Positions 1-64,000 of a DNA stretch of 64,000 nt are shown here, piece after piece (the first letter of the stretch is position 1; each line of letters starts with the position of its first letter). The notes beneath the pieces were generated by a model, which had not been told where the DNA came from, ran no database searches, and was given only the letters and a program-made list of their open reading frames with translations. The translations under genes and the position numbers were made by a program. The DNA is from a plasmid, in the sequence record NZ_CP019209.1; one strand, 5' to 3'.

Positions 1-677
1 CGTACCTCATAATCTGGGAAGAAGGAGCCTTCTGATTTAAAGCCAACAAAAGGAATCTCGATATGTTCCATCAAACTTGAATGACGATTAGCAGTAAGCA
101 AAATTGTCCCGATCTCAGCTTTATAACAGTTTTCAGCTGCGGTAATCAATTCCTTTGTTTCACCGTTTAGTGAAACAAAGATCACGATGTCATCTTTGGA
201 TAATTTTCTACTAATGTTTTTTATGATATTGGGATCAGTATGCATCTCACAATATTTACCGGTAAGTTGAAATTTGACCATCATTTCCTGAGCAATCAAT
301 TCTGAAAAACCTCGGGCAAAAATCATGATTCTTCTAGCAGCCTTGATTCGTTGAATAGCATCTTCAATATTCCCGCTTTCTACCATATTGATGGTGCGGA
401 TTACCTCTTGCTCATTTTTAAGAATAGCAGTCTTTATTCCTTCATCAACTTTATCAAGAGCGGCAAAATTGATATTTGTATTTTCTTTTTCTTTTAACGA
501 ATGTTTAAAAGACGTAAACCCCTCATATCCTTTTTTCTTCATAGTACGAACGACGGTTGCTGTTGAAACGTTGGCATATTCACTTAGTTTTACAATGGAA
601 TAGGAGGGGATTTCGAGTATGTGACTTTGAATAAAATCCCAGAGATATTTCTCCGATTCACTTAATTTTGTATCCAT
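1..677 (-). CDS. RpiR/MurR-family transcriptional regulator, partial (3' end runs off window start)
   Basis: Minus-strand ORF from ATG ~677 with GGAGG RBS. N-terminal HTH (SEYANVSTATVVRTMKK) plus SIS-domain residues. Divergent from the sugar operon. Confidence 0.75.
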   Translation of the reverse strand, partial: MDTKLSESEKYLWDFIQSHILEIPSYSIVKLSEYANVSTATVVRTMKKKGYEGFTSFKHSLKEKENTNINFAALDKVDEGIKTAILKNEQEVIRTINMVESGNIEDAIQRIKAARRIMIFARGFSELIAQEMMVKFQLTGKYCEMHTDPNIIKNISRKLSKDDIVIFVSLNGETKELITAAENCYKAEIGTILLTANRHSSLMEHIEIPFVGFKSEGSFFPDYEV

Positions 678-738
678 ATTTTGCCTCCGATTAGTTAGGA
701 TAATTCTATTGTAAAGCGGGAGTTTCCTTTACTTCAAG

Positions 739-1797
739 TTTATTTAATACCCGTGGTGCTAGTTAATTTTTTCCTAGAGGAAAATGTCTAAACATGTTGG
801 TAAATCAACAAAAAAAACGCATATAGTAGTCTCAAAACTCCCAAGAAATGAGGACTACATATGCATTCATCAAAATATACTGAACATTATACAGATACTT
901 TTATAACATTCAAGGAAATTACGAGAACTGTTTCTAACATATACCACAATTGTGTACCAGATAAAATTAAAAACCGAAGAAATACTGATCAACTGAAGCA
1001 ACGCGATACAGTGATTATTGCTTGTGTTATATGGGGCATAATTAATGGCTATACTAGCCAAAGAGCCACGTATAGAGCGGTTTGTTCCTTCTTATTTCCT
1101 AATGGTGACTTTCCTAGTAGGAGTCGATTCACTCGCTTAAGTTCAAACTTAGCTTACACTATCAAGATTATTCGATACTTTTTCATCAAGAAGCTCACCA
1201 AAGGTGAACTAGTCGGAATTATAGATAGTTTTCCTAGTCCATTATGTAAACCAGTTAGAAATAGACAAGCAAAACTATTGAATCAAATAACCAAAGTTGG
1301 CTATAACTCAACAAAAAAATCTTATTTTTATGGTCTTAAAATTCATATGATCGTTACTAAGACTGGCTTTCCGATTACTTACTCAATCACGAATCCAGGT
1401 GTCCATGACGTGAAAGTGTTAGAGACTTTATCGGAAGAAGCGAATCTTCCCAATATCCTAGGGAACAAAGGATATATTAGCCATAAAATCCATGAAAAGC
1501 TTGCCCTTATGGGCATTACTATATCCGTTCCGCCACGTAAAAACATGGATAAATCAGAAAAACTAGACCACAGCTTACTTGGAAAACAAAGAAAAACAGT
1601 TGAGACTGTTTTTTCTTCCTTAGAAAAATTAGGTTGTCAAAATTTCAACTCACGTTCTGTTAAAGGGCTAGAGAGTAGATTTGAAAGCATATTACTGGCT
1701 TACAGTGTTCTATTAAGTCGAGCACAACGACGTTTTGAAGGAACTTTGAGATATTCTTTAGGATATTAAAATTAACTAGCACCACGGGTTATTTAAT
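739..1797 (+). mobile_element. IS982-family-like insertion sequence (~1.06 kb)
   Basis: Imperfect terminal inverted repeats ...CCCGTGGTGCTAGTTAATTTT at 739-770 and 1768-1797 bracketing a single ~300-aa transposase ORF. Confidence 0.6.
861..1769 (+). CDS. DDE transposase (IS982-family-like)
   Basis: 302-aa single ORF filling the IR-bounded element. Size and architecture typical of the IS982 family. Confidence 0.55.
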   Translation: MHSSKYTEHYTDTFITFKEITRTVSNIYHNCVPDKIKNRRNTDQLKQRDTVIIACVIWGIINGYTSQRATYRAVCSFLFPNGDFPSRSRFTRLSSNLAYTIKIIRYFFIKKLTKGELVGIIDSFPSPLCKPVRNRQAKLLNQITKVGYNSTKKSYFYGLKIHMIVTKTGFPITYSITNPGVHDVKVLETLSEEANLPNILGNKGYISHKIHEKLALMGITISVPPRKNMDKSEKLDHSLLGKQRKTVETVFSSLEKLGCQNFNSRSVKGLESRFESILLAYSVLLSRAQRRFEGTLRYSLGY

Positions 1798-1893
1798 ATA
1801 TTTTGTAAAAGTTTTCAATGAATTTAGTCATTTATGAAAACATTTACATTCGATCTTGATACATAATGAATATGTAAGAAAGGAGGAGCGTAA

Positions 1894-2829
1894 ATGTCAG
1901 TTTATACATGTACTTTAAACTTGGCAATCGACCTTTTTATCGAAACAGATGAAATGAAACCATCCCAAGTCAATCGAACAAACGATTATGATATACAAGC
2001 TAATGGAAAAGGGGTGAATGTTTCATTGATCATGAAGCAATTAGGTATCGATAGTACAGCTTTAGGATTTAAAGCAGGTTTTACCGGGAATTATATTGAG
2101 GATTATTTGCATCAAAAAGATATTAGCACTGATTTTATTAGCGTACCGGGAATGACTAGAATCAACGTTTTTACACAAGTTAATAAAACCAATGAAGAAT
2201 TCAAATTGGTTAATAAAGGACCTGAGATTCCTCAGGAACAAATCAAAACTTTTCTAAATCAAATACAAAAGCTGCAAGCTGACGATTATTTGTGTGTTTC
2301 TGGCAGTTTGCCGCGAGGGGTCTCACCCGAAATTCTTATTAATATCAGTCGTATTTGTTTTGAAAATAAGGTCCATCTGATTATTGATTCAAGCTATCCG
2401 GAAATAATTGATTGTCTGCCGTATCAGCCGTTCTTATTAAAACCAAACGAGGAGGAATTGCAATCTTGGTATAATGTCGAGCTTAGTGATCGTGAAGGAT
2501 ATATTCATTATGCTGAACGCTTGATTGCCGATGGAGCGAAAAATGTTCTCCTTTCTCTAGGAGGAGAGGGAGGAATATTTTTAAATAAGGATATCGTTTA
2601 TTCTGGGAATTCTCCTAAAGGTAAAGTAGTCAATACAGCGTGTGCTGGTGACACTTTGTTGGGAACATTTCTTGCAGGATATTTAAAAGGTGAACAGGTA
2701 GATATTAATTTGAAGAAAAGTTTAGCAGCTGGAAGTTCAACCGCTTTTCGTAAAGGATTAACAGATTTTTCGGATGTTGCAGAGTTGGAAAAACAAATCG
2801 AAATCAAAGAGGGAGCGAGTAAAAAATGA
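1894..2829 (+). CDS. PfkB-family sugar-phosphate kinase (1-phosphofructokinase / tagatose-phosphate kinase type)
   Basis: 311 aa, PfkB ribokinase-like motifs (GG.G.N near N-terminus, DT.GAGD near C-terminus). First gene of a PTS/aldolase operon. Confidence 0.8.
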   Translation: MSVYTCTLNLAIDLFIETDEMKPSQVNRTNDYDIQANGKGVNVSLIMKQLGIDSTALGFKAGFTGNYIEDYLHQKDISTDFISVPGMTRINVFTQVNKTNEEFKLVNKGPEIPQEQIKTFLNQIQKLQADDYLCVSGSLPRGVSPEILINISRICFENKVHLIIDSSYPEIIDCLPYQPFLLKPNEEELQSWYNVELSDREGYIHYAERLIADGAKNVLLSLGGEGGIFLNKDIVYSGNSPKGKVVNTACAGDTLLGTFLAGYLKGEQVDINLKKSLAAGSSTAFRKGLTDFSDVAELEKQIEIKEGASKK

Positions 2830-4271
2830 CAACTTACAAAATTGTTGCCGCAACAGGATGTCCAACAGGAATTGCCCACACTTATATGGCTCAAGAAGCA
2901 TTGGAGCAGGCAGCTAAGCGCAAAGGGGTATCTATCAAAGTTGAAACCCATGGTCAAGTAGGGATAGAGAATGAATTAACACCAGAAGAAATAAAAAACG
3001 CTGACGCTGTAATCATTGCAGCTGACAAAGATGTTCAAGCAGAACGTTTCGCAGGTAAGCGTGTAATCGATGTGCCTGTCAGCAAGGGGATTAAAGATGC
3101 TGACCAATTGATCGAAGATGCGTTGGCTGGTAAAGGTTCAATCATTGCAGAAAACAAAACAGTTGACGCTGCTGGTGAGAAAGCGGAGATGGGGGTTGCA
3201 GCAGGCATTGGTCACAGTATTTATAAAAATCTCATGAACGGTGTTTCTCATATGCTGCCGTTTGTAGTGGCAGGTGGGGTAATTATTGCAATTTCGTTTG
3301 CCATCTGGGGTGTGTACTCTTTTGATCCCAATGATCCTACTTACAATCCGACTGCCGCTATGTTAAAGGGTGTTGGTGATGCGGCAATGGGAATGATGGT
3401 TCCTATTTTAGCAGCTTATATCGCTGAAGGAATCGCTAAACGTCCTGGTTTGGTTGTTGGGTTTGTTGGCGGACTGTTAGCCAATTCTGGCGGAGCCGGT
3501 TTCTTAGGCGGAATTTTTGCAGGTTTCTTAGCAGGCTACTTTATCTTACTATTGCAAAAGGTCATGAAAGGCTTGCCTAAACAATTGGATGGTCTGAAGG
3601 CGATCTTCTTATATCCGGTGATCGGTGTCTTGTTTGTTGGTGTAGTCATGTCTTTATTAGCAAATCCAATGGAAGCAGTCAACCAAGGAATGATGAATTT
3701 CTTGGCAGGATTCCAAAATTCTAATCCATTAATTTTAGGGATTATCGTTGGCTGTATGTCAGCATTTGATATGGGAGGTCCAGTCAATAAAGCGGCTTAT
3801 GTTACAGGGACTGCGTTGTTGGCACAAGGTAACCATACATTTATGGCAGGGGTTTCGGCAGCTTGTATCGCGCCCCCATTGATTACTGGATTTGCCGTAC
3901 TGTTTTTTGGAAAATATTTCGACACGAATGATCGCAACGCTGGTTTAGTCAACTTTATCTTGGGCTCAACGCACATTACCGAAGGAGCAATTCCATTTGC
4001 GGCTAAAGATCCGCTGCGTGTTCTGCCAACTATGATGCTAGGTTCATCAATTGCTGCTGTACTGACATATATGTTTGGTGTCCAAGTTCCCGCACCTCAT
4101 GGAGGTTTTCTAGTATTACCTGTTGTTACTGGTAAGGTTGCATGGGTAGGGTCGATTTTACTTGGTTCAATCGTTGGCGGAGTAATTTTAGGGTTGATCC
4201 AAAAACGTAGTGTAGAAAAACGTGAAGCAGAAGCAGCTACTGTTGAAATGAAAGAAGAAACCAACAACTAA
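2826..4271 (+). CDS. PTS fructose-family EIIB-EIIC component
   Basis: 481 aa. N-terminal IIB-Fru motif (ATGCPTGIAHTYMA) followed by a multi-TM IIC domain. 4-bp overlap with upstream kinase. Confidence 0.85.
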   Translation: MTTYKIVAATGCPTGIAHTYMAQEALEQAAKRKGVSIKVETHGQVGIENELTPEEIKNADAVIIAADKDVQAERFAGKRVIDVPVSKGIKDADQLIEDALAGKGSIIAENKTVDAAGEKAEMGVAAGIGHSIYKNLMNGVSHMLPFVVAGGVIIAISFAIWGVYSFDPNDPTYNPTAAMLKGVGDAAMGMMVPILAAYIAEGIAKRPGLVVGFVGGLLANSGGAGFLGGIFAGFLAGYFILLLQKVMKGLPKQLDGLKAIFLYPVIGVLFVGVVMSLLANPMEAVNQGMMNFLAGFQNSNPLILGIIVGCMSAFDMGGPVNKAAYVTGTALLAQGNHTFMAGVSAACIAPPLITGFAVLFFGKYFDTNDRNAGLVNFILGSTHITEGAIPFAAKDPLRVLPTMMLGSSIAAVLTYMFGVQVPAPHGGFLVLPVVTGKVAWVGSILLGSIVGGVILGLIQKRSVEKREAEAATVEMKEETNN

Positions 4272-4298
4272 AGGTTATTCTAGAAAGAAGGATTTCAA

Positions 4299-4754
4299 AT
4301 GACTTTGATCAAAACAAATAAAGTTTTTATGAATAAAAATTTTACGACGCAAGATGAGGTAATGAACTTCCTTGCAGATCAGTCAATTGTCTTGAGCATT
4401 AGTGAAGACCGAGATGCAGTTTACGAAAAATTGATGGAAAGAGAAGAAGAAAGCACGACTGGTATGATGGATGGTTTTGCCATCCCTCATGCCAAAGATG
4501 CTAGTATCAAGGATGCCGATATTGTGATTGTTCGGTTAAACGGTAAGGTCGATTGGAAAAGTTTAGATGGAGAAGGAACGGATTTTGTAATCGCTCTGTT
4601 TATTCCAGATTCAGAGGCTGGAACAACCCATCTAAAATTTTTATCTCAGGTAGCCAGACTTTTGATGCACAAAGATGTGACAGAAGGTCTGAAACAAGCC
4701 CAGTCTGCTGAAGAAATAGCTGAACTTTTAAACCAAAAATTAGAAGAAAACTAA
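4299..4754 (+). CDS. PTS EIIA component (fructose/mannitol EIIA-2 type)
   Basis: 151 aa, conserved phosphorylatable His region (FAIPHAKD). Confidence 0.8.
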   Translation: MTLIKTNKVFMNKNFTTQDEVMNFLADQSIVLSISEDRDAVYEKLMEREEESTTGMMDGFAIPHAKDASIKDADIVIVRLNGKVDWKSLDGEGTDFVIALFIPDSEAGTTHLKFLSQVARLLMHKDVTEGLKQAQSAEEIAELLNQKLEEN

Positions 4755-4772
4755 AAAGGAAGTAGTGAAATC

Positions 4773-5747
4773 ATGCCTTTAACAGAAAAAAAGAAAACTT
4801 ATATTCGTCAACTAAGTAATGAAAGTGGCATCATCAGTGCGTTAGCAATCGATCAACGTGGTGCCTTGAAAAAAATGATCGGTAAATTTCAAAATCAATC
4901 AGCAACCGATGAACAAATCATCAATTTCAAAAAAATCATTTCTTCTGAATTGACTCCATATGCTTCAGCAATCTTATTAGATCCAGAATATGGGTTGCCG
5001 GCAGCCGAAGTTCGCGATAAAAATGCTGGTCTGTTGTTGGCCTATGAAAAAACTGGTTACGATGCTTCAACTCCAGGACGTTTACCGGATATTTTATCTA
5101 TTTGGTCTGTAAAACGTCTAAAGGAGCAAGGGGCCGATGCTTGTAAGTTCTTGTTATACTACGATGTAGATGAATCTGATGATATCAATGACCAAAAGAA
5201 GGCGTTTATGGAGCGGATTGGTTCTGAATGTGTTGCTGAAGATTTGCCATTTTTCTTAGAATTGGTTTCTTATGATGCCAACGATCCTGATACTTCTTCG
5301 AAGGAATATGCCTTGAAAAAACCGCATAAAGTAAATGAAATGATGAAGGAATTTTCTAAGCCTCGCTATGGAGTTGACGTTTTGAAAGTGGAAGTTCCTG
5401 TTAATATGAACTATGTGGATGGTTACACTAAAAATGAAGTTGCTTATACCAAAGAAGAAGCTGCTGCTTATTTCAAAGAACAATCCGAGACTACCAACCT
5501 GCCATTTATTTTCTTGAGCGCAGGAGTAACTGCTGAATTGTTCCAAGAAACCTTGAAATTTGCAAAAGAGGCTGGCTCTACATTCAATGGGGTACTCTGT
5601 GGGCGCGCAACTTGGGCGAATGGTGTAGAACCATTCGTTACTAAAGGTGAATATGCTGCCAAAGAATGGATGCAGACACAAGGACGCAAGAACATCGAAG
5701 AGCTGAATAATGTTTTGAAAGAAACAGCAACAGCTATTAAATTGTAA
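4773..5747 (+). CDS. lacD: tagatose-1,6-bisphosphate aldolase, LacD family (class I)
   Basis: 324 aa. LacD signature [17 protein letters not shown]. Paralogue of 41330..42325. Confidence 0.8.
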
Positions 5748-5823
5748 GAAAGCTTTAACTATAACCTTAAGTTTGTAACCTAATGATTTTTAATAATCAA
5801 TTTGAGCTTTTAAATAAAGAATT

Positions 5824-5849
5824 GGAAGCGTCCCGACGCTTCCTTTTTC
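5824..5849 (+). terminator. rho-independent terminator of kinase-PTS-aldolase operon
   Basis: GGAAGCGTC-CC-GACGCTTCC hairpin followed by TTTTT. Confidence 0.7.
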
Positions 5850-5856
5850 GTTTGTC

Positions 5857-6348
5857 TTAAGGCATGATAGGTTCTATGTTGTCGTTCAATAAGCGCAAGA
5901 AGGTCAGCATTTTTTTCTTAGAGTATGCAAAATTGCTTTCTACCCAATGATTTAAAACGGAGAGGCACCCTTGGATATGGTAAATGGTGAAGTAACGCAT
6001 TTCTTCTGTGATCACGGTTTTTTTGTCTTCTTGTAGCCAGATTTTTAAATAATTTTCTTCGATCAGATTATTTAATCTCTTTTGGAATTGGATATCTCCG
6101 TGGTTGATAACGAATAACTTGTACACGAACGTATTTGTATAGACATAGTCGATCAAATGAGCGTATAGATCCTCGTAGCTGTGTGTCGTGTCATAGGAAA
6201 TGATTTCATCCAAGTCTTAGAAAAAGCTATTTTCTAGCTTTTCATAAAGATCATAGATATCCGTATAATGTTTATAAAATGTCGAACGGTGAAGATCAGC
6301 AGTTTCGGTCAGTTCACGGATAGTGATGTTTTGAATTTTTCGCGAATT
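5857..6348 (-). pseudogene. TetR/AcrR-family regulator remnant (5'-truncated, internal in-frame TAA)
   Basis: HTH segment ITIRELTETADLHRSTFYKHY then TAA at 6214-6216 in frame with the C-terminal ligand domain ORF 5857..6213. No start codon; in-frame stop upstream. Confidence 0.6.
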
Positions 6349-6447
6349 GTAAAATTAAGTTAGAAAAATAAAAAGGCATTTATGGTACACTCAAATTGTA
6401 TTTCCGACGAAAGAAAACAAAGGAGTGTAACCATAAATGACCTACAA

Positions 6448-7261
6448 GGTTCTGTTGCAAAGTTTTAAATAAAGAATAAAATCCCTTACGGTATCTATGA
6501 TTTAAGCTGGGATTCCCAATAATACCTTGATTTCAGTACAGACCGAAAACCCGAAGAGAGTGCCTTCTTTTCGGGTTTTCTTATATAATCCTCGAATGGC
6601 TTCCATGCCTTTAATCGTGGTAGAGCCAGTGCGTAAACTTCGATAGAATTTATTGCGTCTCTTTACTGGACGATGGTCTTGTTCAATCAAATTATTCAGG
6701 TATTTAATGGTACGATGTTCTGTCCCTTGATAAAAGCCGCCGTATTCTTTTAGTTTCTTAAAGGCACTTGTAATAGAGGGGGCTTTATCTGTGACTACAA
6801 CCTTCGGTTCATCAAACTGCTTCACTAACCGCTTAAGAAAAGCATAGGCTGCTTGTGTGTCCCGTTTTTTACGTAACCAAATATCCAAGGTTAAACCATC
6901 TGCATCGATGGCTCGATACAAATAATGCCATTTTCCTTTAATTTTGATGTACGTTTCATCCATTTTCCATGAATAAAAGGATTTTTTATTTTTCTTTTTC
7001 CAAATTTGATAGAGTAGTTTGCCATATTCTTGCACCCAACGATAAATCGTCGTATGAGAAACGTTAATGCCACGATCATATAAGATTTCTTGAACTTCAC
7101 GATAGCTAAGGTTATAACGAAGATAGTAGCCCACGGCTACAATAATCACATCCTGCTGAAATTGCTTTCCTTTAAAATGATTCATCGTCATTCCTCCTGC
7201 TATCTTTTTCTATTATTCTACCTTATTTGATAGTAGATTTAAAACTTTGCAACAGAACCAT
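6448..7261 (-). mobile_element. IS1216 (IS6 family), full copy
   Basis: Terminal IRs GGTTCTGTTGCAAAGTTTT at 6448-6466 and its reverse complement at 7243-7261. ~814 bp. Confidence 0.9.
6502..7191 (-). CDS. IS1216 transposase
   Basis: 229 aa MTMNHFKGKQFQQDVIIVAVGYY..., typical IS6-family transposase. Confidence 0.9.
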   Translation of the reverse strand: MTMNHFKGKQFQQDVIIVAVGYYLRYNLSYREVQEILYDRGINVSHTTIYRWVQEYGKLLYQIWKKKNKKSFYSWKMDETYIKIKGKWHYLYRAIDADGLTLDIWLRKKRDTQAAYAFLKRLVKQFDEPKVVVTDKAPSITSAFKKLKEYGGFYQGTEHRTIKYLNNLIEQDHRPVKRRNKFYRSLRTGSTTIKGMEAIRGLYKKTRKEGTLFGFSVCTEIKVLLGIPA

Positions 7262-7522
7262 TTAGCGGCTAAATTAGTAAAATTTTTAAAAAATAAGAAT
7301 AAACGAGTGATGGAACAATTATCGATTATTGGATTTGATGATATTACTTTTGCAGAATTAATGGATCCTGCGTTGACAACAATACGACTAAATCCAGGTA
7401 ACAAGGGGGCGATTGCTTTTCACCAACTGATTGGACTGGCCAAACAAGAAGAAATAAAAAATCAAGTACTACTATTAGAGGGAGAATTGATTTCTCGAGA
7501 CTCTGTTCACAAAATCAAATAA
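7262..7522 (+). pseudogene. LacI-family regulator C-terminal fragment abutting IS1216
   Basis: IGFDDITFAELMDPALTTIR motif typical of LacI-family C-termini; begins directly at the IS1216 IR. Confidence 0.6.
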
Positions 7523-7736
7523 AAAAGCTCTGTGAAATAAGTATAGTTAACAATAAAATATCCGAACGATAGAGAGAATGAACTGTGATCTAGCAGTTCC
7601 TCGTCGGAAATTCACTAGAATTAGCATTATTTACTCTAAATTGTTCGGATATTTTTTCTTGTTTTTAATTATGATTACAGTGCCTATTTTTAACGAAATT
7701 TGCTTATTTTCAAAATGTATGATTATATTTTAGTAA

Positions 7737-8792
<1,056 letters not shown>

Positions 8793-8796
8793 AAAA

Positions 8797-8829
8797 GTAA
8801 ACATCCAAAAAAGGATGTTTACTTTTTTG
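8797..8829 (+). terminator. rho-independent terminator
   Basis: GTAAACATCC-AAAAAA-GGATGTTTAC followed by TTTTTT. Confidence 0.75.
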
Positions 8830-8898
8830 TTTACTAATATTTTTAGTAAAAAATCTCGACAAAACATTAAGTAAACAGTTATGGTGTTGTTAACAAAA

Positions 8899-8912
8899 AG
8901 AAAACGCATTCA
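8899..8912 (+). promoter_or_regulatory. cre-like / LacI-family operator AGAAAACGCATTCA in promoter of operon 1
   Basis: One mismatch to the WTGNAANCGNWNNCW cre consensus. The same 14-mer recurs upstream of operon 2. Confidence 0.45.
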
Positions 8913-8929
8913 AAACAGGAGGAATTAAG

Positions 8930-10195
8930 ATGAAACATTTCAAAAAAATAGCTTTAACAGGGATAGCTGTTTTAACTGGGACATTACTCGCAGCATGTGG
9001 TGGGGGAGATAGTAATTCTAAAGACGGGCAAGTAACTTTAAGCTATGCGAGTTGAGATACTGACCAAGCTCCAGGACTAAGAAAAATATTAGATGAATTT
9101 GAAAAACAAAATCCTGATATCAAAGTAGAAATGGAGACAACGCCTTGGGATCAATATTGGGTTAAATTAGAAGCTGCAACAACGGGAGGTAATATGCCAG
9201 ATGTAGTAACCATGCACTCTAGCGAATCCTATAAATATATGTCACAGAATGCTTTGATGGGACTTGATGATGTTATCAAAGAAAATGATATTGACATGGG
9301 AAACTTTACTGAAGGAATTGCTGATTTCTATACGCTTGAAGACGAACTATACGCAATCCCTAAAGATGCTTCTGTAGTGGGGCTATGGTACAACAAAGAA
9401 TTATTTGATAATGCAGGTGTCGATTATCCAGATGAAACATGGACATGGGAAACACTCAGACAAGCTGCAATTGATTTAACAGATGAATCAAAAGGCATCT
9501 ATGGTTTTGCATCACATATTGGAACAGAGACTGGCTACTGGCCATTTATTTATCAAAATGGGGGAGAAGTATTTGCCGATGACAATACAAAATCAGGTTT
9601 GAATACCCCAGAAGCACAAGAAGCTTTAGCTTTTTATCGAGATATTGCACTTGTTGATCATGCTTCACCAACAATTACAGAATTACAAGATCCTGATAAG
9701 TTAAGTCGTTTTCAATCAGGTAGATTAGCAATGATGATTGAAGGAAACTGGTTTGCACCGGGATTTTTGAAAAATGACTATCTAGTTGAAAATGTTGCTT
9801 CTGCCGTGTTACCTAAGGGAAAAGTTAATGCAACAATTACAAATGGACTTGGTTGGGCTGCCAGTGCGAATACAAAATACCCAGAAGAAGTGAAAAAACT
9901 AATGGCATTTTTAGCTAGTGAGGACGCCAATAAAATCCAAGCGGAAACGGGGGCATCAATCCCAGCACTAAAAGGCTTTGAAGACGAGTGGGCTGCTTCT
10001 TCAGATACAATTGATTTGAGTGCTTTTGGAAAAATGTTGGAGTATGGAGTCCCTCGTCCATACAATAAAGATGGATTACGAGCTGAACAAGCAGAAGTTC
10101 AAATTATTAACCGTATTCTGTCTGGTGAAGTAACTGTTGAAGATGGAACCGCTCAAATTGAAAAAGAAGTCAATGCGATATTGAGCGGAAATTAA
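8930..10195 (+). pseudogene. sugar ABC transporter substrate-binding lipoprotein (MsmE-like) with in-frame TGA at 9053-9055
   Basis: ATG 8930, lipobox LAAC, then SYAS-TGA-DTDQ where W is expected (TGG to TGA). Remainder is the intact ORF 9131..10195. Confidence 0.7.
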
Positions 10196-10253
10196 ATTAG
10201 TTAATTATACAATATACAGGCGAAAGGATTCTATTTCGTCTGTATATTAATGG

Positions 10254-11174
10254 ATGAATACCAAAAAGGGGGATATTATGAAAAATCGAATTTTTGGAAA
10301 ATATCGTAAAGATCAAGTGATATGGGGCTATATTTTTATTTTTCCAACGGCATTAGGATTAATTTTATTAAATATATGGCCAGCAATTCAAACAGCAATT
10401 TTAAGTTTTCAAAAAACGGTAGGGTTCGGTGATACTGAATGGGTCGGATTAAGAAATTACCAAAAAATGTTTGCAGACGGTGAAGTTTTTCAGTCTTTAT
10501 TAAACACATTAATTTATGCAGTGGTTTCGATACCTAGTATTGTTGTATTATCCTTGTTGGTGGCAGTTTTAATGAATAGAAAAGTTAAAGGATTGTCGAT
10601 TTATCGGACAATTTATTTTCTACCAGTCGTTGCTGCACCATCCGCAGTCGCAATGATTTGGCGCTGGATGTTCAATAATGATTATGGACTGATTAATAAC
10701 ATGTTGGCTAAAATAGGTCTCGATGGACCAGCATGGTTAACGGATCCATCGATTGCGATTTATTCTATTATCATTGTAGGAGTTTGGAGTGCTATTGGTT
10801 ATAACATGGTGTTATTACTAGCCGGCTTATAAGAAATTCCTAAAGATTATTATGAAGCATCGGAAATTGATGGTGCTAGTCCAATCCAGCAGTTTTTCAA
10901 CATTACGTTACCATTAGTTACACCAACATTATTTTTTGTAGTTGTAACAACAGTTATCAATGCTTTCCAAGTATTTGATGTTATTTTTATGATGATTACT
11001 CCTAATAGTACCGCCATGTTTAAATCACAATCATTAGCCTATTTATTCTATAAACATTCATTTATTTTAAATGACAAGGGATATGGTTCGGCAATCGTTA
11101 TGTTCCTTTTAGTGATTATATTAATTATTACTGCAATTCAAATGAAGTTGCAGAAAAAGTGGGTAAACTATTAA
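10254..11174 (+). pseudogene. ABC sugar permease (MalF/MsmF-like) with in-frame TAA at 10830-10832
   Basis: LLAGL-TAA-EIPKDYYEASEIDGAS: stop replaces the conserved Q of the EAA loop (CAA to TAA). Downstream ORF 10989..11174 is in the same frame. Confidence 0.7.
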
Positions 11175-11189
11175 GGAGGCTATCAAATT

Positions 11190-12014
11190 ATGAAAAATAA
11201 ATTTTTTTCAAATGCGCCAATCCATATCATGCTTATTTTAGGTGGTATTGCAATGGCATTACCTTTTATTTGGATGATTTTAACTTCAGGGAAAACGTTG
11301 GTTGAATCTACCCAAATTCCACCTACAATTTTCCCTGAGAAATTTCAGCTAAGTAACTATCAACAAGTACTTGATTTATTACCATTCATGGCTTTTTATA
11401 TCAATATATTTTTAATGGTTGTTGGACGAGTGATTGGCTCGGTTTTATTTTCAGCAATGGCTGCATATGCTTGTGCGCGTCTAAGTTTTCCAGGGAAAAA
11501 TATCCTTTTCAGCTTAGTACTTATTCAAATGATGATTCCCGGTTCCATTTTTATTACTCCACAGTATTTATTAGCACAAAAATTGGGTATTTTAAATACA
11601 ATTCCAGCATTAATATTACCAGGGGTAGTTAGTGCGTTTGGTACGTTTTTATTAAGACAATTTTTCTTAGGTTTGCCTGATGAATTGGAGGAAGCGGCCT
11701 ATTTAGAAGGTGCCAATATTTGGACGATCTTTTTCAAAATTATGTTGCCGCTTGCTAAATCAGGATTGGTTGCACTTGGAATATTCACAGCGTTGTTTGC
11801 ATTTAAAGATTTAATGTGGCCATTGATTGTCAATACTTCAATTGATAAGATGCCTTTAGCTCCGGGATTAGCAAACTTACAAGGACAATATGCCACGAAC
11901 TTCCCACAATTAATGGCAGGTTCGTTATTAGCAATTTGGCCAATAGTTGTGATATTCATCGTTTTCCAAAGAAAATTCATTGAAGGAATTGCTACAACAG
12001 GTGGTAAATTATAA
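11190..12014 (+). CDS. ABC sugar permease (MalG/MsmG-like)
   Basis: 274 aa, six TM segments, EAA loop LEEAAYLEGAN. Confidence 0.8.
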   Translation: MKNKFFSNAPIHIMLILGGIAMALPFIWMILTSGKTLVESTQIPPTIFPEKFQLSNYQQVLDLLPFMAFYINIFLMVVGRVIGSVLFSAMAAYACARLSFPGKNILFSLVLIQMMIPGSIFITPQYLLAQKLGILNTIPALILPGVVSAFGTFLLRQFFLGLPDELEEAAYLEGANIWTIFFKIMLPLAKSGLVALGIFTALFAFKDLMWPLIVNTSIDKMPLAPGLANLQGQYATNFPQLMAGSLLAIWPIVVIFIVFQRKFIEGIATTGGKL

Positions 12015-12045
12015 AACTATTAATTAGTGATTGGAGAGTAAGTAC

Positions 12046-13356
12046 ATGACAAAAATTACATTTATTGGTGCAGGAAGTACTATTTTTGCAAAAAACGTAT
12101 TAGGCGATGCGATGTTAACTCCAAGTCTACAAGATGCACATATTGCATTGTACGATATTGATGAAAAACGACTAAAAGAATCAAATTTAATGCTTAAAAA
12201 TATTAATAAAAATTCGAATGAAAATCGTGCTGATATTGTTTCTTATTATGATCGCAAAGAAGCGTTAAGAGAGGCTGATTTTGTTATCAATGCTATTCAA
12301 GTGGGTGGTTATAAACCTTCAACAGTGATTGATTTTGATATTCCTAAAAAATATGGGTTGCGACAAACTATTGGTGACACCATGGGGATTGGTGGGATTT
12401 TTAGAACCCTACGGACACTACCAGTAATGTTAGACTTTGCTAAAGAAATGGAAGAAGTTTGTCCAAATGCTTGGTTATTGAACTATACAAATCCGATGGC
12501 GATGTTAACCATGGGTGTTTTAAAAGCGACGAGTATTAAGACTGTTGGTTTATGTCATAGCGTTCAAGTATGCGTACCAGAATTGTTTGAGCATTTAGGA
12601 ATAGCCGATCAATATGACTTAAATGACTTTCAATGGAAAATTGCAGGCATTAATCATATGGCATTCTTGTTGGAAATTACAAAAAATGGGGAAGATTTCT
12701 ATCCAACAATTCGTCAGTTAGCTGCAGAAAAACCAAATCCACATCCAGATTCTGTACGTTTTGAATTGTTGAAACGTTTTGGTTACTATATTACAGAATC
12801 AAGTGAACACAATGCAGAATACCATCCATACTTTATTAAATCAAAATACCCAGAATTGATTGACGAATTAGGGATTCCGTTGGATGAATACTTACGTCGT
12901 TGTGAACAACAAATTAATGATTGGGAAAGCATGCGAGAGGACATTGTAAATAATGGGGAGTTAACACATACGAGAAGCCGTGCATATGCTTCATATATCA
13001 TGGATTCTATTACGACAGGAACTCCGTCAGTGATTGCAGGAAATGTCTTAAATAAAGGCTTAATCACAAACTTACCGACAGATGTTTGTGTGGAAGTACC
13101 TTGTTTAGTCGATAAAAATGGCGTGCAACCAACCTATGTCGGTGAATTGCCAACACAATTAGCTGCTTTAAATCGGACGAATATCAATGTTCAAGAACTG
13201 ACAGTAGAAGCCGCTTTAACACTAGATAAATCAAAAATTTATCAAGCAGCGTATTTAGATCCACATCTATCATCTGAATTGTCTTTAACAGATATCAAAA
13301 ATTTAGTGGATGATTTAATCGAAGCACATGGGGACTATTTACCTGAATATAATTAA
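12046..13356 (+). CDS. melA: GH4 NAD-dependent alpha-galactosidase (MelA-like)
   Basis: MTKITFIGAGSTIFAKNVLGD Rossmann N-terminus typical of GH4; ~437 aa. RBS GGAGAG before ATG 12046. Confidence 0.75.
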   Translation: MTKITFIGAGSTIFAKNVLGDAMLTPSLQDAHIALYDIDEKRLKESNLMLKNINKNSNENRADIVSYYDRKEALREADFVINAIQVGGYKPSTVIDFDIPKKYGLRQTIGDTMGIGGIFRTLRTLPVMLDFAKEMEEVCPNAWLLNYTNPMAMLTMGVLKATSIKTVGLCHSVQVCVPELFEHLGIADQYDLNDFQWKIAGINHMAFLLEITKNGEDFYPTIRQLAAEKPNPHPDSVRFELLKRFGYYITESSEHNAEYHPYFIKSKYPELIDELGIPLDEYLRRCEQQINDWESMREDIVNNGELTHTRSRAYASYIMDSITTGTPSVIAGNVLNKGLITNLPTDVCVEVPCLVDKNGVQPTYVGELPTQLAALNRTNINVQELTVEAALTLDKSKIYQAAYLDPHLSSELSLTDIKNLVDDLIEAHGDYLPEYN

Positions 13357-13368
13357 AAAGAAGCTGAA

Positions 13369-13402
13369 AGAGTAAGGAATTTTCAATTCCTTACTCTTTT
13401 CT
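13369..13402 (+). terminator. rho-independent terminator of operon 1
   Basis: AGAGTAAGGAA...TTCCTTACTCT hairpin followed by a T-run. Confidence 0.7.
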
Positions 13403-13467
13403 TAGTTAAATTTAGTAAAAATATTGACAAAACACTTAGTAAACAGTTACATTAGTGTTAACAAAAA

Positions 13468-13956
13468 GAAAACGCATTCAAATTGTATAAGGAGGAGCAT
13501 AAAATGAAGTGGTCTAAAAAAATTATTTTAGCTTGTATAGCACTAGGAGCAACGATCTCTTTGACTGCTTGTGGAAAAAATCAGGAAGATGCAAGCGGTA
13601 AGGTAGAAATAGAGTTTTTTAATCAAAAAAGAAAACGCATTCAAATTGTATAAGGAGGAGCATAAAATGAAGTGGTCTAAAAAAATTATTTTAGCTTGTA
13701 TAGCACTAGGAGCAACGATCTCTTTGACTGCTTGTGGAAAAAATCAGGAAGATGCAAGCGGTAAGGTAGAAATAGAGTTTTTTAATCAAAAAAGAAAACG
13801 CATTCAAATTGTATAAGGAGGAGCATAAAATGAAGTGGTCTAAAAAAATCATTTTAGCTTGTATAGCACTAGGAGCAACGATCTCTTTGACTGCTTGTGG
13901 AAAAAATCAGGAAGATGCAAGCGGTAAGGTAGAAATAGAGTTTTTTAATCAAAAAA
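13468..13956 (+). repeat. 3 x 163-bp perfect tandem repeat covering cre/operator, RBS, ATG and signal-peptide codons of the SBP gene
   Basis: Unit starts at 13468, 13631 and 13794. Copies 1 and 2 are identical; copy 3 has one synonymous SNP. Junctions lie in CAAAAA(A)GAAA microhomology. Confidence 0.9.
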
Positions 13957-15089
13957 AAGAAATGACTCAAACGATTCAGGAGATTGCTAAAGATTTTGAA
14001 GCAAAAAACCCTGATATTCATGTAAAAGTTGTGGATGTACCGAATGCTGGTGAAGTAATTAAAACACGTATGCTTGCAGGCGATGTACCAGATGTCATTA
14101 ATCTTTATCCTCAAAGTATAGAATTGAAAGAATGGGCGAAAGCTGGTTATTTAGAGGACTTAACCGAAGAACCGTATTTAGAGAATATCAAAAATGGATA
14201 TGCACAACGTTTTGCTATTGAGGATCGTGTATATAGCATACCATTAACCGCTAATGTCTATGGTTTTTACTATAACAAAACTGCTTTTGAGGAAATGGGG
14301 ATTCAAGCACCAGAAACTTGGGCAGAATTTGAAAAAATAGTAGCTGAGATTAAAGATCAAAACAAAGTACCGTTTGCGATTGCAGGAGCAGAAGGCTGGA
14401 CTTTAAATGGTTATCACCAACTAGCTATAGCGACTGCTGCTGGTGGTGAAGAGGAAGCGAACAATGTTTGGCGTTTCTCAGAAGTTAATGGAATTAATGC
14501 TGAAAGCAAAGAAATGCAAAAAGATTTTAATCGATTAGATTTGTTAAGAGAACCAAAAGCTTTGCAAAACAACTGGCAAGGTGCCGGTTATAACGATACA
14601 GTAGTTACTTTTACAAAAGGTGATGCGTTGATTATGCCGAATGGTTCATGGGCAATGCCGATGATTCATTCACAAAATCCAGATTTTGAAGTAGGAACTT
14701 TTCCTTTTCCAGCAGATGAAGCAGGTCAAAGTCTAACGATTGGCGCAGGAGACCTAGCCTTATCAGTTTCTGCAACTTCTCAACATAAAGAAGAAGCCAA
14801 ACGTTTTGTAGAATATATGACAACACCTGAAGCGATGCAGAAATATTATGATGTAGATGGTGCACCGTGTGCTGTTGAGGGCGTTATCGAGAATACTCAG
14901 GATTCACCATTAAGTGGTTTAACTGAACTTGCTTTTACTGATCGTCATTTAGTTTGGTTAGCCAAAGATTGGAATAGTGAAAATGATTTTTATACCTTAA
15001 CAACAAATTATTTACACAATGGCAATCAAAAAGCCATGATTAACGCATTAAATGCTTTCTTTAATCCAATGAAAGCTGACGGAAGGTAG
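13830..15089 (+). CDS. sugar ABC transporter substrate-binding lipoprotein (MsmE-like)
   Basis: ATG 13830 after AAGGAGGAG RBS. Lipobox LTAC. 419 aa, paralogue of the decayed 8930..10195 gene. Confidence 0.85.
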   Translation: MKWSKKIILACIALGATISLTACGKNQEDASGKVEIEFFNQKKEMTQTIQEIAKDFEAKNPDIHVKVVDVPNAGEVIKTRMLAGDVPDVINLYPQSIELKEWAKAGYLEDLTEEPYLENIKNGYAQRFAIEDRVYSIPLTANVYGFYYNKTAFEEMGIQAPETWAEFEKIVAEIKDQNKVPFAIAGAEGWTLNGYHQLAIATAAGGEEEANNVWRFSEVNGINAESKEMQKDFNRLDLLREPKALQNNWQGAGYNDTVVTFTKGDALIMPNGSWAMPMIHSQNPDFEVGTFPFPADEAGQSLTIGAGDLALSVSATSQHKEEAKRFVEYMTTPEAMQKYYDVDGAPCAVEGVIENTQDSPLSGLTELAFTDRHLVWLAKDWNSENDFYTLTTNYLHNGNQKAMINALNAFFNPMKADGR

Positions 15090-15098
15090 GAAAATAAA

Positions 15099-15971
15099 AT
15101 GAAAATAAAAGAAATTTTAAATCGTTACTGGGCAATCATTTTTGTAGCAATTCCAATTATTTTGCAGATGATTTTTTTCTACTTTCCAATGGTTCAAGGT
15201 GCTTTTTACAGTTTAACTAATTGGACTGGTCTGACTTATAATTTTGATTTTGTGGGTTTGAACAATTATAAGATTCTTTTTTCTGATCCGAAGTTTATCA
15301 AATCGATTGGCTTCACTTTAATTGTGACGCTTTGCATGATTGCTGGACAAATTGGTTTTGGTATTTTGATTGCGCGGGCGTTGAACGCAAATATTAAAGG
15401 GAAAACATTCTTTAGAGCATGGTTCTTTTTTCCAGCGGTCTTATCGGGCGTGGTTGTTTCTTTAGTATTTAAACAAATTTTTAACTATGGTTTACCAAAA
15501 ATTGGTAGTATGTTAGGCATTGAATTTTTACAAACCAGTCTTTTAGGAACAACATGGGGAGCGATTTTTGCAGTAATTTTTGTTTTACTTTGGCAAGGAA
15601 TTGCCATGCCAGTCATCATTTTCTTAGCGGGTTTTCAAAGTATTCCACAAGAAATTATTGAAGCTGCTAGAATGGATGGGGCGAATGATAAGCAAATTTT
15701 TTGGAATATTGAAATCACCTACTTATTACCAAGTATTTCAATGGTATTTATTATGGCATTAAAAGGTGGCTTAACAGCATTTGATCAAATTTTTGCTTTA
15801 ACTGGTGGTGGACCAAGCGATGCCACAACATCTTTGGGGTTACTTGTTTATAATTATGCTTTTAAAAACAATCAGTTTGGTTATGCGAATGCTATTGCTT
15901 TAGTCTTATTTATCTTAATTGGGATTGTTTCACTGGCACAATTAAAATTATCGAAAAAATTTGAAATCTAG
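15099..15971 (+). CDS. ABC sugar permease (MalF/MsmF-like)
   Basis: 290 aa, TM-rich, EAA loop IIEAARMDGAN. Confidence 0.85.
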   Translation: MKIKEILNRYWAIIFVAIPIILQMIFFYFPMVQGAFYSLTNWTGLTYNFDFVGLNNYKILFSDPKFIKSIGFTLIVTLCMIAGQIGFGILIARALNANIKGKTFFRAWFFFPAVLSGVVVSLVFKQIFNYGLPKIGSMLGIEFLQTSLLGTTWGAIFAVIFVLLWQGIAMPVIIFLAGFQSIPQEIIEAARMDGANDKQIFWNIEITYLLPSISMVFIMALKGGLTAFDQIFALTGGGPSDATTSLGLLVYNYAFKNNQFGYANAIALVLFILIGIVSLAQLKLSKKFEI

Positions 15972-15982
15972 GAGGTTTCCCA

Positions 15983-16813
15983 ATGAAAACATCAAAAGAA
16001 AAAAATATTTCTAAATACTTGCTTTTATTATTAGGGGGCTTCATGATTTTAGTTCCCTTAGTTTCAACGCTATTCGGTTCATTTAAAACAACACCCGATA
16101 TTATGAATAATTTCTTTCGTTTTCCTAATCCAGCGACTTTGGAAAATTTCCGAAGATTGTTAGCGGATGGAATTGGTCATTACTTTTGGAATTCGGCAAT
16201 CATCACAATCATTGCAGTAGTTGCTGTGACAGCAATTATTCCTATGGCTGCTTATTCACTAGCAAGAAAAATGACTCGTGGGAAAGCATACGGATTGATG
16301 TATTTATTTTTAATTTTAGGAATTTTTGTTCCTTTCCAAGTAATTATGATTCCGATTACCGTTATGATGAGTAAAATTGGTTTAGCAAATATGTGGGGAT
16401 TAATCTTACTCTATCTCACTTATGCCGTACCACAGACACTATTTTTATATGTTGGTTTTATTAAACTAAATGTGCCTATCAGTCTGGATGAGGCTGCTGA
16501 AATTGATGGGGCTAGTCACTTTACAACTTATTTCAAAATTGTTTTCCCAATGTTAAAACCAATGCATGCGACGACTATTATTCTTAATGCTCTATGGTTT
16601 TGGAATGATTTCATGCTACCATTATTAATTTTAAATCGTGATTCTAATATGTGGACACTACCATTGTTTCAATATAATTATACGGGACAATATTTTAACG
16701 ACTATGGTCCAAGTTTTGCTTCCTATACAGTAGGAATTGTCACGATTACACTAGTTTATCTTGCTTTCCAAAGAAGTATTATAGCTGGAATGAGCAATGG
16801 AGCAGTGAAATAA
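15983..16813 (+). CDS. ABC sugar permease (MalG/MsmG-like)
   Basis: 276 aa, EAA loop LDEAAEIDGAS. Confidence 0.85.
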   Translation: MKTSKEKNISKYLLLLLGGFMILVPLVSTLFGSFKTTPDIMNNFFRFPNPATLENFRRLLADGIGHYFWNSAIITIIAVVAVTAIIPMAAYSLARKMTRGKAYGLMYLFLILGIFVPFQVIMIPITVMMSKIGLANMWGLILLYLTYAVPQTLFLYVGFIKLNVPISLDEAAEIDGASHFTTYFKIVFPMLKPMHATTIILNALWFWNDFMLPLLILNRDSNMWTLPLFQYNYTGQYFNDYGPSFASYTVGIVTITLVYLAFQRSIIAGMSNGAVK

Positions 16814-16852
16814 CCAATAAATTATTCTCATTATAAAGGAGTTCATAAACTT

Positions 16853-19036
16853 ATGATTATATTTGACAATCACACACAAACATTTCATTTACAAAATAAA
16901 AAAATTAGCTATCTATTAGGAATCGAAGAAAATAATTATTTAACGCATCTTTATTTTGGAAAAAAGATTACGCACTATTCTGGTGGGTATCGCTACCCCC
17001 GAACAGATCGTTCCTTCTCACCCAACAATGCAAATGCGCAAGATCGTTTATTATCTTTAGATACATTACCATTAGAATTTCCAGGATATGGACATGGTGA
17101 TTTTAGAGAACCGGCGCATAATATTAAATTAGGAAACGGTAGTCGTGTAAATGATTTTCGTTATGATAGCTACGAAATTCAAAAAGGAAAGCCCAGCTTA
17201 GCGGGATTGCCAGCCTTATATACGGAAGATGATGATGAAGCTGAAACGCTGATTATTCAATTGAAAGACGCGATTAGTGGATTGACTTTACAGTTGTTCT
17301 ACACAATTTATCAAAATCACAGTGTAATTATTCGTTCTACGCAATTAGTAAATAATAGTGATGAAACAGTGGAGATTAACCGCTTAGCTAGTCAATCAAT
17401 TGATTTTCCAAATCGTCCACTCGAGTTAATTCATTTAAATGGTACCTGGGCAAGAGAACGTCAAATGACTAGAGAAAAAATTCATACAGGGATAAAAGTA
17501 TTAGATAGTAAACGCGGATCAAGCAGCCATCAACAAAATCCGTTTGTTGCTTTAGTAGATGCCAAAACAGATGAATTTCAAGGAGAGGCATATGGATTTA
17601 ATTTAGTTTATAGCGGTAATCACGAAACGGTGATTCAAAAAGATCCATTTGACCAAACACGGGTCATTATGGGAATTAATTCATTTAATTTTGGTTGGCA
17701 ACTAAAAACTGGCGACTCATTTCAAACGCCAGAAGTCGTGATGGTTTATAGTAATGAAGGTCTGAATACGTTATCACAGACGTATCATGAATTGTATAAT
17801 CACCGTTTAATTCGTGGAAACTATCGTTTACAAGAACGTCCCACGTTAATCAACAACTGGGAAGCAACGTATTTTGATTTTAACGAAGAAAAAATCATGA
17901 ATATTGTCGATGATGCGAAGAACTTGGGCATTGAAATGTTTGTTTTAGATGATGGTTGGTTTGGCGGTCGTGAAAATGACTTCACTTCATTAGGTGATTG
18001 GGTTGAAACAGAAGGCAAACTTGCTTGTGGTTTGGAAAATTTAGCCAAGCAAGTGCATGATAACGGGATGAAATTTGGGATTTGGTTTGAACCGGAAATG
18101 ATTTCTGAAGATAGTGAACTATTTCGAGCACATCCAGATTGGGCATTGGGTATTCCAGGTCGTGACCGCTCAATTAGTCGAAATCAATATGTTCTTGATT
18201 TTTCAAGACAAGATGTTCGTGATAATATCTATCAACAAATGACGGCGATTTTTGATCGTGTACCGATTGATTATGTGAAGTGGGATATGAATCGAAATAT
18301 GACAGAAGTCTATTCTGTCTTGTTGGACTCAACGATGCAAGGTGAAGTGGCTCATCGTTATATGTTAGGGTTATATGAATTTTTAGAAAAGTTAACAACG
18401 AATTATCCAACTATTTTATTTGAAAGTTGTTCGGGTGGAGGCGGTCGTTTTGATGCAGGTTTCTTGTATTACATGCCACAAACTTGGACGAGCGACAATA
18501 CCGATGCCGTGGCTCGTCTGAAAATTCAATATGGAACCAGCTTAGTGTATCCAATTTCAAGTATGGGTGCGCATGTTTCAGCAGTCCCAAATCATCAAAC
18601 AGGAAGAGAAACGAGTTTAACTATTCGTGGCAATGCTGCGATGGCTGGTGTTTTTGGTTATGAGCTAGATCTAACGCAATTAACTTCTGAAGAAAAAGCA
18701 GAAATTAAAGAACAAGTTGCCTTTTATAAAAAGCATCGCCAACTTTTGCAATATGGAACTTTTTATCGCTTGGAAAGTCCGTTTGAAGGCAATGATACTG
18801 CATGGATGTTTGTCTCAAAAGACCAAACAGAAGCCATGGTCTTTTATTTCCGAGTATTAGCAGAAGCTGCGCATCCATTAGTCACATTGAAATTAGCAGG
18901 ATTAGCAGAAGAAGCAACTTATCAAATGGAAGATGTAACATTTGCTGGCGATGAATTGATGAATCTCGGTTTTTATATTGACTCAGAACTACATGGTGAT
19001 TATGCGACACAACGCTTTTATTTGAAACAGATATAG
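16853..19036 (+). CDS. GH36 alpha-galactosidase (AgaA/RafA-like)
   Basis: 727 aa; FVLDDGWFGGRENDF...LGDW...KFGIWFEPEM motifs of GH36. Confidence 0.85.
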   Translation: MIIFDNHTQTFHLQNKKISYLLGIEENNYLTHLYFGKKITHYSGGYRYPRTDRSFSPNNANAQDRLLSLDTLPLEFPGYGHGDFREPAHNIKLGNGSRVNDFRYDSYEIQKGKPSLAGLPALYTEDDDEAETLIIQLKDAISGLTLQLFYTIYQNHSVIIRSTQLVNNSDETVEINRLASQSIDFPNRPLELIHLNGTWARERQMTREKIHTGIKVLDSKRGSSSHQQNPFVALVDAKTDEFQGEAYGFNLVYSGNHETVIQKDPFDQTRVIMGINSFNFGWQLKTGDSFQTPEVVMVYSNEGLNTLSQTYHELYNHRLIRGNYRLQERPTLINNWEATYFDFNEEKIMNIVDDAKNLGIEMFVLDDGWFGGRENDFTSLGDWVETEGKLACGLENLAKQVHDNGMKFGIWFEPEMISEDSELFRAHPDWALGIPGRDRSISRNQYVLDFSRQDVRDNIYQQMTAIFDRVPIDYVKWDMNRNMTEVYSVLLDSTMQGEVAHRYMLGLYEFLEKLTTNYPTILFESCSGGGGRFDAGFLYYMPQTWTSDNTDAVARLKIQYGTSLVYPISSMGAHVSAVPNHQTGRETSLTIRGNAAMAGVFGYELDLTQLTSEEKAEIKEQVAFYKKHRQLLQYGTFYRLESPFEGNDTAWMFVSKDQTEAMVFYFRVLAEAAHPLVTLKLAGLAEEATYQMEDVTFAGDELMNLGFYIDSELHGDYATQRFYLKQI

Positions 19037-19057
19037 TAGCTTGAATTTACAATATAA

Positions 19058-20317
19058 GTGCAACACCAAAAGAGACTCATTCCAAACGAAGAAAATATGT
19101 TTTATTTACACGCATTTACTAAAAAGCAGCCTGATTTGAATTGGGAAAATGAAGAAGTACGTGAAGAAATCTATGCAATGATTAACTATTGGTTAGATAA
19201 AGGACTAGGCGGATTTAGAATCGATGCGATATTAAACATCAAAAAAAAACTAGAGTATGGCATCTTTGAATCTGATGGAGAAGATGGGTTAGCCTTCATT
19301 GGGCCCTGGATTCTTAATCAGTCGGGCATTGAAGTGTGGTTAAAAGAAATGAGAGAGCGGACATTTAAACCACATAATAGTATGACGGTAGCAGAAGCCG
19401 ATGTTCCTAATGAACGTTTAGATGAATATATTGGTGAAGATGGCTATTATTCGATGGTTTTTGATTTTAGTTATACGGATATTGATGTACCTGAAACTGG
19501 TGAATGGTTTAAATATAGCCAATGGACATGGACGGATATGCGTACCAATATTTTTACGAATCAATTAGTTACGCAAGATAAAGGTTGGGGCGCCTTATAT
19601 TTAGAAAACCACGATCAACCACGTTCAATTAATAAATATATTCCAGAAGAATGGATCAATGATTATAGTAAAAAAATGTTGGCGACGCTTTTTATGTTAC
19701 TAAGAGGTACCCCTTTTATTTATCAAGGACAAGAACTAGGAATGACCAACATAGAAATGGCATCATTAGAAGATTTTGATGATGTAGCTACGCATTCTCA
19801 GTATAAACGGGCATTAGAATATGGATTGGCACCAGAGCAAGCATTGAAAGCTGTCAATAAACGAAGTCGGGATAATTCTCGCACACCTATGCAATGGAAT
19901 ACGCAAAAAAATGCCAGATTCTCAACTTCTGATAATGTATGTTTAAAAGTAAATCCTAATTATCCAGAACTCAATGCAGAAGCTCAGTTAACCAATCAAC
20001 AGTCGGTATTCAATTATTATCATCAATTAATTAAATTAAGAAAAAATAGTGTATACAAAGACGTGCTAATCTACGGACAATTTCTACCAGTGAAAGATAA
20101 AAATGAACATATTTTGCTTTATGAACGCCAATTAGAAGATAAAATCGTATTAGTTATCTTAAACGTTACAGCAACAGAACAAGAATATTATGTAGATGAA
20201 CAGTACCAACAAGTATTAATCAATAATTATGAAGATGTTTTATTAGATCAAAGTCGAAAATTGCGTTTACGACCGTTTGAAAGTATTGTATTAGCTAATT
20301 ATGGAGGACAATTATGA
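19058..20317 (+). pseudogene. GH13 oligo-1,6-glucosidase-like gene, 5'-truncated (DexB-like remnant)
   Basis: Starts at a GTG only 21 bp after the GH36 stop, with an in-frame TAA immediately upstream. Retains GH13 regions II-IV (GFRIDA, VAEAD, NHDQPR) but lacks about 130-140 N-terminal residues including region I. Confidence 0.7.
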
Positions 20318-21774
20318 AAATTAAAAACGAAGCAATGCTCATCACCTATGCAGATAGTTTAGGAAAAAACATGGGCGAATTAAAACAAGTCTTAGACAAA
20401 CATTTACAAGGTGTTATTGGTGGTGTACATCTGTTGCCTTTTTTTCCATCGACAGGTGATCGAGGCTTTGCGCCGAGTGATTATACGACAGTTGATCCAG
20501 CTCTTGGAACATGGGAAGATGTGGAAGCATTAGGTGAAGATTATTATTTGATGTTTGATTTTATGATTAATCACATTTCTCGTGAATCAAAATTTTTCCA
20601 AGATTTCAAAAAAAACCATGAGCAGTCACCATACAAAGAAATGTTTATCCGTATTCATGAATTTTTCCCAGAAAATCGACCAACACAAGAAGATATTGAT
20701 TTAATCTACAAGCGTAAAGACAAAGCGCCGTTTCAAACGGTAGAATTTGCGGATGGTACGACAGAAGAGGTTTGGAATACCTTTGGGGAAGAACAAATTG
20801 ATTTAGATGTGACCAAAGAAGTTGTGAAAGAATTTATTCGAGAAACCATCAAAGATATGGCGAACCATGGCTGTTCTTTAATTCGATTAGATGCGTTTGC
20901 TTATGCGATTAAAAAATTAGATACCAATGATTTCTTCGTGGAACCAGATATTTGGGAACTTTTAGACGAAGTGCGTCAAGAAGCAGCGAAATATGACGTC
21001 GAATTATTACCAGAAATCCATGAGCATTATTCCATTCAAATGAAAATTGCCAATCATGATTATTATATCTATGACTTCGCCTTGCCAATGGTCACTCTGT
21101 ATTCACTTTATAGTGGAAAATCAGAACGTTTAGCCAATTGGTTGAAAATGAGTCCGATGAAGCAGTTTACAACATTGGATACGCATGATGGAATTGGTGT
21201 TGTGGACGCTCGTGATTTATTAACAGATGAAGAATTGGATTACACCTCTGAGGAATTGTATAAAGTCGGGGCGAATGTGAAGAAGGTCTATTCAAGTGCC
21301 AATTACAATAATTTAGATATTTATCAAATTAACAGCACCTATTATAGTGCATTAGGCGATAATGACCGTAGCTATCTGTTAGCACGTGCGATTCAAGTAT
21401 TTGCGCCAGGGATTCCACAAATTTATTACGTTGGGTTATTAGCAGGAAAAAATGATATTGAACTGTTGGAAGCAACGAAAGAAGGGCGTAATATTAATCG
21501 TCATTACTATGATTTAGCCGAAATTGAAGAAGAAGTGCAACGGCCAGTGACTCAACAATTATTTGCACTTTTAAAATTTAGAAATGAATCTGCGGCGTTT
21601 GATTTGGATGGAACGATTGAAGTAGCAACGCCATCAGAATCAGAAATAGTGATTACACGTAAAAATAAAAACGGTAGTGATAGTGCAACATTAACGGCTA
21701 ACTTGGATACGAAAGAATTTATCATTGAGTCTAAAGATATAAAAATTTTCACTAGTGTTGCATTAAAATTTTAA
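20314..21774 (+). CDS. gtfA: sucrose phosphorylase (GH13_18)
   Basis: 486 aa; LITYADSLG...[22 protein letters not shown]...[10 protein letters not shown] signature. Confidence 0.85.
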
Positions 21775-21811
21775 CCTATTCCATAGAACAAAAAATCCTT
21801 TATACTAGCAC

Positions 21812-22957
21812 TTGGATGACTTATCCAAGACCAATAAAAAGGACTCATACATGGATAAGTATAAAACAAATACAGCATTTAATAAATGGTTTTCTGCCAT
21901 AAAATTAGGAAAACTTTCTGTCAACTCCCAAAAATGTATTTTTGATTACAATTCGTATCGTAAAAAACTGTCTTTTGAAGCTGTGCTCAAGCTCTTTCTC
22001 TACGCAGTTAATGAAGAAAAAGAAAGTTTGCGTGATTTGAGTACAGCTCTTATCGACCGATCGCTCCAACTAGAAACCGATGTGTCATCGATTAGTCATA
22101 CCCAATTGTCTCGAGCATTTAATGCACTTGAACCTAAAGTGTTAGAAGAAATTTTTCAACAACTGTTAGAAAAAGTTCAACATCAAATCAAACCAACCAA
22201 GCGAAATCATCTGTATCTGATTGATTCCAGTACGTTTTCGCTTAGTTTAAAACGTCATAAGTGGGCGACTTTCCGTCAAACAAAATCAGGTGTCAAGTTA
22301 CACTTAAACTATTGTTATATGGACGATACTACGATGTATCCAACTGATTTTACCTTAACAAATGCCCATGAACATGATCTCAATCAACTACCAGTATTGG
22401 TGAATCAACCAGAGGCAACTTACGTGTTTGATCGTGGGTATTAGGACTTTGAAAAGATGGATCAGATGCATTGGGATGGCTATTTCTTCGTCACTCGGAT
22501 TAAAAAAAACACCAAAGTTCACGTGATAGATACTCTGGAAACATCGCCAGAAACAGAAATTCTACGAGACGAGCTGGTTCGTTTAGGATCTAAAACCTAT
22601 CTAACCGCCAATTTCCGACTAGTCACTGTTCAAGATAAGAACGGACGTGTGTTTCAATTTATCACCAATCGAATGGACGTCTCTTCAAAAGAAATCTCTG
22701 ATATGTATCACGCTCGTTGGCAAATCGAATTGTTTTTCAAGCACATCAAACAACACATGACCATTAAAACCTTCTTTTCTCAAAGTGAAAAAGGCGTGCA
22801 GAATCAATTGATTTTAACGATGATTTCCGCTCTCCTCACGTTTCTCATCAAATTGGAGACGAAAACGGAAAAATCAGTGTTCCAAATCAAACGATTCTTT
22901 CGTTATTTACTGTTTCAGCCCTTTGAATGTTGTCTAGAAAAATTAATTCCCACATGA
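21812..22957 (+). pseudogene. IS4/IS5-superfamily DDE transposase with in-frame TAG at 22442-22444
   Basis: Two ORFs in one frame, YVFDRGY-TAG-DFEKMDQMHWDGYFFVTR. C-terminal HARWQIELFFKHIKQ motif of IS4-like transposases. Confidence 0.6.
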
Positions 22958-23278
22958 GAAAAAAGAAATTTGGCTCGTTACTTTTGGTTTTCAGTTGAAT
23001 AACAGATAAAAAATTTTCTGGAAAAAGTCATCCTCTGCGTCAGCACAGTTTTTTTTGACTTATTTTCAGAGGAAATAGTTTTCAGAATATTCTAAAATGT
23101 TTTATGCAACACTAGTGATATTTTTTAGAATTAGATTTCTAATGTGCATTTTTTGAGTATTAAGGAGCAAGTATACAAAGATTTATAAAGCTGATTAAAT
23201 TTGAATAAAAATATGCAGGAACGCTACTATTTTTAGTAGTGTTCTTTTTTATATTTGAATAAAAAATGTGGTGGTTAA

Positions 23279-23488
23279 ATGGTGGTTATAACAAAAAATG
23301 AATTAATGAAATTAGGTTATGGGAAGTATCAGTCTGAGAGAATCATACGACAGGCAAAAGCAATTATGGTTTCAAAAAGCTATACCTATTACGAAAATAG
23401 AAGATTAGGACTAGTACCTGTTGAATCTGTAGAAGAAGTTTTAGGTATGAAGATAGAGGTAGAGGAGGATTTTCAGAATCATGGTTAA
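23279..23488 (+). CDS. DUF3173-family small protein (integrase-associated)
   Basis: 69 aa. Family typically precedes tyrosine integrases of streptococcal/enterococcal integrative elements. Confidence 0.5.
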   Translation: MVVITKNELMKLGYGKYQSERIIRQAKAIMVSKSYTYYENRRLGLVPVESVEEVLGMKIEVEEDFQNHG

Positions 23489-24626
23489 TTTTAAAAAAGA
23501 TAAAAATGGGAAATATCATTTTACTGCTAGTTTGGGATTCGACAAACGAACAGGGAAAAGAGTACAAAAAAACGTAGAGGGGTTAAAACAGTTAAAGAAG
23601 AAAAAAAGCGTATACCGAACTTGTTTCTAATTATGGAAAAGAAGCAGAAACTTCTCAAAGTACTATGTTGTTTGAGGAGTTTTTTTATAAATTATTCCTA
23701 CCTTATTATCAAGGGAAAGTAGAAGAAAGAACATATAAAAATCGGTTATCTACAATCAAAAAAACTTTTCTTATTTCTTTAAAATGGAGTTAAGAGAAAT
23801 ACGTCCAATTGACATTCAAAAGTGGCAAAATAATTTATTGAGCAAATATAAAAATTCTTATGTAAGAAACATGTATGGGATTTTTCAGATGTCATTAGAT
23901 CGAGCAGTTGTTTTGGGACTACTTGAAAAAAATCCTGCAAAAGTTATTGGAAATGTGAAGAAAAGGAAAACTACAGTTGATTTTTGGACAAAAGAAGAAT
24001 TTACAAAAGTTATTTCAACTTTTTATATTGATGATTTGTACCAACATTTTGGTTTTATTTGTATGTGGTTACTTTTTATGACCGTTATGCGTTTGGGAGA
24101 AGCCACTGCATTAACTTGGAAAGATATTGATTTTGAAAATAAAAACTTGCGTGTGAATAAAACACTCTATTATAAGAGAGCCAAAACCTATGAGTTTGTA
24201 GAACCCGAAACGGCTTCTAGTATTCGTACAATCGAACTAGACGACAATACAATTACCTTTTTAAAAGCTTGGAAGGAGCGTCAAGTTTCAATAGGAGGCA
24301 TGTCGTTTGTACTTTCTTATAATGGAACACCTACTCAGAAATATACAATCCGTCATATTATGAGAAGACATGCAACGATCGTTGGTGTTCATATAATCCG
24401 CATACACGGATTAAGGCATAGTCATGCTTCTTTGCTTATATCACAATAAAAAGATGCACTTCGAATTAAAGAAAGGTTAAAACATGCTGATGTACAAACG
24501 ACTTTAGGAACTTATGGTCATTTGTATCTAAATTCATTGAGAGAGATAACAAATGATCCCACAGATTATATCCAAACTAATTTTTCTAAAATCAAACCGA
24601 CACCTATTTACGATAATAAAAAATAA
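23488..24626 (+). pseudogene. tyrosine integrase, degraded (frameshifts plus in-frame TAA at 24447-24449)
   Basis: N-terminus MVNFKKDKNGKYHFTASLGFDKRTGKRVQ, frameshift near 23590, catalytic core in ORF 23784..24449 (HGLRHSHASLLISQ). After the TAA the C-terminal LGTYGHLY tyrosine region continues. Confidence 0.7.
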
Positions 24627-24732
24627 ATGATAAACAAAAGTAGGATCACACCAAAAGAAACACACTAGAAAAACTATAATACAGGCTTTTCTAGCGTGTT
24701 GTTTCTTATTTCCGCCTATTTATACATTATAC

Positions 24733-25827
24733 TCATAAAGCATTTAATGCATCGATCGTAGCCGCATTGTCTATATGGGTATATAAAGTTGTTGTATTGG
24801 TACTTGAATGTCCCAATTGTTGGGCAGTTAATACCAATGAATTTGTCTGTTGGTAGAGTCTAGTAGCTAATGTATGACGCAGTTTGTGAGGGCTGACTTG
24901 AATTCTAAAGCCTTTTGAATATTTTGCTACCATCCGTTCGATTGCAATACCGGATATACGCTTGGCTTCTCCTTGGTAAATTGCTAGAAATAAAGCTTTT
25001 TCGTTTTCTGTTACTTTATATCGTTCTTTCCGAATAGCTAGATAATTAGCTAAATATTCCATTGCGAATGCTGCTATATTGACAGCATCTCTTTTATTTC
25101 CTTTTCTAGTTACTACCACATTATTCTTATCTAAAGATAGGTCATCTAAATTAATATTTATAACCTCGGAGAGTCTCAATCCAGATCCTAAAATCAGTGC
25201 ATTGATCGCCAGGTCTCTTTCTACATCTCGTTGATAATAGATCAAAGCTCGTTTACTCAAAGTATTTTTATATTCATTGGCAATATAATCTAGATAATTT
25301 TGTGTATCCTTATCTAGAAATAATTTTTTCTCAATGGCATTGGCACGTGCAGCTAACGTAGTTTTATCTGTGATGGTTGCTACTTGATCCATAGGATTAT
25401 TGTCTAAGTATGGTTTTCCTAGAGGATTATTGGAACTTTTCGAAAGATATTTAAATAGAACCTTTAATGCCGTGATATTTCTATTGATAGTAGAAGTAGA
25501 TAGACCTAAGTTATTATTATCTTTGAGCTTAGTTTTTGTTGTCTCTTTTTTTACATTTTCTTTTGTGCGACGTTTCAAATGAGATTTGTACAAGTTTAGG
25601 TCATAGGCAGTTAACTGTCTTATCGAGGTGATAGAAGTATCAGGAACGATAGACTCACTCAGAAGCCATTCATAAAAGAGCTTATAATTTTTTAGATATT
25701 CTAAAGTGGTTCGAGGTGATTGATCTTTATCCTCACGATCTTGAACAAAATCTTTTATATAATCGGGCATATGAAGTATGATTGTATCTATTTTTTGATA
25801 TATTTCTGTATTTTTCATGTCATTCAT
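24733..25827 (-). CDS. XerS-like single tyrosine recombinase (intact)
   Basis: 364 aa. C-terminal HKLRHTLATRLY...LGHSSTNTTTLYTH and central TLAARANAIEKKLFLD / DAVNIAAFAMEYLANYLAIRKERYK blocks closely match streptococcal/lactococcal XerS as recalled. Confidence 0.65.
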   Translation of the reverse strand: MNDMKNTEIYQKIDTIILHMPDYIKDFVQDREDKDQSPRTTLEYLKNYKLFYEWLLSESIVPDTSITSIRQLTAYDLNLYKSHLKRRTKENVKKETTKTKLKDNNNLGLSTSTINRNITALKVLFKYLSKSSNNPLGKPYLDNNPMDQVATITDKTTLAARANAIEKKLFLDKDTQNYLDYIANEYKNTLSKRALIYYQRDVERDLAINALILGSGLRLSEVININLDDLSLDKNNVVVTRKGNKRDAVNIAAFAMEYLANYLAIRKERYKVTENEKALFLAIYQGEAKRISGIAIERMVAKYSKGFRIQVSPHKLRHTLATRLYQQTNSLVLTAQQLGHSSTNTTTLYTHIDNAATIDALNAL

Positions 25828-25857
25828 CCTTTCAATAAGTAGGGGAGAAGAGTATCT

Positions 25858-25885
25858 CTATAATTGGACTATACCAATTATAGAA
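25858..25885. promoter_or_regulatory. candidate recombination core site: 11-bp inverted arms TCTATAATTGG / CCAATTATAGA with 6-bp spacer ACTATA
   Basis: Perfect palindrome 30 bp upstream of the XerS-like gene. Extra CAATTGG half-site at 25893-25899. Confidence 0.45.
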
Positions 25886-26151
25886 TGTTTTGTCAATTGG
25901 TATGCTCTAAAATTTATTAATTTGTTTCAAAAAAAGCATATAAACAGGTATACGTTTAATAATTTAAAATAAATGGTATACATAAATAGGGAAGGAAATA
26001 GAAGGGAGCAATCTAAATTTTTTGAATTTTCTTAATTAATTATATAGAAAGAACAATCTTTCTATAGAGTTAGACATGAGAGGGACTATGCTTGATTTAA
26101 AATCAACAAGCGTATATACTGTATATACAAAGAAAAAGGAGGGAGAAGACT

Positions 26152-26385
26152 ATGGCAATTAAAGAAAGAAAATTTAGGGAAGTGGGGAACTCAGTAGTAT
26201 TAACTATTTCAAAGGAGTTTCTTAAAGAAAATGGGTTAAATCCCGGAGATACGGTTTTTTTAGATGAAGAAAAACTTCGAGCGGCAATTACAAAAAAACA
26301 AGCCTTATCTGATGAAATTGATTTAGCAATATCTCAAGCATTAACTGAATATGATACTACTTTTAGAGAGCTTGTCGATAAATGA
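26152..26385 (+). CDS. type II antitoxin, AbrB/MazE (SpoVT-AbrB) fold
   Basis: 77 aa; VGNSVVLTISKEFLKENGLNPGDTV motif. 4-bp ATGA overlap with the downstream toxin. Confidence 0.7.
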   Translation: MAIKERKFREVGNSVVLTISKEFLKENGLNPGDTVFLDEEKLRAAITKKQALSDEIDLAISQALTEYDTTFRELVDK

Positions 26386-26789
26386 GTATTCATTACCTAG
26401 AAGCCAAAGATATTATAAAAATGAATGTAATCCAAATAAAAAAATACTCTCCTAATGAACCCCTTGGTGTAAAGGATGCGAATGCTTTAGAAATGTGTGT
26501 AGGGCAACTTCGAGCCTCAGCTTTTGGTGAAGAGGTTTATCCTTCGATTTATGAAAAAGCAGCTATCCTACTTATACAATTGATAAAGAAACATCCTTTT
26601 CACAATGCAAATAAACGTACTGCTTTCTTAGCTACTTTTGTCTTTTTGAAAATCAATGGACAGCTTTTAGCTATTGATCAAAAAGATGCTGTAAATTTAG
26701 CGGTATATATTGCTACGTATGATAAGGATTTCGATCAACTAAAATATGAAGTGATCAACACTATAAAGACACATACGCAGCCCATTTAA
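26382..26789 (+). CDS. Doc (death-on-curing) / Fic-family toxin
   Basis: 135 aa with HPFHNANKR (HxFx[DN][AG]NKR Doc motif). Confidence 0.8.
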   Translation: MSIHYLEAKDIIKMNVIQIKKYSPNEPLGVKDANALEMCVGQLRASAFGEEVYPSIYEKAAILLIQLIKKHPFHNANKRTAFLATFVFLKINGQLLAIDQKDAVNLAVYIATYDKDFDQLKYEVINTIKTHTQPI

Positions 26790-27299
26790 GGAGTTACTGT
26801 ATGTGTCTTTATAGTGTTATTAGCTGCTATAGCGAAATAATTGAAGTAAATTACAAATAGCTATAATTCAAATCCAAGTATATAGAAAACGTAAATTTTC
26901 TATATAGTTGGATTAAGATAACGACTATTTATTTTATCATATTTTTACTGTACCCTATACTTTTACTTGGTATATTTATGAATAATCGCAAATTTACCCC
27001 TATACTACTAGTTTGTAAGTTAGATTAATAAAAATACTAAAGTTATTTGTTCTTTTATTAAATACACCTACAACTTATAAATTGATGGTATTTAGATAAC
27101 GCGAAAGAATAAAAATAACAGCTGATAGTAAAGTTTGTTGACGATTGCTACTCAATCGAAAGTGAGTTAGTGCGTATGAACTTGCTTCTGAAAACTTATG
27201 AAATGAAAGACCTTTTACATCTTGCAGAAATCGTTACTGGGATTAAACTAAGCAATAAAAACTAATGTTCCCCTCATTCTTTGAACTTCTACTATTTGA

Positions 27300-27646
27300 T
27301 TTATTTATTCTGATAAATGACGATTTCACCTTCAGGATCTTCAAATCCCGTATAGAATTTATTTAAGATCTCTTCAGTATCAGTAATAGGATAGGCGATA
27401 GGCCACATACCCTTTGATGGTTAGAATAAACTGCTCAAAATCTGTATCGTATGTTGGCTTTAGCATATTAACAAAGGCTATCTCCAAATTATAAACCATA
27501 AGCGTTGAATCGTTCTTAACAATTTCAATTCTTCCTAACCCAAAGTCAGAAGATATAATTACCGGACTTGCCTTACCCTTCATGTGGGTTGTTGAGATTC
27601 CATATTTAAAGGGAATTGTCGGTACTATCGGCGGTCTGAAAAACAT
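27300..27646 (-). pseudogene. hypothetical protein, apparently frameshifted near 27405-27415
   Basis: ORF 27646..27383 (MFFRPPIVPTIPFKYG...) continues in another frame as MWPIAYPITDTEEILNKFYTGFEDPEGEIVIYQNK. No family recognised. Confidence 0.3.
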
Positions 27647-27925
27647 CCCAAAAATAAAAAAATCTTTCCCCTGCTAGTCTCCTAAGTCCCTTTGCAGCGG
27701 ATATGGCACCATAATCTCATTTTATCGAAGTGAGTCATGGTTTATCTGTTGGCCAACCAAAATTGATACAATCTAACGATGCACCCTCTACGGCATTCTA
27801 GGGGAGTGCACTTGCATTCACCCAATAAAAACCGGCAGTTAGCAAAGAACTTATGTAGTCGTATGTTCTTACTGTTAACATACAAGAGGTCTCCTTTCCA
27901 CAATTGCTTAGCAGTAAACGGGAAT

Positions 27926-28444
27926 TTACAAAGCTAATCTCTTCCATTTTCTTATCTTTGTTCTAAAAGTCCCAAATGGAGCAACTGTATTTACATGAAT
28001 AAATTTATATACTTCCCATACAGCCGTTTTGGTTGCCTCGTCTGCCCATTTTCTTTTGTGTGCAGTGAATAGATCTTCATCACTCATTGAATCAATCATC
28101 ATGTTAATATCATCAATATTACGATTGAGAATTTCCTCTAATTCTTTCAATGGTAGATGTGCATAGGTATTTGTAAACCACTTATATAACTCTCCTAACT
28201 GATTCCATTTAAATTGATCAGAAGGCGTTTTAACAGATAATCCATTTCTTTCATCATTTTCCCATTTTAGAATTAAATTCGTCCAACCAACTTGATATGC
28301 TAAATTTTCAGCAGGTGTTCTATCCACTTCCTCAACTCTTTTATCCTTCAATTCTTCAGGAATAGTTTCAAATTCTAAAATATATTTAGTATAAGTCCTA
28401 TTTATTTCTTTTTTTAATTCTTCTTTATTTTTATATGTTCTCAT
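27926..28444 (-). CDS. ClbS/DfsB-family (DUF1706) four-helix-bundle protein
   Basis: 172 aa. Blocks KEELKKEIN..., QVGWTNLILKW, FKWNQLGELYKWF align with E. coli ClbS (SKEELIKAIN, LIGWGELVLHW, FKWNELGRLAQKFY) as recalled. Confidence 0.7.
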   Translation of the reverse strand: MRTYKNKEELKKEINRTYTKYILEFETIPEELKDKRVEEVDRTPAENLAYQVGWTNLILKWENDERNGLSVKTPSDQFKWNQLGELYKWFTNTYAHLPLKELEEILNRNIDDINMMIDSMSDEDLFTAHKRKWADEATKTAVWEVYKFIHVNTVAPFGTFRTKIRKWKRLAL

Positions 28445-28523
28445 TATATTACCTCCATAAATTCCTAATTGTCTCCTTTAATTCATCTATAATTTCATCC
28501 ACGATATTTTAATCCGTTCTACA

Positions 28524-28542
28524 ATGCATATCTGATATGCAT
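28524..28542. promoter_or_regulatory. perfect palindrome ATGCATATC-T-GATATGCAT in promoter region of the ClbS-like gene
   Basis: 9-bp inverted arms ~80 bp upstream of the minus-strand start at 28444. Confidence 0.4.
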
Positions 28543-28792
28543 TGACTGTCTAACTCATATGTGAATGATTTATAAAATATCCCAACGTCTCATCTAAAGA
28601 AATGTTGATCGTCAGCAAGGAGCTAAAAAATACGAATATATTTCTTTTGTAGTAAAATCGGACTGGTTTGCATATCATTTTCTTCGTAAATATCAAAATC
28701 ATGTTAACTACTATCAATTACTAATAAAAACTACCACTTTAAGCGTTAAGAACTGTTAAGTTTAGTTAAGTGAGGATAGTTCACAAAATCCA

Positions 28793-29059
28793 TTGTTAAA
28801 CTTCACGAAAGTGGTAAAACTCAAAATGCTTTATATAGGATTACAGCATCGCTCTTTCTTCGATTGCGCGTTGGGTAAAAAATATTATGAAGTAAAAATT
28901 GACGATGACACGTTCCTTACGGCTCATCAGATGAAACAGCTACAAAAACGAAATGATCAACTCGAAGAAAATTTAATTCTAAAAAAGCGATTGCCATATT
29001 CACGCCTCGCTCGACGAACTATTAAAGGTCAAGATTTACCTGAAGATCATCCTTTTTAG
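28793..29059 (+). CDS. hypothetical small protein (possible IS orfA-like leucine-zipper remnant)
   Basis: 88 aa. C-terminal QMKQLQKRNDQLEENLILKKRL resembles IS3 orfA coiled-coil tails. Confidence 0.25.
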   Translation: MLNFTKVVKLKMLYIGLQHRSFFDCALGKKYYEVKIDDDTFLTAHQMKQLQKRNDQLEENLILKKRLPYSRLARRTIKGQDLPEDHPF

Positions 29060-29462
29060 GAAATTGAAGCTTTTTATGTTGCACAATGCATTTATAATAC
29101 TACAATGATGTTTTCACCAGATATTCTTCTAGGGTGCGGTGTAATGAAACAGATACACTTGCAAAAGAAAATTCACCGCGAATTTACTAAAATTATGAAT
29201 AATTATGTTAATCTTCCGAAATTTTTTTCCAAAATTAAGGGATCAAGCTGGTGTTATAGATTGTTTAAGGTTGGCAAAAAAATAACTTCTTTTTAAACAA
29301 TTATAGAAAACCGATACTCTGTTAAGTTGGTTGACACGGTATCGATTTTTATGACTTTCTTATTCTGAAACTTCACTAACGGACAGTACCTAAAAAGTCT
29401 ATAGTATGGACGTTTACGAGTACTATTTTATCAAAAATGCTGCTCATTTCAACTTATATGTT

Positions 29463-29555
29463 TTAGTGAACTACCCCCACTTAGCTAAACCTGACGGTTC
29501 TTAACGCTTGAAGTGGGAGCTTCTTGGGAACAGAGCGTACTTGATAGTGGATAGG
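29463..29555 (+). repeat. ~90-bp conserved noncoding element, copy 1 (second copy at 34958..35035)
   Basis: ~85% identity to 34958-35035. Both copies end at TACTTGATAG; this copy ends exactly at the IS3 left end. Confidence 0.6.
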
Positions 29556-29622
29556 CTACAATTAACTAGACAGAAAAATTAAGGTGTGTAGACTAGAAGA
29601 AAACATACCAGGAGGAATTTTT

Positions 29623-29913
29623 ATGTCTAAGAGAACACGAAGAACTTTTTCACAAGAATTCAAGCAACAAATCGTCAATCTTTACTTAGCTGGAAAGCCA
29701 CGTGTAGAAATCATTCGAGAATATGAACTAACGGCTTCAGCATTTGACAAATGGGTAAAGCAATTTAAAACGAGTGGTTCATTCAAAGAAAAAGATAATC
29801 TTACGCCTGAACAAAAAGAATTGTTAGAACTACGTAAAAGAAACCAGCAATTAGAAATGGAAAATGATATTTTAAAGCAAGCAGCGCTGATATTCGGACG
29901 AAGAGACAAGTAA
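29623..29913 (+). CDS. IS3-family transposase OrfA (HTH)
   Basis: MSKRTRRTFSQEFKQQIVNLYLAGKPR...; AGGAGGA RBS. Confidence 0.85.
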   Translation: MSKRTRRTFSQEFKQQIVNLYLAGKPRVEIIREYELTASAFDKWVKQFKTSGSFKEKDNLTPEQKELLELRKRNQQLEMENDILKQAALIFGRRDK

Positions 29914-29948
29914 TCGATGCGAATAAGCATCTTTACCCTATATCAGCG

Positions 29949-30785
29949 ATGTGCAGAATATTAGGTCTATCACGTCAGTCCTATTATTATCAATCAAAAC
30001 CAAAGAAAGACGAATCAGAACTTGAAGAAGTAGTCGCTGAAGAATTTATCCGCAGCCGAAAGGCCTACGGCTCAAGAAAAATAAAAAAAGCCTTATCAAA
30101 ACGAGGCATTCAGATCAGCCGACGAAAAATTAGTAGAATCATGAAAAATAGAGGATTAAAATCGAGCTATACTGTTGCTTATTTTAAAGTACATCATTCT
30201 ACTTGCAATGAAGCCAAAACGACAAACGTATTGAATCGTAAATTCTTAAGAGACAACCCATTAGAAGCGATCGTAACAGACTTGACTTATGTACGAGTCG
30301 GGAAAAAATGGAATTATGTCTGTTTCATTTTGGATCTGTTCAATCGAGAAATTCTCGGCTATTCTTGTGGAGAACATAAAGATGCCGTTCTAGTAAAAAA
30401 AGCATTTAGCCGTATCAAACAACCTCTGACAGAGGTTGAGATTTTTCATACTGATCGTGGAAAAGAGTTTGATAACCAAGCTATTGATGAATTATTAACA
30501 ACTTTTGACATCAATCGCTCATTGAGTCATAAAGGCTGTCCTTTTGATAATGCCGTAGCTGAATCAACTTATAAGTCGTTGAAAGTAGAATTTGTCTATC
30601 AATACACATTTGAAACCTTACAACAATTGGATTTGGAGTTATTTGACTATGTCAATTGGTGGAACCACCTTCGGTTGCACGGTACACTTGGCTACGAGAC
30701 ACCGGTTGGTTACCGTAACCAGAGATTGGCGCAGCGAATCCTTGATAATGAGCTCGGATGTGCTAACGCTAGCGAGGCAGTCTAA
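29949..30785 (+). CDS. IS3-family transposase OrfB (DDE integrase core)
   Basis: 278 aa, rve-type DDE domain (FHTDRGKEF). Probably expressed as an OrfAB fusion by -1 frameshift. Confidence 0.85.
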   Translation: MCRILGLSRQSYYYQSKPKKDESELEEVVAEEFIRSRKAYGSRKIKKALSKRGIQISRRKISRIMKNRGLKSSYTVAYFKVHHSTCNEAKTTNVLNRKFLRDNPLEAIVTDLTYVRVGKKWNYVCFILDLFNREILGYSCGEHKDAVLVKKAFSRIKQPLTEVEIFHTDRGKEFDNQAIDELLTTFDINRSLSHKGCPFDNAVAESTYKSLKVEFVYQYTFETLQQLDLELFDYVNWWNHLRLHGTLGYETPVGYRNQRLAQRILDNELGCANASEAV

Positions 30786-31182
30786 CTTTAACTGTTAGCT
30801 CCTGCCGAAGATCGTCACATCCGAGGAGGCTCATTGTCAAGGACAATCGGAATAGCATACGGAAAGAAGTTCTGCACCTTATAAAATTTGTCAAAAAAAC
30901 TGTTGCCATTCCATACATCTTTCAGCATTTTACTATATTTGGTATATAGTGCTAAGGTTCATATTCGATTGACAAGAGAATATAAATTGATCTATTTCTA
31001 TTTCCTAAGTTGAGTAAACATAACTTTGCCCTTTATAAATATCTTCCCTCTCTCTCTTCTCTCTATATTTTATATTTGAATAATCATATCAAGGTATTCC
31101 AACGAAATGCCAATGGATTTCGAAGCTTTTATAACTTTAAATTACGGATCATGATTTGGCATGGGGAATCATTACTAATAAA

Positions 31183-31226
31183 ATAAAAAAATGAACAGAA
31201 AGAAAACAGTTCTTTCTGTTCACCAA
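31183..31226 (-). terminator. rho-independent terminator downstream of crr-like gene
   Basis: GAACAGAAAGAA-AAC-AGTTCTTTCTGTTC hairpin with a T-run on the minus strand. Confidence 0.65.
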
Positions 31227-31282
31227 CTTCATTTGACAAATATCCTATTTAGCTTATTTTATAGCTTTTTATATACACTTTT

Positions 31283-31759
31283 TTAAAAAGTGATTTTTCC
31301 ACATGAATTCCCATGAGCAATTCGACCATTATCTATTATTAAATCATTGAACTGATTTTTCTCCGGAAAAACAACTATAACAGAAGTATCTTTACCATAT
31401 TTTATTATTTTGTCAAAATCCACATCAACCAACGAGGTTTCAGGAGTAACCTCATCATTTTCTTGAACACAAATCGAAAAAGGCTCTCCTTGTAATTCAA
31501 CTGTATCAATTCCAATATGAATCAAATAATCAATGCCTGAGTTGCTTTTTATATTAATAGCATGTTTAGTAGGAAATATATTTGTTACTCGACCAGCCAA
31601 TGGAGCATAAATTTTTGAACCATCAGGTATGACGGCAAAACCATCACCTAGTAATTTTTGTGAAAAGACAGGATCATTTACTTCTGTGATGGAAATGATT
31701 TTTCCGGAACAAGGTGCATAAAAAGTTTCTTGTTTTTTCTTTTTGAAAATTTCAAACAT
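31283..31759 (-). CDS. PTS EIIA-Glc (Crr-like)
   Basis: 158 aa; EIIA-Glc fold residues (GDGFAV, HIGIDTV). Confidence 0.8.
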   Translation of the reverse strand: MFEIFKKKKQETFYAPCSGKIISITEVNDPVFSQKLLGDGFAVIPDGSKIYAPLAGRVTNIFPTKHAINIKSNSGIDYLIHIGIDTVELQGEPFSICVQENDEVTPETSLVDVDFDKIIKYGKDTSVIVVFPEKNQFNDLIIDNGRIAHGNSCGKITF

Positions 31760-31771
31760 ATTAAAAACCTC

Positions 31772-33274
31772 CTAATTATCTTTTCCTAATATTTGATTGA
31801 TTTCTTGACTTAATAAGTCAGCTTTCCCTCCAAAAACAGCTTGGATGCCACCCTTCACTTCGAAGACAGCAGTTGCACCAGTGTCTTTTATTGTTTGTTT
31901 TTGAATAATCTCCCCATTTGTAACAGCAACACGCAAACGAGTTGCACAAGCTTCAACAGACTCAATATTTTCTTTTCCACCAAGAGCTTCAATAATGATA
32001 AGAGACTCTTCATGTAATGATGTATTTTTGTTTATTACTTTTTCAGAATGAACTTCTGATTCTTCTTCCATTCCAGGAATAGCTACCTTAAATTTTTTGA
32101 TAAAGAATGTAAAAACAAAGAAATATATAAATGCCCATGCAATACCAAAAGGAATTAATTTTAACCAATTAGTTTTGTCATTCCCTTGAAGTACACCGAA
32201 TAATAAAAAGTCGATCAAACCACCTGAAAAGGAATTCCCTACACGAATATTTAAGATATCAGCAAAATAAAAAGATAATCCATCTAAGAATGCATGAATC
32301 ACATAAAGCCAAGGAGCAACAAATAAAAACATATATTCAACTGGTTCAGTAATTCCAGTTAAAAATGATGTAAGGGCCCCGCTAAAATAAAGCCCACCAT
32401 TCTTTTTACGATTTTTCTTAGGAATTGCACGATACATTGCATAACATGCTGCTGGTAACCCAAACATCATTGTTGCAAATCTTCCTGCAAAAAATCTAGT
32501 ACCATAAGTAAACAGACCAGTGTGGTTTGGATCAGCTAGTTGGGCAAAGAAAATATTTTGGGCTCCAGCAATTGTTGATCCAGCTACAGTTTCGGTACCA
32601 CCTAAAGATGTATACCAGAACAAAGGGTAAATGGTGTGGTGTAGTCCAACAGCACCTGTTAAACGTAATAAAAAACCATATAAAAAAGTTCCTAAACTAC
32701 CCATTTGGGCAATTTGTTCACCAGCAACTACTAAACCATTTTGAATTGGTGGCCAAATTAAATAAAAGAAAGAACCAATAATGATTGCAGCTAAACTAGA
32801 AACAATCGGAATAAATCTTGATCCTCCAAAAAAACCTAAGAATTGTGGTAATTCAATTTTTCTATAACGATTGTGTAAAAATGCAACAGTACCACCAACA
32901 ACAATTGATCCCACTACACCTGTATCTAGTGTTGCATCTTTTGCTGAAAAAAGTTCAAGAAACCCACTAATAGTTGCAGTATATACTAAATAAGCTACTC
33001 CACCAGCTAAACCAGCTGTTCCTTTATCTCCATTTGCAAGTCCTACAGCAATACCAATTGCAAAAATTAGTGCTAGGTTTGCAAAAACTGCATTTCCAGC
33101 ATAACTCATAATACTTAAAATTGTATGCAACCACGGTTGATCTAAAAATGGATAAGCATTTATAGCACTCTCATTTGTTAACGCTCCTCCCAGTCCCAAT
33201 AGTAATCCGGCTACTGGTAATATAGCAATTGGTAACATGAAAGCGCGTCCTAATTGTGAAAATTTTTTAAACAT
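31772..33274 (-). CDS. PTS glucose/GlcNAc-family EIIC-EIIB
   Basis: 500 aa. IIC membrane domain plus C-terminal IIB with CATRLR motif (VEACATRLRVAV). Confidence 0.85.
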   Translation of the reverse strand: MFKKFSQLGRAFMLPIAILPVAGLLLGLGGALTNESAINAYPFLDQPWLHTILSIMSYAGNAVFANLALIFAIGIAVGLANGDKGTAGLAGGVAYLVYTATISGFLELFSAKDATLDTGVVGSIVVGGTVAFLHNRYRKIELPQFLGFFGGSRFIPIVSSLAAIIIGSFFYLIWPPIQNGLVVAGEQIAQMGSLGTFLYGFLLRLTGAVGLHHTIYPLFWYTSLGGTETVAGSTIAGAQNIFFAQLADPNHTGLFTYGTRFFAGRFATMMFGLPAACYAMYRAIPKKNRKKNGGLYFSGALTSFLTGITEPVEYMFLFVAPWLYVIHAFLDGLSFYFADILNIRVGNSFSGGLIDFLLFGVLQGNDKTNWLKLIPFGIAWAFIYFFVFTFFIKKFKVAIPGMEEESEVHSEKVINKNTSLHEESLIIIEALGGKENIESVEACATRLRVAVTNGEIIQKQTIKDTGATAVFEVKGGIQAVFGGKADLLSQEINQILGKDN

Positions 33275-33287
33275 TTTATTTCTCCCC

Positions 33288-33989
33288 CTAACTTAATGCT
33301 TTAACAAATCTTGATGCAATTTCCTGTGGTCGAGTAATAGCACCACCCACAACAATACCTGCAACTCCTATTTTTTTTATCTCTTTTGCTTGTTCTGGAG
33401 TATGAATCCTTCCCTCAGCAATTACACAAATCCCTTCTTCTACCAATTTTTTAATCAAATCTATATCTGGCCCATCTTGTTTTTTACTTTCCTCAGTATA
33501 TCCACTTAAAGTAGTTCCTACAAAATCTATTCCTGCTTTATATGCATTTTTGCCTTCTTCAAATGTAGAAATATCTGCCATAAATAACTGATGAGGATAT
33601 TTTTCTTTTATTTTAGTAATAAAAGAATTTATAGATAGTCCATCATGTCGATTTCTAAGAGTGCAATCAAGAGCGATTACCTCAACACCGGTTTCTACTA
33701 ATTCATCTACTTCTCTCATAGTGGCAGTAATGAATGGAGATTCTGGTGGATAATCTCTTTTAATAATTCCAATCATTGGTAATGATACACACTTTCTAAT
33801 TTCAATAATATCTCGAACAGAATTTGCACGTATACCAACTGCTCCAGCCCTTTGAGCAGCCAAAGCAAAATAAGGCATTAAACTTTCTTCCTCTTTGTAA
33901 AATGGTTCACCAGGTAATGCTTGACAGGAAACAATCAAACCTTTTGAAATAAGATCTAAAAACCTCTTTTTATCCATTATCCTAAACAC
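33288..33989 (-). CDS. nanE: N-acetylmannosamine-6-phosphate 2-epimerase
   Basis: 233 aa; NanE signature [13 protein letters not shown]. First gene of the nanE-PTS-crr operon. Confidence 0.8.
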
Positions 33990-34137
33990 TCCAATTTTTT
34001 ATTATTTTTGGATAATAACTCCAAAAACAATATAGCATCCGCTTTCATAAAAGTAAAGATAAAAATGGAGTATTTAGGAGTTTTTTTTATTATTTTGGAG
34101 TATAATGGAGAAAAGTTGAAATTGTAGAGGAGTTTGT

Positions 34138-34956
34138 ATGAGTTATATCTATTTAATTAAAGAAAATTATCCATTTTTAACGAAGTCTGAAAAAAAAGTC
34201 GCTGATTTTATTTTAAATTCTGGGAAAACTATTATTTATAGTACGATGAGTGATATTAAGAAAAACACAAAAGTTGGCGATGCTACTATTATTCGTTTTT
34301 GTCAAAAAATTGGTTTTTCTGGTTTTTCTGATTTAAAAATTGAAATTGCAAAGGAAGACTTTAGTCAAAAAAAAGAACATCCGACTAGTGTAAAGTACTA
34401 TGATGAAATTGCTAATAGTTTAACAGAAGCTCTCTATTCCACTATTAGGCTTTTAGACGAAGAAAAATTGAATGAAGCCATTAAAATGATCACTCAATCA
34501 AAAAACATATATATATTTGGAGTGGGATCTAGTGGAAATACTAGTCTTGATTTAGAAAATATGTTTCTTCGCGTTGGAGTTCAAGCAAAAGCTGTACTAG
34601 ACCCTCATTTTCAAGCTCAAGTCGCTTCTTTATTAACAGTTAATGATTTAGTAATCATTTTTTCTTTATCTGGGAAAACGAAAGATACTTATGATTCATT
34701 GAAAATAGCTAAAAAAAATGGCGCAAAAATTATTGCTATAACTAACTATATTCATTCACCTATAGGAAAGTCTGCAGACTTAGTTTTACAAACAGCCATT
34801 GAAGAATTTCTTAATGGTGGATCTTTAGCTGGAAAAATATCACAACTTTATATTTGTGATCTATTAGTTCATGGTTATGAACAAAACAATAATATTGATT
34901 CAGTTGAATTAAGAGAAAAAGTTTTGTGCTCTATTATTGATAAAAGTATTGAGTGA
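34138..34956 (+). CDS. RpiR/MurR-family regulator (HTH plus SIS), divergent from nanE operon
   Basis: 272 aa. N-terminal HTH_6 (DIKKNTKVGDATIIRFCQKIG), SIS domain. Confidence 0.8.
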   Translation: MSYIYLIKENYPFLTKSEKKVADFILNSGKTIIYSTMSDIKKNTKVGDATIIRFCQKIGFSGFSDLKIEIAKEDFSQKKEHPTSVKYYDEIANSLTEALYSTIRLLDEEKLNEAIKMITQSKNIYIFGVGSSGNTSLDLENMFLRVGVQAKAVLDPHFQAQVASLLTVNDLVIIFSLSGKTKDTYDSLKIAKKNGAKIIAITNYIHSPIGKSADLVLQTAIEEFLNGGSLAGKISQLYICDLLVHGYEQNNNIDSVELREKVLCSIIDKSIE

Positions 34957-34957
34957 A

Positions 34958-35035
34958 CTACCCCACTTAGCTAAACCTAACGGTTTTTAACGATTGAAGT
35001 AGGCAATTCTTGGGATGAGAGCATACTTGATAGCT
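34958..35035 (+). repeat. ~90-bp conserved noncoding element, copy 2
   Basis: Starts inside the rpiR stop codon; ~85% identical to 29463-29555; ends at TACTTGATAG. Confidence 0.6.
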
Positions 35036-35289
35036 TATTTTTTACTAATAGCGGTGGATCTTATTGACCAAATATCCCCGTAGTTCCTACGGTTCTTGAT
35101 TTTATCTAAAAATATTTTTATCGTGGAAGCTATTGATCAACTTGAAAGAAAAACGTGTAGCTCATTATCACTAGTTTATCGAGTATGGATGAAGTAATGG
35201 ATCATCCTCTCTTAAAAGTTTATGATCCTCTTGATTTTTATATTAATTTATCTGTATTTAATACAGATTTTATTTATTAGTTCATCTGC

Positions 35290-35760
35290 CTATTGTATTT
35301 TATTTTGTTGCCTTACCATCTGAAGTAAATATACTCAAAAAATTTTCAAAATTTTTGTCTTTAATTTTTACATTAGCATCTTTCAATATTTTATCGACTA
35401 CTTTATTTTGAAATTCATTGTTGCTCAATTTCGTTTCAGTAGTAATTTCTTTCAATTGTTTTTAGTATTTATCCATTCCGTTGCCTTTATTCTAATTTTT
35501 TACCATTTTTGATTACATAGTATTTATGGATCATAAGTTGAATCATTGGTAGAAGTGATCACATCAGAAATTTGGCCGTCTTTCAACTTAAAAGATGCTT
35601 CTTTGACTGTCACCAGAATCGTTGTATTAGTTGAATCAAACTTCACTTTTCCGTTTTTCGCTATCTTCTTTTACTTTATTGTCTTTGGCTAATTTAGAGA
35701 AATAGTCTCCCTTATCAACAGCTTTCTTCATATCTTTTGCATGAAAAGATTTTCAATCTG
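35290..35760 (-). pseudogene. highly degraded ORF remnants (multiple stops and frameshifts)
   Basis: Minus-strand translation gives protein-like K/D/E-rich segments interrupted by many stops. Confidence 0.25.
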
Positions 35761-35935
35761 TTTTTAGATTTTCATCGATCAATTTGATATGTTTTTTATA
35801 TTTTTTTAGAAATTTATTTTTTGTTTTCACTTTTCGGAATAAATTAGAAATGTCTCTTAATTCCTTCTTATTATATAATTTATATAATCTATTTTTATTT
35901 AACCGTGGTCTCTTATTAAATAACGTGTAAATGAG

Positions 35936-37262
35936 TGAGAGTGTAAAATATTTTGTGTAAATAGAAAAAAGGAAGTCCCTTCTGTAGAATAGAGTTACCA
36001 CAACACATTCACAGAAAAGAGGACTTCCATATGAACGATTTTACTACAGAAATTCTAAAGACTCTAGCGAACAAAGGCGATTTGAATGAATTATTCCGTG
36101 TCCATTTGGAAAAAGCTGTCAATACGCTTCTCAAAACGGAGTTAACGGCTTTCCTCGATTACGAAAAGTACGATTGCATTGGTTTTAACACGGGTAATTC
36201 TCGTAACGGATCCTATGACCGTACGGTCAAGACCGAGTACGGGGAACTTCATCTCCAGATTCCGCGCGACCGCAACGGCGAGTTCAAGCAACAGACTGTT
36301 CCTGCTTATAGACGGACGAATGATACCTTAGAGGAGACCGTCATTCACCTCTTCCGAAAAGGTATTACCATGTCGGAAATCGCAGACTTGATTGAGAAAA
36401 TGTATGGGCATCACTACACGCCCCAAACCATGTCCAACATGACTAAAGTGCTGACTGAAGAAGTAAATGCATTTAAAGTTAGAACTCTAAATGATAAGTA
36501 TGTCGCTATTTTCATGGATGCTACTTATATTCCTTTAAAACGGCAAACCGTCTCCAAAGAAGCAATCTATATTGCCATTGGTATACGAGAAGACGGCACT
36601 AAAGAAGTACTAAGTTATGCGATTGCTCCGACTGAATCGACCTACGTTTGGAATGAGTTGTTACAGGACATTTACTCCAGAGGGGTTCATGATGTCTTAC
36701 TGTTTATTACCGATGGCTTAAAAGGCATGAAAGATACGATTCACCAGATTTATCCTAAAGCTAAATACCAACATTGCTGTGTTCACGTTTCCCGTAATAT
36801 TGCTCATAAAGTACGTGTCAAAGATCGAAAAGAAATCTGTGATGATTTTAAGGCTGTTTATCAAGCTAGCTCAAAGGAAGAGGCAAATACCTTTTTAGGG
36901 AGTATGATTGAGAAGTGGCAGAAAACTTATCCTAAAGTGACGCAGTCACTGATAAAAAATCAAGATTTATTGACTTTTTATGAGTTTCCGCCTGGTATCC
37001 GCCGAAGCATTTACTCAACTAATTTAATCGAATCTTTCAAGAAACAAATCAAGAAATACAGCCGCAGAAAAGAGCAGTTTCAAAATGAAGAATCACTAGA
37101 GCGTTTCCTAGTATCCATCTTTGATACATACAATCAAAAATTCTTAAATAGAAGCCATAAAGGCTTCCAACAAGTGACGGATACATTAGCTTCAATGTTT
37201 ACTGAGTAACCCATTATTTTGCAGAAGGACGTGTTATTTACACAAAATTATTGACGCTCCCA
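35936..37262 (+). mobile_element. IS256-family IS, copy 1
   Basis: Left IR GAGAGTGTAAAATATTTTGTGTAAAT. Right end TTATTTACACAAAATTATTGACGCT is a partly degenerate IR. Confidence 0.75.
36031..37209 (+). CDS. IS256-family (mutator-type) transposase
   Basis: 392 aa; ~90% identical to 50258..51436. Confidence 0.85.
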   Translation: MNDFTTEILKTLANKGDLNELFRVHLEKAVNTLLKTELTAFLDYEKYDCIGFNTGNSRNGSYDRTVKTEYGELHLQIPRDRNGEFKQQTVPAYRRTNDTLEETVIHLFRKGITMSEIADLIEKMYGHHYTPQTMSNMTKVLTEEVNAFKVRTLNDKYVAIFMDATYIPLKRQTVSKEAIYIAIGIREDGTKEVLSYAIAPTESTYVWNELLQDIYSRGVHDVLLFITDGLKGMKDTIHQIYPKAKYQHCCVHVSRNIAHKVRVKDRKEICDDFKAVYQASSKEEANTFLGSMIEKWQKTYPKVTQSLIKNQDLLTFYEFPPGIRRSIYSTNLIESFKKQIKKYSRRKEQFQNEESLERFLVSIFDTYNQKFLNRSHKGFQQVTDTLASMFTE

Positions 37263-37326
37263 TTTTCTCATACAGATTAAATAATCTTAAAATATTTTTA
37301 GGGCAACCAGAATAAAAACTTATACC

Positions 37327-37611
37327 CTAGTACCTCCAGCCTATTCTAGTAAGATTATTAATTTCTCCCCAATTAGAATTATACAGGTGATCTTCACTAT
37401 ATGGATTATACAAACGATAAAGTGCAGTACCCTGATTAGGAGCTAGCCAAGAGACACCTTCATACTTCCAACCATATTTAGGTAAAGAATTCTTTTCACT
37501 TTGATTTAAAGTATATAAATGTTCCCCACTATGAGGATTATATAAACGATACATTTGACTAGTTTGATTCTTGCTACTATCTGTATCATATTTTGTTAAT
37601 CCATATGTTTT
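37327..37611 (-). pseudogene. surface-protein-like tandem-repeat fragment (two ~37-aa YRLYNP-x-SGEHLYT...GW-YEG repeats)
   Basis: ORF 37554..37327 open upstream to ~37611 without a start codon. Internal repeat visible in the translation. Confidence 0.35.
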
Positions 37612-37744
37612 AACAATAGTCTTCTCCTAATCTTACTTAGGACCTACAGTCAATGTCCAAATCAAATTCACTGAATATGAATTTGATGCTAAATCTTTAG
37701 CTAAATTTAACATAAATTAGGCAGAAGTCGCCCATCCTCTATAG

Positions 37745-37944
37745 GTGGGTGATGTGAATCGGCTACACTAGACTAGACAGAAAAAATAAGGTGTGTAGAA
37801 TAATAAAAAACACACTGGAGGATTTTTCATGTCAAGACGTCAACGAAGAACCTATTCAAAAGAATTCAAACAACAAATCGTCGATCTCTATCTCGCTGGT
37901 AAGCCTCGCGCAGAAATTATTCGAGAGTATGAAGTCCTGCAGCG
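37745..37944 (+). mobile_element. IS3-family left end plus first ~38 codons of orfA (truncated)
   Basis: IRL TGTGAATCGGCTACACTAGACTAGACAG and MSRRQRRTYSKEFKQQIVDLYLAGKPRAEIIREYE are identical to the IS3 element at ~52890. Homology ends at 37944. Confidence 0.7.
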
Positions 37945-38719
37945 GAAAAATGAGTTTTGTTTTTATGAATGGGCAGACCCAGCAATTAATCGGTGTATTG
38001 GAGAATCGACGCCTAGCTTTCTTAAAACCATATTTCCTTAATTTCACTCGAAAAGCACGAGCGAACGTAAATTACGTCGTGATGGATATCAATGCCCCTT
38101 ATTTTGAACTTGTAAAGGCGGTCTTCCCAAACGCCAAAATCGTGACCGATCGCTTTCAAATTGTCCAAAAAATCACTCGTGCATTAAATCAGTTGCGAAT
38201 TAAAACAATGAACAGCTTTCAAAAAACGGAACCGACAAAGTATCGACGATTGAGGTGATTCTGGAAATTACTCCTTAAGCATGCTTATGATCTGGATAGT
38301 TCCAATTATCAGTATGATCGATCCTTTCGTAGACCAATGAGCAAAAAGCGATCGTCGATGAACTTTTGAGTTATGATGAGCAATTAACAAGGGCTTACGA
38401 GACTTGTCAACTTCTCCTCAATCACTTTAAACACAAGGATTGCCAAAGCTTTTTCGATACGATCAACAGCTTAGATCAACGCCTGACACAACGGTTTTGT
38501 AAGAAGCTAACGTTTTTAAATAAATACAAATTAGAGATTCAATATGCTTTAAAAACCAAGTATAGTAATGGTGCATTAGAAGGAACAAATAACAAGATAA
38601 AAGTGATAAAGCGAGTAGCCTATGGCTATCGAAATTTCCATAACTTTCGAGCAAGACTTTATCTCATTCAAGGTTTGATCATCCAAGTAAAACAAAAACC
38701 AGTTAAACACTTTGCCTAA
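37945..38719 (+). pseudogene. ISL3-family transposase 3' portion (frameshifted), fused to the IS3 fragment
   Basis: DRFQIVQKITRALNQLR and SNGALEGTNNKIKVIKRVAYGYRNFHNFRARL blocks typical of ISL3 transposases, split over two frames. Confidence 0.6.
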
Positions 38720-39055
38720 CTGGTTATGACTAAATTTTCAGTTGTATCTTTCTCTACCAACACTAAATGTCGATGAGACAAAATCAAGTTCATTCTGTCT
38801 CAAATCGATTTTACACAACCCATCAATACTTATTGGCAAAAAACCAAATATCTAATAAAAATATGCTTAAATAAAATTAGTTTTTATAATAAGATATTAA
38901 TATTTTTCAGAAAAAATTTAAGTTGATTTTTTAATTCTAAATGAAAGAAACTAATTTCGTTATCGTGATACTTCATCTACGCCGATAGCGCAAAAATGCT
39001 AAATTTAAAAATAGTCTTTTCATACTTAACTACAGTTAGAAACATATAGGTAGTT

Positions 39056-40306
39056 CTAATCATTTTTTTCGCTTTTTAGCTTGGCATTATCATCTAATTT
39101 AAAGAATGGATAGTATATCAAAACATTTATTGCAATTGTTATTACTTGAATCACTGCACCACTTATTCGTCCACCAGAAGCTAAAAATCCGGCAATTATC
39201 GGTGGAGTTGTCCATGGGATTGTTGCTCCTACAGGTTTTGCAACTAATCCCATACTCATTGAAAAATAAGTAATTAATGTTGTTACTACTGGTGCAGTTA
39301 CAAATGGAATTAACATTTTTATATTTAATATAGTTGGAAACCCAAATAGAAGGGGCTCTGCTACTTGAAAACTTACTGGAGCGATTGATAACTTACCTAA
39401 AGTTTTATTTTCCTGACTCTTTGAAAAGAAAAATGTTAAAATGGCAAGTGCAAATAAACAACCTGCACCACCAGAAAAAACAAAGTTATATAAGAATTCA
39501 TAAGTTATAATGTTAGGAAGTTCTTTTCCAGCTTGATAAGCAATTCTATTTGCATCAGAGTTTTGCAATAATAACGGTTCAATTATTGGCCCCGTTACCT
39601 GTGCACCATGAATACCAAACATCCAAAAGAAACATTGAATAAGTATAACCAATATAATTCCTGGTAAAGTTTTCGTCAGTAAAGATAGTGGTTTTGCGAG
39701 TGTATCTGCAATAAGAGCATGAACATTTTCAATTCCAAGTTTATAACAAATTACAACAACAATAAACCATAGTAGAACGACAAAAAAGCCAGGAATAATA
39801 GCAACGAAAGCTCGGCTTACATTTGGTGGAACGCTTGCCGGCATTTTAATTGTAATATTTTTAAGTACAAACCACCGGAAAATTTCTGTAGATACAAGTG
39901 CTACAATAATACCAACAAAAAGACCCGAGGTACCAAAGTATTTTGTTGGAAATCCTATAGAACCATCTGCATCCAATAAAGGTGTAAGTAAAACATATCC
40001 ACTCAAAGATAATAATCCTGCTGATAATGAGTCTACACCATAAGTCTTTGCTAGATTGTGTCCCAAAGAGTAGGTAACAGCTAATCCAATAATACCAAAT
40101 GTTGAATCTGATGCTTTGTTCAAAAAGGATTGTACTCCAATTTCAGATAACCATTTTGTAAATCCTTCTATCGGGAAATTTGCTAATAACATAAAAAAGG
40201 AACCAATAATGATTAATGGCATAACTGCAGCCATGCTGTCTCTTAAAGCTAGTAGATGTCTTTGATTACTAATTTTTGCAGCTATTTTTTGAACTTTGTC
40301 GATCAT
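39056..40306 (-). CDS. PTS lactose/cellobiose-family EIIC (orphan; no IIA/IIB nearby)
   Basis: 416 aa, ~10 TM segments, Lac/Cel IIC family features. Confidence 0.75.
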   Translation of the reverse strand: MIDKVQKIAAKISNQRHLLALRDSMAAVMPLIIIGSFFMLLANFPIEGFTKWLSEIGVQSFLNKASDSTFGIIGLAVTYSLGHNLAKTYGVDSLSAGLLSLSGYVLLTPLLDADGSIGFPTKYFGTSGLFVGIIVALVSTEIFRWFVLKNITIKMPASVPPNVSRAFVAIIPGFFVVLLWFIVVVICYKLGIENVHALIADTLAKPLSLLTKTLPGIILVILIQCFFWMFGIHGAQVTGPIIEPLLLQNSDANRIAYQAGKELPNIITYEFLYNFVFSGGAGCLFALAILTFFFSKSQENKTLGKLSIAPVSFQVAEPLLFGFPTILNIKMLIPFVTAPVVTTLITYFSMSMGLVAKPVGATIPWTTPPIIAGFLASGGRISGAVIQVITIAINVLIYYPFFKLDDNAKLKSEKND

Positions 40307-40324
40307 CTTTCATTTCCTCCTTAA

Positions 40325-41251
40325 TTAACGATAATTAGATTTTCCTAACATAATAATTTGATGACGATATCCCCGAATTGCTTGACCCAAAGCAAAAATA
40401 TTTTCTGGAAGACAAATACCATTTAAAGAATCCCCTATGTGTTGAATATCAGCTCCACATGCTTTTGATGCTAATGCAATTTTTTTAATAGTTTCTTGGT
40501 CAGAAGAGTCTTGGCTTGTTCCATTAGCCGTTAGTACTAGAACTTTTTCCTCAATAGATTTATTTCTATTAAAATCTTTTATATAATCAACGATTCCTCG
40601 CAAATCACTTTCCATGAAATACGGAACAGTGTATGGAGCAGGAACTAATAAAATATCTACACCTGTTTTAATAAATCTTTTTGCTATATCTAAGTTCATA
40701 ATTGGTTCATCAACACCAGCACCATGCATTTTTCCAGCGATAATTAATCCATTAAAAATTGATTTGGATAATGTTATTGCTTTCTCAATAGTTCTATTAG
40801 ATACTCCTGTTCCTGGATTTCCAGTTAAACAAATAAAATTAAAGCCTAATTCATTTGCCTTTTTTAAAGTCTCAGGAGAAACGATTCTACCACTTGAAAT
40901 TTCAGTTCGATTTTCACTCATCAAAACTTCTTTGTCTACAGGTTCTAAATTTACACCAATAGCTCTTCCTAAAGCTTTTTTAATCCAGATTATTGGATTC
41001 TCTTTTAGAGTTAAAGGTACACCTGAAATTTGAGGATTAAAAAGATCTAGTGCATTAAACAAAATTAAATCAGCTCCAGCAGCTCTCTCCAATTCTGCAT
41101 TTGTCACTGATTTTCCCATGTAAGGACAGCTACTTGGCACATTTTCTGCCATAATTGTTCTACCTTCAGAAGCCAAAATTGCCTGCTTTAATTCCATCGG
41201 CTTAGCTTTCAAAAAATCTGAAGCTGAATAATCTAACAATCTTTTATTCAT
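40325..41251 (-). CDS. conserved hypothetical protein, 308 aa, in sugar-phosphate catabolic cluster
   Basis: Intact ORF between aldolase and EIIC. Contains FICLTGNPGTGVS and GKMHGAGVD segments. No family confidently recognised from sequence alone. Confidence 0.5.
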   Translation of the reverse strand: MNKRLLDYSASDFLKAKPMELKQAILASEGRTIMAENVPSSCPYMGKSVTNAELERAAGADLILFNALDLFNPQISGVPLTLKENPIIWIKKALGRAIGVNLEPVDKEVLMSENRTEISSGRIVSPETLKKANELGFNFICLTGNPGTGVSNRTIEKAITLSKSIFNGLIIAGKMHGAGVDEPIMNLDIAKRFIKTGVDILLVPAPYTVPYFMESDLRGIVDYIKDFNRNKSIEEKVLVLTANGTSQDSSDQETIKKIALASKACGADIQHIGDSLNGICLPENIFALGQAIRGYRHQIIMLGKSNYR

Positions 41252-41329
41252 ATAAAATATCCTCCCAGTTTCAATAATGATAAATTATAATCACACATAT
41301 CTCTTATCACTACTAATATATTAGAAACA

Positions 41330-42325
41330 TTAACAAGTGCTTTCACTTACTTTCTCATACCATGGGATGGCAGTTTCTCTTATCACTTCATTCAATTGAC
41401 GAATGTTTTGTGTCCCTTGTTCTGTCAGCCATTCTAAAGTTGCCGCTTCTCCTTTTTCAACAAAAGGAGCGACTGCATCTTTCCAAGTTGCTCTGCCACA
41501 GAGTACACCGTTGAATCGTGCCCCAGCATGTTTGGCAAAACGCAATGTCTCCATGAATAATGCCGCTGATACCCCAGCACTTAAGAAGATATACGGCAAA
41601 TCTGTTGCATCGCTTTGTTCTTTAAAATAAGCGGCAGCTTCTTGACGTGTATAGGCGATCTCCCCTGTTGCATTTCCTTCAACAAATGACATGTTTACTG
41701 GTACTTCAACCTTTAAGACATCTACTTTATACTGGGTTTTCGAGAATTCTTTCATCATTTCGATCACTTTGCGCGGTTTTGCTTTGGCATAGGAAAGCGA
41801 TTTCGTATCTACATTTTTAGCATCATATGACAATAACTCTAAATAAAATGGCAGTCCTTCAGCCATGCATTCGCTTCCAATTCGTTCAACAAAAACTTGC
41901 TTTTGCCGATTGATTTCCTCTGCTTCTTCATAATCGTAATACAGTAAAAATTTCACCGCATCCGCACCTAACTCTTTCAATCGCAGAACTGAACAGTCCG
42001 ACAGCAGATCCGGCAAGCGGCCGGGTACGGTTTGATCATAACCAGTTTTTTCATATGCCAACAGCAGACCGCTCGCTGCTGCACGCTTCTGTGCAGCAGG
42101 CAGTCCGTATTCAGGATCCAATAAAATTGCTGAGGCATAAGGAGTCAATTCTTGGGAAATTAGTGTTTTAAACTGCTCAATTTTTTCCTTTGTCGCTTCC
42201 ATCCCTAAAGCCGACATCATTTTCTTCAGCGCGCCTCGCTGATCGATCGCCAAAGCGGTAATAATGCCTTCTGGCGTCGATAGACGTTCCATTGCTTGTC
42301 TTTTATTTTCCGACCATTCTAACAT
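41330..42325 (-). CDS. tagatose-1,6-bisphosphate aldolase, LacD family (second paralogue)
   Basis: 331 aa; [17 protein letters not shown] ... same architecture as 4773..5747. Confidence 0.8.
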
Positions 42326-42340
42326 GCTTCACACTCTTTC

Positions 42341-43510
42341 CTATTTTTCATATGGATAAATCGTTACGCCTTTGACCACACGATTGACTGTTCCACTTGG
42401 CGATGGTGTATCTGGTGTATTACCAACCTTCACCGAACAAAGTAATGCGATCGTTTGGGCTACCATGATATCTGCTAAAGCAAGATAGCCATCCGGCAGT
42501 AACGAATCTGCAACTAATTCAAAGGAATCACCACTAAACAATGAACCCTTTTGACCAATTCCAACAACGCGTTGGGCAATACCGTCATTTTTGATTTCTT
42601 CCAGCATGTCTACATCGTATTTCTGCGTATATGAGTCATTGCTGACAAACAGGAAAACCAATGTCTGCTCATTGACAAAAGATTTGGGACCATGTCTGAA
42701 TCCTAAAGATGTATCAAATACGGTTGCGATTTTTCCAGCAGTTAACTCGAGAACTTTTAATTGCGCTTCTCTAGTCAATCCGCCTAAGCTTCCCGAACCT
42801 AAGTAAATGATGCGATGAAAGTCTGATGCCAGATACCCTTGGATCTCTGATTCTCGTTGGATGACTTCTTCTCCTAGTCGGCTTAATTGATGAACATATC
42901 TTTCTTTTTGCTGATTGCTTGCTTGATCAAAAATAAGTAGCGCAGTCAGCGTCATACAGCTGAAACTGCTTGTCATAGCAAAACCAGCGTCATTGGCTTT
43001 GTTTGGCATTAGTAAAACTAGATTTTCTTTTTTTGTAGGCATTTGTGTAGCCAATAATCCGTCTGGTGCACAGGTGATCACGATATGATAGATCTTGTTG
43101 ACCAGCTGATTGGCCATCTTAACTGCGGCTAGACTTTCTGGACTATTTCCACTACGGGCAAATGAGACCAAGATCGTTGTCTCATCAGGAATCAGGTATT
43201 CTTTTGGCGTAGCAACGATATCGGTCGAACCAATACTTTGAAAAATAAACTGGTTCGTATTTCCTTGACTAGTAAGAAACGGAATTAGTGTATCTCCCAC
43301 ATATTGCGAGGTTCCGGCCCCTGTAAAAATGACTCGGATTGGTCGCTCTCCAGCATGTTGTTTCGCATCCGTAAACAAACGATCTAAATCTGCAACTGTT
43401 TCTTGATAACGGTCAAACGTCTCATGCCACAGTTCCGGTTGTTGTCGAATTTCTCGGGTAGTATTTTCTGCTCCTAGCTTTCGTAGTTCTTCTTTTGAGA
43501 ACATAAACAT
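42341..43510 (-). CDS. SIS-domain sugar-phosphate isomerase/deaminase (AgaS-like)
   Basis: 389 aa, two SIS domains (GAGTSQYVG..., LGSGSLGGLTREAQLK). Confidence 0.75.
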   Translation of the reverse strand: MFMFSKEELRKLGAENTTREIRQQPELWHETFDRYQETVADLDRLFTDAKQHAGERPIRVIFTGAGTSQYVGDTLIPFLTSQGNTNQFIFQSIGSTDIVATPKEYLIPDETTILVSFARSGNSPESLAAVKMANQLVNKIYHIVITCAPDGLLATQMPTKKENLVLLMPNKANDAGFAMTSSFSCMTLTALLIFDQASNQQKERYVHQLSRLGEEVIQRESEIQGYLASDFHRIIYLGSGSLGGLTREAQLKVLELTAGKIATVFDTSLGFRHGPKSFVNEQTLVFLFVSNDSYTQKYDVDMLEEIKNDGIAQRVVGIGQKGSLFSGDSFELVADSLLPDGYLALADIMVAQTIALLCSVKVGNTPDTPSPSGTVNRVVKGVTIYPYEK

Positions 43511-43525
43511 TTTCTTTCCTCCAAT

Positions 43526-44260
43526 TCAGTTAGTGGAACGCAGATGCCTGATCTTATAATGAAATTTATCAGCCCGCGCTACACTTAATGTAAATTCAAT
43601 CACTTCGTTCTCGAGATTATAGGTTGAGCGAACTAAATGGAGCACTGGTGATCCTTCTGGAATATTTAGCAACTCACTATCTTCTTTCTGGACAATGCTG
43701 GCATAAAATTCCTCGTCAGCCAACCGTACGATTTGATTGAAATTCTCTGAAAACAAATTATATAAAGGTTTCAGAAATAGAATTTCTTGAGAAAGGGACA
43801 TAAATAGCTTCACTGGCAAATAGGATTTCTCGATCATCATTGGCAAATCATCAGCTAAGCGCAATCGGTCTAATTGAAATAAAGGCTCACCTAGTTGAAC
43901 ATTCAGATGACTCGCTAAATATTTAGTTGCTTCAATCTTCTTGAAGGCCAATATCTTGGTTTCAGGATGTTTGCCCATTGCCCGCATTTGTTCGGTAAAA
44001 CTATATGCGCCAGCTAGATCAGTCGCATTTGTCCTTAATTCCGAAACAAAGGTTCCTTTTCCATGTTGTCGATAAATGTAGCCCATTTTTTCCAGTTCTT
44101 GCAATGCTAGTCGCACCGTCGTGCGACTAACGCCATAAAAACTGGTCAACTCTCTTTCTGATGGCAGCTTGTCATGAGCGACCATACTGTTTTCGATTCG
44201 TTGTTTCAATATTTCTACCAGCTGATAATAAAGTGATTTTGATTGAAAGGTATTTTGCAT
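43526..44260 (-). CDS. GntR/HutC-family transcriptional regulator (HTH plus UTRA)
   Basis: 244 aa; PSERELTSFYGVSRTTVRLALQELEKMGYI HTH. Confidence 0.8.
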   Translation of the reverse strand: MQNTFQSKSLYYQLVEILKQRIENSMVAHDKLPSERELTSFYGVSRTTVRLALQELEKMGYIYRQHGKGTFVSELRTNATDLAGAYSFTEQMRAMGKHPETKILAFKKIEATKYLASHLNVQLGEPLFQLDRLRLADDLPMMIEKSYLPVKLFMSLSQEILFLKPLYNLFSENFNQIVRLADEEFYASIVQKEDSELLNIPEGSPVLHLVRSTYNLENEVIEFTLSVARADKFHYKIRHLRSTN

Positions 44261-45030
44261 CGATGTCTCTCCTAACTGGCTATAACCACAATGTAAGTAT
44301 AGTAGTGGTATTTTTTATGAGTCAATACTAAGAACAATCTTTTTTTTATTTTCATTTTTAGTCTTGTTAATATGATTGACATCACTGACTTTAATAGGAA
44401 TAAAAGGAAATGAAAAATAATTTTCCAACTTTTTTCATTCAAGAACACCCTCTATTTTTTTCTTTTTCTCTCTTCAACTGGTATCTTTTTTTAGCTCCTA
44501 CCCTTCATCAATCAACAATTTGCCTCAAACTATCAAATGACTACTTACCAGTGAATTGAACGATTTTCGGAAGACGGAGGAAAAGTGCAACGCATTTGCT
44601 TTGGTTTCAAATCATTTATGAACATGAAAATTAAAGTTGAAACGTATTCAAAAGGGAGTCTATGAGAATAAATTCCTCTAATACTAGCTCGTGTATCAAG
44701 TTGCTGGCTTTGTCCTTTCGTTCTCTCTTAAGAGGAATTTATGTTGTTTCTTATCCCTTTTAAAGGTCTCTGTATTCTCCAGTTTATCTGAATTCGTATC
44801 ATAATTTTTCTTATTCTTGAATAACTTTTTTTATTATCACTTCGTTTAGTCAACCGTGCTTATATAATATCCTTCTACCTCGAAATAGCATTTTTCAAAC
44901 TTTGGAATGGCAACAGTTTTTTTGACAAATTTTATAAGGTGCAGAACTTCTTTCCGTATGCTATTCCGATTGTCCTTGACAATGAGCCTCCTCGGATGTG
45001 ACGATCTTCGGCAGGAGCTAACAGTTAAAG

Positions 45031-45867
45031 TTAGACTGCCTCGCTAGCGTTAGCACATCCGAGCTCATTATCAAGGATTCGCTGCGCCAATCTCTGGTTA
45101 CGGTAACCAACCGGTGTCTCGTAGCCAAGTGTACCGTGCAACCGAAGGTGGTTCCACCAATTGACATAGTCAAATAACTCCAAATCCAATTGTTGTAAGG
45201 TTTCAAATGTGTATTGATAGACAAATTCTACTTTCAACGACTTATAAGTTGATTCAGCTACGGCATTATCAAAAGGACAGCCTTTATGACTCAATGATCG
45301 ATTGATGTCAAAAGTTGTTAATAATTCATCAATAGCTTGGTTATCAAACTCTTTTCCACGATCAGTATGAAAAATCTCAACCTCTGTCAGAGGTTGTTTG
45401 ATACGGCTAAATGCTTTTTTTACTAGAACGGCATCTTTATGTTCTCCACAAGAATAGCCGAGAATTTCTCGATTGAACAGATCCAAAATGAAACAGACAT
45501 AATTCCATTTTTTCCCGACTCGTACATAAGTCAAGTCTGTTACGATCGCTTCTAATGGGTTGTCTCTTAAGAATTTACGATTCAATACGTTTGTCGTTTT
45601 GGCTTCATTGCAAGTAGAATGATGTACTTTAAAATAAGCAACAGTATAGCTCGATTTTAATCCTCTATTTTTCATGATTCTACTAATTTTTCGTCGGCTG
45701 ATCTGAATGCCTCGTTTTGATAAGGCTTTTTTTATTTTTCTTGAGCCGTAGGCCTTTCGGCTGCGGATAAATTCTTCAGCGACTACTTCTTCAAGTTCTG
45801 ATTCGTCTTTCTTTGGTTTTGATTGATAATAATAGGACTGACGTGATAGACCTAATATTCTGCACAT
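45031..45867 (-). CDS. IS3-family transposase OrfB
   Basis: 278 aa identical to 29949..30785. Confidence 0.85.
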   Translation of the reverse strand: MCRILGLSRQSYYYQSKPKKDESELEEVVAEEFIRSRKAYGSRKIKKALSKRGIQISRRKISRIMKNRGLKSSYTVAYFKVHHSTCNEAKTTNVLNRKFLRDNPLEAIVTDLTYVRVGKKWNYVCFILDLFNREILGYSCGEHKDAVLVKKAFSRIKQPLTEVEIFHTDRGKEFDNQAIDELLTTFDINRSLSHKGCPFDNAVAESTYKSLKVEFVYQYTFETLQQLDLELFDYVNWWNHLRLHGTLGYETPVGYRNQRLAQRILDNELGCANASEAV

Positions 45868-45902
45868 CGCTGATATAGGGTAAAGATGCTTATTCGCATC
45901 GA

Positions 45903-46193
45903 TTACTTGTCTCTTCGTCCGAATATCAGCGCTGCTTGCTTTAAAATATCATTTTCCATTTCTAATTGCTGGTTTCTTTTACGTAGTTCTAACAATTCTT
46001 TTTGTTCAGGCGTAAGATTATCTTTTTCTTTGAATGAACCACTCGTTTTAGATTGCTTTACCCATTTGTCAAATGCTGAAGCCGTTAGTTCATATTCTCG
46101 AATGATTTCTACACGTGGCTTTCCAGCTAAGTAAAGATTGACGATTTGTTGCTTGAATTCTTGTGAAAAAGTTCTTCGTGTTCTCTTAGACAT
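45903..46193 (-). CDS. IS3-family transposase OrfA
   Basis: MSKRTRRTFSQEFKQQIVNLY... Confidence 0.85.
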   Translation of the reverse strand: MSKRTRRTFSQEFKQQIVNLYLAGKPRVEIIREYELTASAFDKWVKQSKTSGSFKEKDNLTPEQKELLELRKRNQQLEMENDILKQAALIFGRRDK

Positions 46194-46441
46194 AAAAATT
46201 CCTCCTGGTATGTTTTCTTCTAGTCTACACACCTTAATTTTTCTGTCTAGTTAATTGTAGCCTATCCACTTATATTATAAATTCACATGATTATCGAATT
46301 TTATTAAGTTAGTTTTTCTTGTAAATCTCTGTTCCCAATGAAACTCGAGACACTTATTTTAAAGAGGAAACAATGTGGTATTTAAATAGCCCTCTTGTGA
46401 TGTGCACCCCAAAAGTTAGACTAGAAATCTAATTAAAAGGG

Positions 46442-46987
46442 GTGCTTTTTTTGCGGAAATATACATTTGTTTTTAAGAAAAAAGTAGTTTCAGACTATTT
46501 AAATAACGAAGGCGGCTACAAATATCTTGCACATAAATATCAAATAAATCGTACACTGGTTAGACATTGGGTAAGGATTTATAACTATCATGGTTGGGAA
46601 GGCTTGGTTGGAGGTGGCAAAAGCTACACTACAAAATTTAAACTTGATGTTATAGAATATATGGAAACAAATGGTCTTTCTATCCAAGAAACTGCTAAAA
46701 AATTTAATATCGGTTCAAATAGAACTCTAAGTAAATGGATAGAGCAATATGAAGAAGGCGGTGCTTCTTCACTTGAGAGCCAAAAAAGGGGCAGAAAAAT
46801 TAGTATGAATTCCAAGCTAAACATTCCTAAAAAACTTAAAGATGAGTCTCTTGAAGAAGAAGTTATTCGTTTAAGAGCAGAGAACGCATATTTAAAAAAG
46901 TTAGAAACCTTGATTCAAGAACAAGATTTGAGCAAGAAGAAATCAAGGTTAAAACAATCCTTCAGCTCAAAAAAGAATTTAAATTGA
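46442..46987 (+). CDS. IS3-family transposase OrfA
   Basis: 181 aa, HTH plus leucine-zipper tail (LRAENAYLKKLETLIQE). Confidence 0.75.
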   Translation: MLFLRKYTFVFKKKVVSDYLNNEGGYKYLAHKYQINRTLVRHWVRIYNYHGWEGLVGGGKSYTTKFKLDVIEYMETNGLSIQETAKKFNIGSNRTLSKWIEQYEEGGASSLESQKRGRKISMNSKLNIPKKLKDESLEEEVIRLRAENAYLKKLETLIQEQDLSKKKSRLKQSFSSKKNLN

Positions 46988-47790
46988 ATCTATTACTTTC
47001 AATTGCACAATTAGCGAAGTCAACTTATTATTACTGGGTAAAAAAATTAGATAAGCCAGATAAATATAGCAAGATAAAGCAAGAAATTACAGCGATTGTA
47101 AAAGAATCAAGAAACTCTTATGGTTATCGTAGAGTCACTTTAGCGTTAAAGATGAAAGGATATACAATCAATCATAAAACAGTTAGAAAATTAATGTCCC
47201 AAATGGGACTTACCTGTCAAATCCGAATAAAGCGATATAAATCTTATAAAGGAACAGTAGGAAAAATTGCCAAGAATGTGTTAAAACGAAATTTTTCAGT
47301 AGATACACCCAATAAAAAATGGGTGACAGACGTCACTGAATTCAAGATAAAAGGAAGAAAAATCTATCTATCTCCTATACTTGATTTATTTAACGGAGAA
47401 ATAATTAGTTATAGTATATCAACTAGTCCAACATATAAACTGATTGAAGAAATGCTTCAACAAGCAATTAAAAAAAAGGGAACTGAGGGTTCACTGATTC
47501 TACATTCAGATCAAGGATGGCAGTATCAGATGCCACAATATCAAAAAAAATTAAAAGAGAATAACATTATTCAAAGCATGTCTAGAAAAGGAAATTGCTT
47601 AGATAATTCTGTAATAGAAAATTTTTTTGGTGTGCTTAAATCAGAGTTTTTTTATCGAGAAAAATTCCGATCAATTGAGATATTTCAAAGTAAATTAAAT
47701 GAGTATATTAGGTGGTATAATAACAAAAGGATAAAACTAAAGTTAAATGGACTATCTCCAGTAGAATATCGGAAACAGTCCATTAAATAG
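46984..47790 (+). CDS. IS3-family transposase OrfB (DDE)
   Basis: 268 aa; HSDQGWQYQ ... SRKGNCLDNSVIENFF rve core. Confidence 0.8.
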   Translation: MNLLLSIAQLAKSTYYYWVKKLDKPDKYSKIKQEITAIVKESRNSYGYRRVTLALKMKGYTINHKTVRKLMSQMGLTCQIRIKRYKSYKGTVGKIAKNVLKRNFSVDTPNKKWVTDVTEFKIKGRKIYLSPILDLFNGEIISYSISTSPTYKLIEEMLQQAIKKKGTEGSLILHSDQGWQYQMPQYQKKLKENNIIQSMSRKGNCLDNSVIENFFGVLKSEFFYREKFRSIEIFQSKLNEYIRWYNNKRIKLKLNGLSPVEYRKQSIK

Positions 47791-48180
47791 TTCAACTTTT
47801 GGGGTTCAGTTCATTGTATGGGCTACTCTGTGATACTTATTAGCCATTAAACTATTTTACCCACATAGCATATATTTTGAAATCGTTCATTCCGTAAATT
47901 CAACTAAATATGCCTAAAAAAATAAAAAATCTAAGATAGAATAAGATTTATTCAGTCTTAGATGGATTTATAGCAACTTTTTCGTAACAACTTTAAAAAA
48001 TACGAAAAGAAAGAGCTGTTTTACTCTGACTACGTTGCTAAATTGTCGTTTAATCATTCATTTAAACCAAATCTTTTTTTATAGAATTCGTTTTAATCCT
48101 CCTGAATCCAAAAACTATGAAAACCGTAATTAAATAGTTAAGAGTTTTTAACCACCATAATTCTCTCGGCTATTTTGAAA

Positions 48181-49473
48181 TCAGATAAATTTTGATCGGA
48201 CACATAGTTGAATAAACCTACCGTTGTTACGGAAGGTAAATCGCATACTTTTCATTCTAGAGGAGAAGGTCTCGTTGATCATTAACTGATTAAGCACCAT
48301 AGCCCAGTTTTGAATTCGACCACCTGACCACTTCGCGTGTAATTCTTTCGTGCGTAAATAAAGTAGTTTTAGGAGTGCATTCTCATTAGAGAACGCTCCT
48401 TTTTTTGTGACTTTTCTGAAGCTGGAGTGGACACTTTCAACCGCATTGGTAGTGTACATAATTTTTCGAATGGCACTACCATAATCAAATAGTTGTTCAA
48501 CATGTGCAAAGTTCCGTTTCCAGACATCTACAGCACCAGAATAATGAGACCACCGATTTTGAAAACTGTCAAAAGCAGCATGTGCAGCGTTTAGAGAAGA
48601 AGCACCGTAGAACTTTTTCATATCTCGGCAGACTTCCTTATAGTCCTTACTTGGAATATAGCGCAATGCATTTCGAACAAGATGAACAATACAGCGCTGA
48701 ACAATTACCGATGGAAAGATCGCTTTTGCGCCTTCTTCGAGGCCAGAAACACCGTCCATCGAAATGAAAAAGACATCTTCGACACCACGTGCTTTCAGTT
48801 CATCAAATACTTGCATCCAGCGATTTTTAGATTCTGTTTGATTTAACCATAATCCTAAAATCTCCTTATTTCCTTTGAGATCATAGCCAAGAATGGTGTA
48901 TACAGCATATTCTTTGGCTTCATAATTTTCTCGTAAAGTAACATACATACAATCAACGAATAGAAAGGCATAACACTTTGCTAGGGGGCGGGCTTGCCAT
49001 TCTTCCAATTCAGGAAGGACAGCGTCAGTGATATCTGAAATCATTTCATGGGAAATATCAAAGCCATAAATAGCTTCGACGGTTGCGGCAATATCTCGTT
49101 GACTCATTCCTCGTGCATACATGGAAAGAACCTTCCCTTCGATGTCGGAGACATCTCGTTTTCTCTTAGGAATTAACTCTGGTTCAAAGGAAGCTTCCCG
49201 GTCTCTAGGAACATCAATAGCTACTTCACCAAAACTGGTTTTAAGCGTTTTAGTTCCATAGCCATTTCGACGGTTATCGTGTTCCTTAGGCTCTTTAGAA
49301 TGGGCATCATAACCTAAATGATTATTCAATTCTCCTTGAAGCATTTTTTCAAAAAGGGGCCCAAACACATCTTTCAAAGCATCTTGCATGTCATCGACAG
49401 ATTCAGGTTGATAGGCATTCAGAATGGATTCAGCTAACTTTTCGGCATCAGGATTTCTTTTCTTTCTAGCCAT
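48181..49473 (-). CDS. IS256-family (mutator-type) transposase, second subtype
   Basis: MARKKRNPDAEKLAES...; conserved IS256-family core (VPRDR, FVDCMYV, CIVHLVRN). Confidence 0.75.
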   Translation of the reverse strand: MARKKRNPDAEKLAESILNAYQPESVDDMQDALKDVFGPLFEKMLQGELNNHLGYDAHSKEPKEHDNRRNGYGTKTLKTSFGEVAIDVPRDREASFEPELIPKRKRDVSDIEGKVLSMYARGMSQRDIAATVEAIYGFDISHEMISDITDAVLPELEEWQARPLAKCYAFLFVDCMYVTLRENYEAKEYAVYTILGYDLKGNKEILGLWLNQTESKNRWMQVFDELKARGVEDVFFISMDGVSGLEEGAKAIFPSVIVQRCIVHLVRNALRYIPSKDYKEVCRDMKKFYGASSLNAAHAAFDSFQNRWSHYSGAVDVWKRNFAHVEQLFDYGSAIRKIMYTTNAVESVHSSFRKVTKKGAFSNENALLKLLYLRTKELHAKWSGGRIQNWAMVLNQLMINETFSSRMKSMRFTFRNNGRFIQLCVRSKFI

Positions 49474-49746
49474 CGTGTAATCACCTCTTGATCTTATTGT
49501 AGAAAAAGAAAAACCGCGAAGCAACCACCTGCCTAGGATTAATGGTTACTTACACGGTTTATATTACACTCTCATCATTAAAAAAGTATCTTTCGATATT
49601 ACTAAACAATGAAATTATCTATTTGAAATTTAAATCTGATAATATATTGAGTGTTCCAATGAGGGCTTTGATCCTATTATCCATATCTTTTTCAGTTTTA
49701 ATATTGATACACATTATAAGAAAAAGAAACTTTTGGTTAATTTATT

Positions 49747-50007
49747 TCATCCCAGTGCAAAATATAAAAAAGTAAAATAGACCATAGGCAATAGATTAAC
49801 AATTAATATAATACAAGCAAATATTCTATTCATTGTATTTCTGCTTTCAAAAAGTTCTAATATTGAAAGTATAATTCCACAAATGCCTATAATAAGTATG
49901 GGAATAAGATTAGAAAATAACACCCCGAGCCAATCTGTGAAAATTACTATATTTACTAATATCCCTATTAACATACCTATCATATTTATTAAATCAATTT
50001 TTTTCAT
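49747..50007 (-). CDS. hypothetical small membrane protein (2-3 TM)
   Basis: 86-aa hydrophobic ORF in an IS-flanked gap. No family assigned; may be spurious. Confidence 0.2.
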   Translation of the reverse strand: MKKIDLINMIGMLIGILVNIVIFTDWLGVLFSNLIPILIIGICGIILSILELFESRNTMNRIFACIILIVNLLPMVYFTFLYFALG

Positions 50008-50147
50008 TAGATATTTCTCCTTTATTAAATCTGAAGTACTTATATTAAAATAATTCTAAACTATTTACCTCAAAAAGTGCAATAAATTATTTCTGAACAA
50101 TAAAATGATAGTCAAAACAAAAAAATATTGTTAATCGTTCAGAGCCA

Positions 50148-51487
50148 TCCGAGAGTGTAAAATATTTTGTGTAAATGAAAAAATCCATACAAAAAAGGAA
50201 GGCGCTTCTGTAGAATAAAGTTAACGACAACCAATTCACAGAAAAGAGGACTTCCCTATGAATGATTTTACTACAGAAATTGTGCAAACTCTAGTCACTA
50301 AAGGCGGTTTAAATGAATTATTCCGTTCGCACTTAGAAAAAGCGATAAACACACTCCTACGGACTGAATTAACGGCTTTTTTAGATTACGAAAAATATGA
50401 TCGCACTGGTTTTAATTCAGGTAATTCGAGAAACGGTTCTTACTTTCGATCAATCAAAACCGAATATGGTGAATTAACATTGGAAATACCTAGAGATCGT
50501 AATGGTGAGTTTAAACAACAAACTTTACCAGCCTACAAAAGAACAAACGATACATTGGAAACCACTATTATCCATTTATTCGAAAAAGGTGTTACGATGT
50601 CTGAAATTGCTGATTTGATCGAAAAAATGTACGGTCATCACTATACTCCACAAACCATGTCCAACATGACTAAAGTTCTGACTGAAGAAGTAAATGCCTT
50701 TAAATCCAGAGCCTTAAATGATAAGTATGTCGCTATTTTTATGGACGCTACTTACATTCCACTAAAACGTCAAACCGTATCCAAAGAAGCGATTTATATT
50801 GCCATTGGTATACGAGAAGACGGCACTAAAGAAGTACTGAGTTATGCGATTGCTCCAACTGAATCAACATACGTTTGGAATGAGCTGCTACAGGATATTA
50901 ACTCCAGAGGAGTTCAAGAAGTCTTGCTTTTTATTACGGACGGCTTAAAAGGCATGAAAGATACTATCCATCAAATTTATCCTAAAGCAAAATATCAGCA
51001 TTGTTGTATCCATGTATCTCGTAACATCGCTCATAAAGTACGTGTCAAAGACCGAAAAGAAATCTGTGATGACTTTAAGGCTGTTTATCAAGCTAACTCA
51101 AAAGAAGAAGCGAATACCTTCTTATCCGGCATGATTGAGAAATGGAAGAAAAACTATCCTAAAGTGACGCAGTCACTCATAGAAAACCAAGACTTATTAA
51201 CTTTTTATGATTTTCCACCTAGCATTCGTAGAACCATTTACTCAACCAATCTAATCGAGTCTTTCAATAAGCAAATTAAAAGATACAGCCGTAGAAAAGA
51301 GCAGTTTCAAAATGAAGAATCACTAGAACGCTTTCTAGTCAGCATTTTTGATACATACAATCAAAAATTTCTAAACAGAAGCCATAAAGGTTTTCAACAG
51401 GTAACCGATACATTAGTTTCAATGTTTACTGAGTAACTAATTATTTTGCAGGAGGACAATTTATTTACACAAAATATTTTACACTCT
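50148..51487 (+). mobile_element. IS256-family IS, copy 2 (perfect IRs)
   Basis: IRL GAGAGTGTAAAATATTTTGTGTAAAT at 50148 and its reverse complement at ~51462-51487. Confidence 0.8.
50258..51436 (+). CDS. IS256-family transposase
   Basis: 392 aa. Confidence 0.85.
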   Translation: MNDFTTEIVQTLVTKGGLNELFRSHLEKAINTLLRTELTAFLDYEKYDRTGFNSGNSRNGSYFRSIKTEYGELTLEIPRDRNGEFKQQTLPAYKRTNDTLETTIIHLFEKGVTMSEIADLIEKMYGHHYTPQTMSNMTKVLTEEVNAFKSRALNDKYVAIFMDATYIPLKRQTVSKEAIYIAIGIREDGTKEVLSYAIAPTESTYVWNELLQDINSRGVQEVLLFITDGLKGMKDTIHQIYPKAKYQHCCIHVSRNIAHKVRVKDRKEICDDFKAVYQANSKEEANTFLSGMIEKWKKNYPKVTQSLIENQDLLTFYDFPPSIRRTIYSTNLIESFNKQIKRYSRRKEQFQNEESLERFLVSIFDTYNQKFLNRSHKGFQQVTDTLVSMFTE

Positions 51488-51699
51488 CTATTATTCTTTT
51501 CATAAATATTGTAAATAGAAGTATTAAAAATATATACAAAAAGTATTATTTCGAGAAAGATAAATATTTTCAAAAACCTTTTCATAATCCTCACCCTTTC
51601 TTACACTGATAAATCATGCGTCTAATATTCAAATTATACTCGATATGCTTTAGCTAATCAGCCAACTCTGTTTGTCTACTATCATTATATCAATAGACA

Positions 51700-52023
51700 A
51701 TATCTGCTCCCGTCTTTATGATCGTGCCAAAGCAATCAAAAGAAAATTGCGAATCACTTAGATCGAAAGTTTACTCAAACAAAAGCATTGTCAGCGGTTG
51801 TCACGGATTTAACTTATGTTCGGGTCGGGACAAATTGGGCTTATATTTGTTTGATGATTGATTTATTCAATCGTGAAATTATTGGCCATTCTTGCGGAAA
51901 TAAAAAAGATGCGCAGCTTGTAAAAAGGGCCATTCAAAGCATTCCTTACTCACTTCAAGAAATCGAACTCTTCCATACGGATCGTGGAAAAGAATTTGAT
52001 AACCAAACCATTCAGAATCTCAT
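51700..52023 (+). pseudogene. IS3-family orfB fragment (plus-strand copy), ends at the inverted junction
   Basis: VTDLTYVRVGTNWAYICLMIDLFNREIIGHSCG...LFHTDRGKEFDNQTI. Confidence 0.6.
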
Positions 52024-52505
52024 GAATGGTTTGGTTATCAAATTCCTTTCCACGGTCTGTATGAAAAAGCTTGACGTCTGTTAAAGAATACGGTATCCGT
52101 CCAAAGGCTTCTTTTACCAATGAGGCATCTTTCTTCTCACCACAGGAATAACCAATAATTTCTCGATTAAACAAATCAAGTATTAAGCAGATATAATGCC
52201 ACTTTTTCCCCACGCGAACATAAGTAAGATCCGTAACGATGGCTTCCAATGGCTGTTCTTGTGTAAAGGTCCGATCTAATACATTCGCTGTTTTCGCTTC
52301 ATTACAAGCTGTTCGTTGCCCTTTAAAATGAGCGATCGTATAGGTAGATGTCAATCCGCGGCGTTTCATGATTCGACCGATTCGGCGCCGACTGAGTTGA
52401 AGCCCACGCTTTGCTAAACACTTCTTCAATTTTCGGGTACCGTAAGCCTTTCGGTTTCGCTTGATAATAGTAGGTCTGACGAGAAATATTTAGAATTTTG
52501 CACAT
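52024..52505 (-). pseudogene. IS3-family orfB, 3'-truncated at the inverted junction
   Basis: VTDLTYVRVGKKWHYICLILDLFNREIIGYSCG...LFHTDRGKEFDNQTIHEIL then junction. Contiguous with orfA and IRL. Confidence 0.65.
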
Positions 52506-52540
52506 CGCTGATATGGAATATTTATGCTTGTTGGCATCAA

Positions 52541-52831
52541 TTACTTGTCTTTTCGTCCGAATATCAGCGCCGCTTGCTTTAAAATATCATTCTCCATTTC
52601 GAGTTGCTTATTTTTCTTTCTTAGTGCGATCAATTCTGCTTGTTCTGGTGTTAAGTTGTCTCTTTTTTTGAATGAGCCCGTTGATTGTGCTTGCTTCATC
52701 CATTTATCGAAAGAAGAAGGCGTAAGCTCATACTCTCGAATAATTTCTGCGCGAGGCTTACCAGCGAGATAGAGATTGACGATTTGTTGTTTGAATTCTT
52801 TTGAATAGGTTCTTCGTTGACGTCTTGACAT
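52541..52831 (-). CDS. IS3-family transposase OrfA
   Basis: MSRRQRRTYSKEFKQQIVNLYLAGKPRAEIIREYELTPSSFDKW...; IRL at ~52880-52907. Confidence 0.8.
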   Translation of the reverse strand: MSRRQRRTYSKEFKQQIVNLYLAGKPRAEIIREYELTPSSFDKWMKQAQSTGSFKKRDNLTPEQAELIALRKKNKQLEMENDILKQAALIFGRKDK

Positions 52832-53032
52832 GAAAAATCCTCCAGTGTGTTTTTTATTATTCTACACACCTTATTTTTTCTGTCTAGTCTAGTGTAGCCG
52901 ATTCACATAAAATGGACTTTGTCTACAGTCTGTATCTTCTCTTTTTGTGTCTACTTTATTGACATCTATCCAATTAGTAATCAATAAATATTTCAATAAT
53001 AGTCTAGCTATATATAAATAACATTACAAAAC

Positions 53033-53428
53033 CTAAAGAATTATATCTGATAACCTTCCATGTTTTTCATATGATGTTACTCTTTCAACTTTATTATTAT
53101 CATCGACAAAAACAACCTTAGGTCTATGATCCTTAACCTCATTTTCATTTAATTCACAATATGCCATTAAAATTATTTTATCTCCAGTTGATACACATCT
53201 AGCTGCAGCTCCATTCAAGCAAATCATCCCTGTTCCTCTCTCTCCAGCTATTGTATAAGTTTCAAATCTATTTCCATTATTAACATCAACTATTTGTACT
53301 TTTTCATATTCATATATTCCTGCTGCTTCTAATAAATTCATATCAACAGTAATACTTCCTACATAATCTAACTCAGCTTGTTCAACTGTAGCTCTATGTA
53401 TTTTTCCTTTTAACATTGTAACTTTCAT
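53033..53428 (-). CDS. panD: aspartate 1-decarboxylase
   Basis: [25 protein letters not shown] with the G-S self-cleavage site. RBS AGGGGG 6 nt before the ATG. Confidence 0.85.
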
Positions 53429-53437
53429 TATAGCCCC

Positions 53438-54286
53438 CTATTGTAATTCAAATGTAAAATTATCTATTAATCTTGTTTTTCCTATAAATACTGCTATTGC
53501 AACTAAAACTGATTTTTCAATATAATTTACTCTTTGTAATGATAAAGAATCAACAACTTCTACATAATCAATCTTTGCCAAATTATAAGTATTTATATTT
53601 TTACTTATTATCTCAATTATTTTTAAGCTGTCTCTCTCTCCATTATTTAAAGCTTCCTTAGCTAAAGTTAAAGATTTATTTAAAATAGTAGCTGAAGATC
53701 TTTCCTCTAAACTTAAGTATGTGTTTCTAGAACTTTTAGCTAGTCCATCCTCTTCCCTTATAATTGGACACCCTACAACGTCTATATCAATATTAAGGTC
53801 CCTAACCATTCTTTTAATTACAGCTAACTGTTGTGCATCCTTTTCTCCAAAATAAGCTCTATCTGCTGGTATTATGTTAAATAATTTACTTACAACAGTG
53901 CAAACCCCTCTAAAATGTATTGGCCTACTAGCTCCACATAAACCTTCTGTTAATCCAGTTATATTAACAAAAGTACTTGCATTGTCACAATACATCTCTT
54001 CAACTTCAGGATTAAATATTGCTGTTGCTCTACCTCTTGTGCATACTTCTATATCTCTTTCTAAGTCTCTTGGATAACTACCTAAATCTTCATTTTTCCC
54101 AAACTGAGTTGGATTTACAAAGATACTTACAACAACTTTATCATTTTCTTTTGATGCTTTTCTAATTAAACTTTCATGACCTTCATGTAAATATCCCATA
54201 GTAGGAACTAATCCTACCTTTAAGCCTTGTTTTTTCCACTCTTTTACTTGACTTCTAACATCATTCACTGTTTTAAATATAACCAT
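53438..54286 (-). CDS. panC: pantoate--beta-alanine ligase
   Basis: 282 aa; VPTMGYLHEGHESLI HIGH-like motif. Confidence 0.85.
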   Translation of the reverse strand: MVIFKTVNDVRSQVKEWKKQGLKVGLVPTMGYLHEGHESLIRKASKENDKVVVSIFVNPTQFGKNEDLGSYPRDLERDIEVCTRGRATAIFNPEVEEMYCDNASTFVNITGLTEGLCGASRPIHFRGVCTVVSKLFNIIPADRAYFGEKDAQQLAVIKRMVRDLNIDIDVVGCPIIREEDGLAKSSRNTYLSLEERSSATILNKSLTLAKEALNNGERDSLKIIEIISKNINTYNLAKIDYVEVVDSLSLQRVNYIEKSVLVAIAVFIGKTRLIDNFTFELQ

Positions 54287-54300
54287 ATTTCTTGACCCTT

Positions 54301-55128
54301 TTAATATAATTTTTCTAAAACATCATCACTTATTTTAAACCCATGTTCTGGACCTGGAAAAACTCCATCTTTTACTTCCTCTATATATTTTGTAAATGCT
54401 TTATTCATCTCTTCTGATAAATTAGCATATTTCTTCACAAATTTAGGGGTAAAATCACTATACATCCCCAACATATCTTGATATACAAGAATTTGTCCAT
54501 CACACCCTGCACCTGCTCCAATACCAATTGTAGGTATTGATATCTCTTTAGAAATTAACTCTGCAAGCTTAGTTGGAACACATTCTAACACTACAGCGAA
54601 TGCTCCTGCTTTTTCTACAGCTTTAGCAGCTCTTATTAATTCTTTAGCAGCTTCCTTGTCCTTTCCTTGTACCTTAAATCCTCCAAATGCATTAACAGAT
54701 TGAGGTGTTAAACCTATATGCGCCATAACAGGTATAGAAGCCTTTACTATAGCCTCTATTTTATCGCATACTTCTATCCCTCCTTCTAATTTAACAACCT
54801 GAGCTCGTCCTTCTTTTATTAATCTTCCTGCATTAACTACTGAATCATATACTGAAGTTTGATAAGACATAAATGGCATATCTGCAACAACTAAAGTGTT
54901 CTTAGCTCCTCTTGTAACTGCTCTAGTATGATGAATCATGTCTTCCATTGTTACTGAAAGTGTATCTTCATGTCCTAGACATACCATACCAAGAGAATCT
55001 CCTACTAATATTCCATTTATCCCAGCTTCATCAATTATTTTTGCTGTTGAATAGTCATAAGCTGTAAGCATTGTTAATTTTTCATTTCTTAATTTAGATT
55101 CTTTAAATGTAACTGCTGTATTTTTCAT
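54301..55128 (-). CDS. panB: 3-methyl-2-oxobutanoate hydroxymethyltransferase
   Basis: 275 aa; [32 protein letters not shown]. Confidence 0.85.
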
Positions 55129-55139
55129 CTATTTCTCTC

Positions 55140-55985
55140 CTAACTCTCTCCTAAATACTTTTCTAATTCACTATAATCTCTATTAATATTTTTTAACATA
55201 GCTATCTCTAATACATTTTTTGATAATAGCATATATAAAGCTCTGTCTTCATCTGATAAAACTTCACAGTGACCTTTAATTGTTGAAATATCACAACGTT
55301 CAACTGGCCCTGTCAAACTTTCTATAATTCCTTTTTCTTTTATATTTCTAATATTAAATTCAATTAATGGATATAAAGCTTCAATTGCCATTTTTTCAGT
55401 AAATCCACATTGAATTAGATATGTAACGCTTGTATTAATAAGTCCTAGCACAAGGTTACTAGATACTACTGATGCGGCATGATAAAGAGATTTATTCTCC
55501 TTAGATACAATTACAGTACTATTACCTAACTTTTTGAAGAAATCACATAAAAACTTTGCATATTTTTCATCGCCTTCAATTGTTATAAAAGATTTTTTTA
55601 ATTTTTTGTATGAATTATATTTATCTGATATTGAAAACATAGGATGGACAGAATAGCCATAAGCACCATAGTCCTGTATATTTGAAAAGATATCTGAAGA
55701 TATTGCACCACTGCAATGGCAGATTAATTTGTTTTTGATTTGATAATTTTTAATTTCTTGCCATACCTCCTGAATTTGACCATCAGGAGTCGTAATGAAA
55801 ATAGTATCATTTTCATCTACTAATTCTCTTAAGTTTAAATATTGTTTACTAGATGTAAAATTCGAAGCTGCTAATGACGAGTCTTCGCTTTTACTATAAA
55901 ATCCTGTTACTTGTATTTTATGTTCCTGGAAATACTTCCCGAATGAACAACCTACCTTGCCGGCTCCAATAAAACCAACGTTCAT
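55140..55985 (-). CDS. Rossmann-fold DUF2520-type putative ketopantoate reductase (PanG-like)
   Basis: MNVGFIGAGKVG dinucleotide-binding N-terminus. GGAGG RBS 7 nt upstream of ATG 55985. Position at the head of panBCD. Confidence 0.6.
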   Translation of the reverse strand: MNVGFIGAGKVGCSFGKYFQEHKIQVTGFYSKSEDSSLAASNFTSSKQYLNLRELVDENDTIFITTPDGQIQEVWQEIKNYQIKNKLICHCSGAISSDIFSNIQDYGAYGYSVHPMFSISDKYNSYKKLKKSFITIEGDEKYAKFLCDFFKKLGNSTVIVSKENKSLYHAASVVSSNLVLGLINTSVTYLIQCGFTEKMAIEALYPLIEFNIRNIKEKGIIESLTGPVERCDISTIKGHCEVLSDEDRALYMLLSKNVLEIAMLKNINRDYSELEKYLGES

Positions 55986-56142
55986 AATTATCACCTCCAT
56001 AAAGAAGTGAGACTACAAGTCCCATTCTTACGATATGAGCTTAAAAATAAAAATTAAATCAAATATACAGTATGTTTTTTTCAAATATCATCCATAGTTA
56101 ATTTATCATAATATCCCATATTTTAAAATAAAAGATAGCGTA

Positions 56143-57445
56143 AAATATTTTGTGTAAATAGAAATTTAGGGTAGAAAAAAAAGTCCATTCTGTAAAATTA
56201 AAGTTACCACACAGAAATTTTATAGGAGGACTTTCTCATGACTAAATTTACTATAGAAATTATGCAAACACTACTCAATAAAGGGGATTTAGATGAATTA
56301 TTTCAGGATCATTTAGAGCGAGCGATTAATTCACTTCTACAAGCAGAGCTAACTGCTTTTTTAGATTACGAAAAATATGATCGAAATGGATTCAATTCAG
56401 GAAATTCCCGTAACGGGAATTATTCACGTACATTTAAAACAGAATATGGCGAGTTGAATTTAACTATTCCTAGAGATCGGAATGGCGAATTTTCTCAACA
56501 AACACTACCAGCATATAAGCGAACCAATGATTCATTAGAAACGACCATTATCCAATTATTTCAAAAAGGCATTACTATGGCTGAAATCTCCAAATTAATT
56601 GAAAAAATGTATGGTCACCACTATACGCCACAAACAATCTCCAACATGAGTAAATTGGTGGCTGAAGATGTTTTAGCTTTTAAAGAAAGAACGTTAGAAG
56701 CCAATTATTCCGTTATATTTATGGATGCGACGCATATCCCTGTGAAGCGACAGACTGTTTCGAAGGAAGCAGTGTATATTACGATTGGTATTCGTTTGGA
56801 TGGAACCAAAGAAGTTCTTGGGTTTACTATTGCCCCAACTGAGTCTGCTTATATTTGGAAAGAAGTTCTTCAAGATCTTAGAAAACGTGGGTTAGAAGAA
56901 GTTTTATTAGTAGTGACAGACGGATTAAGCTGTATTGAAGAAAGTATCCATAGTGTGTATCCGAATGCCCAATTTCAACAATGTTGTGTGCATGTATCTA
57001 GAAATATCGCTCATAAAGTTCGTGTTCGAGGTCGAAAAGAAATTTGTGAGGATTTCAAATTGGTTTACCAAGCGAATTCAAAAGAAGAGGCATTGGATCA
57101 CATCGACTTTATGACTAGGAAATGGAAAAAGCAGTATCCAAGAGTCGTCAATTTACTCTTGAATCCTGCCCTATTAACCTTTTATAATTTCCCTCACGCC
57201 ATCAGACGAACAATTTATTCGACGAACCTGATTGAAGGCTTTAATAAGCAGCTAAAACGATATACTCGAAGAAAAGAACAATTCCCTAATGAAGAATCTC
57301 TAGAGAGATTCTTCATTTCTCAATTTAATCAATATAACCAAAAATTTTTAGGTAGAATTCACAAGGGATTTAAAGAAATTCAGGATACATTAGAGTCGAT
57401 GATTTAACTGTAATTAACAGAATGGATTTTCCATTTACATATAAT
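56143..57445 (+). mobile_element. IS256-family IS, copy 3 (more divergent)
   Basis: IRL AGCGTAAAATATTTTGTGTAAAT; right end ATTTACATATAATTCTTGACGCT. Confidence 0.7.
56238..57407 (+). CDS. IS256-family transposase
   Basis: 389 aa. Confidence 0.85.
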   Translation: MTKFTIEIMQTLLNKGDLDELFQDHLERAINSLLQAELTAFLDYEKYDRNGFNSGNSRNGNYSRTFKTEYGELNLTIPRDRNGEFSQQTLPAYKRTNDSLETTIIQLFQKGITMAEISKLIEKMYGHHYTPQTISNMSKLVAEDVLAFKERTLEANYSVIFMDATHIPVKRQTVSKEAVYITIGIRLDGTKEVLGFTIAPTESAYIWKEVLQDLRKRGLEEVLLVVTDGLSCIEESIHSVYPNAQFQQCCVHVSRNIAHKVRVRGRKEICEDFKLVYQANSKEEALDHIDFMTRKWKKQYPRVVNLLLNPALLTFYNFPHAIRRTIYSTNLIEGFNKQLKRYTRRKEQFPNEESLERFFISQFNQYNQKFLGRIHKGFKEIQDTLESMI

Positions 57446-57695
57446 TCTTGACGCTACCATAATCTAAATAACCATCATATTCATCTACTACTTATATAAT
57501 TGAGTTTTATTAAACTTTTTAAGTTTCTATTCTATCAAATATTTAAACAATCTCTGCATCCGAAAAGACTACCTCGTATAGTTTTACTAACAATATTTTT
57601 ATTAGCGTGTTCAAATCCTGATTTCTTGTATCAATTATTTTCTGTTCACTTTCAATAAGAAAAAAGTCTTTACTTCCATGGATAATAATAAGGGT

Positions 57696-58505
57696 TCTGT
57701 TGCAAAGTTTTAAATAAAGAATAAAATCCCTTACGGTATCTATGATTTAAGCTGGGATTCCCAATAATACCTTGATTTCAGTACAGACCGAAAACCCGAA
57801 GAGAGTGCCTTCTTTTCGGGTTTTCTTATATAATCCTCGGATGGCTTCCATGCCTTTAATCGTTGTAGAGGCAGTGCGTAAACTTCGATAGAATTTATTG
57901 CGTCTCTTTACTGGACGATGGTCTTGTTCAATCAAATTATTCAGGTATTTAATGGTACGATGTTCTGTCCCTTGATAAAAGCCGTATTCTTTTAGTTTCT
58001 TAAAGGCACTTGTAATAGAGGGGGCTTTATCTGTGACTACAACCTTCGGTTCATCAAACTGCTTCACTAACCGCTTAAGAAAAGCATAGGCTGCTTGTGT
58101 GTCCCGTTTTTTACGTAACCAAATATCCAAGGTTAAACCATCTGCATCGATGGCTCGATACAAATAATGCCATTTTCCTTTAATTTTGATGTACGTTTCA
58201 TCCATTTTCCATGAATAAAAGGATTTTTTATTTTTCTTTTTCCAAATTTGATAGAGTAGTTTGCCATATTCTTGCACCCAACGATAAATCGTCGTATGAG
58301 AAACGTTAATGCCACGATCATATAAGATTTCTTGAACTTCACGATAGCTAAGGTTATAACGAAGATAGTAGCCCACGGCTACAATAATCACATCCTGCTG
58401 AAATTGCTTTCCTTTAAAATGATTCATCGTCATTCCTCCTGCTATCTTTTTCTATTATTCTACCTTATTTGATAGTAGATTTAAAACTTTGCAACAGAAC
58501 CAAGA
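57696..58505 (-). mobile_element. IS1216 (IS6 family), second full copy, same orientation as the first
   Basis: IRs GGTTCTGTTGCAAAGTTTT at 57696-57714 and 58487-58505. Confidence 0.9.
57747..58433 (-). CDS. IS1216 transposase
   Basis: 228 aa. Confidence 0.9.
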   Translation of the reverse strand: MTMNHFKGKQFQQDVIIVAVGYYLRYNLSYREVQEILYDRGINVSHTTIYRWVQEYGKLLYQIWKKKNKKSFYSWKMDETYIKIKGKWHYLYRAIDADGLTLDIWLRKKRDTQAAYAFLKRLVKQFDEPKVVVTDKAPSITSAFKKLKEYGFYQGTEHRTIKYLNNLIEQDHRPVKRRNKFYRSLRTASTTIKGMEAIRGLYKKTRKEGTLFGFSVCTEIKVLLGIPA

Positions 58506-58954
58506 CACTCCTCTTAATATACAGTCCTATTGTATAAAGTGTTACTATATACATAGTAACTGTATACATAAAAAAAGTCAAGTATTAGAAAAAAGTTCAA
58601 AAGATCAAGTGTGCGCTTCGCTCCCACTCCCCTCGACGTTTTAGTAGCCTTTCCCTCACTTCGTTCAGTCCAAGCCAACTAAAAAGTTTTCGGGATACAT
58701 TCTCCTTCTCTTCCTAATAATCAATTAAAATTTTAATCTTTATATTTCTGCTAATCACTCAGGAAACAGTACAGAAAAACAAACACGTATCATAGATATA
58801 AATGTAATGGCATAGTGCGGGTTTTATTTTCAGCCTGTATCATAGCTAAACAAATCGAGTTGTGTGTCCGTTTTTGGGCGTTCTGCTAGCTTGTTTAAAG
58901 TCTCTTGAATGAATGTATGTTCTAAGTCAAAAAACTCTGACAGCGCCTTTATAT

Positions 58955-60278
58955 AGATAAAGTCCGTATAATTGTGTAAAAGTAAAAAGGCCATATAACA
59001 GTCCTTTTACGGTACAATGTTTTTAACGACAAAAACATACCCAGGAGGACTTTTACATGACCCAAGTACATTTTACACTGAAAAGCGAAGAGATTCAAAG
59101 CATTATTGAATATTCTGTAAAGGATGACGTTTCTAAAAATATTTTAACAACGGTATTTAATCAACTAATGGAAAATCAACGAACAGAATATATTCAAGCA
59201 AAAGAATATGAACGAACAGAAAACCGACAAAGTCAACGAAATGGCTATTATGAGCGCAGCTTTACGACACGTGTAGGCACGCTAGAATTAAAAGTACCCA
59301 GAACACGTGATGGCCATTTTTCACCCACAGTGTTTGAACGTTATCAACGAAACGAAAAAGCCCTCATGGCTTCAATGTTGGAAATGTATGTATCAGGCGT
59401 TTCAACTCGTAAAGTATCAAAAATTGTGGAAGAACTTTGTGGTAAATCCGTCTCTAAGTCCTTCGTTTCTAGCTTAACAGAACAGCTAGAACCTATGGTT
59501 AACGAGTGGCAGAATCGTTTATTATCAGAAAAAAATTATCCTTACTTAATGACCGATGTACTCTATATAAAAGTACGAGAAGAAAATCGAGTACTCTCAA
59601 AAAGCTGTCATATAGCGATTGGAATAACCAAAGATGGCGACCGTGAAATTATCGGCTTCATGATTCAAAGTGGCGAAAGCGAAGAGACCTGGACAACATT
59701 TTTTGAATACCTAAAAGAACGCGGTTTACAAGGTACGGAACTCGTTATTTCTGATGCGCACAAAGGATTAGTCTCTGCCATTAGAAAATCCTTCACCAAC
59801 GTAAGTTGGCAAAGATGCCAAGTTCACTTCCTAAGAAATATCTTTACCACCATTCCTAAAAAAAATTCAAAATCTTTCAGAGAAGCTGTTAAAGGAATTT
59901 TTAAGTTCACAGATATTAACTTAGCGCGTGAGGCTAAAAATCGATTGATTCATGATTATATCGATCAACCAAAATATTCAAAAGCTTGCGCATCATTGGA
60001 TGATGGATTCGAAGACGCCTTTCAATATACCGTACAAGGAAATTCCCACAATCGACTAAAGAGTACCAATCTAATTGAACGACTGAATCAAGAAGTACGC
60101 AGAAGAGAAAAGATTATTCGCATCTTCCCCAATCAAACATCAGCCAATCGCTTAATTGGAGCCGTTCTTATGGACCTACATGATGAATGGATTTATTCTT
60201 CAAGAAAATACATCAATTTTGATAAGTAGAAATGGTAAAAACATTGTATAGCATTTTACACAGGAGTCTGGACTTGAC
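58955..60278 (+). mobile_element. IS256 (Tn4001-type)
   Basis: IRL GATAAAGTCCGTATAATTGTGTAAAAG; IRR ...TTTTACACAGGAGTCTGGACTTGACTC; 1324 bp. Confidence 0.85.
59057..60229 (+). CDS. IS256 transposase
   Basis: 390 aa MTQVHFTLKSEEIQSIIEYSVKDDVSKNILTTVFNQLMENQRTEY... matches the classical IS256 Tnp as recalled. Confidence 0.85.
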   Translation: MTQVHFTLKSEEIQSIIEYSVKDDVSKNILTTVFNQLMENQRTEYIQAKEYERTENRQSQRNGYYERSFTTRVGTLELKVPRTRDGHFSPTVFERYQRNEKALMASMLEMYVSGVSTRKVSKIVEELCGKSVSKSFVSSLTEQLEPMVNEWQNRLLSEKNYPYLMTDVLYIKVREENRVLSKSCHIAIGITKDGDREIIGFMIQSGESEETWTTFFEYLKERGLQGTELVISDAHKGLVSAIRKSFTNVSWQRCQVHFLRNIFTTIPKKNSKSFREAVKGIFKFTDINLAREAKNRLIHDYIDQPKYSKACASLDDGFEDAFQYTVQGNSHNRLKSTNLIERLNQEVRRREKIIRIFPNQTSANRLIGAVLMDLHDEWIYSSRKYINFDK

Positions 60279-60358
60279 TCACTTCCTTTATTATTTTTCA
60301 TTTTTTTAAACTATTTAATACTAATGTCTTTTATAATAGCTTTTCATATATTATATAA

Positions 60359-61902
<1,544 letters not shown>

Positions 61903-62059
61903 TGTTTGTCAATATAGTTGTCGTATTTTTATTTTCCACCTATCAAAAAGCAGAACCTCCCTATGGTCGGTTGGCCTCGTTATCCAATAGGGGAAGAATA
62001 ACTTTTTCCCCTATTGGGTGACGAGGGTTATTTGATAATCTTGAAAGATTATGCTCCTG

Positions 62060-63118
62060 TTAACTTTCTGTTTCTTTTAAAGGATTCAACGCCACCGATT
62101 GATGTGGAGTCCAATTTCGAACACCTTTTGACCAGCGTTCAGGATGGCGCTTTTTAGCGTCCTCGTAAACCTGCTTTCGTTTCTCTAAAATAGCGAGATG
62201 TCGTCCTTCATGACACGCTGCAGGAGACACAAATTGAATCCCACTATGCAAATGAGAATCGTTATACCAATCGACAAACTCTTTCGTCCATTTTCGAGCA
62301 TCATCTATTGTTTTAAAGCCGTTATTGGGATATTCTGGTCGATATTTTAACGTTCGGAAAGCCGCTTCCGAATAAGGATTGTCATTACTCACTCGTGGTC
62401 TTGAATAAGAACTTTGAATTCCTAATTTTTCGAGTAAGACTTGAAAAGTCGCGGCTTTCATAGGGCTGCCATTATCGGAGTGTAAAACCAACGGCTGTCC
62501 TTGGATACGTTCCTTAAGCACCGTCTGTTTAATAAGTTTTTCGGCATGACGAGCTTCTTCTGATTCCCAAATCTCCCAGCCTACCATTTTACGGCTAAAT
62601 AAATCAATGATGAGATATAACCGGTAAAAGAGTCCTTTTATTGGACCTTTTAGCCAAGTAATATCCCAAGTCCAAACTTCATTTGGCTTCGTCGCAAGGT
62701 GACTTGGCGGTATGCGTTTTTGTGAAACTTGACTTCGGCCACGGTGATGTTGCATATTTTTTTCTCGCAATACACGATAGAAGCTAGACTCTGATGCAAT
62801 ATAAATCGAGCAATCCGCAAGTTTTGGTACAATTTGGCTAGGTGGCAAATTCATAAATTCTTTTTTTGAAACGGTTTCTATTATTTTTTCGCGTTCTTGA
62901 TCCGTCAGTTTATTTTTGGGTACAGGACGTTTCGCCAAAGGGCGTTGATCATGCGCTATCGTACCTTCACGCGTCCATCGTTCGTAGGTTCGAACGCTAA
63001 TATTCAGCTCATTACAGGCATAGGTGAGACGGGCCCCATTGCGATTGGCTTCTTGAATAAGTTCAACAGCTTGTTTGCGATCTGAAGATGAAATCATTCT
63101 TCCTCTTGGTCCCCCCAA
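62060..63118 (-). CDS. IS3-family transposase OrfB
   Basis: 352 aa; rve DDE core (HSDNGSPMKAATFQ ...). Confidence 0.8.
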   Translation of the reverse strand: MGGPRGRMISSSDRKQAVELIQEANRNGARLTYACNELNISVRTYERWTREGTIAHDQRPLAKRPVPKNKLTDQEREKIIETVSKKEFMNLPPSQIVPKLADCSIYIASESSFYRVLREKNMQHHRGRSQVSQKRIPPSHLATKPNEVWTWDITWLKGPIKGLFYRLYLIIDLFSRKMVGWEIWESEEARHAEKLIKQTVLKERIQGQPLVLHSDNGSPMKAATFQVLLEKLGIQSSYSRPRVSNDNPYSEAAFRTLKYRPEYPNNGFKTIDDARKWTKEFVDWYNDSHLHSGIQFVSPAACHEGRHLAILEKRKQVYEDAKKRHPERWSKGVRNWTPHQSVALNPLKETES

Positions 63119-63615
63119 ATCGCGTGTGCTTTTTTTCTTAGTAATAAGAGAGCAGCGGCTTCCGCTAATGCTTTTTCCTTATGACGTAATTCTTTCTCTA
63201 ATTGACGCGCTTGTTTTTTCTCTTCTTTTAGTTCAGTTGCAAGTTCTCTCGTTCGATTTTCTTCCTGTTCATTCGCAGATAAGCACGTTTTCTTCCAAGC
63301 CTCAATTTGTTCTTTAAATAAGCCCTTCTTTCGGCAATATTCCGCAAGTTCTACTTGGTTCATTGAGAATGATTCCATCACAATTAAAAATTTATCTTCA
63401 CTTGACCATTTTTCGACATTTTTTTTCGTTCCGGGTGTAGTATTCCCTTGAATTCTAGCTTTTTTACGCCAAGAACAAAGAGTCGCTTCTGGAATGCCCA
63501 AAGTTTGACTTAATTGGCGAATCCCCCTATTTTCGGGTGGCATCATTTTCTTGATGGCTGTCGCTTTCAGTTCGGTAGAGTAACGTTCATTGTTTTTATT
63601 TGTCATGGTAATCAT
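63094..63615 (-). CDS. IS3-family transposase OrfA
   Basis: 173 aa; HTH plus coiled-coil tail (ELATELKEEKKQARQLEKELRHKEKALAEAAALL). Confidence 0.8.
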   Translation of the reverse strand: MITMTNKNNERYSTELKATAIKKMMPPENRGIRQLSQTLGIPEATLCSWRKKARIQGNTTPGTKKNVEKWSSEDKFLIVMESFSMNQVELAEYCRKKGLFKEQIEAWKKTCLSANEQEENRTRELATELKEEKKQARQLEKELRHKEKALAEAAALLLLRKKAHAIWGDQEEE

Positions 63616-63669
63616 CCTCCGTATAGTCTTTATTATAACTTATTATCCTATACGACAACTAGCCTAACA

Positions 63670-63930
63670 TAGGGGGTCTTGTAGTGCTTTAGCTTTAAAT
63701 TTTGTTTGAAGTATATCCCAAAGTCTAATTTGTGGATCTAAACTCATAAAATCGGATAGCTTTTTAGCGCTGTTTTTATTAAGGTTTCCGACTATCGTCA
63801 TAGCGTCAAAGCTCAATTTCGGATTAGAAGTGCACACGAAATGTGCGTCTAACCGGCTATTAGAGTACGCCGGTTTTTTTGTGTAATTTTCCACCAAATT
63901 TTCTTGCTCATTTTTCGTTATTTTTGCCAT
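63670..63930 (-). pseudogene. Rep_trans (pT181-type RepC/RepD-like) rolling-circle replication initiator, N-terminal ~85 codons, 3'-truncated by the IS3-family element
   Basis: [63 protein letters not shown] closely matches the pT181 RepC N-terminus as recalled. Homology stops at the IS boundary. Confidence 0.65.
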
Positions 63931-64000
63931 AAAAAGCGACTCCTTAATTTTGTTTAAGAAGTCGCTTTTCCAATTACATTTGCGAATATATATCTTGAAG

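Follow-up and report, generated by a model that had tools for sequence, protein, structure and literature searches.

The 64,000-nt stretch of plasmid record NZ_CP019209.1 analysed here (the window) carries a four-gene operon for de novo pantothenate synthesis, panG-panB-panC-panD, which very probably derives from Clostridium and circulates among enterococci as part of an IS256-linked module of ~4.8 kb. The four reading frames are co-directional on the minus strand and all intact. The first, at 55140..56000, is an ORF of 286 residues with a Rossmann plus DUF2520 architecture and is a panG-like ketopantoate reductase candidate; it is followed by panB (54301..55128, 275 aa), encoding 3-methyl-2-oxobutanoate (ketopantoate) hydroxymethyltransferase, panC (53438..54286, 282 aa; RefSeq WP_002287875.1), encoding pantoate--beta-alanine ligase, and panD (53033..53428, 131 aa), encoding aspartate 1-decarboxylase, a pyruvoyl enzyme. 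PanB scores 351 bits with TIGR00222 / PF02548 (cut-off 207.55, profile positions 1-264 of 264), PanC 350 bits with TIGR00018 / PF02569 (cut-off 212.75) and PanD 172 bits with TIGR00223 (cut-off 106), and each of the four proteins covers its family profile end to end. The first-pass annotation had read this block as a complete pathway, and in genetic terms it is, with PanB, the PanG-type reductase, PanC and PanD above cut-offs and intact. It had also noted an intact Gly-Ser processing site in PanD; full-length alignment with Mycobacterium tuberculosis PanD (2c45) places the self-cleavage site at Gly24-Ser25, with K9, H11, R54, T57/Y58 and N72 also conserved, and the processed alpha chains in the PDB begin at the aligned Ser25/Ile26. 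The DUF2520 protein matches PF10727 (Rossmann, E=3e-11) and PF10728 (DUF2520, E=6e-34) and has its GxGxxG motif as GAGKVG at residues 12-17. Its true start is probably Met6 (ATG at 55985), which gives a product of 281 aa; GGAGG lies 8 nt 5' of this codon and many gene callers also give the protein as 281 aa.

The block is AT-rich, as had been claimed. Its GC content is 0.307 against 0.345 for the window, within the lowest 2.3% of equal-sized sliding windows, and the GC and codon-usage comparison gave a GC3 of 0.12–0.20 for the pan genes against a mean of 0.284 (SD 0.073) for 47 other long ORFs; of the four lowest GC3 values in the set of 51 ORFs, three belong to pan genes. Two PTS/sugar clusters (31283-34956 and 39056-41251) are nearly as low, so that the pan block is extreme rather than unique in its composition.

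Upstream of the genes lies a cis-regulatory RNA which the first-pass annotation did not note; nor did it cover the chromosomal copies in E. faecalis or the earlier literature, both discussed below. The pan motif (Rfam RF01749) at 56013..56094 on the minus strand scores 41.7 bits in cmscan (gathering score 36.2, E=3e-6) over the full model, positions 1-92. It lies in the 5' UTR of the operon that contains panB, panC and panD, and its end is separated by 13 nt from the annotated ORF start and by 28 nt from the probable start at Met6. The motif has been defined as a stem with two conserved bulged A residues, usually in two tandem units, for which a dimeric protein partner was suggested (PMC2864571); here there are two tandem hairpins with two bulged A residues apiece, all four of them present. 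The same arrangement, tandem two-bulged-A hairpins within a pan operon's 5' UTR, is found upstream of Bacillus subtilis panB (RF01749; Weinberg et al. 2010), and nine Clostridium-type loci carry the motif directly 5' of panG. Unlike the norm for RF01749, the enterococcal copies have one broken pair in hairpin 1, A-A here and A-C in E. faecalis where all the Clostridium copies have G-C, and the score is lower than the 50.4 bits of the closest Clostridium-type relatives (Clostridium-type range 37.8–58.4). The enterococcal motif is also now in a host that may lack the factor that recognises it. A hairpin resembling a terminator, UGGGACU-UGU-AGUCUCA with a U-rich tail after it (56008..56024, minus strand, from a pattern scan), uses the 3' arm of pan hairpin 2 as its 5' arm and is a possible expression platform. 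The minimum free energy fold of the leader has no excess stability compared with shuffled sequences (z = −0.37).

The rest of the captured leader (56095..56131, minus strand) begins where homology to Clostridium-type contigs begins, at 56131, and includes a TATGATAAAT box (56110-56101) that lies immediately 5' of the pan motif and is conserved in the leader alignment. We take this remainder to hold the putative native promoter, placed there by conservation in the alignment because the consensus promoter scan was uninformative (29 sites found against 21.4 ± 4.8 expected). The sole match of that scan in the leader falls within pan hairpin 1.

The window belongs to an accessory E. faecium megaplasmid of the pLG1 type, in keeping with the earlier proposal of a mobile or accessory replicon. 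The window is collinear with E. faecium megaplasmid NZ_LR135220.1, with 100% identity over positions 1-25000 and the pan genes in matching register; the matching megaplasmid records are 134–287 kb long, and the two that were typed, NZ_CP023424.1 and NZ_LR135220.1, both belong to rep_cluster_893. Among Enterococcus plasmid records, 155 have the pan block, 148 of these with an identity of ≥ 99%, and more than 100 E. faecium plasmids carry it at 100% identity. The claim that pantothenate genes are unusual cargo holds for plasmids in general, where panB is found in 400 of 72,556 PLSDB records, but not for this plasmid lineage, in which they are standard (155 records, in step with the 156 that have the neighbouring PTS/lacD cluster). 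The genes are annotated by RefSeq on more than 150 plasmids and the exact PanB protein is listed in 15171 collection blocks. No paper on an E. faecium plasmid pan operon was found in the literature searched, which yielded a single line on pantothenate genes of the E. faecalis plasmid pL14-B, a report of panE as the insertion site of Tn7086, and recipes for growth media.

The exact PanB is also found on E. faecalis contigs of 2.9–3.5 Mb, and the panG-like allele differs from the E. faecalis chromosomal allele only by S171F (285 of 286 residues identical). The enterococcal copies are all at least 99% identical to one another. At the level of the locus there is a strong case that the operon corresponds to EF1858-EF1861 of E. 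faecalis V583 (panD, panC, panB and the PanG homologue), which lies in the published ‘Variable region F’; the match to V583 itself lies in the order and the lengths of the genes and in the label of that region, whereas the DNA identity comes from other E. faecalis chromosomes. The V583 gene list gives EF1861 as 845 bp. The chromosomal loci that we retrieved have the same histidine kinase and response regulator neighbours as EF1858-EF1861, and the adjoining response regulator is Q833S2_ENTFA, a V583 UniProt identifier. The same IS256-family element is adjacent in V583. The two settings differ in that the V583 locus is on the chromosome and the present one on a megaplasmid, and in that the window has ISEf1 and a degraded IS3 downstream and IS1216 beyond the IS256-family element. 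In published data, orthologues occur in 12.5% of 24 Enterococcus species.

It is possible, though we think it doubtful, that the operon is a neutral, slowly decaying passenger in an IS-dense region beside sugar-uptake and resistance genes, pantothenate being abundant in the gut and imported. Signs of decay can be found. Three complete E. faecalis chromosomes have in common a 2-bp frameshift in panC, and in the plasmids the block is incomplete in about one third of the records (102 of 155 cover at least 80% of it and 105 have PanB), for example through an ISEfa8 insertion in NZ_CP112863.1; because so many matching records are without the full-length block, the operon must be dispensable in some backgrounds. 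In Tn-seq of E. faecalis MMH594 grown in rich medium, panC alone is ‘Critical’ and panB, panD and EF1861 are nonessential, which does not look like a pathway requirement, and a Francisella panG mutant is described as showing no loss of virulence, which is put down to the wide availability of pantothenate. The 100% identity among the plasmids would reflect recent clonal spread and not purifying selection. Against these points, the leader and the whole set of four genes are intact in the window, as in most copies, and two species have kept the module, on two types of replicon. The published distribution also argues against a mere passenger: orthologues are found in 73% of 11 outbreak sequence types (STs) of E. 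faecalis but 23% of 74 STs, and in 40% of E. faecium clade A1 genomes but none of three clade B genomes. A cluster of 32 substitutions in panC of one further copy (L007) was considered as hypermutation and rejected; the changes are confined to nt 612-822, are mostly transversions and lie near a contig end, and we judge them to be assembly noise.

The assignment of the reductase step depends on the DUF2520 protein, for which PanG-type ketopantoate reductase is a candidate function suggested by sequence and gene context. In the window, as in most of the 80 related loci, it is the first cistron and lies 5' of panB. The Francisella tularensis PanG, FTT1388, has the same Rossmann plus DUF2520 architecture and, judged by gene context, the same role in the pathway; the link between the two is through architecture and the literature. 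EF1861 and FTT1388 have been grouped as PanG homologues of the DUF2520 type, the E. faecalis V583 copies, according to a citing paper, complement a pantothenate-auxotrophic mutant of F. novicida, and PanG is said to stand in for PanE in Francisella, with the same inferred for Coxiella. A different assignment, in which the host PanE paralogues carry out this step and the DUF2520 gene is redundant or has another role, could draw on the two or three panE paralogues reported for E. faecalis genomes, on the lack of any NCBIfam equivalog model that names the protein (only weak dehydrogenase matches were returned) and on its nearest solved structures, 2i76 and 3d1l, both being uncharacterised. We consider this very unlikely, since in virtually all the Clostridia loci examined the DUF2520 gene is the first of the operon and the complementation and the replacement of PanE just mentioned also speak against it. 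EF1861 itself was reportedly identified as the complementing gene and a PanG homologue by Miller et al. in 2013.

The operon had been described as bounded by IS3 debris and an IS256-family element, the latter starting at 56143. IS elements do lie on both sides, but the left end of the IS256-family element (GATAGCGT...), as set by homology to ISEf1, is at 56134. This element (56134..57692, plus strand, PF00872 E=6e-114) comprises a transposase of 389 aa at 56238-57407 and a short downstream stretch, and is followed by IS1216 of the IS6 family (57693..58500, minus strand, transposase 57747-58433), which marks the end of identity with the E. faecalis chromosomal context. On the other side, ~100 bp 3' of panD (52932..53032, minus strand) are common to the E. 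faecalis copies and not found in Clostridium; a pattern scan found no terminator in this interval. Beyond it lies IS3-family debris (51788..52931, minus strand; orfA 52541-52831, rve fragments 51788-52429), at a position occupied in the E. faecalis chromosomal loci by an intact IS3, and then the IS256-like ISEf1 (50151..51436, plus strand, transposase 50258-51436), which has inserted between the IS3 debris and a shared region of an 86-aa ORF and IS256 and is absent at this place in the E. faecalis chromosomes. The segment 52932-57692, that is, the operon and the IS256-family element, is thus a module of 4.76 kb with ~99.5% identity to the E. faecalis chromosomal loci, and the IS256-family element is more than a boundary: it accompanies the operon from one species to the other. 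Transposases of the IS256 family in the same orientation on both sides of the block (50258-51436 and 56238-57407) might suggest a classical composite transposon between two copies of one element. We rejected this model as extremely unlikely; ISEf1 and the right-hand element are different elements with just ~73–75% DNA identity, the E. faecalis copies have an intact IS3 and no ISEf1 there, and the right-hand element is the only one of the family that is co-inherited.

The nearest relatives of the captured operon point to its origin. Among species-representative genomes, the best PanB matches listed, at 85–87% identity, come from C. cuniculi and C. celatum (87%) and from Clostridium spp., with no Enterococcus in the best 80, although there may be closer genomes, and the closest source-named relatives of the DUF2520 protein are from Clostridium at 62–66%. 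Two metagenome contigs (L002 and L003) come closer, with 89% identity for PanG, 95% for PanB, 83% for PanC and 91% for PanD; their DNA identity of 84–85% is confined to 56131-53043 of the window and delimits a captured segment of 3.09 kb, from 56131 to about 53040. Operons with the same four genes in the same order occur in Clostridium sensu stricto (C. cuniculi, C. celatum, C. cibarium and gut or metagenome lineages) with protein identities to the present copy of 61–89% for PanG and 79–95% for PanB; they share the pan-motif leader, a conserved Shine–Dalgarno/start region and the base composition (GC 28–30%). They differ in being chromosomal and free of IS elements, with serS on one side and tRNA genes on the other. 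Their neighbourhood is conserved, with 5S rRNA, tRNAs, HD-HTH/3H-DAO-DUF1667-serS and a serS T-box followed by panGBCD, and within this one core-chromosome setting the copies are deeply diverged (PanG 48–89%). These comparisons of sequence support the view that the operon is foreign to enterococci and nearest to Clostridium sensu stricto, and with it the horizontal acquisition proposed earlier, the nearest relatives being chromosomal in conserved synteny and the enterococcal distribution patchy. The chromosomal copies that might have spoken against acquisition, those of E. faecalis, are in a variable region and have the same atypical composition, and not in a conserved species backbone with typical composition. 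An operon native to Enterococcus, or passed from Enterococcus to Clostridium, has almost no probability and was rejected: the identical E. faecalis chromosomal copies that would favour it are IS-flanked, in a variable region, patchy across STs and species and at least 99% identical throughout, the diversity in a conserved core neighbourhood is in Clostridium, and the GC3 of 0.12–0.20 fits Clostridium and not the replicon.

Extrachromosomal pantothenate genes have a precedent in panCB of Rhizobium etli and R. leguminosarum, and Rhizobium is the largest group among the plasmid panB matches (127 of 400 records). These genes are unrelated in lineage to those described here (~45% PanB identity) and lie on chromid-like replicons of 0.6–2 Mb, where they are the housekeeping copies of the cell and not an IS-flanked import.

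The Clostridium-derived module would have arisen by capture of a 3.09-kb piece of a Clostridium sensu stricto chromosome, from 5' of the promoter and pan leader to the panD stop codon. Now beside an IS256-family element, the operon circulates among enterococci as the ~4.8-kb module, with homes in pLG1-type megaplasmids of E. faecium and, on E. faecalis chromosomes, in ‘Variable region F’. The native promoter that came with the genes most likely drives expression, with any modulation coming from the tandem pan-motif hairpins of the 5' UTR. In the predicted pathway, PanB would convert alpha-ketoisovalerate, supplied by valine transamination, and methylene-tetrahydrofolate to ketopantoate, which the DUF2520 (PanG-type) protein would reduce with NAD(P)H to pantoate; PanD, self-cleaved at Gly24-Ser25, would form beta-alanine from aspartate, and PanC would join pantoate and beta-alanine to give pantothenate. 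This would then be taken by the core pantothenate kinase and CoA pathway of the host; in the published data the kinase, EF0168, is core and critical in E. faecalis. The analysis establishes which genes these are and that they are intact, the leader RNA, the location on a plasmid, the relationship to Clostridium and the sharing between species; flux through the pathway in Enterococcus, its regulation and any fitness benefit of independence from external vitamin B5 (prototrophy) are what we infer from these assignments.

The operon is real but already known, from enterococcal annotations in hundreds of genomes, from the published variable region and from the EF1861 literature. Four modest additions are made here: gut Clostridium sensu stricto as the likely donor group, the precise ends of the captured segment, the transfer of the pan-motif leader along with the genes, and the definition of the 4.76-kb module common to E. 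faecium plasmids and E. faecalis chromosomes. They refine the picture and open no new question.

Enterococci have classically been described as needing pantothenate, so that an acquired de novo pathway common to outbreak lineages of two species could aid colonisation when the microbiota is depleted. A bolder reading, which we regard as unlikely as it stands, is that one recent capture of panGBCD with its orphan pan motif freed hospital-adapted lineages of E. faecium and E. faecalis from relying on vitamin B5 supplied by the microbiota or the diet; selection would have come through gut domination after antibiotics deplete the vitamin producers, and the break in hairpin 1 would be adaptive, de-repressing the leader in a host without the cognate regulator.

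Four closely packed ORFs lie on the minus strand at 53033-56000. In transcription order they encode a 286-aa protein with Rossmann and DUF2520 domains (panG-like; 55140-56000, matching PF10727 and PF10728), PanB (54301-55128), PanC (53438-54286) and PanD (53033-53428). The last three match their Pfam and NCBIfam equivalog models end-to-end, with scores 1.6-1.7 times the curated cut-offs. A full-length alignment of PanD with its M. tuberculosis counterpart (2c45) shows conservation of Lys9, His11, Arg54, Thr57/Tyr58, Asn72 and the Gly24-Ser25 cleavage site; the processed alpha chains in the PDB start at the position aligned with this site. The complete gene set and PanD G-S site described in the first-pass annotation are thus present. 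The true start of the DUF2520 ORF is probably its sixth codon, an ATG at 55985 with GGAGG 8 nt 5' of it; many gene callers give a 281-aa protein, and the V583 orthologue, EF1861, is listed at 845 bp (PMC7701990 Data Set S1). A pattern scan found no terminator-like site 3' of panD.

From gene content, integrity and context, de novo pantothenate synthesis is the obvious predicted function. PanB would produce ketopantoate, which PanG would reduce to pantoate; PanD would produce beta-alanine, and PanC would join the two into pantothenate, after which the core pantothenate kinase and CoA pathway of the host would take over. Each of these proposed steps is supported by established pathway knowledge, and the reductase step by the literature. 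Miller et al. in 2013 reportedly found EF1861 to be the gene complementing an F. novicida pantothenate-auxotrophic mutant. EF1861 and Francisella FTT1388 have been named as homologous DUF2520-type ketopantoate reductases (PanG), which stand in for PanE, and according to a 2026 paper V583 copies complement such a mutant.

The pan block has a GC content of 0.307 vs 0.345 for the window, placing it in the lowest 2.3% of equal-sized windows. Its genes have GC3 values of 0.12-0.20, whereas 47 other long ORFs average 0.284 (SD 0.073), and three of the pan genes are among the four lowest of 51 ORFs. The earlier description of the block as more AT-rich is correct. GC3 is nearly as low in two PTS/sugar clusters, and the plasmid is a compositional mosaic in which the pan block is an extreme, not the sole, outlier.

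Outside an enterococcal cluster of at least 99% identity, the nearest relatives of the DUF2520 protein are metagenome sequences (81-89%), followed by C. septicum, C. chauvoei, C. celatum and C. gasigenes (62-66%). A PanB species scan used one genome per species and listed the best 80 matches, all at least 71% identical; the best among those listed were C. cuniculi, C. celatum and other Clostridium (85-87%), and Enterococcus is absent from these 80, which is not proof of absence. We scored all four pan proteins on every fetched locus. Identities for PanG, PanB, PanC and PanD, respectively, are 89, 95, 83 and 91% in two metagenome loci (L002/L003), 87, 92, 74 and 86% in a third (L006), and 61-62, 85-87, 70-74 and 77-81% in the C. 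cuniculi/C. celatum group. The Clostridium-type loci are core chromosome; their order (5S rRNA, tRNAs, HD-HTH_11/3H-DAO-DUF1667, T-box leader and serS, panG-panB-panC-panD, tRNAs) is kept across species whose common proteins are 45-85% identical. Their GC content is 0.28-0.30, and that of the operon itself 0.29-0.30, the same composition as the window pan block. The enterococcal copies are all at least 99% identical to one another. A deep, syntenic, composition-matched Clostridium clade and a shallow enterococcal tip show that the transfer went from Clostridium to Enterococcus, and the horizontal acquisition proposed earlier is borne out by these closest relatives.

At the DNA level the window resembles the Clostridium-type contigs (84-85% identity to L002/L003) from 56131 to 53043-53039 and nowhere else in the 64 kb. 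In all, 131 bp of upstream leader and the four genes were captured, with the end lying only a few bases from the panD stop codon. The block is bounded by IS elements, as first described: a degraded IS3 lies downstream and, upstream, the left end of an IS256-family element (GATAGCGT...) at 56134 is three bases from the edge of Clostridium homology. In donor-type loci a T-box leader precedes serS (L002 3077-3276, L006 2893-3092, L008 3311-3515 and others). Two distinct serS types occupy this one position, that of L002 being 84% identical to those of L019/L076 and just 35-36% to those of C. cuniculi/celatum, which suggests serS replacement inside a conserved neighbourhood.

The capture includes an element that the first reading had missed, a pan-motif leader RNA (Rfam RF01749) at 56013-56094 (minus strand; 41.7 bits vs a gathering score of 36.2, full model). 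The motif is defined as a stem broken by two conserved bulged A residues, usually in two tandem units, 5' of panB/panC/panD operons; it has no known ligand, and its suggested partner is a dimeric protein. The match here has both hairpins with all four of the bulged A residues. The same motif stands directly 5' of panG in nine Clostridium-type loci (37.8-58.4 bits), indicating that it is ancestral and moved along with the genes. In the leader alignment both hairpins are kept, the GGAGGTGATAA Shine-Dalgarno/start region is invariant, and a conserved TATGATAAAT box just 5' of the motif (56110-56101) is a putative native -10 region. One pair of hairpin 1 (56088/56074) is G-C in all Clostridium copies, A-C in an E. 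faecalis chromosomal copy (L090) and A-A in the E. faecium plasmid; these are two successive changes on opposite sides of one pair, with pairing not restored. The 5' arm of a terminator-like hairpin (56024-56008) is the 3' arm of pan hairpin 2, a sharing that would fit an attenuation-type switch. The predicted folding energy of the leader is unremarkable (z = -0.37). Inside the 5' end of the IS256-family element, 56171-56238 (minus strand) weakly matches the Enterococcus sRNA Ref64 (22.4 bits vs a gathering score of 44.3, E = 0.53), probably by chance or as an IS-end-derived transcript.

The exact PanB sequence occurs in 15171 assembly-collection blocks, 346 of them with contigs >1 Mb. At ten places on contigs of 0.7-3.5 Mb the order is histidine kinase and response regulator, IS256-family element, panG-panB-panC-panD, an intact IS3, an 86-aa ORF, another IS256, and PTS EIIC with GH35 beta-galactosidase. 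Window 52932-57692, a 4.76 kb module of pan operon and IS256-family element, is about 99.5% identical to the E. faecalis chromosomal loci, and 48130-50150 (IS256 and 86-aa ORF) is also common to them. The module proteins carry the source names E. faecalis and E. faecium, with members also from E. gallinarum, E. raffinosus and E. avium, and the adjoining response regulator is V583 Q833S2_ENTFA (UniProt). V583 has the same arrangement as the E. faecalis loci examined: EF1858 (aspartate 1-decarboxylase, 395 bp), EF1859 (pantothenate synthetase, 848), EF1860 (panB, 827), EF1861 (hypothetical), EF1863 (histidine kinase, 1319) and EF1864 (regulator), all labelled 'Variable region F' (PMC7701990 Data Set S1). 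The PanG alleles of E. faecalis and the window are one residue apart (S171F). Compared with the E. faecalis loci, the plasmid copy has an ISEf1 insertion and the degraded IS3 downstream, and IS1216 in place of the histidine kinase.

The IS3-family element occurs in 23 kb as two intact copies (29548-30914, 44903-46268) and a degraded one (51788-52831), and the window holds at least four different IS256-family transposases (48181-49524, 50258-51436, 56238-57407, 59057-60229) plus IS1216. The stretch is unusually rich in IS elements, and rearrangement between the E. faecalis variable region and plasmids is probably driven by it. FtsX-ABC-FtsX, response regulator and histidine kinase genes lie upstream of the module in the E. 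faecalis copies L089-L097; the 90%-identity clusters of the two-component system and ABC permease both include Streptococcus agalactiae, and that of the response regulator alone Eubacterium ventriosum. Since the neighbours span these species, 'Variable region F' is itself assembled from broadly mobile Bacillota DNA.

By its sequence the window belongs to an E. faecium megaplasmid; several E. faecium plasmids match 1-25000 at 100% identity, and NZ_LR135220.1 (E. faecium E7040 plasmid 2, 165.5 kb) has the pan genes in exact register. The 3.25 kb pan block has matches in 155 Enterococcus plasmid records, each 134-287 kb long (148 at 99% identity or more, 102 with at least 80% coverage), and is not full in about a third. 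A neighbouring non-IS marker, the PTS-lacD-SIS-GntR cluster, is found in 156, so the block is a regular feature of this plasmid lineage. With PanB, tblastn matched 400 of 72,556 plasmid records, mainly Rhizobium (127), Enterococcus (105), Escherichia (21), Bradyrhizobium (19), Paracoccus (14) and Klebsiella (10). Matches above 60% identity number 106; the 105 of them that reach at least 95% (104 at least 99%) agree in number with the 105 Enterococcus records, and the other 294 fall below 60%. As plasmid cargo, pantothenate genes are therefore uncommon generally, as had been claimed, but routine in this lineage. The sugar ABC/PTS cluster at 13809-22957, with raffinose/alpha-galactosidase and sucrose phosphorylase (gtfA) genes, is typical of E. 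faecium megaplasmids; raffinose use has been linked to a megaplasmid cluster that carries two alpha-galactosidase genes (agaA, agaB). At 60359-61798 (minus strand) aac(6')-Ie-aph(2'')-Ia is 5'-truncated, the frame upstream of residue ~78 being an IS1216 transposase C-terminus (ending ...GFSVCTEIKVLLGIPA), so that the acetyltransferase domain is probably incomplete; the otherwise collinear NZ_LR135220.1 has it annotated in full (479 aa).

Orthologues of EF1858-EF1861 are found in 73% of E. faecalis outbreak STs (n = 11) and 23% of E. faecalis STs (n = 74), in 40% of E. faecium clade A1 (n = 5) and 0% of clade B (n = 3), and in 12.5% of Enterococcus species (n = 24; panD 8.3%) (PMC7701990 Data Set S1). 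This data set answers indirectly the question of host pan genes: enterococci as a group are without their own panBCD. They have panE paralogues and the downstream CoA pathway, with pantothenate kinase EF0168 core and critical (same data set). Enrichment in outbreak lineages of two species is suggestive and confounded by linkage to other accessory genes. Flux through the operon or benefit from it in Enterococcus is a prediction from the genes, and three observations speak against strong selection. Tn-seq of E. faecalis MMH594 in rich medium calls only panC (EF1859) 'Critical' and panB, panD and EF1861 nonessential, which is no pathway signature. The same 2 bp deletion frameshifts panC (847 vs 849 bp) in three complete E. 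faecalis chromosomes (L095, L096 and L100; AP026714.1, CP092576.1 and CP110035.1), with panB and panD intact; and plasmid blocks are incomplete, as noted. The frameshift conflicts with the 'Critical' call. At a contig end (L007, GCA_013308255.1), panC nt 612-822 has 32 substitutions, mostly transversions, with 5 stop codons in ~200 bp; adjoining genes have 0-3 changes, and the cluster is most likely an assembly or read-quality artefact.

The pan operon is already known as genes, as annotation (on these plasmids RefSeq names panB, panC and panD as well as a 'Rossmann-like and DUF2520 domain-containing protein') and, for the reductase, by reported experiment. One preprint counts 'pantothenate biosynthesis' among what an E. 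faecalis plasmid carries; our literature search found no paper that deals with the operon on E. faecium plasmids, with its leader or with its derivation from Clostridium. The original observation is confirmed and its interpretation supported overall, the genes being intact, IS-flanked, Clostridium-derived and on a megaplasmid. What is added is incremental: a donor group in Clostridium, narrow limits for the captured DNA, a pan-motif leader that moved with the genes and has a lineage-specific broken pair in hairpin 1, and a 4.76 kb module common to two species.
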